Assembly: GCA_044892525.1 (NCBI GenBank)
Contig: CM097887.1
Location: 4,278,001-4,333,332, forward strand
Reading direction: 5' to 3'
Length of the DNA stretch: 55,332 nucleotides
Source: Schmidtea polychroa
Taxonomy: Eukaryota
Below are positions 1 to 55,332 of this stretch, one piece after another. The position numbers and the translations under genes were made by a program. Numbering within the stretch: position 1 is the stretch's first letter; every line of letters starts with the position of its first letter. The notes under the pieces are model-generated. The model saw only the letters and a list, made by a program, of their open reading frames with translations. It was not told where the DNA came from and did not search any database.

Positions 1-146
1 GGGTTAATGGCAATAGGGGACAAAGTTTAAAAGTTAAAAAAAGTGAAGAATATGGGGTAAAAAAGCATATAAATGTGGAAAATATGGGTCAATAGCGCTG
101 TTTTTTTTGAGGGTGGGGGTGCTGGGGTGCATAGATTCCTCACTAC

Positions 147-3062
147 TAACAACAGCTTTTCAACTTTACTTTCAGGCGGATAACAAAGCTCAGGAGCTAT
201 AGGTAAATCATCTAGTTTATCCTGTATACTATCAGGAATGACGATATCAACCTCCAAAACATATCCACGATCTCCATCAAACTCATCCCCATTTGCACAT
301 CTTTTAATAATACCATTCATTTCAGTCTGATCATTTATCCATCTAAATTCACCAACAGGAAGTTTTTGCGACAGAGCCCATCCATATAAATTATTAACAT
401 CTAGGTATGACATTTGTGTTGATACATCAGCTTCAACATGATGTTTGTTGATAAATGTCATTCCACCACGAATACCAGCTTCAAATAAACGGTAAAGCTC
501 TGGATCTTGAATAAGTTCTATCGGTTCAGGTAACTGTTTAATAGCTGATGCCCAACTTAATCCGGGTATGGAAACAAACGATAAAGCCTCAAGTCCATCT
601 TCGTCAAATGTTTTTTTCTCTGAAGGCTTCAAAAACATCGGCCAACAGAAAAACATCCAACTTGAGATATATTAGCATGTAATCTAGCAATGTCTCACAG
701 TTGTATTGTTGCCAGATTCGATTTGCATGTATATAATCTTCTTGACTAACTCCCTCCCAAATTACAGGTAATTCTGTTATTGACTGTAAAACATCCATTG
801 ATGTAGCCATATCATAAGGAAAAATGGTTTTACAAGTCATCATCTGTGATTCGAAAACATCTGAGGTCAGTGGAAGACATGGTAAATTTTTTGATAAATT
901 TGCCAAGCTGCTATTTAAAAATTGTAAAGAATCAATGAATCTAATTCTTCTGCCTTTCGATGTCGCTGTAAGTGTGAGAAACTTTTCTGTTGATTGTGGA
1001 ATAACATTTAAATTCCAATCGGGGAATTTTCCAATTGCATATTTTAATATATGATGAATGCCATATCTACGAAGATTGTGAAATACAACAGGTAAAGACG
1101 GATTAATTCTTCTAGCCAAATTACAATCTTGACATGCTGCTCCGAGATATTGACCGGTAAAATGATCATGATCTCGAACAGGTATATTGATAATCTTTTT
1201 ACAAAGGTAGCAATGAGTTTGGTTCGTAAATTCTTCCTGCTGTTCCCAAGTGAGTTCCATCATTTCATTCGATCCATTTATTTTATACCACGGATAAACT
1301 ATGTCTTTAGCTATATCATCCAATGCTTGTATAAACTGAATGATACAATTTTTCCCAACAAATGTTTCATTTCGAATCGGATGACCTTGATGAAGAAGCA
1401 CAAATTCAGATGCAATCGGTTCATGTTTTTGGAAGTGTTTGTCGTCTAGAGGTAATATTGATTCAAAGTCCGCGTACACAACAAACTGCTGTTTTATAGT
1501 TTTACTCCAGTCTTTAAATTCGATATATTTATTCTCTGGCATTGAGTATAGAGTCGTCCGCTCCACATTCTTCCTACAAAGACCTATATGTCTTTCAAAA
1601 GCAGGACGTTTTCGAAACCCGTGAAGACACGTATTACACCAATGTGATTGGATTCTGACTCCTTCTACTCTATCTCTGTAATTGAGCAGTCGATCGAGAT
1701 TGGTTACAGCCAAATAATGATAATTTAATTCTAAAATTTAGTTAATATTTTTAATGATTAAAAGAAATATTACCTTCTTCAATCAATAGGAGATATATCT
1801 GAGATCCCGTCGAAGTACTTCTATATACCAAGTCAACGAACGGATTCTTGAAAATATTTTCACTATTCTGTTTAATTGGATCTTTATTATATTTGAGAAC
1901 ATTGATCGCTAGTTTAGGATTCATTGCTTCAAATTGGCAAATGTTAACCAACTTCATTGGAAACCAATCTGATTTCCATTTTAACTCTAAATAAAATAAT
2001 ATATGTATAAATATAAATATATAAATATAAATATATATTACCACTTAAATTATATTTCATTACTCTTTCTCTGTGGTGTTTTATGTCATCATAATGTAAT
2101 ACAGCCAGTATGCCATGTAAAAAGCAGAATTGATCATTGTTGTGTACATTAACTAAAGCCAGACAGTTTTTCAGGTAATTTGGCGTTTTAATGTAACTTG
2201 AACCTAAGTAATCTCTTGATTTATATATATAATAATGTAAATAAACTTACCAGATACATGTATTATGTCTGATAATTTAGTTAAAATCATAGTAACTTCT
2301 AATATTTTATGAATTCTCCACCCACTACTTTGTTGAGTGTATTTCTCCAACTTTTCTTTTAATTTTTCAATTCCATCATTAATAAATGAAGATGACATTG
2401 TAATTGCTTTATTCGACAAACACCATTTTTTAATTTCACCATCCTCTTTGATAAACTCTGCACAAAGTCCAAATTGGATTTTTACTGTCCCCATTCGTTG
2501 AATATGATCTTCTATTTCTTTGATGAGACAATCTGGAAAAACAATGTCAGGAGAATTAATTGCAGATACATCGCTTGTCAATTCAACTCGAGAACCATTT
2601 AAGTCAGACTCCCGACGTGGACACAATTGTATGTTAGAGTCTCCATTTCGGTAAAATATTGACTTTCGTTTTGTGGTGCCAGAGTTTTGTCTAACTATAT
2701 TTATAATTAATATTAAACAACCTAAATAACATAACTTGTAACATATTCTTTAATCTGCTTAGGATCGTATAATGTATTCATTTTCGATTGTACTATAAAA
2801 AATTAATAATTGTTAATAGTAGAAGGAGTATTACTTTTAGTGATCATCCTGCTCTTCGTTTCTTCGAATCTTCTAAGATGGTGTCCGTGTTGTCGTACAA
2901 ACATTAACCACCTACCTGGTGTTATAATGAGACATTCCGGACATATGTAACCCGATAAGGTAGAGTCATTTATCTTGAAATATGATGATGTAACTGATTT
3001 ACAGTTCTCCACATCTTCATGACTTTCGGCAATACAAAATTTATATAAACTGCATCCGTTCA
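147..3062 (-). pseudogene. polB: Protein-primed family B DNA polymerase (Polinton/Maverick/adintovirus-type), spliced, frameshifted and 3'-truncated
   Basis: Motifs in order: QSSGW, SSYIKTP..ALVNVHNNDQFCF, FPMKL..FEAMN..INV, HYLAVTNLDRLL, C2H2-like CNTCLHGF..HIGLC, ExoI VYADFES, endonuclease-VII-like CYLC..DHDHFTG..AACQDCNL, ExoII FHNL, FIDS, ExoIII YLKLDV, GIRGG, motif A YLDVNNLYG. Exons 3062-2835, 2792-2736, 2694-2251, 2203-2042, 1986-1774, 1730-~147. There is a +1 A in a run near 612-618, and similarity stops at ~147 before motifs B and C. Confidence 0.9.
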
Positions 3063-3185
3063 CTAAAAGAAAATAATCATTAATATTAGATAGAGAATAA
3101 AAAAATTATTCACTTATATAAGTTAAATTAAATGTTTAATGACAAACATTTGAAAAGTTACTGCTTATATATTACACATGATTAA

Positions 3186-3267
3186 ATTCTGACCAATCAA
3201 AATCAAGGAAGGGGTAGGAAAAATAAATATATTCTGACCAATCAAAATCAAGGAAGGGGTAGGAAAA
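3186..3267. repeat. Two-copy direct repeat, 45-bp period, upstream of polB
   Basis: attctgaccaatcaaaatcaaggaaggggtaggaaaa at 3186 and 3231. Confidence 0.85.
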
Positions 3268-4178
3268 TTAAATACATTACGTTGCGGTATTTTAAAACTT
3301 AAATATATTTTAAAAACACATTTTGACACTGAAGTTGATTTATTTAAAATTTTCATAATTTCCATTAATTTCATGATTATTTTCAATATTTTCATGATTG
3401 TTTTCTCCAGAATCTTATTTTATTTACAAATTATTATTACTATTACTATTATTATTATTATTTTTATTATTTATATTATTATTATAATTATTTTAATTAT
3501 TTATATTATTATTATTAATATNNNNNNNNNNNNNNNNNNNNNNNNNNNNNNNNNNNNNNNNNNNNNNNNNNNNNNNNNNNNNNNNNNNNNNNNNNNNNNN
3601 NNNNNNNNNNNNNNNNNNNNNNNNNNNNNNNNNNNNNNNNNNNNNNNNNNNNNNNNNNNNNNNNNNNNNNNNNNNNNNNNNNNNNNNNNNNNNNNNNNNN
3701 NNNNNNNNNNNNNNNNNNNNNNNNNNNNNNNNNNNNNNNNNNNNNNNNNNNNNNNNNNNNNNNNNNNNNNNNNNNNNNNNNNNNNNNNNNNNNNNNNNNN
3801 NNNNNNNNNNNNNNNNNNNNNNNNNNNNNNNNNNNNNNNNNNNNNNNNNNNNNNNNNNNNNNNNNNNNNNNNNNNNNNNNNNNNNNNNNNNNNNNNNNNN
3901 NNNNNNNNNNNNNNNNNNNNNNNNNNNNNNNNNNNNNNNNNNNNNNNNNNNNNNNNNNNNNNNNNNNNNNNNNNNNNNNNNNNNNNNNNNNNNNNNNNNN
4001 NNNNNNNNNNNNNNNNNNNNNNNNNNNNNNNNNNNNNNNNNNNNNNNNNNNNNNNNNNNNNNNNNNNNNNNNNNNNNNNNNNNNNNNNNNNNNNNNNNNN
4101 NNNNNNNNNNNNNNNNNNNNNNNNNNNNNNNNNNNNNNNNNNNNNTTAAAAATAATATTAATATTAAAAAAAATCAGG

Positions 4179-4545
4179 AAAACATGTGTGTATTATACAT
4201 AAAACAAGATACATAGTTTGTAACCAATTATAACTATAGAAAATTAAATTTTATCTATATATTATATGAATAAAATTTCAAGAAAATTAAGTTAAAAGTA
4301 TGAAAAATACAAATTTATTGTAAAAACATGTGTGAATTACACACAAAACAAGATACATAAATTTTAATCAAGCTATTTTATAGAAAATTAAATTTTATCT
4401 ATATATTATATGAATAAAATTTCAAGAAAATTACGTTAACCACGCGGAAAAATACAAATGTATTGAAAAAGCATGTGTGTATTACTGACAAAGAAACAAA
4501 CTGAAATTGTCATTGTGCCATTTTGTAGAAAATTAAATTCTGCCT
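4179..4545. repeat. ~144-bp tandem repeat, about 2.5 diverged units
   Basis: catgtgtg anchors at 4183, 4327 and 4472, with shared atagaaaattaaatt blocks. Confidence 0.75.
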
Positions 4546-4611
4546 ATACATTGTTACACTTAAAACCAGATTGGACCTGTTAAAAGCGACAAAAAAGAGA
4601 AAAAACAGTAG

Positions 4612-5206
4612 AGTAGATGGATTGGTCACCGCGAAAACAGGTCACCGCTGGACCCCCCGCCCGTGTATAATAATGATAATAATAATATTTATATTTACTA
4701 GGCTTTAAAATAAGCTATCGATTAATAAAATCGGATGATGGGATCACTAACTTGTTGCATTACCAAAAGTAGGTCTCCGTTGGAACAAAGACATTAGAAA
4801 TAATAATATTTTTAAAAATAATAATAATTATATATCATTTAACAAGGTCTTGGAAAAATGTTAATAACTTTGTCAATATTAAAGATGGTGATGACAACAA
4901 TAGCTCATTCGAAAGGTAATGCACCAAGCTTCAAAATAAGCTATCGATCAATTAAATAAGTTGATCGTCTTTGATCGATGTCTTTGTTCTCAAGTCGAGC
5001 TTGAATGTTTGATGAGTCATCGGATGAGTCATATGTCTTTGTTCTCAAGTCTACCTTGAATGCTTGATGAATCATCGGATGAGTCATATGTCTTTGTTCT
5101 CAAGTTGAAAAAAAAATTTTTAAAAATTTTTCCGGCCGGGGGGTGGGGGTAAAAAATGTCTTTGTGCTGGCGGTGACCTGTTTTCGCGGTGCCCAATCCA
5201 TCTACT
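4612..5206. mobile_element. MITE with ~36-bp terminal inverted repeats
   Basis: agtagatggattggtcaccgcgaaaacaggtcaccgc at the left and its near-perfect reverse complement ending at 5206. Internal ~48-bp tandem repeat at ~4978-5104. No clear TSD. Confidence 0.85.
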
Positions 5207-5601
5207 AACGTTTTCTAAGCAACAGTGCCGATGTGTTCAACACTATTCTCAACGACATTGTGGTTTTCTGGCCACCTGGATGACCATTTACAAACTCTTT
5301 ACAAACATTTGCTGAGTTTGTAACTGTGATTTAGAAAATAAATATAAAAATTATATGTTCTTTTTTAATTTAATTTTTGGGGGTAAGATAACACGGAAGT
5401 ACCAAACTCAGTCTGCCGGATATTTAATGAATAGTATGCAAAATGGGAATTTCAATTAAAAATCTAATTAATAATGAATGTATTGATGAACGTGTCAGGC
5501 CATATGGAGAATTGTAAAATAATAATAAGATAAATTAAAACTCGTGTAAGTGAAAGATACCTGAAACATAATTATGCCTTTATGAATTATATTATTAAAG
5601 T

Positions 5602-6423
5602 TGTTGAGTTTTTATTTGTAAGTCGGTCCTTTCTCTGACTCCTCGTGTCCTTATTTTACCAAATCAATGAGAACTCAACACAGAATAACTTTATTCGCTT
5701 TTTATCACAATTACAATTTTTCACTATTTGCACCTTTCTCTCAATTTAAATTTGGTTCGCTAAGGTAAGAAACCAAAGGGGCAATTACCTTTTCTTCTAC
5801 GAGTCTAGCTTCTTTATAATTCACAAATTTCCTCTTTTGACTTGTCCTTGCTGGATTTTCTGTTTAGCTTTTTCCTTTTTCTCTTCGACCAAATGGCGGC
5901 TTGCTCATTTCTAAGCTCTCCTTTTATACTGTGTCTAAGAGGCCAATTATCTAGCAAAATGAAATTAATTGTTTCCCCGGACACCCTAAGTAAATTTTGA
6001 AAGGTTCGACAATTATTTTAATTTACTTACCCTGCAATTATAATTCGGATTATTATTACCTTATCTGGTGTCTCGGTTCTCACTGCGCATCGGGTTTTCT
6101 TCAGTGCTCGAGTTTCCCATTGGCTCGGGCTTTCCATTACAGATTAATTAATTTTAATTAATTTGTTTTTCTTTATTAACTTTTTCTATGATCACCCTAT
6201 TACATTTTTATTATGCTGTCTAACCTCGTCTAACAATTTGGCATTCATCCATACCCGATTCCCCCGTTCAATATTGATTTTTAATTTTCATTAAATTTTA
6301 ATTAATTTTGTACTTATATTGATTTAACCAATTTTTGTTCTGCTTTCTGGTACCATGTGAAATTTATTTTGATTTTGCTCTAACCCCAACATATCTCCCC
6401 TTTAATTTAGATTCGTCCTCGAA
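5602..6423 (-). mobile_element. 3' LTR (5602-6391, 790 bp) plus PPT and short internal stub of a related Ty3/Gypsy family
   Basis: TGTT...AACA termini. PPT AAAGGGGAGATA (6392-6403) matches the large element's PPT. TTCGAGGACGAA motif at 6412-6423. Shares the U5 block ctctgactcc.cgtgt.cc and gctcggg..ttcccatt repeats. Confidence 0.85.
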
Positions 6424-6508
6424 TCTATTCGATTTTTAAATAATTATTAAGATGGTAGAGTATTGATAATAATAATATTAATAATAATAATAGTAACAAT
6501 AACAATAA

Positions 6509-7103
6509 GTTAATAAGGAAAAACAAATTAATTATAAATAATTAATCTGTAATGGAAAGCCCGAGCCAATGGAAAGCTCGAGCCCATGGGAAACTCGAGC
6601 ACTGAAGAAAACCCGATGCGCAGTGAGAACCGAGACACCAGATAAGGTAATAATAATCCGAATTATAATTGCAGGGTAAGTAAATTAAAATAATTGTCAA
6701 ACCTTTCAAAATTTACTTAGGGTGCCCGGGAAAACAATTAATTTCATTCGGCTAGATAATTGGCCTCTTAGACACAGTATAAAAGGAGAGCTTAGAAATG
6801 AGCAAGCCGCCATTTGGTCGAAGAGAAAAAGGAAAAAGCTAAACAGAAAATCTAGCAAGGACAAGTCAAAAGAGGAAATTTGTGAATTATAAAGAAGCTA
6901 GACTCGTAGAAGAAAAGGTAATTGCCCTTGGGTTTCTTACCTTAGCGAACCAAATTTAAATTGAGAGAAAGGTGCAAATAGTGAAAAATTGTAATTGTGA
7001 TAAAAAGCGAATAAAGTTATTCTGTGTTGAGTTCTCATTGATTTGGTAAAATAAGGACACGAGGAGTCAGAGAAAGGACCGACTTACAAATAAAAACTCA
7101 ACA
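6509..7103 (+). mobile_element. 5'-truncated inverted copy of the same LTR
   Basis: Reverse complement of ~5602-6180; ends ...aaactcaaca at 7103 with the same flank (acttt/aaagt). Confidence 0.85.
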
Positions 7104-7301
7104 ACTTTAATAATATAATTCATAAAGGCATAATTATGTTTCAGGTATCTTTCACTTACACGAGTTTTAATTTATCTTATTATTATTTTACAATTCTCCA
7201 TATGGCCTGACACGTTCATCAATACATTCATTATTAATTAGATTTTTAATTGAAATTCCCATTTTGCATACTATTCATTAAATATCCGGCAGACTGAGTT
7301 T

Positions 7302-7668
7302 GGTACTTCCGTGTTATCTTACCCCCAAAAATTAAATTAAAAAAGAACACATATAATTTTTATATTTATTTTCTAAATCACAGTTACAAACTCAGCAAAT
7401 GTTTGTAAAGAGTTTGTAAATGGTCATCCAGGTGGCCAGAAAACCACAATGTCGTTGAGAATAGTGTTGAACACATCGGCACTGTTGCTTAGAAAACGTT
7501 TGCGCCACATAAACTCACATAATCACATAAATCACAGATAGCCTTAATAAATTCATGTTCAATAATGTTCAATAACGTCATCAATAATGAATTCTCTCAT
7601 TTTTTATATTGTTATTTTAATTGTATTTTATAATTTAATTTTTGGCGGTAAGATAACACGGAAGTACC
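7302..7668. mobile_element. MITE with GGTACTTCCGTGTTATCTTACC terminal inverted repeats
   Basis: TIR pair at 7302 and 7668; half of it is duplicated at 5207-5403. No TSD seen. Confidence 0.7.
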
Positions 7669-8498
7669 CAAATAATATTTAATTAATCAATATTTAAATA
7701 ACATCTGATAAAAATATACTAAAAATTTAAAAATATACTAAAAATACAAAAATGAAAAAAAACCAAATTTCAAAAACAGATCAAAGGTCACCAAAAAAAT
7801 AATGGGAAAAGGTTCAAAATAATTCAAAATAATTAACTAAATTTATTAACATGAATTTGAATGTTATTGAAAGCCAGAAATTTTTTTATTGAAATAAATA
7901 TTATAAAATTTAATTGTTGTTTAGAATGTTTTGATTTCATTATTACAATAATAACAAAGCTAGGTTTCATGCTCATGGGTTTCTACCTCACCTATCATGG
8001 TTACACAACCTTTAGCGTACCACCTGGTATATACTTGTAAACAACTTTGGTAAAGTGACGTAAGTGGTTGTCAGTAAAAGGTGAACTTTGTTTTTGAAAC
8101 TGAATTAAAAAAAATTGAATGCCAATATTCAATATATTCGTAGGTAAATCTGATAATTCCATTAGGTGAGCTTTGAAAACTGATAACACCAAAATATATA
8201 AAAAACAAAAAGAGTGATGTTGATGGGATAATATATCCGGTATAAGGATGCAGGGATGCCATGTTCAACAAGCCGCTCTGTTGATGATTGTAATAATGAC
8301 TTTTCGAAATCTACGGATTTAACTGTATGTCACATAGAACTGGAACATACCGATGAGAAATCCATACCAGGCTTTCCACAAATTGTTGCAATTCCAGATT
8401 TTTGAGCACATTCTTTGAATTAAAAAGATGGAAATGTTCGAAAAAGTATGTACATATGAATATTAAAATGTCTTAATTTACTTAATTTAACAATGTAT

Positions 8499-8735
8499 CA
8501 GTGGCGTAACTAGTGGACGCAGGACCCTGCGTTGCGGGGGCCCAAAATTATTACTAAAAAAATATTTACAATCATTTTCTGAAACTTTTTCCCGCAGTTA
8601 TATTTGCCTACAAACATAAAACTATCATAGAATAGCGGCTGCTGTGAATAACTCTGTATTAAACTTTAACCGAAACATTTAAGTGGAAATATTTTACATT
8701 GCGCGGTGGTCCCAAATTTTGAAGTTCCGCCACTG
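8499..8735. mobile_element. hAT-type MITE
   Basis: CAGTGGCGTAACT...AGTTCCGCCACTG termini; 8-bp TSD caatgtat/caatgaat (7/8 match). Confidence 0.85.
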
Positions 8736-11354
8736 CAATGAATTTACAACTCAACTATTAAATTAATATATTTATTAATTGGAAAGTCAAAGTCACTTCA
8801 TTATTTACTAAGAAAATGTATAACTAATCCTAAAAATATACGTATAATTATATATATAAATAACAAGAATAAAAGTTTATTGGTTTAATTCAAAATTTGC
8901 AATTGCTAAACCAATATTAAAACAATACAAAATGATTTATTTAAATAAAAATGATCACAGAGATGAATATATTGATGTTATTATAAATTTATGTATAATA
9001 ATAAAAAATATTTGATCTTTTGTCAAAATGAAAATAAAAAACATGATCTCGTCATTTTGCTTTTTCATCTATGAAAATATGAAACGAAATTTTTATTTCA
9101 TGTTTTCTTACATTTTACAAGTACATTTTTAACAGTTAAAAGAATTTATCTTTAAATAGTAAAGGGATAAAAATTCGGTATTTTATAAAAAAATATAAAA
9201 AATGACCGACTGGTGGCCGCACAAACTTCGTAACCATAAAAAGTTAAAACCCATTGCCCTGGACCATGAATGTGAATTATTTATATATTATTATGCAAAA
9301 TTAGTAATGAAAATAATGTTACAATAAGCTTAATGAATAAAAATTGGCCCGTCTTTCATTTCTGAAGATTCTCAATGGCCAATACCCCTGGGAATCTTTC
9401 AGGCAAGATTAATTTGGACTTTCATCAACTTTGAATGAAATTTTTATTGTGCAAACAATTATTTTTATTTTAATACAATACAAATTTAATACAGTTATAT
9501 TTTGATGGATTATTATAAAATTTTATAACAATGAATAAAAATGTATCGGTTCAATGAACTTGAAATTCCTGATGGAATGCCCTCTCATGGGATTTTGATA
9601 GCGTAATCATATAAAGAAACGATGTAAAATATGAAATTGCAATTAATAAATTCAACACAAATATTAATTACTCCAGATTATTAATGAATAATGGGACTGT
9701 TGGAGATTCCCCCACCCCCACTATTCTTATCGTTAATGTCTTCTTGCGCTTTTCCCTCATGCAATTTGTTGTCAATTTAAAACTATTAGTAGGTTTGAGA
9801 TAATCTATATTTAACCAGTTGTCTTGTTTCTAACTTAACCCAAGATACAAAATGTTTTACCATTCGACATCCGTTGCGCGCACCACTCTGGTAATGTGTT
9901 GCAAGGGGGAATAATCACGAAAAATGAGCTCATCTCCATGCATTGTAATCGGCATGTATTCGAGCGGATCATTCGCGGATTACTGATAGAATGTAACCCA
10001 GATGTTGCCAAAACTATTTTATTCAAAAAATTTTATTCTTGTACTATCATAGAACTAAATACCGCAGTGTATACAAAATCAAGAATAAACAAAGAAGTTA
10101 ACTGGTCAAGACTTGTAATTGTGATGTGCTAAACACATTCTTATTATAGATATCTCTAAATAACTAGCGTATGCAAAATAAAAAAAAATATAAGGAGCAT
10201 TCTTTTAAAAGGACGGTGGCAACATTTGGGTTAAGCCTTTTGCTACGATTAATATATATGTAATACAAATGAAAATATTTTCAACTATAAGATGGCCCTT
10301 GTCAATTTCATGGAATTTAGTTTCTTCCATTTTCAAAATGCTTTTTTATCTTCTCTTTTATTTCATTTTTCTTACTTCTCATAGGTTAAAAATCATAATA
10401 AACTTTTTCTGAAGAATTTAAAAATTTCGACAAAATCGACAATATGAAACTTTGTGACATCCAATAAGAGCCAAGATTTTAAAATTAAGAGGTAAAATTT
10501 AAAACAAGTGACATTTTATTGATCAACTGTTCCACCTCGAACAGCGACTGAAATATAAAAGGTTTTGGGGAATTGTATCAATGCTACATAACGCGCAGCC
10601 AACAGATTCCGATGCGATGAAGATGTTCAAGGTAAAGGTTCAACGATTGTCGTGGTCATCATCCACAATAGTGCAATGAGGCGACTAAATTTGAAGCAAA
10701 TCGTTCAACCGCTTTACGATAAATCACGAAAATAATTCCATTTATTTATGGAGTTATTGCATAGGCTGACCGTGTAAATAGATTGGCAAATCTGAATGAA
10801 TGCCACGTAAAAATATCTCGACGAGAGGCATGCAGTCATGGCAAATACGTTACCCACAAACTCCTCTGGATCAAGAGGTATACCCAATGGTATCAGTAGG
10901 TAAAGAAGAGTGGAAAGATACAGAATGTTGAGTTTGGCATATATATTCAATTTACAATATATTCTTTGCACGAGGATCGAATTGAACAGAGGGACTACCT
11001 CAAGGTGGATAAACAATCATTAGGAGGCTCATTATGTACACACAAGTTCCAATTCGATATACAAAAGTTTCGATATTAATGAGAATGTTTTATTGTTGGA
11101 TGAATAGAATTAGTAGTAATATTTATTAGATAGGGATGCTTATAGAAACTATGAGTAAGGCATTAATAATAAATATTTATTCCCGATACCATTTATTAGC
11201 CAACCTATCATTCCTTATATTGTCCTGCAAGTTTGCCGAATATTGTTCAATCGGCTCCCAAAAGGAAGAAATAGTTTAACAATCAAATATACAAAATTTG
11301 AAGAATCAAAAGGTCGCTGTATGAAACAAACGCGACAAATTGAATATATAAAAG

Positions 11355-11883
11355 TGTGTCCCTACCCTAACCCTCATTATAAAATGTAACAAATGGATAA
11401 AGTACTATAAGTCCCACGAGGAAGGGTCCAATGAACTGTGTATTGAGATATGTACTGAGAGGTAGCCAACCTATGGGAATAGAAGGAAACGAAAACAGAG
11501 GCTTGAAAACAGAGGCCCAATTATCATCCTGAAGCGGGAGCCGGTCCTAAATTCAGCACGGTTGGTCCATACACAGGCCGTCCATTCAATCCAGGTTACC
11601 ATCAGTAACCTGCATCTTATCCAGGATGACACATGACGGGAGTATCTCGTGCGATATCGGGATAGAGAGATAGAAGCACCTGTGAGAGTATCGCGGAGAC
11701 GGGAGGAGCCACATCGAAAATGTAAGAGACCGCGAGGTAGCCAGCTTTAATTAGATGACATTTCGTTTTTCTTTGTGGCATGTCTAATGAAATTATGTAA
11801 TTATCTTGTATTAAAATTCATTTTAATTTAATTTTAGTAATAAAGCTGGTTGGAAATATTCGGGCCGATCATGAAGCCGCACA
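11355..11883 (+). mobile_element. Possible LTR of an unrelated family
   Basis: GC-richer ~530-bp block with TGTG...CACA ends and AATAAA ~40 bp from the 3' end. No TSD found. Confidence 0.35.
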
Positions 11884-12271
11884 ATTTCGACCAAAATGCG
11901 TCCGTTTATATACGCCGACTTTGCTGTAATTGCGCGCGCATGTGTGTGTGTTGATGCATTAAACAAAATCGAATTCTATTAAACCAATTTGTTTTATGAT
12001 TTAATTTTAATCTATTTTAATGGCTAATTTTGAATATTTAATTAATTTCTGAATTTTTATATTTTATCTAATTTTTATTAATTGCGACTCCATGTTGGAT
12101 TTCGTATTTTTCGGGAATATTTTATTGATTTTGATTGTTTTTTCATTTTCATAATTTCTATTTCGTTTATTTTATACTATTTTTATGAATATTTCATTCC
12201 TAATTCTTATTTTCATTTATCGACATGAATTAGAATTTGTGTTAACTTTGTTTTTTATTCTTATTTTATAC

Positions 12272-12341
<70 letters not shown>

Positions 12342-12349
12342 TTAATAAT
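12272..12349. repeat. (AAT)n microsatellite
   Basis: Direct inspection. Confidence 0.97.
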
Positions 12350-12469
12350 AAAGTTAAATCCATCTTTAAATTTCTCAGCAAAATCTTGAAACCAACAATA
12401 TATATTTAATCAAAGGATTTATAAATAATATGTTTTTAATTTTTCACAAAAGCCGCCACTCCAAATTAT

Positions 12470-13675
12470 TCAAACAAAAAGATATCTAACTCTCCCCTTC
12501 TTAAGACTTTTTCTACTTCTTCAGCCACTCGATTCTTCTTTCTTTCTTTTGTTCCTTTTAGTTCAACTTGATGAGGTGATAGAAATCTGACGATTTTATA
12601 TGGGCCATCGTATACCATTCTTGTGCCTGTTCTGCGGCTCTTTACGTACGAGTACCTCCTCCCCCACCTCGAAAACACGAGTGCCCCTCTTTGTCTTATC
12701 CATAGCTCTCATAGTGTCTGCGGCTTTACTCGAGTTAAATCTCGCGTCTTCGATTCTTTCGCTTCTTGATATCTCGGCTTGTTTCAGGTTAGAGTGTAGG
12801 TTAACACTCCGTCCATAAATTATCTCAAATGGTGATAAACCTGAAGCACTTTGTCGACTGCTATTTATAGTGAACTCTATTCCGGGTAGAAGTTTGTGCC
12901 AGTTTCTCTCTTCACATCCACCTGCCAATGTTGCTGTAATAAGATCTCTTATCGTTTGTATGGCTCGTTCGGCTAAACCATTTGATTGGCGCTGGTAAGG
13001 TGAGCTGAATTCCTATTTGATTCCAAGTTTCTGTAGCTTCTGTCTTAGGAAATTCCCTTCGACTTTGCGGTCTCTATCTGTTAAAATGCTCTTCGGTTTT
13101 CCAAATCGATAGATCCAACTATTAAGTATTGTTTGTCCCTTCGTCTTGCTTTGTGATTGCAGTTAAAGAAATCAGTTTGCTAAACCGGTCCACCATTACT
13201 ACAATATATTTTTTATGGCGTTTATTTCCATGTAAGCCACATCCATAACAATCTGTTCTAGGAATTCAGAGCTATATCTAGAAATAAATGTTTCATTGGT
13301 TCTTGTCTGATCGATCTTTCTCTTAGCGCAGATCTCGCAACATTGTAAACCAAGTTGGATTGTTTCTTGCATTTTCGGCCAATAAAATATCTTTTCCATA
13401 TAATGAAATAATTTCTTAACTCCAATGTGACATAGTTCTTCATGTAGGGTTGTTGTTAACAGGCCTGCAAATGTTTCTGGGACTAACATTAAGATATTTT
13501 TGTTCTTTTCTACTGTTATTAATCCTCCATCAATTCGTGTATTTTTTACGTTAAAAGGAAAACAATTCTTTTTCTCCCGTGTACATCCATTTTCTAATAT
13601 CTCTCGCAGTTCTCGAAACCGAATGTCCTTTTGTTGTTATTCACATACTTTTCCATAGCTTCTGTTCATTGGATA

Positions 13676-13717
<42 letters not shown>

Positions 13718-14757
13718 TGATTTTCCTTCCTTAGCTTCTTCATGTCATGTTTCACTCTGGGTGCGAATCATACTTTTTAATCTTGATAGTTCATTTGCAT
13801 TCGATTGCTCTTCGCCTTTCCGAAAATTTAGTTCAAAATCATATTCCGACAGGTTAGCTAACTATGTTTGGAACTGCGGACTGATTGGCGTTTTTGTACT
13901 GTTCATGAAAACCAATGCTTTGTGGTCGGTGGGAATTATGAATTCTTTTCCGTACAGATATTCTCTAAAATGCATGACGTATTCATGTACGGCGAGCAGT
14001 TCATTCCTGGTTACACAGTATCCCTTTTCATGTGATGACATATGTCTCGAGCCATAAGCTATGACAGATTCTTCTCCATCTGTAATTTGACTCAAAACTG
14101 CACCAATGGCTCTGAAACTAGCGTCTGTGTCTAGGATAAAAGTCCTATCTACTCTTGGAAAATCAAGGAGTTTGGAAGCTCTCATCGCATTCTTTAGTCC
14201 AATTTATATCTTTATCGCATCCAGATGTTGCAGCGTATAATGGTGATTTTGGCATAGTCTTTAATGGATCTTCTATAGTAGTTCGTTAATCCGAGAAACG
14301 ATCTCAATTTTTATGAACATTTTGGTACTTCTGCTTTCTCGATCTCTTCCACTTTCTTTCTGTTTGTCTGGATACCCTTCTCGTTAACTGTGTGACCAAG
14401 TAAACACAATTCTGTTTTATTGAATTTGCATTTTTCTGGATTTATCTTCAGTCCTGCCATTTGAATTCTTCTTGACGACCATGGTTATTTCCTTCGGATT
14501 GTACTGGTCCGCGTATAGGATGTTCGTCTCTTCTTGATCTGTGGAAACTAAAAGACTCTTCTGATAGTCTTCTTTGTGGTGATGTAGGCATGGATCTTGG
14601 GTATTCTTTTGAATTCGCATCTGCCTTCTCTCAGTCACACTAGCGTATGTTCTTTGACCGATTGCTTTAAAAATTCCGTTTTATTGTTTCCATCTTTGTT
14701 ACTTTCAAAAGTTTTCGCTAATGATCTCGTTTCTTCAGGTAGTTAGGAGTACCCGGC
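12470..14757 (-). pseudogene. Decayed, internally deleted Ty3/Gypsy gag-pol remnant
   Basis: RNase H FILDTDAS..IGAVLSQ..IAYGSR..ELLAV (13862-14185); integrase Zn finger HEELCHIG..YWPKM..CCEIC (13199-13489); integrase C-terminus INSSRQSASGLSPFEIIYGR and GPYKI. RT core absent; many frameshifts. Confidence 0.88.
13676..13712. repeat. (TA)n microsatellite inside the Gypsy remnant
   Basis: Direct inspection. Confidence 0.95.
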
Positions 14758-14949
14758 AGCACGACCATCCGGAAGAGGGGTACCCCCCCCCCCCCCTATT
14801 GCTGCCATAATTATTTTCTGCTTTTTGATTACGTAATTGCTGCCGGGGGCTCCACATATCTTTTTCAATACATATAGATAGGGCCTATAGAAAAAAGGCC
14901 AAGATTTTTCTGACTATAGTGAAGGGGTCTCCTTGGTCCTGGGATTTTC

Positions 14950-15363
14950 ATGTTTTATAAGATAAGAAAGCAGTTAGGGAATTTAAACTATAGGATAGTG
15001 TCAACTTCTTGGAAAGTACGCAATATGTTTATTAGTAAGTCAAAAACTCCGGTCCAATTGTGTTCCGATCTCGTTTATCAGTTTACATGTAATGGGTGTA
15101 ATGCCACATACATTGGAGAGACTTCCTGTCATCTCTGTATTCGAGCTCGAGAACATTGTAGACCGAAGGCTTTGACCCATATTGGTGAGCACAATAAGGG
15201 CTGTAAGATTAAAATAGGTATGTCTGATTTTAAAATTTTATTAAAAAATTTCGATAATTATTGGGAACGTGTGATTTGTGAGGCGTTGTTGATAAAATCA
15301 TTGAATCCGAAAATTAATGTGCAGAATGCAATGAATACTTGTATCTTAAATGTTTTTAAATAA
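14950..15363 (+). mobile_element. 5'-truncated Penelope-like element, GIY-YIG endonuclease domain
   Basis: LVYQFTCNGCNATYIGET..R..EH..H..E..EALLIKSLNPKIN: GIY-YIG with the CCHH insert typical of Penelope. Confidence 0.9.
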
Positions 15364-15703
15364 TTTTTTTTCTTGTACATTGTATGTATTGATTGTTGTG
15401 TTAAATTAAATAATTAATAAAATTTTTTAAATTATTAAATTAAATTTTAAAAATAATATATTAATTTAATTATAATTTTTAAAAATAATTAAATGTTTTT
15501 ATTAAATAANNNNNNNNNNNNNNNNNNNNNNNNNNNNNNNNNNNNNNNNNNNNNNNNNNNNNNNNNNNNNNNNNNNNNNNNNNNNNNNNNNNNNNNNNNN
15601 NNNNNNNNNNNNNNNNNNNNNNNNNNNNNNNNNNNNNNNNNNNNNNNNNNNNNNNNNNNNNNNNNNNNNAATAAATTCATAGTCATAAATAATTGGTTAC
15701 ATT

Positions 15704-16501
15704 TGTTCCCCAACAAATAAATTTTCATAGCCGAGCTTCCATGTAATTGCATTGAATAGGCCTTTGTAATATGGGCAAAATTCATATTTATTGTTACAAA
15801 GGCCTATAAACATCTTATTATCATATTATATCCCAATTGTATGGTTTTCATTGAATCTTGTATCATGTTTATGGTAGTTTTCAAACAATGGGATACAGTA
15901 ATTGTTTCCATATCGACATTCAAGTGGAAATTTACCTTTCTAAACTGTAAAATAAAATTAATTTCTTTTATTTTCACACTCATTGAATTCAAAATAAGTA
16001 ATATCTAGTGTTTCCCATAGACAGACGCATTAGAAGATGGTCTGGTTGGATTTGTCTACCGGTCGCACCAACCTTTACATCTCCTTGGTATCACGATGGG
16101 ATCTCGCCATACAATTTGATGAAGCCTATCTATGCCTCTTATATCATGAAGATATTAAGGGTAGAAGGTCTTACACCTCTTTATCGTTATACTTCCATTT
16201 CATGAATTATTGTTCATTCTTGTTTTTTTGGTTATGGTCCTCATTATTTGCTGTTATTAAATATTACTTTCAAAAATTTGAACAGGGATTTTATCCCTCA
16301 TTTTGATAATTTTATTTCTAGACCTTCTATAATGATTGTTATTGACTAAGTATTGTTCTCGTTTTGACTTTGGTCATTGATTATTTTGTGTTGAGAGAGA
16401 TATTTTGTGATTAAATATATGTTGGGTAGTTTGTTGTATCGTTATCTTCAATTAAAGGGACACATGGAGTCAGAGAGTACCCAAATTAATAAAACTCAAC
16501 A
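15704..16501 (+). mobile_element. Solo LTR (798 bp) related to the large element's LTR
   Basis: TGTT...AACA termini flanked by catt (15700-15703) and catt (16502-16505). 3' block GGGACACATGGAGTCAGAG..AAAACTCAACA matches the U5 end of the other two LTR families. Confidence 0.8.
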
Positions 16502-16765
16502 CATTCACCACAAAATGAAAACAACTTATCCACAAACGAAAATTTGAACAAAATTCATATACTGCTGAAAAACTGAGAGCAAAATTCAGTTTAGTTGTCA
16601 GTGATGAAAAGTTGAAATAATGAAATTTTGGTTGATATTTATACCAATTTGTGATTCCTAGCCACACATCCTATGCCATTCTGTGAAATCAGGGTGTGCG
16701 TAATTCTGAAAATTTGAGATTGACATCGCACACATACTCGAGTGGTACCAGATTTATGTAGATTA

Positions 16766-17801
16766 CACCCGTTTGCACTCAATAGACGCACCTATAATAT
16801 AAAACAAAAAATCAATATGTGTATATTATATAAACATACAAACTTACATGTGTGTTGATTTTTATCGTTGCAATGAATAAACGCATTTAATATAGAAAGT
16901 GAGAAAGTGGTAGAAAAAATAAACTGACACACACAAACACAACACATAGTAAAAAATGCATGCAAATTTTCGATATGTAGAATCATTGCAATGAATAAAC
17001 GCTCTATAATAAATCATTTACATACATTTTTAGAATTTTTAGAAAAAAATGAATGAAAAAATTTTTAACGAAAATTCTGAAAACTCAACTTTGAGTTCTA
17101 TAGATAATGAAGACATTATTTCGTAAGATTTATCTTAAATTTTTAATAAATTTAATAGTTTTTTAGTATTTCACATTGCCCTGAAATCTCAACTTTGCCG
17201 TCCAATGTTGGAAAAAAACTAGAAATCGTAAATTTGATTAACTTAAATTTAAAAATTAATATTTCTATAGAATTTCAGAACTTAATTAATTAATATTTCT
17301 ATAGAATTTCAGAACTTGACAAACTGAAAAAAGACTAAAACTAAAAATTAAAAAAACTATTTTCAACACATCTACTGTTTTCTTTAAATGTTGTTAAAAA
17401 TTGATATTTTTGGCGATTAATAAATTGTATTTCTTACTTAATTACTTAATAAAATAATAATTAAACTCACACTATATTGAAATAATTCCAAATAATAATA
17501 ATAATATCTAAAACTCCTGAAAAATTAATTAAAAATAATTTATAATAAAAAATGTTGATAAAAAGTATCATTTAAGAGCTTGAATAATGATCTCATATCT
17601 ATATGGATCAATATTCAAGCCTTAAAGTTTACTTTAAATAAAAGAAAAATTACTTGAAAGCCAATAAATCAATAAATAGTAGTTAAACTGGATGCATATT
17701 AAATTAACCACATAATTAAATTTCATATAGAATAACGCATCTTTAATTGGTTGTACATACCAACCCATATTATAGATGCGTTTATTCAGTGCAAACGGAT
17801 G
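16766..17801. mobile_element. Tc1/mariner-type MITE (~1.04 kb)
   Basis: TA|CACCCGTTTGCACTCAATAGACGCACCTATAATAT and a near-perfect inverse ending GCAAACGGATG|TA; TA TSD. Confidence 0.8.
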
Positions 17802-18304
17802 TATTTTAAATTAAATTAAATTTCTTTTTTCTAGAATTATTTTATTTTCAGTACACAGACACTCGTGATTTAGTTGTTATACTGCATTTTATTAATTGTT
17901 TAACACAATCAAATTATAAAATAATTTTGTTTCCTTTTCTATTTCGTTATTTCTTTAATGAATATATTTTCATAATTTTTATTTAATTATTTTTTCTTAT
18001 TCTTTTAAATTCTGCACTTTTTGTCATACTCCTTCGTATGTGAATACAAGCCATAAAATTCCTAATTAATTTGATTATGGTCCTTTGTATGTAAGTACGA
18101 TCAATCATCAGTAGAAGGTAGTGTCACATTCACATCATCTCCTCCCTTTGGAAATATCTAATTCGACGCAGAATTTTATGTAAGTCACGAAAATATATGA
18201 TGTTTAAATATAAAAAAATGCTTAGTTTCCATGGAAATGATCTCTAAAGTCTTTAAATTAAAATGTCGGTCATGCCATAATATAACAACTTCTATATATT
18301 ATGA

Positions 18305-20777
<2,473 letters not shown>

Positions 20778-21188
20778 TATTATGATAATCATAACAAGTC
20801 TTATATTAAAGAATTAAAATCTTATACTTCAACACATGACGAAACAGTGAATAAAAAATCTCATAATATAACAATTTTCATATATTATCAAACATAGATA
20901 ATATTGTTATAAGAACTTTTATTTCTTCCAATTTCACCACTGATTATTTTATCCATTGAATTAAAAAGAGAATTTTAAGACTATAAATCAGTAATATATC
21001 GATGTTTGTTGATACTCACGAATTTTCGGCACTGCCTTTTTTTCACTATGAAAACATAGATAACCTTATATTATAGAAAATCATCAGCGGACAGCCCGCT
21101 CGCCCCGAAGGGACTGGTACAGTAATTTTAAAATTAAAATAAAAAATAAATAATACATTTTTAAAATATATTAAACAAATTATTTTGA

Positions 21189-21330
21189 TTAAAATCCAAT
21201 CACAGAATCAAACAAGTTAGTAAATATTTCATCCGTACGATTTTGATCCTCTCGAACTAGTTCTTGCTCCATCAAATCACTGTCATAGCCATCAAATTCA
21301 TCGTTCCCTTGATACAAGACTGGTATTTTC
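21189..21330 (-). pseudogene. Possible pogo-family transposase acidic C-terminal tail
   Basis: LYQGNDEFDGYDSDLMEQ..IFTNLFDSVIGF* resembles pogo C-termini that end in GF*. Confidence 0.4.
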
Positions 21331-21953
21331 CCTCACCTATAACCGTTTGTTCTCATTGGTTGACAAGTCGATTTTTATATTTTTAAATGTAAATAATTGA
21401 TGATTACGCATTCCTATCCTAGATTGAGATGCGGAAAATATATCATTTAAGTTATAACAATCGAGAATAACATTAATCCGTTGAAAATAAATTTCTTTTA
21501 AATATTATTTATTTGTTTAAAATTTTAATATTTGAATAAATTTTATTTTTTAAGAAGTCGGTAAGATTTAAATTTTAATTTAATAAAAATATCTCGCTTA
21601 AAATAAATGTTGAAATTGCACAAATTAATCAAAATGAACCAAATTGTAATTAATTAAAATTGTGATGGAAAACCGGACAAATTATTGTAGGAAAGGGAGG
21701 AAATTTACTATGCAGATATTTGCAAAGATTTAACAAAAAAGGTTGGCTTATTAAAACAAATTTGCCGGGAAAAATATTTGGATTTGTTATATAATTATAT
21801 GAAATATTGTTACAGAATTTCTTGTCTGATTTAATTGCTACAACGGACATCTTTTGTTTTTCTTGTAAGCCTAGATCAGAATTTTTCCCAAGCTAAAATT
21901 CCTTCTTAAAATGGAGATTATAATAACAGTAGAGTTTAAAGAAACAAACCATT

Positions 21954-22944
21954 TGTTGGGTTTTATGATATCAAAATCAACCGTTGGTTACTCTGACTCC
22001 ACGTGTTCCAAAATCAATAAACAAAAACTCCCAACGTATATTTGTTTTATAACAATTCACAACTCAACAATTAATCACACTGTTGGTTAATCACAATTCT
22101 TACACAATTTCAAATCGAACTCCGCTCTGGAAGGTCTCGGCCTTGTACGATTTAAAAAATAGGTTTCACCTTTTGTTTGATTCCGCTCTCTGATCCGAAC
22201 TCTTTTAATATTCCTTTCTGACTCCTAAATTCCTCTTATAATTCCTTTTTCCTTTTTATTTTTATTCCTCGAACTCCTATCGTCTGTTTCTTCGTATCCC
22301 TACCTAAGGCTATCGCCGATTATGTGAATTTTGAGTTTTCTTATATACTCCCATAATCGTTGTAATTGCCCCATTTTTGACCTAATTGGTTTTGACTTCT
22401 TCAGCTATCATTCCCTAATTGACTATTTTTGTTGACCCTCTTCGTAATTCCCTGTCTTTTGTTTACCCTCGTTTATCCGATTGTTTGGATAATTGCCCTC
22501 TGAATTCCTCGTTTGTTTACCCTTCCAAATTGCCGTGCTCGGGTTTTCTTCATCGCTCGGGTTCTCCATTGGCTCGGGCTTCCCATTAGCTCGGGTTTCC
22601 CATTAGCCAATTAATTAATTAATTAATATTTTACGTTTTTCCACATTTGTCTGTTTTACGACCCTTTCTACACATTTTCTAACAATTTCTTGCTCACTGT
22701 CTTCTTCACCATCCCTTAATCTACCCCTCTCCCGTTTTCCAGCTTCAATTTCGATAACTTTTCACTTTATTCCACTTCCTCCGGTTTGCGCATTTTCCCA
22801 TTTCATGTCTGATTGTACCCTTTTATAGTTCTGTTTTTATCATATCTTTCTTTGCCATTGCTTCTCTGCTTGACCGCCATTCAATTTCGGCTTTCCTTTT
22901 AATCTGAACTATATAATTTAATAATTTATTTTCAAACCTCAACA
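21954..22944 (-). repeat. 3' LTR
   Basis: Direct repeat of 37665-38655, preceded on the minus strand by the PPT. Confidence 0.98.
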
Positions 22945-22957
22945 TATCTCCCCCTTT
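22945..22957 (-). promoter_or_regulatory. Polypurine tract
   Basis: AAAGGGGGAGATA directly abutting the TG of the 3' LTR. Confidence 0.93.
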
Positions 22958-23316
22958 AAAAAAAATTTCGTCCTCGAAATATGTGATGCTTATTCAATTT
23001 AAAATATATTATTATATTTTCTGAAAATTAGGTGACCTATTGACATACCGACAATTCAGTCCCATTCGAGTCTTGTTCATTTTATTAAAATTCAACATTT
23101 TTTTTTCTTATGTTTAAAAATCTGATTTTAATTTATTCGTGAATTTTCTCATTTAAATAGTTTTTTGAAATTTTCAATCAAGTGTTTCATAGCATTTTAT
23201 TAAAAATCTGATTTTACTTTATTCGTGAATTTTCTCATTTAAATAGTTTTTAAGTGTTTCATAGCATTTCATTTTCAAAGTTAATTATTTACTTTATTTA
23301 TATTTAATTTATTTAC

Positions 23317-23595
23317 GTTCAATAGTAAATTAAATTTCATCCAATTTCACGTAGTAAGTACTCATGACTCAACATACATGTTCCGCATATGCCACTTGAG
23401 AGTCAGAAAATTCCGTCTGTAGCCAACAAGTTATAGGTTTCCCAACTAGTTACCTTGTGAACATAAAAAAAAACAAATTCCTATAAGCGTAGTTGTATAA
23501 ACATGATTAAGTCGATCGATACAGTCATCATCGTAACGGCATACTTTATTGGAAATTAGTGATTTATCAAGAATATACTTTCCTAATTCTTCCAT
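23317..23595 (-). pseudogene. inx: Innexin N-terminal exon carried inside the retroelement, decayed
   Basis: MEELGKYILDKSLISNKVCRYDDDCIDRLNHVYTTTLIGICFF/MFTR*LVGKPITCWLQTEFSDSQVAYAEHVC*VMSTYYV matches the innexin DDDxxDRLN..YT..QxVGxPIxCW..Y..xCWV.xTY signature. One T-run frameshift, three stops, GTAAAT donor at 23316. Confidence 0.9.
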
Positions 23596-24242
23596 AGTTT
23601 AACGAAAGATTCAATATTAATTCCAGTGGATAGTGAGAATCACTCCATCGATTGATTGAAGCACTTTTCTTCAGAATGAAGAAATGCATCACAAGAAATA
23701 ACCAATAGGAATTAAGCCAGCCAATTCATTAGTCTGTTTGTAAGGCACACCCGCATTCATTAAATGAATAGATTAGGAAATTTTCAGTGTTCCTCTTTAT
23801 GGAAGATCGTTGATTCCGCAACTAAAGACAATTAGTTTCAAATTGATTTCATACTATAATTTAGTTGGCGATTTTACACGCTGTGTTTATAAATATAATA
23901 ATGTCAACAAGTTTGATTTATTTCCTTGTAAATAAACAATACAATTTTAAATTTAATATTAAATTGCAGTTTGGAGACGGCAAGATAATTTTATCCCTCA
24001 ATGTTTACCAGATCAATCATGTCTAAATTATATTTGCTCTCAATGTCGATTCTTGATATCAATGTCGATTCCGGGAATAATAATGTTCTGCCTCCCATGT
24101 TGGCAATTATAATCAATTGCCTCTTGAAATGGTAATTATTTGTTTGTTAATTTGTTAATCTTAATTTAGGTATAAATAGGCCTTGTATATAACTTAAATT
24201 CTCAAGATATAAAAATCCGTAATAATTCAGGACATTGAAACG

Positions 24243-24545
24243 GTGCTATATTTCTACAGTCAGATACCTGAGTTCTCCAGTGAAATATTACCGTTTGAGC
24301 AACTACACAATATTTTCAAAATGGCATTTCTATCTGCTGGAGATTTTCAGGAAACTTTAATTGACACATATGTTGGATTGCTAAAGGAACTATTTCAAAT
24401 ACTAAAGGAGAACGATTTAAATCTGCTTATTGGGTTCTTGTGGGATGTGTTAAAAAACTATGAACCAGCAATGGGGGCAGCAGCTTGCTTACTTAACAGT
24501 GTCTACGAATCGGTAAGACCTTTCTCGTATTCAGTCTACTTATAA
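24243..24545 (+). CDS. Antisense ORF or exon of unknown function in the element's 3' region
   Basis: ~95 open codons of helical, protein-like composition after a ttctacag acceptor, inside very AT-rich DNA. Confidence 0.4.
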   Translation: MLYFYSQIPEFSSEILPFEQLHNIFKMAFLSAGDFQETLIDTYVGLLKELFQILKENDLNLLIGFLWDVLKNYEPAMGAAACLLNSVYESVRPFSYSVYL

Positions 24546-27120
24546 TTATAATAATTAATATTAATATTATTTTCATTATTTTTTGTTTATTTATTTTTAC
24601 ATTATTTATGATTTTGATTTTTGATTGATTTTTCGTTTTTATCACTTATATCATTATCTTATTTTATTTATTATTTTTATTTTTTATATTAATTTTATTT
24701 TATTAATTATTATTATTATTATTTTTCTTATATCATAATTCATTCATCTTTATGTTATCTTGTTTATTTATCAATTATTTGCGCTTATATATTAATTAGA
24801 CCAATAAACAGTTTGTCTGTAACTAACAACTCCTGCAAATCATTTATTATCACTAAGTTTATTGTTTAACATAATATGGACAGATTTTATGACAGATTAA
24901 CTTAAAATATAAAATAATTTACATAATTAAAATAAGATTTTAAATATTTGTAGAAAAAGAATGATTTAATGACAATTTTAAAATTTAAATAAGTTTAATG
25001 TTCGCATTAAAACGATTAAATTTGTATATTGATTCTAATTATATATATAATCATTAGTCTTCATATTTATTATTTTTCTTAAAAAATAATTTAAATAAAG
25101 TATTTTACATTTTAAATGTAATAAATATAAGAAAATTCATGTAAGTACTGAAGAAGTTTCTAAAAATGTTTTCAATTAAGGAGTTATTAAACAAATTACG
25201 TTTTTAATAAGTTTTCCAGTAGGAGTATGCCAACTATTAACGTTTCCGACATAAAACAGCCTGAGAAGTGTTGCTAATTATTGTATTATTTAATTATTAC
25301 GAATTTATTTAATTTATAATTTATTTCGTTTCAGTTACATCCAAAAATGGAGGTTTACACAAAAGTTATTCAGCAAGTGTAGAACATTCAGATCAGAGTC
25401 AAAGTATATTAGAGGTTAATTTTATATTTTTAATATATTGTTGATTATTTTCAATTTAGTAAATTGAAATAATAATAATAATCAAATCGTCAGTCGCTTG
25501 CCCTCCACGTTGCTGTGAACCCAATATCGTTTGGACCAAATCGCATTTGATAAGAGTTTTTATGACAATGAATAAGAATTTAATTTATTTTATATAATTA
25601 ATTTATCTTTTCGTTTCATCTATAATACTTTGTATGTAATTTCAGGTTTTTAATTTATTGAATATTTATAAAAGATTTTTTTTTTAAAAAAAATTTATTA
25701 GCATTTCTTCGAAATAAAAGTAAAAAAAAGGTATTTATTGTTTCATTATCTAATTCAGATTATTTTTTTTTAAATGCAATTTAATTTCCTTCGATTTTGC
25801 CGAATAACTTTTTCGCTTTTTGGTGAAAACTTTATTATAACTTAACAGAATTTTGCACATAACATTTTAATAGTTTTGATTGTGTGGAGTTTTGATCTTA
25901 TTCAATGTCCTATTGTGAGTATTTTTTATTATAGATATTTTGTGAATCGTGTTTGTGTGCGATTATTCTTTCTTTCTATTCTCTCAGTAATAATTTCTAT
26001 CCACCTACATTATAAACCGTTATTTAACGACATGGCTCTAATTTAATGTCAATTTTTGTCAATGCCACACACACTTTTATTTAATTTATACTATTAAAGA
26101 TTTAATTTATTGTGATTCAGGTTTTTATCTAATGCGTTACGGTGATATTTTTGTATATATTTTTTTTCACATACAATATTTTTAAAAGAAAATTTTTACA
26201 AAAATAAAAATCTTAGTTGAAATACAAAGTTTGGAAGTTTTGTAAAAAAAATTTTGATAATTTATGTATATGAAAAATCTGTTATATTTTGAAACGATAA
26301 ATTTCATCGCAAGTGTGCTTGATTTTTTTATTATAGGAATTGTGTTAGTATATGTTTCTGAAACAAAAAAAAATATTTTTTTTTTCACACAGTTTAGTTG
26401 GTGGAATGCTTGAAGTATTAATTTATTAGATTTTTAAAGATTATAGGAAATGCAAAATTTTGAAACAGGTATGATGAAAGAAATCCCCGCCCATATCCAA
26501 TCTCAGCTTTTATGATTGTATGTCCGGATATCGACGGTCGATGATGAGTACAGCGACAGATTTTATGTTGGTTTTTTATTTGCCAGTTATTTATAAATAT
26601 AAATTTTCCTCACAGCTTTAGCCTTTTCACTTATGCTGTTTTTTACTTTACTTTTGTTTTATGTCGGAATTAATTAAATTTTTTTTTTTTTTTTTTTTGC
26701 TTAATTTAATTTTATTCTTTAATTTAGGACTCACTAGTAAAATTTGATCCCCTCATGTGGTTAGTTTCGTTTCTATATAATTAAAATTACTGTAGGATTT
26801 ACTTAGGCTTCCTGTACCCGCGCCACCTCGCTCGGGTCTAAAACGTACCTTTGCCTGTGTGGACTTGTCCCACAGGTTCAAGAGGTTCGAAAAAAGACCT
26901 CCTCGGGGTGTAGTGGACGACTCCCACATCGAGAGTTTTGTCCTGCTAGAGGACTAACTTATCAATAAATTTTGTTTATTGACTATTTTGTTCTATTCAT
27001 TTATTCTCTTTTAACATTTAGTTTTATTAATGTAAATGTTATTATCGTTTAGCCTTTCTCTTTTACTACTTCGAGGACGAAAAGTGAGGTTTTAAATTGT
27101 AAATTTTATTAATCATTAAA

Positions 27121-27366
27121 TTATTCTAACTCATCCATCTCTCTTTCCTCATCGGTCGGGCATTCATTTCCCTGTATCTGCATTCTTAGCAACACGACTT
27201 CCGCTTCGTATTGGAACAGGAGAATTTCCATCCTTTCCAGCTTTCTTTTGCAAATCATATCCTCTAGTTCCAAGTCGTCAATTTTCCTCTCCATTGCTTT
27301 CATTTTTCTTCTCATTTCTTTCATTGAGTTTCGACACTCTTTGATTGACTCTTCCTCTTGGGCTTC
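27121..27366 (-). CDS. Spliced accessory exon, charged coiled-coil peptide (81 aa)
   Basis: Acceptor tatttaacttcag at 27367 followed in frame by EAQEEESIKECRNSMKEMRRKMKAMERKIDDLE...; first exon not identified. Confidence 0.55.
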   Translation of the reverse strand, partial: EAQEEESIKECRNSMKEMRRKMKAMERKIDDLELEDMICKRKLERMEILLFQYEAEVVLLRMQIQGNECPTDEEREMDELE

Positions 27367-27536
27367 CTGAAGTTAAATATAATTAAAGTTTTCTTAAACA
27401 CTCTTTATCACGCAAGGCCAAGCACACCATAGCGAAGTCCGATCAACCAAAATAACTAATTTATGTTATTATTAATCTATAATCATACTAGTTTTATAAG
27501 ATTTATTTACACGCATGCAATTTTTATAATGTAATT

Positions 27537-28670
27537 TTATACAGTGGTTTCGATCACACTGAAAGGCTCGAGTCGTAAATCAGTTATAATATGCTGTCTA
27601 TTTTTGCACAGAATGATTGTTATTATTATGAACACCAGAGATAATATGAGAAATGCTGTCAGGATGAGGTATATCAAATATTCACATATAATTAGAGCTT
27701 GATCAGTCTCAATTTGAGTCCGCTTATTTATTACACGATTGTTAACTTGGTATTGTTTTGTAGTAATTGGACCTGCTGTGGTTACATCAGATTTCAGGCC
27801 TGGTACCCTTCTCGTTTCCACCAGAACGGTTTTCCATCGATATGGCTCGAATATCCGTTGTTGATATTTGATTTTTATCAGGTAATCATATTCTAAATTA
27901 GAACTAATTAATGAAAAATAGCTTTTACCGGCATCCAACAAAACGATAATTTTTTTTTCATTACTGATAATCACTCTTTCGTCATCTGGGGATTTCGATA
28001 AATTGTTATTGACCCGTTTTGAACTCCAAGAATCACACGATTCGATACATTCTTAAGGGGAATTATTTGATTCTCTGTTTGAAACAATGTCCATTTATTT
28101 TTCATTATTGTGCCATTATCATACATCGCATTTTCGTAGTAATTAACCGTTATTGTATAATTTGAGTTCATTTTGAGATTGTAATACCGAGTGTAAGCCT
28201 TTCGCATGTTTAGAATATCCACAAAATTTTGAAATATGACCTGCACCTTTACTCTTTCTACGGCTACCCAATACACATCTATACCATTCATTATCGGCTC
28301 AATTTCCACGGTATTCCATAATTCGTTAGTTTGTATTATAATTCGAATTTGACTATTAAACTTTTCAAGCGAATCTGATTCATTCTGCTTTATGATCCAT
28401 GGATACTTGAAGTTAACTTTTAATTCTCGTGCCGCATACGTATTTCTGTCATAATTCAAAATAATGAAAGGTGTGAACGGGTCTAACACGTTGCTAATTT
28501 CTATTTGCTCCATTATTTCGCACTGATAAGTCCAAACAATATTTGTAAACGTGGAATAAATATCGATCTTGTCCCATAAGGGTATTTTTGTTATCGCATA
28601 TGGTAAATCCATTCTCATCCCTTTTACCCTTGTCATCATCATTAGCACGACTGTTGTGAATAGCACTCTG
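27537..28670 (-). CDS. Second type I membrane (env-position) protein fused to the integrase C-terminus
   Basis: Hydrophobic signal VLFTTVVLMMM, ectodomain with sequons NES, NYT, NGT, NVS and NGS, one -1 shift near 27990, ~30-aa TM LIICEYLIYLILTAFLILSLVFIIITIILC and a 22-aa tail. Confidence 0.7.
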
Positions 28671-28789
28671 TTAAGATAACTGATTGGAACTGGATTTTTG
28701 GTGAATTTTTGTTGAATTTTTGTATCCGCCTTCTCTTCATTTCGTTTCGATCGTAATGGATATCTTTCTTCGTCATTTTCCGGGACCAA

Positions 28790-30190
28790 TTTACAACGAT
28801 TGGCATGAACTATTATAGGATTTGCCTTTTTACTCCTAAACGGTAATAACTTCAAATTTGTTTCGGTTGTATCACACACTTTATATGGCCCTTTAAATGG
28901 TCTCTGTAACTTTGGAGACATACCTTTGAGTGGTTCTGGTCTGTTAAGATACACTAAATCTCCAATTTTTATTCCATGAGGTCGTGTTTTCTTATCGTAG
29001 GCTTCTTTGTACTTCTCTTGATTATGTTTTATTGTTAATCCGGCTTTTGTCCAAACCGACTGTACCCTCTCTTGCATTATCGCATTATACTCGGGTACTT
29101 CCATATATTGAGTAACGGGTGATTGGAAGTTTAGATCTATCGGCATGTTGTTTCGTCTTAAGTACATTAAATAAAACGGTGTCTCTCCCGTACTTGGGTT
29201 GACAGCATTTCTATATGCAAACAAACAAGGCTTTATGTAGTCGTCCCAATCTCTCTGTTTGCTATTTACATACGACGAAATCATATTTATCAATGTGCCA
29301 TTAAATCTCTCGACTAAACCATCGGTTTGTGGATGGTAGGGCGAAGTATTCAACTTCCAGATTCCGAATAACTCGGTGATTGATTTAAATAATTCGCTTT
29401 GGAAATTTTTACCTTGATCAGTTAATAACTTTTTTGGGGTACCATATCGGAAAATAATGTTCTCTACAAATATTTTTGCTACTGTATCAGCCTTTTGATT
29501 TGGTATGGCGTAAGCTTCCGGCCATCTTGTCAAATAATCACAAAATACTACGATGCATTTATTTCCTTTTATTGTTTCAGGTAACGGCCCAACAATGTCC
29601 ATTGCAGTCATCTCCATTGGTGCGGTTGGAACAGACATTGGTTTTAAAGGTACTTTAATTTTATTGCCTGTATTTCTTCGAGTTATACATATCTTACAAT
29701 TTTTGCACCAATCTTTTACGTCTTTTTCCATCATTGGCCAATAGTACTTCATTTTCAGTCTTGATAAGGTTTTTCTAGCGGACAAGTGTCCTCCTAGGGC
29801 TCCATCATGATATTGCATCAACAGTGAATCTCTCTGTTTTTCAGGGATCATAATCAATATCTCGTCGTTTTTCACGCATTTTAATATTCCCTCGTGAATT
29901 ATGTATTTATGATTTTCACTCATTACCTGTTTTAAATCTTTCTCCTTTCTGACCGTGATTGCTTGTTCAAAGAAATGTTTAAGTCGGTTATCCTTTTTCT
30001 GTTCGTTTTGTAATTCAGTCACATTATTAACGGCTTTGATTGCTGCAAATATTGTGCCTTCCACTTTTTCTGTACCAGTATCCTCTCCACTAAGCCCATT
30101 GGGAATTCTTGACATTGCATCGGCATTTGCATTCGCTTTTCCTGCTCTATATTTTATTTCGAAATCATACTCTTGGGAGCAATTGACCAT
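28790..30190 (-). CDS. End of RNase H plus integrase (HHCC, DDE core, GPY/F)
   Basis: QEYDFEIKYRAGKANANADAMSR, HDGALGGH..YYWP..CKNC..C, MDIVGPLP, TDQGKNF, YHPQTDGLVERFN, FKGPYKV. Confidence 0.97.
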
Positions 30191-32160
30191 CTGATTAATT
30201 TACTAGTTGAATCTCTATGCTTCATTAACCACTGAAGGGGGTTGTGATCAGTATATACAACGAATTTTCGTCCCAGCAAATATTGTCTAAACGTAGCAAT
30301 GCCGTAAACTAGCGCTAATGTCTCTTTTTCGATTGTCGAATAATTTTTTTCATGTGACCTTAAAGATCTGCTTGCATACGCTATTACGTGATCCTTTTCA
30401 CCGTCCACTTGCTGACCTAACACCGCTCCCAATGCCACGTTACTGGCATCGGTCATTAATAGGAAAGATTTCGTAAAATCTGGGCATCGCAAAATAGGTG
30501 CCATTACTAATTTCTGCTTTAACGTGTCAAAAGCTGATTGTTGGGTTTTGCTCCATGTAAACTTATTATTTTTCTTTAACAGCGAATTTAATGGCTGAGC
30601 GATATGCGAGAAATTCTTTATAAACTTTCTATAATAGCTTGCTAATCCCAGAAATTGCCTCACCTCGCCCGCGTTCTTTGGAATTGGATACGCTTCCACC
30701 TTTTTAATATTGTCCGGATTAGTTTGCAGACCTCTTCTTGATATAATATGACCAACATATATTACTTCAGATTTTCCCCATTCACATTTTGATGGTTTTA
30801 TTTTCAATTTTGCGCTTTTAAGTCGCTTAAATACTGTTTCCACATCATCGAGATGCTCGTCAAAGCTATTCGAAAAAATAATTATATCATCAATATAAAC
30901 TAGCGCATGTCTGATGCCTCTCAACACAAAATTCATACCTCTTTGGAATGTAGCTGGGGCTCCCGTTAAGCCAAACGGCAAGACATTGAACTCATATAAG
31001 CCTTTACCATCGGAAAATGCCGTTTTCCTTCTATCTTCTTTTTTTACTTTAAATTGATTATAGCCTTTGTTCAAATCGATGACCGTAAAATACTGGGCTT
31101 CTCCCATCTGATCAAACATTTCTTGAGGTACGGGAATTGGATAAGTATCCTTTCTTGTTACTTGATTCAGTTTTCTATAATCAACACAAAACCTTAAATC
31201 TCCGTCCTTTTTCTTGAATATTACAATAGACGAAGAAAATGGTGAGGAGCTGTCTCTGATTATCCCAAACTCTTTCATCGCCCTGATTTGTCGATCACTC
31301 TCGGTTTGATGGATGTAAGGGATTCTGTACGGTTTTATTTTAACCGGAGTTTCATCCAGCAACGGGATTTCGTGCTCTATTATATTTGTTAGCCCCAAGT
31401 CGTATTCATGTTTCGCAAAAATATCTCGATATCTCCTCAACAATTTTGTAAATTCCTGTTTTTGTTTTTCGGTCAGGTCCTTGTTCACAACTTCGGGTTC
31501 CTTATAAATTTTTACGTTTCTGGGAATTTTCTTTTCTGTTTCTACCGACATGTGAGACAGTTTTCCCAATCTTGTCTGTGGCTTTAATCGTATTGATTTA
31601 TCACCATAATTCGCTATTCGCACTGGTAGCAATTGGTTTTCCACTTTCACGATTTCATCGCACATTGGGGTCTCGTATTTTTCAATTAACGTTTGACTGG
31701 GTTCGAATATGAATTCATCATTATCGACACTAGTCGCGCTAGCATAATATACCACTTCTGTTTGAGGTGGGATAGTTAATGATTGGTTTAGAAACACTTC
31801 TCCTGAATTACGAATGACTTCACCTATTTTCCCCACTATCAGGTTTCCAGTTTTGAAATCAAGTGAGATTCCGTCTAATTGTTCTAATACATCCATTCCA
31901 ATCAAGCACAATACAGGACTTTTCTCCATAATTTGCACATTATGTCTAATTCTTCTATCACCGATTATCAGTTCAACTTCGATTTCTCCGATTACTGGCA
32001 ACACATTTCTGGATAACGATCTGATTACACTATCGGATGGTTGGATTCGTTTTTTCTCTTCCATCGACAGTATTTCTTCTGATATAATTGTATGACTCGA
32101 TCCAGAATCCACCACGGCTTCAACTCTGTTTTTGTTTATTTGAATTACTATTCGTGGTTG
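30154..32160 (-). CDS. pol: Aspartic protease, reverse transcriptase and RNase H
   Basis: VVDSGSS; PVKIKPYR, RFCVDYRKLN, IDLNKGYNQ, PFGLTGAPATFQ, YIDD; TDASNVALGAVL, EKETLA, TDHNPL. A 1-nt deletion at ~30178 (WSIA/LQEYDF). Confidence 0.98.
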   Translation of the reverse strand, partial: QPRIVIQINKNRVEAVVDSGSSHTIISEEILSMEEKKRIQPSDSVIRSLSRNVLPVIGEIEVELIIGDRRIRHNVQIMEKSPVLCLIGMDVLEQLDGISLDFKTGNLIVGKIGEVIRNSGEVFLNQSLTIPPQTEVVYYASATSVDNDEFIFEPSQTLIEKYETPMCDEIVKVENQLLPVRIANYGDKSIRLKPQTRLGKLSHMSVETEKKIPRNVKIYKEPEVVNKDLTEKQKQEFTKLLRRYRDIFAKHEYDLGLTNIIEHEIPLLDETPVKIKPYRIPYIHQTESDRQIRAMKEFGIIRDSSSPFSSSIVIFKKKDGDLRFCVDYRKLNQVTRKDTYPIPVPQEMFDQMGEAQYFTVIDLNKGYNQFKVKKEDRRKTAFSDGKGLYEFNVLPFGLTGAPATFQRGMNFVLRGIRHALVYIDDIIIFSNSFDEHLDDVETVFKRLKSAKLKIKPSKCEWGKSEVIYVGHIISRRGLQTNPDNIKKVEAYPIPKNAGEVRQFLGLASYYRKFIKNFSHIAQPLNSLLKKNNKFTWSKTQQSAFDTLKQKLVMAPILRCPDFTKSFLLMTDASNVALGAVLGQQVDGEKDHVIAYASRSLRSHEKNYSTIEKETLALVYGIATFRQYLLGRKFVVYTDHNPLQWLMKHRDSTSKLIRWSIAPKSMISK

Positions 32161-32584
32161 TTTACCAATTTTCGCTAACGCCATTAGTACGTAATTACCA
32201 GGTAAGCCTAACCTATTTCTTCTTTCAATTTCTGCGCTCGTTGGATCGATTCTCTCACACTGTAGTGCAATGTTCTCAACTGGCTTCATTTCTATCAATT
32301 TATCTACCGGATATGCTGGTAGTGGTTGTATAAATGATTTTGGTATGCATAATCTAGTGAATGTATCCTGGTTGCCATCATTAGAAAATGATTCTTTTAT
32401 TAGTTGATAATTTTTCCATGTATCGGCTTGATTCCGTTCCTCCTCGTATGACGGTGCCGATTCCCCGATTTTCTCGTTGTCACTTTTGTCCTCATTAGAA
32501 GTAGTGGTTACATCAATATAACTTACCTTTCTCTTTTTCGTTAATCGTGCTTTCAACGTTTCCAACTCTCGATATTGATGATGT

Positions 32585-34439
32585 GTTATAAAAAATCTGG
32601 CTAACAATGGTATACATCCAATAACCAACTTCCACGACAGACCTGTAATAGTGTATAATCTGTGTGTTGATAACACCTGCGAAACTATTACTTTAATCAT
32701 GATTCCGATCACATATATTCCGATTAATCCCGCGCAGGCTTGCCCGATAAACATAAATTTTCCCCAAATCTTTTTCATCGTATTATACGTCGCCTTTTTG
32801 TAATGATCCACTGTTAATAAATAGTCGTAATTCACTTTTCCAGTTCCACTCGGGAGAATAGTGTCTACTATTTCCGTTATTACCCTTTCCTTTTTCGAGG
32901 GGAATAATAAGTTTCTGCGTGCTGCTTCAATATCATCACTTGAATACATTCCACTTTGAGTCATGCTGTCTAGCGATGTAAAGTTAATTAGATATTCTAA
33001 TTTTGTCAACTCCAATTTTTCTGGGACTTTCACCCACCTATGATCAGGTAGTGCAATCCATGATTCGGGCGTCAGGCGGTATAGTGGAGCCAATAATCTG
33101 TTGCACTGCAACACTCTCGGTTTCGCGTCCTCCTCCAATAAAATTCGTGTCACCGGCTCCATGAATCGTAGCTTCCCATTAACATTCACAGGCAGTTCAT
33201 TTGTGCATTGATTGTATTTCATCAATTTAATAGGTACTGCCTTGCATTTATAACTATATAAGGCTTCACCAAGCATTCGAGCGAATACTCCATTCTCCGA
33301 AATCAACATTGGAGCAACTAGATTCGGGTTCGTGATAGCCATCGCCATTCTGTTTCGCAGGATTTCTTTGTTTAACTTGCAATCATTTAGTATGATTTCC
33401 CTGTACACACTTTCAATTGTATCTTGGCTAAAATGAAATAAATAGTCAATCTTATTATTGAAATAGTTCGTTAGTTTAATTTCCTCTGCGTACAATTTTG
33501 TTTGAGCTTCTTCGACAACTTTCTTGGATAAATAAATTCCTTTATAATTGGTCTCATAAACAGTTTGTCCACACTTCGTATTTACGCTCTTCCTTAAGAA
33601 TCTCATCCCATCGTTTGGGGACATTGCCATTAAAACCGTTGGCGTTTTCTTCAAGCGTATCGGTGTGATTCTAAGTGTCATATTCATGACTGAGTTTAGC
33701 ACTGTGCTTTCTGGTCTCTCTTGGATCTGCTCTCCCGTTATCTCTTTAAAAGGCATTGATTTTAAATGTGCTAAATTGCATTTTTTGGTATCAACTTCAT
33801 ATACCAGAATTGACTCACCTGTGTTGCAGCTTTCTCCCTCATGTTACAAAATGGATGGGTTTGCAATTTTCCCGTATCGTCATCGAATGATCCATCAAAA
33901 TACCTTAATTCGGTTTCATATTCTTCTATCACGACGGTTTTATCAATGACTGTTTGTCCTACTTTATACGCTTCACCCTCGCAATCGCCATTTGCCTTGA
34001 TTATCCCCTTAACTGCTATAGTTTCACGAATTTTATAGTTTAATTTAGCCTTCAAATTAATTTCTGAATTTATTTTCAGCTCTCCTGTTTGGAACGCTGC
34101 CAAACAGTTTTCCCGTGTCACCTCTATTACTCTTGGAATTGAGTGCATTTTGATTAATGACGAATGGCTCCATTTGCCACAGTAGAATATAAACGTAGTT
34201 CTTTTTGCTGTGCATTCTCTCACTTTCACTCGTCTAAATCCCGCTTCTTGGTATACGTGGTATGTCACTTCATTTGCCCATTTTAAGTTCCTCGGATATG
34301 CGTCTGGACACTCTGCTACATCTACTAGCGAATATACTTTTCCCATTTCTGTCTGGGAGCAATCGTACGCTACCAAGGACGTTGTGGTATTAATAACTCC
34401 TAAAATCACCAAAATAGACATGGTTAGCCATGGAAACAT
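32585..34439 (-). CDS. Chuvirus-like (class III, gB-related) fusion glycoprotein embedded in the polyprotein
   Basis: Signal-like segment, then AYDC..SLVDVAEC, FYCGKWSH, CLAAFQTG, CGQTVYET, YFNNKIDY..CKL, GEALY..KC, CTNELPV..FMEPVTRIL, SGMYS..LLFP, and TM region WGKFMFIG..GLIGIY. Split by a -1 shift between ~33830 and 33775. Confidence 0.88.
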
Positions 34440-34489
34440 TATTTTCCCTCTTTTCGGCTCATAATTTCTTCCAGTTGTCGCAGTCTCCG

Positions 34490-34865
34490 ACTTTTGCACC
34501 AAGTTTTCCCATCCTCCATTACGCATAATCCAACCCGTCACATATGTATTCGCCACTTCGGTGGCTTTTACTATCTATTTTTCCGATTTATCGCATTCCA
34601 AGCATCCATATACGCCAATTTCTAGAACAATATAAGCAAGGACTGTTAGTACCACGTCTCTGTTCAAACCGTTCCTGATTAATCTCTTGACTACTGTTTC
34701 ATCGCAAAATACCCTCTCTATGGTATTATCCTTTAGTACTACTGGAAGCCGACTTTTTAATACCGCTGCAAGCTGATGTATGAGTTCATCGTCACAACTA
34801 TTTCCTTCTTCCAGTGCATATAATTCTGTTACTAACCCTTTCAAAATTGATTCTGTTTGAGACAT
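34490..34865 (-). CDS. Bcl-2-like domain spanning an in-frame TAG
   Basis: BH1-like ETVVKRLIRNGLNRDVVLTVLAY and BH2 WIMRNGGWENLV are in the same frame, separated by TAG 34575-34577; a hydrophobic anchor follows ~18 aa after BH2. Confidence 0.68.
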
Positions 34866-36347
34866 ATTATTCAGATCCGTTTTTTCAACCACATTGGAAT
34901 CTATTCGATCGTTCTCTTCGTTTCCACCCATTAATTCGATTTTACACCGCTTTCGACCATTCAATTTACTTTCCGCTTCTACAAAATTCGACTCACTTTT
35001 CACTCTTTCACTCACTAGTAGCTCGTCGGTTATATGGTTAGTTTCCTGATTTACTGAATCATTTTCGTCCACCTCCTCACTCGTAATTTCGTCTTGCTCG
35101 TCATTTATGCCTTCATCTTTTGGGTCATGCTCTTCTAACTCGTAGTCGTTAGGTTCTTCAGCCAATTCCTTTTTAATTTCCATGTCATCATCCTTCGTAT
35201 CCTTTGTAATTCTCGGCCAGTGGGTTATTATACTCTCGGATACCTCCCTCACCTGTTTCTTGGCTTCGATATTATTTATATAATTCGGACTGCACCCACA
35301 ATTGATTAAGTATTCATCGTCATCTAACTCAACTCCCTTGAAAGTTAGTATAACAATTCCATCATTACCCAACATTTCCACCGCTTTCCGTCGTACTTTC
35401 GACACCTTCATGCTCCAGTGTTCTTGTAAGTACTCCACTTTCCCATTCATATTTAAGGCTATTACCAATGATCTGGGTATCTCATCTGACTCTCGGTGCT
35501 CACGGCCCATTTTTCGTACTATTTCTTTCAATTTCGCCTGATAGTTCGTCGTTTTATGAATATACGGTAAAATACTCTCGAATAATTGTTCCTTCGCTTT
35601 TTGATCCATCTCCGAACTTATCATTCGTTCCGGACAATTACTAATTTCGTCTTCATCTCCAATATACAGACTATCCCGTAAATCCTGTAATTTTTCCTCC
35701 CATCCTTTAAAGTCTGAATTTGAATGATTAATTACATTGAATATCTTTACCTCATTTTTATATCCAGGAATCAGCCCACAATCGACCAAATATTCTCCAT
35801 CCGCCAATTGACCCATCGACCGTTTTTTGAAATTTATTTGCACTTCATTTGCTTTATATTTCGACATAATGAGCTCCCTCAAATCCTTTATTTGCCCGCT
35901 AGGTTTAATCGTAAATTGAAAGTTTCTGCCATTTCCGTCTGTAGTTTCTACGAATATGTCGGTCAAGCTCTCTGTGGATCTCAGTGCTTTTCCCAATGTC
36001 TTTATTAGTTTTGCAATTTCATCGTCTTGGTATTTATTGTAAACTTTGACACACATGTTTAAAATAATTTTCAATTTTCTTTGGCTAAGTTGGATTTGAG
36101 TTAGTTCGGTAATCCACTCTTTCAATCTCGGAAGGTCTGTTTTCATTCCGGTATACCATCTTTCTATTTTCTTTATCAACAGAACAGCCTTTTCATTTGA
36201 TAGATCATTTTTTGCTTTATCACTAAGATTTCCGCCCGCATCGGCCTCTTTTTCGTACACCATACACGAATCTGCTTCCTCATCTGATTCGAACTTTGAC
36301 ATAAGCTTGTTTAATTTCTGTCTCATTTCCCGAAATTCATTTTCCAT
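34575..36347 (-). CDS. Accessory polyprotein segment: helical N-terminus, two ubiquitin-like domains, acidic linker, start of Bcl-2-like domain
   Basis: In frame with gag. UBL1 IFVETTDG..IKPSGQIKDLR..QLADGEYLVDCGL; UBL2 ..LTFKGVELDDDEYLINCG. Confidence 0.75.
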   Translation of the reverse strand: MENEFREMRQKLNKLMSKFESDEEADSCMVYEKEADAGGNLSDKAKNDLSNEKAVLLIKKIERWYTGMKTDLPRLKEWITELTQIQLSQRKLKIILNMCVKVYNKYQDDEIAKLIKTLGKALRSTESLTDIFVETTDGNGRNFQFTIKPSGQIKDLRELIMSKYKANEVQINFKKRSMGQLADGEYLVDCGLIPGYKNEVKIFNVINHSNSDFKGWEEKLQDLRDSLYIGDEDEISNCPERMISSEMDQKAKEQLFESILPYIHKTTNYQAKLKEIVRKMGREHRESDEIPRSLVIALNMNGKVEYLQEHWSMKVSKVRRKAVEMLGNDGIVILTFKGVELDDDEYLINCGCSPNYINNIEAKKQVREVSESIITHWPRITKDTKDDDMEIKKELAEEPNDYELEEHDPKDEGINDEQDEITSEEVDENDSVNQETNHITDELLVSERVKSESNFVEAESKLNGRKRCKIELMGGNEENDRIDSNVVEKTDLNNMSQTESILKGLVTELYALEEGNSCDDELIHQLAAVLKSRLPVVLKDNTIERVFCDETVVKRLIRNGLNRDVVLTVLAYIVLEIGVYGCLECDKSEK

Positions 36348-36362
36348 TTTCTCTTTAAACTC

Positions 36363-37478
36363 CTACTTTTGAGCATATGCAACATTAGTATTTGCTGATT
36401 CATCTTGAAATCTAATAGATTTCCTCAATATTGGTCGGCTAAATCTTTCTGAGTTTCGGGGGCATGATCGAGCCATGTGGCCATAACCTTTGCATGAATG
36501 ACATTGAATTTGTCCATTAGTGTTCACTTTATCTCGTTGGGGCGACGGGGATCTTGATGGTGATGGGGTACCTGAAAAACAATTCCTGCTTATGTGGCCC
36601 ATTTTCCCACATCTATAGCATTTCAAGTCATTAATAATTGGCTTACTTTCTACAAACTTTCTTCTGGGGCTGGGGTCTCTTCCATATTTAAACCAGCATT
36701 GATTTGAATAGTGTCCCACTTTCTTGCAGTGATCGCATACTATGCTGTTAGATCTCGCAGCCACCTGACTCCCAAACGCTGCTTTATTAATTTCGACTTT
36801 ATTACTTGGTCTTGGCGAACTGATTGTTTGGGTTGGTTTCTTTGATACCCATTGTTCTCGAACTGGAGTTACCGACCTTTCTCTTTTATCGGCATTTGCA
36901 GCAAATACTTCGGATTTTCTGGTACTTTTCAAGTTCAATTCAATTTTCATGGCTTTTTTCACAAGTTCATCAAAATTCGAGAAATCCACGTAGCATAGGG
37001 CTTTTTTAATTTCAGGAAGGGCTCCATTTATAAATTGATCTTGAAGCAGTTCTCTGACTTGTTTTACCATCTCAACTTGTTCAGGCTTTGCTTCGAAGGC
37101 TTTGTCTGCTAAAGTCGTTAAATGGTATGCAAATTCACTTACCGATTCATTTGGATTTTGTACTCTGGCATAAAATTTTTGGCGCATTATTCTTTTTATA
37201 TCGCCTCCCACCAATTTCATTGCCATCGCATCCTTGAGTTTGGCCCAATCATTTCCAATTGTCTTTTTATCCACTTGCTGCCAAGCTTCTCTTGCGGCTC
37301 CTTTTAAATAGAGTGGGAATCTTTGTACCATTATGGCCTGTGACCACCCATAGGCCGAAGCGTACATATAATAATCGCCCATGAAATCGGCAAAATCAAC
37401 CGGGTCTCCTCCATACTGATTCACCGGTAATTTTTGACAACTGGCAAAATCTATCATCTCAGCGTTCTCTCTGGCCAT
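36363..37478 (-). CDS. gag: Gag with three CCHC zinc knuckles
   Basis: Retrotransposon-gag features (LKGAAREAW, R.QNPNESVSEF, QFINGA) and CDHCKKVGHYSNQC, CYRCGKMGHISRNC, CHSCKGYGHMARSC. First ATG at 37478; frame open from 37514. Confidence 0.95.
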   Translation of the reverse strand: MARENAEMIDFASCQKLPVNQYGGDPVDFADFMGDYYMYASAYGWSQAIMVQRFPLYLKGAAREAWQQVDKKTIGNDWAKLKDAMAMKLVGGDIKRIMRQKFYARVQNPNESVSEFAYHLTTLADKAFEAKPEQVEMVKQVRELLQDQFINGALPEIKKALCYVDFSNFDELVKKAMKIELNLKSTRKSEVFAANADKRERSVTPVREQWVSKKPTQTISSPRPSNKVEINKAAFGSQVAARSNSIVCDHCKKVGHYSNQCWFKYGRDPSPRRKFVESKPIINDLKCYRCGKMGHISRNCFSGTPSPSRSPSPQRDKVNTNGQIQCHSCKGYGHMARSCPRNSERFSRPILRKSIRFQDESANTNVAYAQK

Positions 37479-37639
37479 CTTTACTTTTCGGTTCCTCAAA
37501 TTGTATTCACTCACGGCTAAATATTAAAATTAATAATCAATAATTACTACCTCTTCCAATTTCCAATTATTTTCAATTTTCTTATTACTTTAATTTTTTT
37601 CACCTCTTTCACCCTTCAATATTCGCCCACCAACGTTTA

Positions 37640-37657
37640 ATCACATCGGGCTCACCA
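37640..37657 (-). promoter_or_regulatory. Primer binding site, tRNA-Trp-like
   Basis: TGGTGAGCCCGATGTGAT(T) versus the vertebrate tRNA-Trp PBS TGGTGACCCCGACGTGAT(T), recalled from memory; 7 nt from the 5' LTR. Confidence 0.75.
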
Positions 37658-37664
37658 AAATATA

Positions 37665-38655
37665 TGTTGGGTTTTATGATATCAAAATCAACCGTTGGTT
37701 ACTCTGACTCCACGTGTTCCAAAATCAATAAACAAAAACTCCCAACGTATATTTGTTTTATAACAATTCACAACTCAACAATTAATCACACTGTTGGTTA
37801 ATCACAATTCTTACACAATTTCAAATCGAACTCCGCTCTGGAAGGTCTCGGCCTTGTACGATTTAAAAAATAGGTTTCACCTTTTGTTTGATTCCGCTCT
37901 CTGATCCGAACTCTTTTAATATTCCTTTCTGACTCCTAAATTCCTCTTATAATTCCTTTTTCCTTTTTATTTTTATTCCTCGAACTCCTATCGTCTGTTT
38001 CTTCGTATCCATACCTAAGGCTATCGCCGATTATGTGAATTTTGAGTTTTCTTATATACTCCCATAATCGTTGTAATTGCCCCATTTTTGACCTAATTGG
38101 TTTTGACTTCTTCAGCTATCATTCCCTAATTGACTATTTTTGTTGACCCTCTTCGTAATTCCCTGTCTTTTGTTTACCCTCGTTTATCCGATTGTTTGGA
38201 TAATTGCCCTCTGAATTCCTCGTTTGTTTACCCTTCCAAATTGCCGTGCTCGGGTTTTCTTCATCGCTCGGGTTCTCCATTGGCTCGGGCTTCCCATTAG
38301 CTCGGGTTTCCCATTAGCCAATTAATTAATTAATTAATATTTTACGTTTTTCCACATTTGTCTGTTTTACGACCCTTTCTACACATTTTCTAACAATTTC
38401 TTGCTCACTGTCTTCTTCACCATCCCTTAATCTACCCCTCTCCGGTTTTCCAGCTTCAATTTCGATAACTTTTCACTTTATTCCACTTCCTCCGGTTTGC
38501 GCATTTTCCCATTTCATGTCTGATTGTACCCTTTTATAGTTCTGTTTTTATCATATCTTTCTTTGCCATTGCTTCTCTGCTTGACCGCCATTCAATTTCG
38601 GCTTTCCTTTTAATCTGAACTATATAATTTAATAATTTATTTTCAAACCTCAACA
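37665..38655 (-). repeat. 5' LTR
   Basis: Direct repeat of 21954-22944, followed by the PBS and gag. Confidence 0.98.
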
Positions 38656-39434
38656 CATTTATTAAGTAATATAAATTAATGTAATCATGAAAATCTGTAA
38701 ATAAATTTGTTGAGAATTACACATTATCCATTTTTTAGTGCCGGCTTTAGACAAATTTGAAATAATGCAGCTCTAGGCGGGTAATCAGCTTGGGTAATCT
38801 GTTACCACGGGAGTGATCGCAGTGTCGGCCTCAGACAATTTTGTGCTATATAAAAAGTGATATTGGTAGCACGAGGAACAACAAATAATTTTCATAACAT
38901 AAAAAATATTTTTAAATTTAAATTTTTCATAATTTTGCCGCCCTTTAAAATAATGCCACCCAGGCAGCCGCCTATGTCGCCTATGTTTCCATTTCCTCTC
39001 GCTGTGGAGTTTTATGTGAAGATTACATTCTGAAATTAAACTTATAAAGTATATTACGTAGAATTTATTATTACTGATTTAGCTAAAAATTTTATAATTA
39101 TTTATTTATTTATTTAATTAGTGCTTCATGATGACAACTGATTTGTCGCAATATAAATACAAAAATATATTTTCACAAATAATGTTTCTGCCGATTTTGG
39201 CGTGTTTTTTGTATCGCGTCTGTGTGCGCGGTATGATTAGACCGATTCTTGTTAATGTGCGCACACAGACGCGAGAAGTACGTTTTTATGTTTTATATTG
39301 AAGTTAATTGTAATTGTTGGTTTTTAGGATTGATTTGAATTCTAGGAATTGATTGGTTTTTCTGGAAGTAAAGTGAATTTTTGTTTGAACGGGTTATTTA
39401 TGTGAATATTTTGAATTTTCGGATTTAGTTAAAT

Positions 39435-39925
39435 ATGGAAAATGAAAATGTTATTAAATCATCTGGTGAATATTATGACACCTCTATTAGACCAAGTATC
39501 GACAGAATAATTGCTGCAAAAGATAGTGCTATATTGATGCTGGAACTTCGTTTAAATTTACAAGTCAAACCATAAATTTTTGGTCAAATGCCACTAGGGG
39601 TTTTGTTCGTCGTTTCATGTCAAGGAATAATAAAGCAGAATATGGAACTGCCGAAAAGAAGGAATATGATATTCTATTTAATCGAGCTCTTAAAAGGATA
39701 AACACAATTCAAATGTTTACTAGCAAAAGTGTTGGACAATTATCCAATGTTTTGAATTCAATATACGATCAATCAGTGACAAAAAACAAAGAATGGTTGA
39801 AACAATATTATGATGACTTCACAGATGAAATGATAACAGTTGTGTTGGATAATATCTCGAAAGTTAATAAAGAAAGCCAGCTTCTTGATCTCAATGTTTT
39901 CTGTAAACAAATGATATTATTTTAA
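39435..39925 (+). pseudogene. Orphan ~160-codon reading frame with one frameshift
   Basis: MENENVIKSSGEYYDTSIRPSIDRIIAAKD continues in another frame as ..CYIDAGTSFKFTSQTINFWSNATRGFVRRFMSRNN..; no family recognised. Confidence 0.35.
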
Positions 39926-40357
39926 AAATTTGTTTAAATTGTTGTTTAATACTTATTTGTTTAAATTGTTTAATATTTAATCTTTCTGAAATATTAAATT
40001 GAAATATTGCTGAATTCTCAAAATAAAATTTGTTCAAATATCCGCATAATAAATAAAAAAATATATTTAGAAAAGGATAATTTGACCTATTATAATTAGG
40101 TGAGGAGGGCATATATATTCACATTATTAGAAATCGTTTAAATCTGTCACTTATTAAATTGATATAAAAGCTTGTTAATTAATTTTTGTAATTATTATAA
40201 TTTTTTTTATTAATTTCAAAAAGTATGTCTTTTTATTTTATTAATTATATTTTTAATCCAAGTTTAATTTGTCAACATGGAACAAGATTTTTATAATAAA
40301 AAAAATTAAAAAAAAAATTTTTTTTATAAAAGATTTTTTTAGTATTTTTTACCTATA

Positions 40358-41200
40358 CAGTAAAACCTCCATATAAAGCACACCATATTTGCAAACAATT
40401 CTTCTTCAGGTGTATTTCTTAACGGTAGGTGTACTTCTAAGATAAATATTGAAAAATAAAAAATGTTTGATATACCATATTCAATAAAAATTGAGACTCT
40501 TTATATATGGTAAATGTCGTGAAGCTTAAAATTCTAGCAAATAAATTGTTTCAGTCATGAAGAGATACAAAAATTAAATACAACAATTAGTTTTGAATTA
40601 AGAATTCATCAAGTTTTGTTTGCCTTTTGTTTTTCTCTTGTACTTTTCTTACTTTCTCATTAAACTGCAATAAGTGAAGCTCTTTTTCAATTAATCCATT
40701 GGTTTAACATAAATAACAGTTTTGAAATTATTTGCGTTACTTTACAATTAGTTATGGGTTGAACTTTTCATATTTCGCTTGTCTCTCTTATCATCCTTAT
40801 TCTCATTTTCTTCATTATCCTGATTAGTTAGGTAATCATCTAATATGGCACCAAGAATTTCATTATCATTAGGAATATTACATAGATTTCAACAACTTCT
40901 TGCCAATGTCTTGAAGCTACGTATTATACTTCCATTAAGTGGTTGTAGCACACTTGCAATATTAGGAGGTAGGTATTTAACTGTTATATTCGTTAGTCAA
41001 GTGGGCTCATCTAGTAAATGAAAAGGCGCATTGTCAACGAATAATAGTATCTGCTTCTTGTCTCGTCTAAATTGACTGTCAAGTTACTTCAAATAAGCAC
41101 TGAATATATTTACTGTCATCCACCCCTTTTTGAACTCTCATACTGAAAATTTATCTTTGACATATCCTCTCCTCGAAAACATCTCGACTCACAAGACTTA
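40358..41200 (-). pseudogene. Tigger/pogo transposase remnant with one TIR
   Basis: KKGWMT..ILLFVDNAPFH..VKYLPPNIASVLQPLNGSIIRSFK with stops; TA|CAGTAAAACCTC terminus at 40358. Confidence 0.85.
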
Positions 41201-41603
41201 TCAATAACTAAAATGGGTAGTTTTCACCTAATGCAGAGCTCAAAGTCTCCCTGGCAAGTTCCAAAAAACTCTTAAAAATTTTACAATTTCTGAAATGTTT
41301 TATGTAACAACTCAAAATAAATGTATGTAGTGTAAATATCTGTTTTAATATTGCGGCTCCGCATTTGCGAAGATTATAAAATAGTGCTCCTCTGCTAAAA
41401 AGGATTGAACACCTCGGTTTTAATTGATCTATTTCAGTCATAAAAAATCATTTATATTTATTAATTACTAAAAATAAATTCTAGTTCTACAAGAATATTA
41501 GGGGCAAATTAATTTTGATATATCAATAATTATATTGCATAAAACCTTCAATGATATTTTCAGTCTTTTGATGGTTTTATAGTTCATGTTCATTATTTAT
41601 ATA

Positions 41604-42151
41604 CAGAGTTTTCGGGTCAATTATAATGAAATTATATTTCAAAATTATCTTAATTCTATCTTTGAATGCTTAAGAGAACGAAATCTGGAAAATTGTATTA
41701 TGATTATGGATAACGTGGTATTTCACAGATGTACGTCAATAAGAACATTATTAGAAGCTAATGGGCATCAAGTGGTTTATTTACCACCACATTCCCCTTC
41801 ATTAATTCCCCTTCATTGAGGAATCGTTTTCTAAATGAAAAAATGTTGTGAGAAGAGCTAATTGTGCTAATGTTGAAGATCTCATGGTGGCTTTTGAGGA
41901 TGGATGGAACAGTATAACTGTATAAGATTGTGACGGTTATTATAGGCACATGAAACGTGAATTACGAGTTGCAATGGAAAAATTATCTATTAATTTATGT
42001 AATAATGTATTTATTTTTTTCCCAAATAAAACATTTACATGCTTGTATTTTTTTATTACGAAATTGACTTTCTAAAATTTAATTATATGGGTAAATTAAA
42101 TAAATGTACGAAATTGAGTTTCAAAATTACGAAATTGACCCGAAAACCCTG
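41604..42151 (+). mobile_element. Internally deleted Tc1/IS630-like element
   Basis: TA|CAGAGTTTTCGGGTCAATT...AATTGACCCGAAAACCCTG|TA; encodes IMDNVVFH..VVYLPPHSPSL (DDE C-terminal part). Confidence 0.88.
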
Positions 42152-45100
42152 TAATAGAAATTAAAAAAATTACTTATAAAACAAGTCAAATTTTAAGAAA
42201 TAAAATGTCAAAGAAATTAGTTATTATAAATATTATTCTTTAATTAATTTATCAGTCAAAATGACACTGAATGAGTGTGTCTCAGTTCTCAGATTATGTC
42301 TTTGTTTATTATTGATTCCAACGCAATTGACGATACATATGCAGTAGGCAGGCATTGGTGATGCATATTGTTCAATGCTTCAGTACAAACAAAAACATTT
42401 TGTCGAAATTTCGAAGTTACATTATTATTTTTATTATTAATATCATATTGAATTCGGGCAACGATATTCCCAAGAACTAAAGGAGCGCATATGGAAACTA
42501 AACAGACAAGAAACAGTCTCAAAGAAATGATACGCTAAAAGAATCAAAATATAATTTACAGAAAGCATTAGCAGAAGTCATTTAACAAAATTTTGCTGAC
42601 TAATTGTCAGTAACTCCGGCACTGTGAGACCTTATTTGAAGCACTTTAACAAATCTAATTGTCTGCTGCCATAAAGCCAGCAAGCGTCATTCAAGCGTTG
42701 TCAGTCAATTCCAGTGAGTGAAGTTGATAATGAAGTGCGTCAGTAATGCGCTAACGCACTCGCTTCAGATTGAGCTTTCAATGTCAACTATTGTTATATA
42801 TTCTCATCAATTTAAACAATTAATTTTTTATTAAATTTATCAAGTAATCTGATTGCCGGATGCCATCAAAGCGTTTTCAATCAATAAGAAATAACTTTAC
42901 GTGACGCAATATTTTATTTTTACATTATTTATTTTTAATTATTTTCCATTTAAATTCTATTGATATTATTTTATTGTTTAATAACTTAATTTTTTAATTT
43001 ACGAGGAATTGCTTAGGAGGGAGGGGATATGTGACCATTTTATAGTAATGATGCGATTAAANNNNNNNNNNNNNNNNNNNNNNNNNNNNNNNNNNNNNNN
43101 NNNNNNNNNNNNNNNNNNNNNNNNNNNNNNNNNNNNNNNNNNNNNNNNNNNNNNNNNNNNNNNNNNNNNNNNNNNNNNNNNNNNNNNNNNNNNNNNNNNN
43201 NNNNNNNNNNNNNNNNNNNNNNNNNNNNNNNNNNNNNNNTAGTGCCAAAAGGGCTCGACAATGAATAATCGATTAACTAACACTTGATAAAAGCTGTATA
43301 AAAAATTTGTGGTTATCATTAAAAATTATTGATCTAATGAGAGGTTAATAAACATTAATAAATTAATAAATTTAGTTAAATTAAAATTATAGCTATTTTA
43401 AGAATAATATAAAATATAAATTAAAGAAAAAATAAAATTCGAAAAAATTACGAATTTATTCAAGAAAAGCTTTCAAATTTTTATAAACAAGAATGAGAAC
43501 AAAAAATTGTGCCGAATCTCAGGAAATGTGAATTAAAACATTTGCGCTAGGAAATCCGGTTTTTCCATGCAGTGTTTTTCGATAAAATTCTAGAAAATAA
43601 TTTTTAAAAATTTTTATAAGATATAAATAATTTTTGTTAACAGAATTTTTTGATTTTTTGAAAAAAAGTTTTTATAAAAAATATTGTCACTGAACATATA
43701 GGTCATTTTTAATGAGTATAAGTTTGATGTAATTATCACAAAAAGCAAGAAACTCATCATACATATCACTGCTAACATCTTCATAGTTTTCTGCAACAGT
43801 GACAATGTCTGAATCAGTGTCTCATAGAAATTCGACTTAGACTCGTGAAAATACGGGAACTTTCATTTTTATTTCCATAACATCTACTGGAATATTTTTT
43901 TGTAAAGCCTAGCAGCTCTAGGAACCCTTTCTATTTTTATTGATATTAGTATAAAATTTATTTTTAGGGATCCTCTAAAGTGCTTACCAAGAAGAACTAT
44001 GATAACAGACCTATGGGTAGTCTTAATCTTTGGCATTTGACTCAGCGTGATTGGATAAATTGGTAATAATGACATCATACTGATGTATTTTATCTTATCT
44101 CACACCCAATGAGGGACCCTTAAATAATGCATCAAAATATTGAAATTTTTATTTACAATTATCTCTAGCCGACAAAGGCCTTTAGCTTGCGGGACCGTAT
44201 ATGTCGAGGAAACCATATTTATAAGGTCCCCTTAATTGCGATGTCCATTTGATATGGGAAATGAGAATCACAGCTTCCCATTGCGGCAATGATTGCGGGG
44301 AAATTGCCGCGCGCCACTAGAAATCATAAATTACAATTCACCCTCAAGGAATCCCAAATCAACAAAAAGCCTGATTAATTAAAATCAAAATCGAATTAAT
44401 TTTTTTATATTTAATTTTTCAGGTTTTTTATTATCTCACTTGTAGCCAGTGGCAACTTTCACCCGGGCTTCCCTTCAGTAACTCTAATTCCAAATTCAGA
44501 AAGAATCTTTATCTTTTGACATCAAAAGAAATCATTTTCCCGATATTAAAGGCAGTTGTCCTTTTTGTAGCGGAAAGATTGGAAATCTCGACAGTGCAGA
44601 TATTATTAATCCAATAATTAGTTTCATTAGTTTCCCTTTATTTCCCTCTCCCTTTCATCTGAGATTTAATGCAGGCTCGTCTTAAAAATTGCTTATCAAA
44701 TATTTCCTCAGAGAGCCAAATTACAGTCAAGTCAAGGGGAGAAATTACTTTTTCCAAAAAAATTATAAACTAGACTGACCATTCGCAATGTTATCCCTTC
44801 ATGGAAGGTATGAGTTGTAGCCTTTGAAACCGATTAGTTTTTCTACTTTATATGAGAGTGAAGTAGCAATAAATATGCAAATTTCCTGACACAAAAGGGC
44901 GTGGGTTGATAAAGATTCGGGATAAACCCAATGCGTTATGAGCTTTGAAAAAAACATGATATAAACATTAAAACTTCCTCACCACAAGATCATCAGTGTT
45001 CCTAGAGCACTTCATTTGGTCCAAAGTTCGTCTCAGCCGGAAATAATGATAGCTTTTTTTTAATCGAAATATGTCATGCCCGGTATCGTAGCGCTTCACG

Positions 45101-48100
45101 TCTTCGGTGTTTGAATCTGCAATTATTAAAATTTCATTAACTTAACCAACATTTGTGAATCAGTGAAATCCTTTATCCTTTTCACCATTAACCTATTAAT
45201 ACCAATATCAATCATTATTGAAATGATGAGGCGTAAAGATTAATTTAGCCTTAATACCGATCTATGGTCTAAAACAGCGTTTCTCAACCATTTTTGGTCT
45301 GTGGCCTCATTTACACCCAAAATTTGCAGCAGTCCACACTTATTACTAAACATTTCAGATTTTATTCCATCACACTGTGTCACTGGAGGAATAGGCAGAG
45401 AGAACTGTGCATGTTGTGCTTACATATTATTAAACATACATATTTCTATATTCATTAACTTTTTACTAGTCTGTATCAAATAGTGCTATTATTATTGTTA
45501 TTCAAATATCATTTATTATATCAATTTATTATATAAATATCGATTTAATTTTTATAAATTTATGCTCTTTAAACACAGTAGATTTATGTAACTTTATTTT
45601 TGTCATAATATAAATATTTTGATCTTACCATGGCCCCTTCCTCACTGGTTTATACAATGTTTCTTAACGTTTGTGTAACTTCCAGACACCTTTGGCAACG
45701 AAAATTTTTATTTTGAGCGTTTAATATTTCGCTAAGAAAATTTATGCCTAGACAGAACTGAAGGGCAAACGAATTTACAGCAAAAAAGCACCGTCAGAAG
45801 TTGCCGAGTTTCAATTATCCTAGTGCTGTATACAAAAGAACCCCTAACTCATGCACCAGAACTGGGATAAAATATATCTAAATTCCAAAGTATCAATTTG
45901 TGACACAAGAAATTGTTACATTGAAGTCGGTTTTGGAATTTTTTTTTCTGAATATGCTCAATGTCTTTCAATCGCTACTTTACATAATTTACATATTTAT
46001 CTCCCTGATTTACGGACCCATATGCATGAAATATCCGACAAATTGACTCATTTTTTGCCGGCAGCAGGGATATGGGGATATTTTTGCCCAGTTACTTTTT
46101 ATTCCAACTTATGTCGCACTCATCTGATTAAATTTAGTTTTTAATTAAAATAGTTTTAGAAAAAGTTTTATTTTTTACAATATATATATATATATATATA
46201 TAAATCAAGTTTTAAAACTTTTTTCAAGAATCTCATTAAAAATCCACAAATAATATAATTGAAAAATATACCCCTATTACTAAGTAACTATTATTAATTT
46301 TGAGAAAAATAAAGCATTTACATTTAACAGTATAATAAATATTGTTTACCGTATTAGTTATCCATAAAGGAGAATTGCGATTGGTCTATTTCAACTGAAC
46401 TCAATTTACAATATGCAATTCAAACATCGTATATTATTAATTCGAATAAATAATGTGAATTATACATAATGATCATATTTTGTGTTTGACATTTTTTAGC
46501 CTTAGACTGTTTTTAGTTTACATATGTTAGAGTGATAGGAAAATAAATATTTTGAAAAACCGAAAAATTTTAATGTTTTATTTAATTTCAATATGATTAT
46601 AGATCAAAAATTCATTTTCCCATGAAACAAAATTTTTCGGTATTGTCTTTATCAAATGTTATTTCCGAAAATAAATGTTTTCTATAGCAAATAAATGAAG
46701 TATTAACAGAAAACAGATCAAAGATGAACAAGGAAAGGTTTTATTGTAAATAAATATAAAAAACTTAAAAGCCATATAAAAAATAATAATTTCCAACACG
46801 TCCATATAGTCTAGGGAAATATGGCCAACGGTTTCAAACAAATGCTTACATTGAAGAGAGATTGTTGCTAACTGGATAGGATATTAAAATTAAAAAAAAA
46901 ATTAATTATTTCAATTAAATAAATTTTAATCTCAAATCAAATTTCAATTAATCCTAGGCACATAAGGGAATATTAGAAATAAACGAAATTTTTCAGATGC
47001 TTTTCATTACTCCTTTTTTCCTTAATTCCTACCTGTAAATTTGAATCATTTGCTTTGTAAGACTCTTAATTAAATTTATAAAAGGGGTTTGTTCACAAAT
47101 TTATTTCAAAAATGAGCATTACTAAAGATTTCATAAAGAAGATTTTTAACCACTTTCACTGGCAATTAATTAACATGCGCGGGTAGCGATGCCGCCCAAA
47201 GCAATTTGCAGCGAGTTAGCATGCCATAAGCAAGTCAGGCGCTAATATAATATATAACTTGTTGATAGAACTGTCAACGTGTTACGCACATTACTCCAGC
47301 CCAAGTAGTTATTTAGAATTTTTTTTCCTAAACAAAATAATAACAACGAAGGTTTTAATGCAATTATTATTTAAACGAATATTTCTGACACATCAACATG
47401 GCAAACTGTAAAATTTCACATAACTGCATTTTAATAAAAATAATTTAAAATAAACTTCCAATATTTGCCTAATTTACTTTTAATTTTTATAAATAAATTT
47501 TTTTTTAATTGTCTGTAAAATTTTGTCAAATTAAAATACAAATTTATTTAGATTTTCCTGAATCTTCACAAAAGGAAACTATGACTTACATTTAGAAATT
47601 TCGATTTATCGGATGTATGATGTGGGATTGAAACGCGTCTAACCGAGTTGCTGAAGTTGAATAATTTATCAAATTGGCAGAAGAAGTTTTTAAAATTAGA
47701 ATGTAACTTTTAAAGTATAAGTGAAAAGTAAAAAATAAAAAAGGAAATGGATTCAGAAAATTTAATTTCGCAACTTTCTTTGTTTCCCTTCAAATATCCA
47801 GCAATGGCCTTGGACCCTTTGATACTATGTAACAATTACTATCGACACTTGATTGCTTTTAGGTTCCTAAAATTTGAATGAAATCTAGAATACGAGAACT
47901 AAGTGAGGCGGAGGGCGAGGAAATGTATATATGTATTATTGAAAAGTTACATTTTGGTGCTCCATAAATTCTAGAGTGAGCCCCATTTGGATATACCTAT
48001 CCCTAGGAATATTTATTTCACCATTTACGGAACTAATGAATTACAAAAATCTAAAATTTACAGATTAATGACCTTTAAATTTGTTTTTGTTTATCAAAAA

Positions 48101-48737
48101 ATGAACGATATCTCTACTCGTAAACAAATTCATCAATCATAAACAAATATTTACAGTTTTAAGTCTTTTGGGGCTTCCCAATTGCTTAGAAGTTGANNNN
48201 NNNNNNNNNNNNNNNNNNNNNNNNNNNNNNNNNNNNNNNNNNNNNNNNNNNNNNNNNNNNNNNNNNNNNNNNNNNNNNNNNNNNNNNNNNNNNNNNNNNN
48301 NNNNNNNNNNNNNNNNNNNNNNNNNNNNNNNNNNNNNNNNNNNNNNNNNNNNNNNNNNNNNNNNNNNNNNNNNNNNNNNNNNNNNNNNNNNNNNNNNNNN
48401 NNNNNNNNNNNNNNNNNNNNNNNNNNNNNNNNNNNNNNNNNNNNNNNNNNNNNNNNNNNNNNNNNNNNNNNNNNNNNNNNNNNNNNNNNNNNNNNNNNNN
48501 NNNNNNNNNNNNNNNNNNNNNNNNNNNNNNNNNNNNNNNNNNNNNNNNNNNNNNNNNNNNNNNNNNNNNNNNNNNNNNNNNNNNNNNNNNNCCAATCCTG
48601 ATTCTGATGCTTTCCCAAAATAACAATTATTAAATAAACAATATAAATCCGAAATTATAATAACAATGTCCCAACCCAAAATAACTGATAAATAAAAATT
48701 GAAAAATAAAAATAAAAATCTATGATGGGATCCTTAC

Positions 48738-48804
48738 TTGCAATGAGAATGGCCAGGAATGCCCCCATGACAAACATGCAGTTGAATGTTCTTATCAAAG
48801 CCAT
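48738..48804 (-). CDS. Candidate first exon (signal peptide) of a secreted protein
   Basis: TATAAAA at 48857-48851, AAAATG start, MALIRTFNCMFVMGAFLAILIA, then a GTAAGG donor. Downstream exons probably lie in or near the 48197-48591 gap. Confidence 0.45.
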
Positions 48805-49017
48805 TTTATTTTTTTTTGTTTAAAATCGAAATCATCAGAAATCGGAGAGATTTTATAGGGAAATTCCTCCGAAGGTGTCGACCAATGAAAAACGGGGAAA
48901 AGTTGAAATTAATGAAATTAGACGCAAGACTGACAGATCAGATAGAAATCTTGAAAATAAATTATCAAGAAAATAAATTTATTCAAATCGAATATTTTTT
49001 GTATTTATTTTAGGATT

Positions 49018-49256
49018 TTAACTGCAGCCGCAACTTTCGACAATCATGTCGTTGACTTCGGTATTCCTAATATCCTGGGTGTAATCTCGGTACTGGATTT
49101 GCAATTTATTGTAGGATACAGGGGTGCAACAACTTTTCATGGTCTCGATTTGTCTGACGGATAGCAAGGAGGTCTTGGACCTTTTCAGGATAGACAAGTA
49201 ACTTGCATGCTTACTTCTATATGGTGAATCTGGAAATAACTGTTATCATTAATGCA

Positions 49257-49342
<86 letters not shown>

Positions 49343-55332: not shown

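Follow-up and report, generated by a model that had tools for sequence, protein, structure and literature searches.

Does a gene for protein-primed DNA polymerase B (PolB) of the Polinton lineage carry spliceosomal introns and, if so, how old are they and what could they do? The question is raised by a minus-strand gene in a stretch of 55,332 nucleotides from Schmidtea polychroa, hereafter the window. The explanation that we favour for the whole, and consider probable, is that this gene is the protein-primed PolB (pPolB) of a high-copy Polinton derivative, that its gaps are spliceosomal introns removed by the host, and that its replication and intron history are as we infer them below.

A preliminary description had proposed five GT-AG introns in this gene, all of phase 1, and all five were confirmed on the minus strand, with the coordinates and lengths given in Table 1. 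An acceptor noted there at 3063 proved to be the end of a 51-nt gap, the donor of which, at 3113, had been missed in the first reading. The exons between the gaps and the first exon are multiples of three in the same open phase, and the A+T content is 81-95% in five gaps versus 63-74% in the exons. A gene-model script blind to phase, the scores of which were chosen after the window's introns were known, found all five introns plus the sixth (3063-3113). The catalytic part of PolB is free of introns, as had been described, and other copies of the family show an 870-aa open frame there. The window copy itself is broken: it has a frameshift near 604-671, and another Polinton interrupts it at 147. 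Introns of the 42-60 nt size class to which the PolB gaps belong also occur in host myosin and ABC genes. Overall, the proposal of spliceosomal-type introns in a protein-primed PolB of the Polinton lineage is supported.

Table 1. Features of the PolB gene and of the adjoining parts of the element (positions in the window).
Positions	Strand	Feature	Evidence or remark
1..147		TIR of a separate complete 14.6-kb Polinton inserted in the PolB gene	6-bp target duplication AACAAC
148..603	-	Palm region of PolB; frame differs from that of upstream part in window copy	PF03175 E 2e-4
604..1730	-	Last exon, upstream part: vOTU end (His strand), Zn-binding Cys/His motif, exonuclease carrying an HNH/endonuclease VII insert	PF03175 E 7e-11; PF02945 E 8e-5
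1731..1773	-	Intron 5, 43 nt, phase 1	Position shared with L144, L152, P0005; acceptor only in L160, L162
1774..1986	-	Exon 5 (213 nt), vOTU second part	
1987..2041	-	Intron 4, 55 nt, phase 1	39-91 nt among copies; found in no relative
2042..2203	-	Exon 4 (162 nt), vOTU first part including predicted catalytic Cys	
2204..2250	-	Intron 3, 47 nt, phase 1, terminal protein/vOTU linker	Same codon in L144, L152
2251..2694	-	Exon 3 (444 nt), whole terminal-protein (little-finger/PAD-like) domain, invariant Ser in SSGW	Fold modelled on relative L140
2695..2735	-	Intron 2, 41 nt, phase 1	One length in all copies
2736..2792	-	Exon 2 (57 nt), linker	Least supported exon; no match among homologues
2793..2834	-	Intron 1, 42 nt, phase 1	Contains in-frame stop
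2835..3062	-	Exon 1 (228 nt), Cys/His-rich putative zinc-binding leader	Opens with last two bases of predicted start codon
3063..3113	-	Predicted intron 0, 51 nt, phase 1	Splits start codon
3114..3267	-	Promoter and 5' exon as predicted: a 45-nt repeat in two copies, each holding a CCAAT box; TATA-like TATATAAG (3164-3171)	Function inferred
4158..4552		144-bp tandem repeats of inner arm	
4612..5206		Central module bounded by inverted AGTAG...CTACT ends of its own (37 nt)	Palindrome centre in family, element end in window

Removal of the outermost gap (3063-3113) would create a start codon (A/TG). Exon 1 aligns to the N-terminus of the homologues P0002, P0010, P0015, P0020 and P0025, and with the split ATG the window protein starts in register with P0002, P0010 and P0015. 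The donor of intron 0 is retained in 44 of the 47 covered loci. A second TATA-like TATATAAG, at 3113-3120, overlaps this donor and could be the true TATA box, thereby removing intron 0.

Copies of the family were compared in an alignment of 31 rows, i.e., the window and 30 distinct sequences taken from 39 full-length matches among 51 loci, with the two arms of one element counted as separate rows. Every exon has one length in 31/31 rows and five of the six gap lengths vary; gaps 1, 3, 4 and 5 differ among copies, including by non-multiples of three, and gap 2 measures 41 nt throughout. GT/AG is retained at gaps 1-5 in 31/31, 31/31, 31/31, 29/31 and 31/31 rows, respectively, and in a further 50 loci, which partly overlap with the first set, GT-AG is retained at introns 1-5 in 48/49, 49/49, 46/46, 41/42 and 49/50 of the loci covered, none of the 50 missing any gap. 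Because variants shared between family copies in the exons are 31 synonymous to 28 non-synonymous, versus 17 to 78 among singletons, the family evolves under purifying selection in the spliced frame.

Taking out the gaps brings the frame into line with that of homologues, to the codon, at junctions 3-5 and at the start. At junction 3 (44/44) and junction 5 (42/45) the number of residues is equal in intron-free homologues, a set with a bias towards single open frames. At junction 4 it is equal in 2 of 45 homologues, the two closest ones shown (P0001 and P0002), the others carrying a nearby two-residue insertion. The linker that holds junctions 1 and 2 cannot be aligned, and the number of residues there is equal in 1/33 and 20/30 homologues. 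The two upstream introns had been proposed on frame logic only; the homology of exon 1 (E 5e-10) and the fixed exon and variable intron-1 lengths now speak for them, but for exon 2 the homologue search gave no match and the shared variants (0 synonymous, 2 non-synonymous) no purifying signal. One 140-nt intron skipping exon 2 would likewise keep the frame.

The spliced product is predicted to be a leader-terminal protein-vOTU-exonuclease-polymerase polyprotein of about 1,240 aa. Pfam detected PF03175 and the endonuclease VII-like insert (PF02945) in the last exon, and no match in the small exons. For the intron-free relative L140, whose first 418 residues were modelled (pLDDT 84), Foldseek gave no match at E <= 0.001; the fold assignment rests on matches of residues 119-228 to the little finger of PolIV (4IR1; Z 8.6, rmsd 2.4, 92 aligned) and of residues 240-369 to OTU proteases (8C83; Z 7.2, rmsd 4.0, 102 aligned). 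As modelled, these two folds are the terminal protein and the vOTU of PMC11161782, where the pPolB order is terminal protein-vOTU-exonuclease-palm. The predicted priming Ser and the vOTU catalytic Cys and His are invariant in 70/70 aligned relatives. Introns 4 and 5 map to residues 288 and 359 of L140, inside the vOTU, and intron 3 to residue 234, in the linker between the two modelled folds.

The element that carries this gene is abundant and mostly palindromic. In the 781 Mb of genome searched, at least 150 near-identical copies were found among the matches listed, and of the best 150 matches 104 form 52 head-to-head pairs, with none tail-to-tail or in tandem. The copies examined include palindromes of 12.4-13.6 kb with AGTAGT...ACTACT ends, the inverted repeats of which (~5.7-6.5 kb) hold the whole PolB gene, and shorter deleted or one-armed forms. 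Arm identity is 99.5-99.8% within five elements versus 93-99.3% between elements. Target duplications of 6 bp flank the AGTAG...CTACT ends in 7/8 of the first copies examined and in 5/10 of the next regions. Linked integrase, capsid, ATPase and protease genes, for which the preliminary description had suggested a search in fuller copies, were found in 0/12 delimited elements with markers from two in-genome Polintons; no other long ORFs occur inside the elements, PolB being the sole cargo, and the upstream flanks of unpaired matches gave 1 short integrase match in 20. PolB genes of the clade have such neighbours elsewhere: integrase and capsid-like genes adjoin an in-genome copy from the clade of a second family (see below), and the PolB of L149, a relative with linker introns, lies next to genes for integrase, a capsid-like protein and protease. 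The copy in the window is one-armed, with no target duplication found, and the remainder of its interrupted PolB gene, with the outer AGTAGT end, lies at about G000:C3:4261876-4263535, beyond the inserted Polinton.

Several other features deserve mention in their own right. The inserted Polinton (G000:C3:4263535-4278147) is complete. It encodes an integrase fused to a phospholipase A2-like domain and a double jelly-roll capsid, and has frames resembling ATPase and protease genes as well as a PolB frame of 1472 aa without introns, followed by a 187-aa frame that duplicates the PolB C-terminus. A second, related PolB-only palindromic family is intron-poor (L099/L100, L101/L102, L103/L104), with lengths of 12.1-13.4 kb, 1291-aa frames and target duplications in 3/3 pairs (I, J and K). 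In its outer ends, AGTAGATGGAT, this second family is similar to the intron-bearing family's central module, and its frame opens with intron-like AT-rich sequence and a possible phase-1 acceptor. At L022:274-3676 a piece of this second family adjoins the outer end of the window's element, with promoter and central module in common at 89-95%, which suggests an exchange between the two palindromic families. A pair of 934-bp inverted repeats, 98.7% identical (the first at about 5207-6138, also given as 5008-5939, the second at about 6568/6569-7500), adjoins the end of the window's element. Elsewhere in the window, a Gypsy retrotransposon on the minus strand (27537-37523) encodes gag and then an env-like fusion glycoprotein (PF24664) before protease, reverse transcriptase and integrase; Gypsy elements with env between gag and pol have been described for Schmidtea (PMC6431247). 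A weak GIY-YIG match on the plus strand (14923-15363, E 8e-4) and an integrase zinc-binding fragment on the minus strand (13199-13636) are probably other decayed mobile elements.

With regard to splicing itself, 15 sequencing runs were listed, none of them on record as RNA, and contigs of four were examined. One 269-nt contig of run X3 (RNA by guess) has a net 43 nt missing at intron 5 (1731-1773); it carries another organism label, is ~88% identical to the family and has a depth of 39.5. A DNA relative without introns, if present in that organism, would look identical to its joined form. Introns 1 and 2 are crossed unspliced by further contigs, from X1, X2 and X3. Splicing is thus supported by the sequence and by one contig only, which is short of proof. 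We consider it very likely that the gaps are spliceosomal introns that the host must remove before the polymerase polyprotein can be made.

The preliminary description had regarded the introns as a host-style gain in this lineage, a view that the relatives bear out for one intron and contradict for two. A metagenome scan for relatives yielded 75 loci, and a search of viral contigs 3 loci, with one long match only, at 29%. In two relatives, L144 and L152, GT-AG introns fall in the very Gly codon that intron 3 splits, and likewise in the codon of intron 5; L160 and L162 start at the position of the intron-5 acceptor, and P0005 shows a 15-residue in-frame read-through insert at the intron-5 position. 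Relatives sharing the positions of introns 3 and 5 are at 46-59% identity, and these two introns are common to distant relatives, although patchily. Intron 4 looks new: it is absent from every intron-5-type relative covering its site, L144 and L152 included. The gene-model script gave no introns for L139, L140, L141 and L148, and linker introns only for L149/L157, L151 and L164. The five rows with intron 5 are not one clade among 20 (monophyly rejected, AU p 1e-158), and L144 is sister to L148, L149 and L151, all without introns 3 and 5, with a support of 99. Introns 3 and 5 need either repeated precise loss or parallel gain because their carriers are not one clade and relatives without them are nested among these. 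We infer that introns 3 and 5 would be old features of the PolB lineage, precisely lost several times, with parallel gain as the alternative, and that intron 4 would be a gain of the window's family. Separately, L144 apparently lacks the Cys/His leader; its terminal protein is preceded by two tiny exons, of which one measures 24 nt (L144:139-330).

An ancestral origin followed by loss is not free of difficulties, since it requires many losses, most long homologues being intron-free (44/44 at junction 3), in a DNA-replicating element without an obvious reverse-transcription route for losing introns. All introns could instead be recent independent gains, with the matches at introns 3 and 5 as parallel gains at favoured sites, a possibility that we take seriously but consider rather improbable. 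It agrees with the predominance of intron-free homologues, including the nearest full-length relatives P0001 and P0002, with the scatter of the intron-5 rows on the tree (4 changes versus 4.6 with shuffled labels), and with the G that precedes the cut at sites 3 and 5, a common insertion context. On the other hand, the same codon pair is used jointly in three separate lineages (window, L144 and L152), and the ~870 codons of the catalytic part hold no intron in the matched frame of any modelled close relative, both of which argue against such gains.

Under our preferred explanation, host RNA polymerase II would transcribe integrated copies from the CCAAT/TATA-like promoter, and the host would splice the transcript constitutively, the removal of intron 0 creating the start codon. 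The vOTU may then free the terminal protein from the polyprotein, as hypothesized in PMC11161782. Copying by the polymerase would begin at the AGTAGT ends of the excised element. Through folding back at the central module, one arm might further be copied onto the other, by analogy with the panhandles of adenovirus. Finally, an integrase from a complete Polinton would insert the element in trans; such a helper is postulated because target duplications are present without an integrase gene.

Alternatively, splicing might act as a control switch, in which retention of intron 3 would yield a free leader-plus-terminal-protein primer, the split start codon would confine the polymerase to cells able to splice it, and the uniform phase would let exons be skipped in frame. 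Intron 3 lies between the terminal-protein and OTU folds, where PMC11161782 places a predicted cleavage. When it is retained, a stop follows after 15, 19 and 32 codons in the window, L144 and L152, respectively. Precedents exist in the germline splicing of the P-element and in adenovirus, where the polymerase starts on a small spliced exon. However, retention of any of the 22/22 introns checked leads to an early stop, so intron 3 is not special; the invariant Cys and His of the vOTU mean that cleavage could free the primer; and many relatives have no intron 3. We therefore regard such a switch as unlikely and retain constitutive splicing.

The uniform phase of the introns calls for an explanation of its own. 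The phase-blind script gave models for 57/80 loci. In the close clade (at least 42% identity), 25/25 intron calls were of phase 1, or 22 after removal of a near-duplicate locus, counts that exclude possible 5' introns in three in-genome intron-poor relatives modelled from a downstream ATG. Distant relatives gave 39 calls, with phases 0/1/2 at 15/10/14, mostly low in A+T and probably false calls. Host genes run through the same script gave 57 calls at 16 loci (phases 33/17/7), with some low-scoring models; the ABC transporter genes of this control are mostly intron-free and supplied one locus. Two candidate causes were rejected, a host-wide phase-1 bias, as 17/57 host calls are of phase 1, and an effect of codon context acting alone, which gives 0.003 for the six introns of the window. 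As a side observation, the ABC transporter gene cluster at G000:C1 ~193.47-194.26 Mb (L280-L287) has open frames of >2000 aa and is apparently intron-free, which is unusual in an intron-rich host.

The 25 calls are not independent because leader and linker introns may descend from one. At L151:80-469, three tandem 66-nt exons, two of them plainly paralogous, lie between four phase-1 introns, in what looks like a clear exon-plus-intron duplication; linker introns can thus multiply with their phase, and we propose that tandem duplication of such exon-plus-intron units is how they would do so. With a single origin for every leader and linker intron, four events are left (0.3^4 = 0.008). We conclude that the phase-1 rule itself is real. 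For the introns inside conserved domains, our guess is that phase 1 provides compatibility for module exchange between elements at same-phase introns. The best matches differ by part (P0010/P0004/P0003 for exon 3, P0008/L140/L139 for the catalytic part), which does not in itself speak for module exchange. It seems doubtful that the single-phase introns are a working device of a polymerase-only palindromic replicon, in which co-replicating elements would swap the leader, terminal protein and protease as modules and host splicing, through the split start codon and the intron at the terminal protein/protease boundary, would set the timing and ratio of primer and polymerase.

Insertion by an intron-generating transposon (introner) favouring one phase would account for the uniformity, and introners have been reported inside Polinton-like viruses of dinoflagellates (PMC12166617), but the six introns, compared among themselves only, are dissimilar (1/15 pairs at p 0.01, the rest at 0.1 or more) and the junctions inspected have no duplicated flanks, which makes this origin very improbable. 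That the gaps are AT-rich insertions in a decaying gene, never spliced, is scarcely credible: the contigs crossing introns 1-2 unspliced would fit, but the fixed exon lengths, the retained GT/AG, the purifying selection, the positions common to distant relatives, the many near-identical copies with an open 870-aa last exon and the one exact junction do not.

How does the element compare with known systems? Animal Polintons/Mavericks (eupolintoviruses, adintoviruses) likewise have AGTAGT...ACTACT ends and 6-bp target duplications (PMC8097293) and the same pPolB order (PMC11161782), but their core genes have been called intron-free (PMC8097293; 10.1101/2022.07.12.499685), whereas here PolB has six introns and integrase, capsid, ATPase and protease are lacking. 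Polinton inverted repeats are given as 100-1500 bp (10.1101/2023.08.22.554363), versus the ~5.7-6.5 kb observed here. The pPolB2 Polintons of nematodes and oomycetes share the HNH insert in pPolB (here PF02945), but are complete elements, and the parts of the source available to us describe no spliceosomal introns in them (10.1101/2023.08.22.554363). A pPolB near a repeat without integrase was reported at 10 nematode loci (10.1101/2024.01.15.575659). The dinoflagellate Polinton-like viruses also have spliceosomal introns, but these are young repeated transposons (PMC12166617), unlike the present introns, which are mutually unrelated, position-conserved between lineages and of one phase. As in the present gene, the core gene of Ginger DNA transposons has 1-4 GT-AG introns, some of them position-conserved; it encodes an integrase-type transposase and no polymerase, with no single-phase rule described in the accessible part of that work (PMC2836005). 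Cytoplasmic linear plasmids are capsid-less pPolB replicons derived from polintons (PMC11161782). Compared with these and with adenovirus E2B, the present element is nuclear, integrated with target duplications and palindromic, with terminal protein and polymerase in one gene. The element works like a Polinton replicon, yet is without integrase and capsid and is not intron-free. No paper on PolB-only palindromes, or on animal Polinton pPolB genes interrupted by spliceosomal introns, was returned by our literature search, and a spliced pPolB is not described in the parts seen of PMC8502044, 10.1101/2023.08.22.554363 and 10.1101/2024.01.15.575659, although Repbase or supplements may describe them.

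These results have consequences for how such elements are surveyed and understood. Polinton core genes are annotated as single open frames, so that surveys miss the terminal-protein and protease parts of spliced polymerases. The introns, if confirmed, would mean that these elements depend on nuclear host splicing, and that 1.4 kb of sequence preserves the traces of exon duplication, of a phase rule and of introns lost or gained in parallel, in hundreds of copies and several lineages. Questions of intron origin and phase would become testable in one fast-evolving gene, and the polymerase-only palindromes would be a natural record of Polinton end copying.

Follow-up and report, generated by a model that had tools for sequence, protein, structure and literature searches.

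The capture of host DNA by LTR retroelements is already known. In the LTR-mediated retrocopies reported by Tan et al. (2016, PMC5131818), part of a host gene lies between both LTRs with microhomology at the junction, several parental genes can contribute to one element, copying is repeated, and carriers can be devoid of pol. The available part of that report offers a template-switch model with microsimilarity and multi-gene chimeras, and describes the host piece as derived from mRNA and as replacing part of the internal ORFs. Pack-TIRs and Pack-MULEs, which are DNA transposons with terminal inverted repeats, likewise carry mosaics of host genomic fragments that transposition multiplies (PMC8277862). 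TART-nxf2 and the piwi/aub captures in Drosophila telomeric retroelements, which are non-LTR elements, are short non-coding host fragments with ~90–96% identity and many copies; in the accessible part of the account their cargo is strongly biased toward piRNA genes, and piRNA evidence is given (PMC13534243). Host innexin sequences are found in mobile or viral genomes as ichnovirus vinnexins (PMC8402728) and as an endogenous nimavirus innexin (PMC7016691, PMC3124438). These are genes of large DNA viruses; the nimavirus innexin is full length with 428 aa (PMC7016691), and vinnexins are expressed as proteins that are active in assays (PMC8402728). Burro/GYPSM1 (PMC6431247) combines gag, an accessory region with a Bcl-2-like stretch, a mononegavirus-type env, and the order PR-RT-RH-IN. 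It is longer than 30 kb and includes MATH, BIR, ankyrin and dUTPase domains, and the available part of its description mentions neither a 3′ region filled with host scraps nor a pol-less partner of 9–10 kb.

The locus described here is in a stretch of 55,332 nucleotides of the Schmidtea polychroa genome (assembly GCA_044892525.1, contig CM097887.1, positions 4,278,001 to 4,333,332; G000:C3:4278001-4333332), hereafter the window. It contains an LTR element that houses the 5′ end of a host innexin gene near its polypurine tract (PPT), in a region between the ORF end and the PPT that is called the bay below. In contrast to the LTR-mediated retrocopies, the host pieces occupy a non-coding 3′ bay while gag, env and pol may remain, the innexin piece is present in ~40 copies, three of the four gene scraps are antisense, at least one retains introns, and a satellite unit is included. 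Unlike the telomeric captures, the carrier is an LTR element with miscellaneous cargo, and it differs from Pack-TIRs and Pack-MULEs in being a retroelement. Against the viral innexins stands a fragment of 93 codons in an LTR retroelement, broken in 33 of 34 copies. An exchangeable 3′ bay, bracketed by predicted hairpins and filled mostly with scraps that are not of mRNA type, is thus a variant of a known process. Searches of the open-access literature turned up neither an innexin fragment carried by an LTR element nor a bay of this kind. The reading to which a probability of roughly 0.7 is given is that the innexin piece was captured once at a microhomology, likely by a copy switch of reverse transcriptase (RT), that it was then copied to ~40 sites, and that it is likely a functionless passenger in the exchangeable 3′ bay of a Burro-like element.

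A Burro-like Carrier Element

The element is 16,702 bp in length and is on the minus strand (Table 1). Its LTRs have TG..CA termini and show 2 mismatches over 991 bp. The primer-binding site is presumably tRNA-Trp-like. The ORFs of the window copy are broken at ~5 places, and the coding sequence from the C-terminal part of env to the tail is split into pieces by frame changes. The env gene sits between gag and pol; the mononegavirus-fusion-type profile PF24664 was matched upstream of the protease with E-values of 1e-62 and 1e-29. A weakly Bcl-2-like stretch near 34490-34880 precedes env: 60 of the 60 PDB matches listed for it are Bcl-2 or Bcl-xL, with the best E-value only 0.13. No Pfam or Atlas match was obtained for this stretch, and its fold model (pLDDT 43) was too poor for a structure search. 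No Pfam match to MATH, BIR, ankyrin or dUTPase was found in the element, which also differs from Burro/GYPSM1 by its smaller size and 1-kb LTRs. Judged by sequence, the element is a smaller, env-bearing gypsy relative of Burro from a small family, and not Burro itself.

An ORF of 83 aa, charged and coiled-coil-like, is located at 27121-27372 on the minus strand, between the polyprotein tail and the bay, and has only a weak DUF724 match.

Table 1. Features of the LTR element and its 3′ bay, in window coordinates and in the order of element transcription.
Feature	Position	Strand	Basis
5′ LTR (991 bp; TSD CATT at 38656-38659)	37665-38655	-	sequence comparison
Primer-binding site	37639-37657	-	sequence
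gag (Retrotrans_gag, CCHC knuckles)	36363-37523	-	Pfam
Accessory region between gag and env, and N-terminal part of env; in-frame stops at the borders	33771-36362	-	sequence, Pfam
C-terminal part of env (Monjiviricetes fusion), protease, RT, RNase H, integrase, C-terminal tail	27537-33843	-	Pfam
Predicted hairpin with UCCU loop, at the bay start	27066-27086	-	prediction
Further bay modules, common to subsets of copies	25490-26575	-	copy comparison
Forkhead exon remnant, antisense to element; donor G000:C2:162.475 Mb, 93%	25330-25489	+	donor match
Karyopherin-like host gene piece: intron end, one exon, most of the next intron; antisense to element	24201-25330	+	donor match
Bay filler, common to sister copies	23969-24200	-	copy comparison
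Host DNA from upstream of the innexin ATG (5′ UTR and/or promoter); corresponds to donor L062:418-1010 but lacks 192 bp of it	23596-23968	-	donor alignment
Captured innexin codons 1-93 (N-terminus, TM1, first Cys pair), sense to element	23335-23595	-	donor alignment, Pfam
11-nt microhomology between donor codons 90-93 and native element; 3′ capture junction	23335-23345	-	comparison with three innexin-free relatives
Native 3′ region, including GT at 23316 and a short internal duplication at 23114-23251	22983-23345	-	found in innexin-free relatives L088, L097, L098
Predicted hairpin with AGGA loop, just upstream of the PPT	22965-22980	-	prediction
PPT	22945-22957	-	sequence; 72 exact PPT-LTR junctions genome-wide
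3′ LTR (991 bp; TSD CATT at 21950-21953)	21954-22944	-	sequence comparison

The Innexin Piece and Its Donor Gene

The sequence-only reading of this DNA had recognized an innexin N-terminus, with the first transmembrane helix (TM1) and the first Cys pair, in sense orientation inside the LTRs and target site duplications (TSDs), and this is borne out. The N-terminus begins with an ATG at 23595 and is spread over two frames. Its 3′ half, translated with X at stops, matched Pfam Innexin (PF00876) with an E-value of 2.5e-8 and 33.9 bits against a cut-off of 25; the 5′ half alone gave no Pfam match. TM1 and both first-loop cysteines were recognized through alignment to the donor.

The search for a donor locus, which had been proposed, was successful. 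The donor is an intact host innexin gene of three exons at G000:C1:176.98 Mb (C1:176975954), with 91–92% DNA identity to the piece. It was found, like the sister copies, by DNA search of the genome (781 Mb, mostly within four large contigs), in which 40 of 55 candidates were scored, 39 element loci among them. Exon 1 has 139 codons (L062:1011-1427) and scores 101 bits against Pfam Innexin, exon 2 is at L062:8054, and exon 3 is in L140. No close orthologue of the donor was obtained, one nematode match at 40% being found among 97 candidates. The genome includes 122 Innexin-profile matches, many of them long and open and several in local clusters; given such a large family, random capture of some innexin is not unlikely.

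Both ends of the capture differ from what had been claimed. The piece had been described as ending at a splice donor followed by intron-like DNA, ~360 bp from the PPT. Homology to the donor ends instead at 23335, in the middle of the exon (donor codon 93); donor exon 1 extends 140 nt further to its GT, and a contig of a probable RNA run shows it spliced to exon 2 there. Both the GT at 23316 and the sequence downstream of it are present in the innexin-free relatives and are therefore native. The location in the 3′ region of the element holds, with the capture end ~378 bp from the PPT. At the other end, the captured DNA is larger than had been supposed: codons 1-93 stand, and host DNA upstream of the ATG is included as well. 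There, ~370 bp of the window align with ~590 bp of the donor, so that the whole capture, from 23968 to 23335, corresponds to donor positions L062:418-616 and 809-1287. The missing 192 bp were considered as a spliced intron and ruled out, as the gap lacks GT-AG ends; a 4-nt repeat flanks it. No intron falls within the innexin piece.

The 3′ junction coincides with the 11-nt microhomology listed in Table 1; randomly paired points share that many nucleotides or more with a probability of 4e-5. The 5′ junction showed no such overlap, and its pre-capture state was not found in the genome.

One Capture and Its Old Decay

The exact pattern of the innexin 3′ junction occurs at 38 genomic sites on four chromosomes (reversed control 0), so the piece is not absent from sister copies. 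The sister copies are independent insertions, each with its own TSDs, and the junctions are also seen in contigs of public runs. With such evidence against it, a misassembly or a one-off insertion confined to the window copy can be practically dismissed. In 34 copies among the 39 element loci examined, the piece spans the ATG to codon 93, and all 34 end at the same base and continue with the same sequence. Host DNA has been transduced and propagated by the family, as had been suggested: a donor, one junction and the 38 exact sites all point to it. The copies, at ~40 sites by now, go back to one old event in which the 5′ part of a host innexin gene was captured.

When aligned with the donor, the window copy is seen to lack 15 nt at codons 4-8, to shift frame within a T-run at codons 46-49, and to contain stops at codons 54 and 81. 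A frameshift and three stops had been reported; the frameshift and two of the stops are in the innexin frame, while the third stop is beyond the homology. The lesions are nested among the 34 full copies. The T-run has lost 1–4 nt in all 34, with a frameshift in 33. Of these 34, 33 have the codon-81 stop, 16 lack the 15 nt at codons 4-8, and 15 have the codon-54 stop. The remaining copy, L064, has no stop and a net T-run loss of 3 nt, and retains an open frame of 92 codons. In a donor-rooted tree, L064 branches first, the remaining copies forming a clade with support 97, and the first captured form may have been open-framed.

Because the lesions are shared with sister copies, the decay is older than the insertion in the window, as the sequence-only reading had held. 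Divergence between copies and donor (1.2–3.7% in the coding part and 3.8–8.8% upstream), set against the 98.8–99.9% identity of LTR pairs in 15 of the 16 measurable copies, indicates that both capture and decay are older than the present insertions in general.

The dN/dS ratio among copies had been proposed as a check. Distinct coding substitutions comprise 25 non-synonymous and 15 synonymous changes and 3 stops, which yields dN/dS of 0.65 (P 0.12) when the transition bias of the flank is applied and 0.52 (P 0.03) without it; the former value is not clearly different from neutral. The captured coding part is read here as evolving neutrally or nearly so. As it diverges less from the donor than the upstream part does, weak constraint may have acted on it, although constraint on the donor side explains part of this difference.

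The piece is not fixed in the family. Among the 72 exact PPT-LTR junctions, 29 have the innexin junction within 700 bp of the PPT and 43 do not; such a share, about 40%, can come from drift, but a benefit could produce it as well. At L159, the first 25 nt of the innexin piece remain and are followed by other DNA. None of 20 further family loci picked from outside the innexin list has more than 25 nt of innexin.

The carriers are of two types. Among the 38 sister loci, 10 have env, RT and integrase (IN), 1 has IN only, 23 are of a pol-less type, and 4 are ambiguous. The pol-less subfamily has the same LTRs and is 9–10 kb in length (e.g., L075+L076, L081+L082, L087+L088, and L091+L092). Its ORF, composed of gag, an accessory region, an env stub and a post-integrase tail, is open over 1312–1333 aa in 7 copies (L009, L011, L017, L023, L025, L081/82, and L087/88), and is shorter or broken elsewhere. 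Protein identity between the two types is only ~62%, so the pol-less subfamily resembles a long-standing non-autonomous partner with a gag and an accessory protein of its own. The same innexin sub-lineage is found in pol-bearing and pol-less types, and the pol-bearing copy L019 has a bay of the other type; both observations suggest recombination between the two types. The piece would then pass between them through recombination of co-packaged RNAs.

The Route of Capture

The sense orientation and the lack of introns favor an RT switch onto innexin RNA. During minus-strand synthesis, RT would leave the 3′ region of the element at the microhomology, copy innexin RNA toward its 5′ end, and then rejoin the element RNA. 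This series of steps is given about even odds.

Capture at the DNA level, which would lead to the same dead passenger, is judged somewhat less probable than that but close to it. A break in an element copy could have been repaired from the innexin locus by gap filling or microhomology-mediated joining, and the chimera retrotransposed afterward. Gap filling is known for animal Pack-TIRs in the available part of PMC8277862. The other scraps of the bay are antisense, intron-bearing or satellite, which a template switch onto mRNA does not explain, and the join of the karyopherin-like and forkhead pieces has a 9-nt filler that resembles sequence nearby. The innexin piece itself speaks rather for the RNA route: it is sense and intronless, and its end in a microhomology of 11 nt resembles an RT switch.

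The DNA upstream of the ATG has been weighed on both sides. The runs X1, X2, X7 and X8 are guessed to be RNA runs and were available as assembled contigs only, which show no transcription start, strand or level. In X1, the spliced exon contig of the donor, the deepest (depth 72), starts at L062:943, whereas ~590 bp upstream of the ATG were taken; this would fit capture from DNA, within the limit that contigs cannot show starts. Against it, a donor-allele contig of the same run covers L062:557-896 at a depth of 6.6; an intron contig has 13.5. The contigs do not cover the donor upstream of L062:418, a gap that carries no weight either way.

Two family copies located 250–290 kb from the donor contain no innexin, which also argues against the DNA-level route. 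A family LTR near the donor was considered as the driver of a read-through capture and rejected, since the partial LTR in donor intron 1 (86%) is antisense and the capture is sense, and since these two nearby copies lack innexin.

An Exchangeable 3′ Bay

Under the preferred reading of a passenger captured once, the bay would tolerate cargo because of its location between the ORF end and the PPT. It is 2.7–4.1 kb long, and its contents vary by lineage. In the window, two more gene pieces were recognized in it (Table 1). The karyopherin-like piece, whose identity is indicated by transportin/exportin clusters with a score of 0.96, is derived from a multi-exon gene at G000:C2:166.545-166.566 Mb; its exon at ~24225-24512 is 98% identical. 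As introns are kept, this piece does not show the intron loss expected of a copy of spliced mRNA. For the forkhead scrap, sister copies retain 368 bp more, including half of the Forkhead domain. The source of the fillers at 23969-24200 and 25490-26575 was not found in the genome.

Other lineages carry other scraps. An antisense exon with a HECT domain (Pfam E-value 2.8e-11) is at L152:1219-1521 on the minus strand, and also in L146, L149, L151, and L153-L156. The HECT motif was found in 8 of the 20 further family loci, and the bay of that lineage is otherwise unrelated to that of the window; a donor for the HECT exon was not located. In a sister-lineage bay, L088:5812-6358 consists of 547 bp of a 642-bp tandem satellite unit, with 98–99% identity to arrays in L137 and L138.

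Two minor matches were seen as well. A 44-bp piece at L088:6548-6591 is 93% identical to many small contigs (e.g., L139), mitochondrion-like by composition, and L076:6400-6900 matches many copies and one non-element locus (L095, 79%).

Three of the four gene scraps are antisense, and the only sense scrap, the innexin, stops before its splice donor. From these two facts we infer a filter against sense splice sites in element RNA, a lead only, given four cases. The bay would then retain scraps that add no sense-strand splice donor, with pieces that carry splice sites being kept in antisense.

With donors 93–99% identical, a copy tree and readable junctions, the family provides a recent and traceable record of how an animal LTR element gains, swaps and loses host DNA. 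Its antisense, intron-bearing and satellite pieces fall outside the standard mRNA template-switch model.

Two predicted hairpins bracket the bay. Their loops are complementary, and the predicted duplex has -25 kcal/mol. The upstream hairpin motif lies within 7 kb of 33 of the 39 PPT sites examined, at 2.7–4.1 kb, and 93 exact sites are present genome-wide. No covariation was detected among copies: the hairpins are near-invariant, L005 lacks the one on the PPT side, and L025, L028, L030 and L065 have unpaired changes. In a model of a dedicated cargo bay, the hairpins would pair and loop the bay out, host sequence of any kind would be sampled and swapped fast, and the scraps would turn piRNAs on host genes or make silencing costly. 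Such a model is regarded as rather unlikely.

Function of the Captured Sequence

The sequence-only reading had considered that the piece was once functional cargo, comparable to vinnexins. The capture took 93 codons, Innexin profile positions 1 to ~62 of 333, and one of four TM helices; an open innexin frame with four TM helices and two Cys pairs is found in none of the copies, 33 of the 34 full copies having a frameshift with a stop. Functional cargo is also disfavored by the absence of the piece from 43 of the 72 exact PPT sites, by its overwriting in one sister lineage, and by the unrelated antisense and satellite scraps that share the bay. By its look, the piece is a dead scrap and no vinnexin of a retroelement, and its value is that of a marker.

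A protein role, past or still present in one copy, would have a truncated innexin (N-terminus and TM1) disturb the gap junctions of the host, on the model of vinnexins. The piece was captured with its own ATG and upstream DNA, L064 is open, a 163-nt contig with L064-like letters is present in X7, a guessed RNA run, and synonymous changes are slightly in excess. The T-run, on the other hand, varies by 1–4 nt among copies, so the in-frame state of L064 may have come from slippage or assembly error, and the viral counterparts are a full-length protein in nimavirus and active proteins in the case of vinnexins. With most of the profile missing and nearly all copies broken, such a role seems highly improbable.

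Small RNAs against host innexins, also raised in the sequence-only reading, offer another function, which is considered improbable, though less so than a protein. The copies could give rise to antisense piRNAs that repress the host innexin, or could protect the element by raising the cost of silencing it, as TART does with nxf2. Sequence would permit such targeting: of the 314 32-mers of the donor, the window copy contains exact matches to 66, and to 196 when as many as 2 mismatches are allowed; the corresponding numbers for an L017-type copy are 103 and 260. Element-type junction contigs are present in the probable RNA runs X1 and X7, and TART-nxf2 is a precedent (PMC13534243). In the part of that source at hand, however, 8 of 9 captures are of piRNA-pathway genes, whereas the cargo here (innexin, forkhead, karyopherin-like, HECT, and satellite) shows no bias to silencing pathways. 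The piece is also polymorphic and overwritten within the family. A planarian study, in its available part, found genic piRNAs bound by SMEDWI-2 to be few, mostly sense and not correlated with mRNA change, and considered it unlikely that SMEDWI-2 uses piRNAs to target coding genes directly (PMC8532177). Whether ~40 near-identical copies of a host mRNA segment yield piRNAs that affect the donor gene is a testable question. Probes, RNAi triggers and read mapping aimed at the 5′ end of the innexin, or at the forkhead, karyopherin-like and HECT exons, will pick up element copies as well.

Other Elements in the Window

The LTR end of a diverged relative occupies 5207-7500 and forms a near-perfect fold-back with arms of ~930 bp (98.7%). 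Near 6412, its hairpin on the PPT side has the AGGA loop as well, but on a different and longer stem. Long ORFs outside the element, at 27-2749, 12596-15363, 18733-20290 and 53923-55276, probably represent further transposons.

Follow-up and report, generated by a model that had tools for sequence, protein, structure and literature searches.

A predicted fibronectin type III membrane protein behind the integrase of a fusogen-bearing Ty3/gypsy element in Schmidtea polychroa

The window, a stretch of 55,332 nucleotides from Schmidtea polychroa, contains a 16.7-kb Ty3/gypsy LTR element (21,954–38,655, minus strand) that encodes a second type I membrane protein behind its integrase, unrelated to the class III fusogen that stands ahead of its Pol. 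The original prediction had proposed such a protein from this copy, and it was borne out: the module, hereafter X, is conserved and ends in a PDZ-type tail. Based on its predicted fold and its tail, we see even chances that X is a host-derived attachment or adhesion protein anchored to PDZ scaffolds. A wider proposal, which we consider possible but doubtful, is that two proteins of different origin make up the entry apparatus of the element, a mononegavirus-like class III fusogen before Pol and a captured fibronectin type III (FN3) attachment protein behind it, with two internal ER signals within one polyprotein. The PDZ tail would aim this apparatus at cell junctions, and Pol-less satellites would carry the structural module only.

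Layout of the element and of module X

The element has the order gag–ORF2–class III fusogen–PR/RT/RH/IN–X, with Pfam families recognised for gag, fusogen, PR, RT, RNase H and integrase, and the features of the element down to the coiled-coil-like ORF behind X lie on the minus strand. Its LTRs (5' at 37,665–38,655, 3' at 21,954–22,944; 991 bp, TG...CA) are about 99.4% identical to each other. Target-site duplication, primer-binding site and polypurine tract are all present: CATT stands at 21,950–21,953 and at 38,656–38,659, a TGG-type primer-binding site lies behind the 5' LTR, and the polypurine tract immediately precedes the 3' LTR. The gag region with its CCHC knuckles (36,366–37,523) matches PF03732 (E 6e-9) and PF00098 (E 2e-12), and the ORF2 region between gag and fusogen (34,443–36,362) gave ubiquitin at E 0.11 only and no Bcl-2 Pfam match. 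The fusion glycoprotein (32,600–34,442; PF24664, E 1e-62 and 1e-29) is of the Monjiviricetes type and has, by hydropathy, an internal signal peptide and a transmembrane helix; in the window copy its frame is interrupted. Pfam places PR, RT, RNase H and integrase next, at 28,790–32,163, the GPY motif falling at 28,883–28,891.

Two short features of the polyprotein may be recorded here. A helical domain just ahead of the fusogen signal (34,500–34,800), without a Pfam match, contains GWIMRNGGWE, which by eye we take to be BH2-like. The motifs YNLRNR before gag (37,490–37,510) and RYPLRSK at the integrase end (28,742–28,765) presumably resemble the foamy-virus Gag chromatin-binding motif.

The hydrophobic signal, the sequon-bearing ectodomain with few cysteines, the transmembrane helix and the ETTV tail that the original prediction had placed behind GPY and RYPLRSKR are all present on the minus strand. 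In the basic linker RYPLRSKR (28,742–28,765) YPLRSK is conserved and the last R is variable. The predicted internal signal peptide of X occupies about 28,619–28,681, with small residues at -3/-1 in all subfamilies by eye, and an earlier boundary at 28,670 falls inside this stretch. The three predicted domains discussed below are followed by a variable Thr/Ser-rich stalk (27,690–27,809; 18–30% identity among subfamilies), a transmembrane helix of 21 aa (27,606–27,668; Kyte-Doolittle 3.15) and a predicted cytoplasmic tail of 22 aa with its stop codon (27,537–27,605), whose final ETTV, a class I PDZ-binding pattern, is encoded at 27,540–27,551. Furin cleavage at RSKR was considered and rejected: other subfamilies read RSKQ, RSKK or RSKP, and the site precedes the signal and is predicted to face the cytosol.

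X of the window copy holds five sequons (NES, NYT, NGT, NVS and NGS) and one cysteine in its folded part. In a single sequence, a count of five does not exceed what chance would give (shuffle mean 2.9, p ~0.15). Three sequon positions are shared by seven to eight of the eight subfamilies: an NGT/S site is kept in eight, an NYT-type site in seven, and a further site is found in all eight with a changing middle residue (NES, NET, NMS, NVS, NNT, NTT). The persistence of these sites suggests that the domain is luminal and glycosylated.

The X frame of the window copy shifts near 27,995, inside domain 3. In other copies the two ORFs do join: among 18 near-full-length matches at 99–100% identity, a tally that includes locus L004, X is open from the signal to E[T/S]TV in 12, 11 of which are also in frame with the integrase GPY, and it is broken in the remaining six, the window copy among them. 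Natural whole frames of 3,329, 3,346 and 3,334 aa and of 3,419 and 3,437 aa indicate that a single polyprotein extends from gag through ORF2, fusogen and Pol to X. All 30 bins are covered by contigs from a run presumed to be RNA, one of them spanning 27,978–29,118, a coverage that does not by itself show transcription.

Other features lie behind X or elsewhere in the window. A small coiled-coil-like ORF (27,121–27,372), without a Pfam family and preceded by an acceptor-like TTCAG, is conserved in subfamilies A–D at 45–62% aa identity. Subfamilies E, F and H have behind X a separate ORF of about 490 aa (L102:2106-3563, L097:1991-3478, L131:3922-5460) with what we take by eye to be DEDDh-exonuclease-like motifs; in E and F it has no Pfam match. 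Positions 24,231–24,513 of the window match the central part of a contig from run X8 (2,998 nt) that overhangs the match at either end, recur in copy L062, and are likely a captured host exon in the 3' region of the element, antisense to it. At 5,207–7,500 lies a 2.3-kb element with inverted arms of about 960 bp (98%) that includes LTR-like sequence of the same family, and long ORFs at 27–2,750 and 51,372–55,276 (minus strand) are probably further transposon remains.

Predicted fold and distant relatives of X

The original prediction recognised no family in X, a statement that is superseded by the predicted model, in which X consists of three tandem FN3 domains. A first model built on 27 close rows was poor (pLDDT 55) and already put domains 2–3 on fibronectin (Z 11.6). 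Addition of seven of the eight remote matches described below, P0006 being left out as low-complexity, gave an AlphaFold2 model with a pLDDT of 86.2 and a pTM of 0.79 that shows three beta-sandwiches. The proposed check by AlphaFold and Foldseek was fruitful, with a best E of 2e-9 to fibronectin FN10-12 and 383 matches at E<=0.001. Whole-chain TM-scores against FN3 proteins are low in Foldseek (0.2–0.3), which likely reflects the angles between domains.

Taken singly, each X domain superposes on FN3-type domains in VIA-align, with rmsd 2.5–3.6 over 73–85 residues; the top Z is 9.4 (CD45) and most values are 7–9, a common range for this tool. Predicted domain 1 (28,325–28,582, minus strand, as for the other two) matches 5n48_B (Z 7.7, rmsd 3.6, 85 aligned) and 7y8i_A (Z 7.5, rmsd 2.8, 78 aligned), and predicted domain 2 (28,049–28,321) matches 7jgu_A (Z 7.8, rmsd 2.5, 73 aligned). 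The FN3-like domain 3 (27,810–28,048) is covered by the match of 6mfa_A over D2–D3 (Z 11.6, rmsd 3.4, 155 aligned). Viral structures matched by X are FN3-type as well, and no profile of a class I, II or III fusogen was matched; FN3 accounts for all three domains in fold lists that FN3 matches dominate. Distant X homologues also carry patterns such as ISNLEEDEEYYIKI, which we take to be the FN3 E–F strand signature. Profile searches were less responsive: the Pfam fn3 profile matches 0 of 27 and 0 of 9 X sequences, and a PDB profile search gave no matches with alignment A3 and three weak ones with A4 (E 0.3–1.1). Our results are consistent with a predicted ectodomain of three FN3 domains.

At the sequence level, X matches no Pfam family, and a search with one X copy found no match among 1,928 candidates. 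The first ESM Atlas matches (0.81; for P0001, 0.90) served as leads only. A search of 1.8 billion proteins returned eight remote X matches. In one of these metagenome proteins, P0009, an integrase (59% identity) is continued by X (23%), and another, P0004, has the same linker, suggesting that the fusion of integrase and X predates the eight subfamilies. A host donor gene was sought in the species' own genome with P0001 and P0002, and only element copies were recovered (102 and 148 scored places, among which 21 less familiar loci were checked). As there is neither a Pfam fn3 match nor a donor gene from these searches, the host origin of X is something that we infer. In a search for metagenome loci of P0001, none of 234 pattern matches was confirmed.

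We found no description of X in the literature searched, to which Grohme 2018, Repbase, figures and subscription papers did not belong, nor did word searches find it in the portions covered of PMC6431247, PMC11410931, PMC8532177 and the supplements of PMC13524379. The element itself is a compact member of a published kind.

Conservation, selection and natural deletions

X is found in eight subfamilies, from A (that of the window) to H, and in one partial C/D relative; C and F are abundant, with more than 100 scored matches each. Its identity to subfamily A is about 35–67%, compared with 69–90% for the fusogen, and it evolves much faster than the latter. The check proposed at the outset, conservation with purifying selection among copies, came out positive. 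By pairwise codon counts, the dN/dS of X is 0.18–0.39, mostly about 0.2, wherever dS is finite (9 of 11 pairs), compared with 0.03–0.22 for the integrase end; dS is near saturation for most pairs. The bootstrap upper bound of pN/pS for X is below 1 in all 11 pairs. Within subfamilies, variants shared between X copies have a pN/pS of 0.12–0.34, the value for subfamily A resting on a weak test (eight variants only, with an integrase control of 1.04). Private variants, at 0.41–0.94, are nearer neutral, as is expected from decay after insertion.

The best-kept parts of X are the folded domains, and signal, stalk and tail are variable. Trees of integrase and X (eight rows) have the clades A+B and E+F in common; C+D is supported by the X tree only, and the two trees disagree, with weak support, on the position of H. 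These comparisons show that X was inherited vertically together with the integrase.

The tail behaves differently at its very end. Class I PDZ-type endings of the form ETxV/L occur in seven of the eight subfamilies: ETTV (A), ETRL (C), ETRV (D), ETWV (E), ETFV (F), ETLV (G), and both ETFV and ETWV in H. The background of E[ST]x[VLI] is 0.0006 per position, to be read with the relatedness of the subfamilies in mind, as the endings are not independent draws. When A, C, H1, H2 and the E/F/G group are compared, only 0–3 of the 16 residues ahead of the motif agree; the four terminal residues are clearly retained in a tail that otherwise drifts. Among the distant metagenome homologues the pattern is present in three of the five that have a C-terminus, as STLV (P0001, P0009) and VTQV (P0002), and P0003 (SVM) and P0008 (HVM) are without it. 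Subfamily B lacks the pattern as well, and yet young open copies of 3,346 aa exist there.

Natural deletions bear on the relation between X, fusogen and Pol. Of 68 listed fusogen matches, 41 have X at 5.0 kb, seven at 2.1 kb and one at 19 kb, and 19 have no X listed, although all four that were fetched from these 19 do carry X, one of them truncated; counts of Pol-deleted copies likewise apply to the matches listed. Six short subfamily C copies, chosen by short spacing or frame length, all have one common in-frame junction just before the X signal, with RT, RH and IN gone. One Pol-deleted C copy retains gag and ORF2 and has LTRs 99.8% identical, and so it has likely moved recently in trans. 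A different in-frame deletion is common to 6 of 13 loci in subfamily E. These two independent Pol-deleted lineages retain gag, fusogen, PR and X in frame, which ties X to the structural module, although the retention may reflect the mere need for an uninterrupted frame. Lineage-specific variants in their X (three silent and two new; five and one) are too few for a selection test. Splicing was rejected as the origin of the deletions, both junctions lying at short shared sequence that by eye is not GT-AG.

A third, older lineage (L067, L068 and L150, 87–92% alike; three of six loci examined) has lost the fusogen body and Pol. In L067 the fusogen signal leads into X in one frame, now with stops; X is without its own signal and domain 2, and the transmembrane helix and ETTV are kept. 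L067 is left with exactly one signal, which would preserve the orientation of X. This lineage shows that X can persist without a fusogen in cis and argues against an obligate partnership between the two, although here too the retention may reflect no more than the need for an open frame.

Possible role of X and comparison with known systems

To place X in the polyprotein, we propose a topology in which Gag–ORF2 would be cytosolic, the first signal would put the fusogen outside and its transmembrane helix would return the chain to a cytosolic Pol, after which the second signal would put the FN3 rod outside and a second helix would leave the tail inside. A second hydrophobic stretch follows the fusogen helix (Kyte-Doolittle 1.4–1.6) and could be a second pass, in which case the topology would change. 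X would likely be freed from the polyprotein by signal peptidase. Because the fusogen tail runs into Pol, X would have the only free cytosol-facing C-terminus. A free C-terminus of the form S/T-X-hydrophobic is the class I PDZ consensus, and in the sections of PMC4810129 consulted such a tail localises HTLV-1 Env with DLG1 at virological synapses and the motif of rabies G serves cell survival.

Based on this, the tail of X may bind junction or polarity PDZ scaffolds (of the Dlg/Scribble/MAGI type) in the manner of HTLV-1 Env, and the FN3 rod may bind a surface or matrix ligand on the next cell. X would site budding and transfer where cells touch and bring particles or producer cells up to their targets, and the class III protein would then fuse the membranes. 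Both proteins would be made in equimolar amounts in one membrane, and mutual binding would not be required. The lack of the PDZ pattern in subfamily B and in P0003 and P0008 counts against a PDZ-anchored adhesion protein. FN3 domains serve many roles, and this diversity, with the low whole-chain TM-scores, counts against adhesion as well.

An alternative that we find unlikely, though deserving of some weight, is that X acts in the producing cell as a host-modulating decoy dispensable for entry, its captured receptor-like ectodomain and PDZ tail soaking up a ligand, blocking superinfection or diverting PDZ proteins of survival or polarity, akin to BCL2-like cargo. Cytokine receptors and receptor phosphatases do figure among its fold matches (CD45, Z 9.4; IL-22R1, 8.5; IFNAR1, 8.3), but the WSXWS motif and the conserved N-terminal disulfides of class I cytokine receptors are absent by eye from alignments A3 and A4. 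The three loci without fusogen or Pol that retain a shortened X, its helix and an ETTV-type tail would suit such a role, as would the cell-survival use of the rabies G motif (PMC4810129, in part) and the apoptosis-related cargo described for Burro in the text covered of PMC6431247. Against it, the other cargo of the clade (exonuclease-like, coiled-coil) lies in separate ORFs that vary with the subfamily, in contrast to X, a constant part of the structural polyprotein.

We give a small chance to a two-component entry machine, the first of the two alternatives in the original prediction: X would bind the receptor and trigger fusion for the class III protein, much as herpesvirus gD/gH do for gB. 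Co-synthesis from one frame at equimolar levels fits this, as do the spacing of X at 5.0 or 2.1 kb in 48 of the 68 listed fusogen matches, its presence in the four fetched from the rest, and the retention of both proteins in two independent Pol deletions. Rhabdovirus-like relatives of PF24664 fusogens act alone, however, which speaks against a partner for this Monjiviricetes-type fusogen. The gD and gH/gL folds are absent among the listed X matches (absence from a list being a weak argument), one lineage retains X without the fusogen, and X diverges much faster than its supposed partner. In support of a partner, the Discussion of PMC13524379, in the part covered, calls entry by gB-type errantiviruses unknown since herpes gB needs partners.

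We consider it very improbable that X is a neutral passenger or, following the other alternative of the original prediction, an earlier env now decayed to a relic. X does sit at the env position of gag-pol-env elements without a sequence family match, but it is under purifying selection with dN/dS well below 1, keeps signal, sequons, helix and tail intact across eight subfamilies, and has a predicted FN3 fold rather than that of a class I, II or III fusogen.

If the preferred reading, attachment by X and fusion by the class III protein, were true, the structural polyprotein of a retroelement would have acquired an adhesion module of the cell surface. The wider proposal of an entry apparatus made of two proteins would, if true, amount to a minimal counterpart of herpesvirus gD plus gB and offer a testable way of spreading between planarian cells. 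X is a concrete candidate attachment factor in a very abundant, young clade. RNAi is feasible in this host group and transposon derepression has been seen (PMC8532177, in the part covered).

Among published elements, gag-env-pol in one frame is known from Burro (PMC6431247) and from Platyhelminthes GAG-ENV-POL errantiviruses (PMC13524379), both sources being used in part. Smed_errantivirus_1/2 and the other GAG-ENV-POL errantiviruses of HSV/gB type (Chary and Hayashi, PMC13524379) resemble our element in their Ty3/gypsy pol, their many intact copies and their class III env between gag and pol, and the window fusogen closely resembles, by eye, the Smed_errantivirus_2 row of the supplement. A second membrane protein is not mentioned in the portions covered, and 'fibronectin' has no match in the supplements. 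Burro/GYPSM1 (Arkhipova and Yushenova, PMC6431247) is alike in its one huge ORF, in its dUTPase-like domain between PR and RT and in the in-frame position of env ahead of PR; of the Ubl-like and BCL2-like motifs reported for Burro, the latter stands before env, where the putative BH2-like stretch lies here. Burro is larger, at more than 30 kb with an ORF1 of 4,873 aa, and has BIR, ankyrin and MATH motifs; the window element measures 16.7 kb with about 3,330 aa. None of the BIR, ankyrin and MATH Pfam families occurs in eight element proteins, and 'fibronectin' has no match in the text covered of the Burro paper.

Host type I proteins with FN3 domains (fibronectin repeats, CD45/CD148, neogenin/DCC, cytokine receptors, FNDC4/5) share with X the tandem FN3 arrangement, stalk, single transmembrane helix and short tail. 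X differs from them in its 8–16% identity with no orthologue identified, in being without a signalling domain and in being encoded as part of the polyprotein of a retroelement. Like X, HTLV-1 Env and rabies G are membrane proteins with an S/T-X-hydrophobic C-terminus, but there, as far as the sections used of PMC4810129 go, the motif is on the fusogen itself, whereas here it is on the second protein and the fusogen tail continues into Pol. Finally, Atlas virus, a nematode belpaovirus (PMC9094657, in part), is alike in its single Gag-Pol-Env polyprotein and in having two envelope glycoproteins, GN-GC. Both derive from one phlebovirus-like env behind pol, GC being a class II fusogen; in the window element, by contrast, Pol lies between two membrane proteins that are unrelated to each other, the latter of them a predicted FN3 rod.
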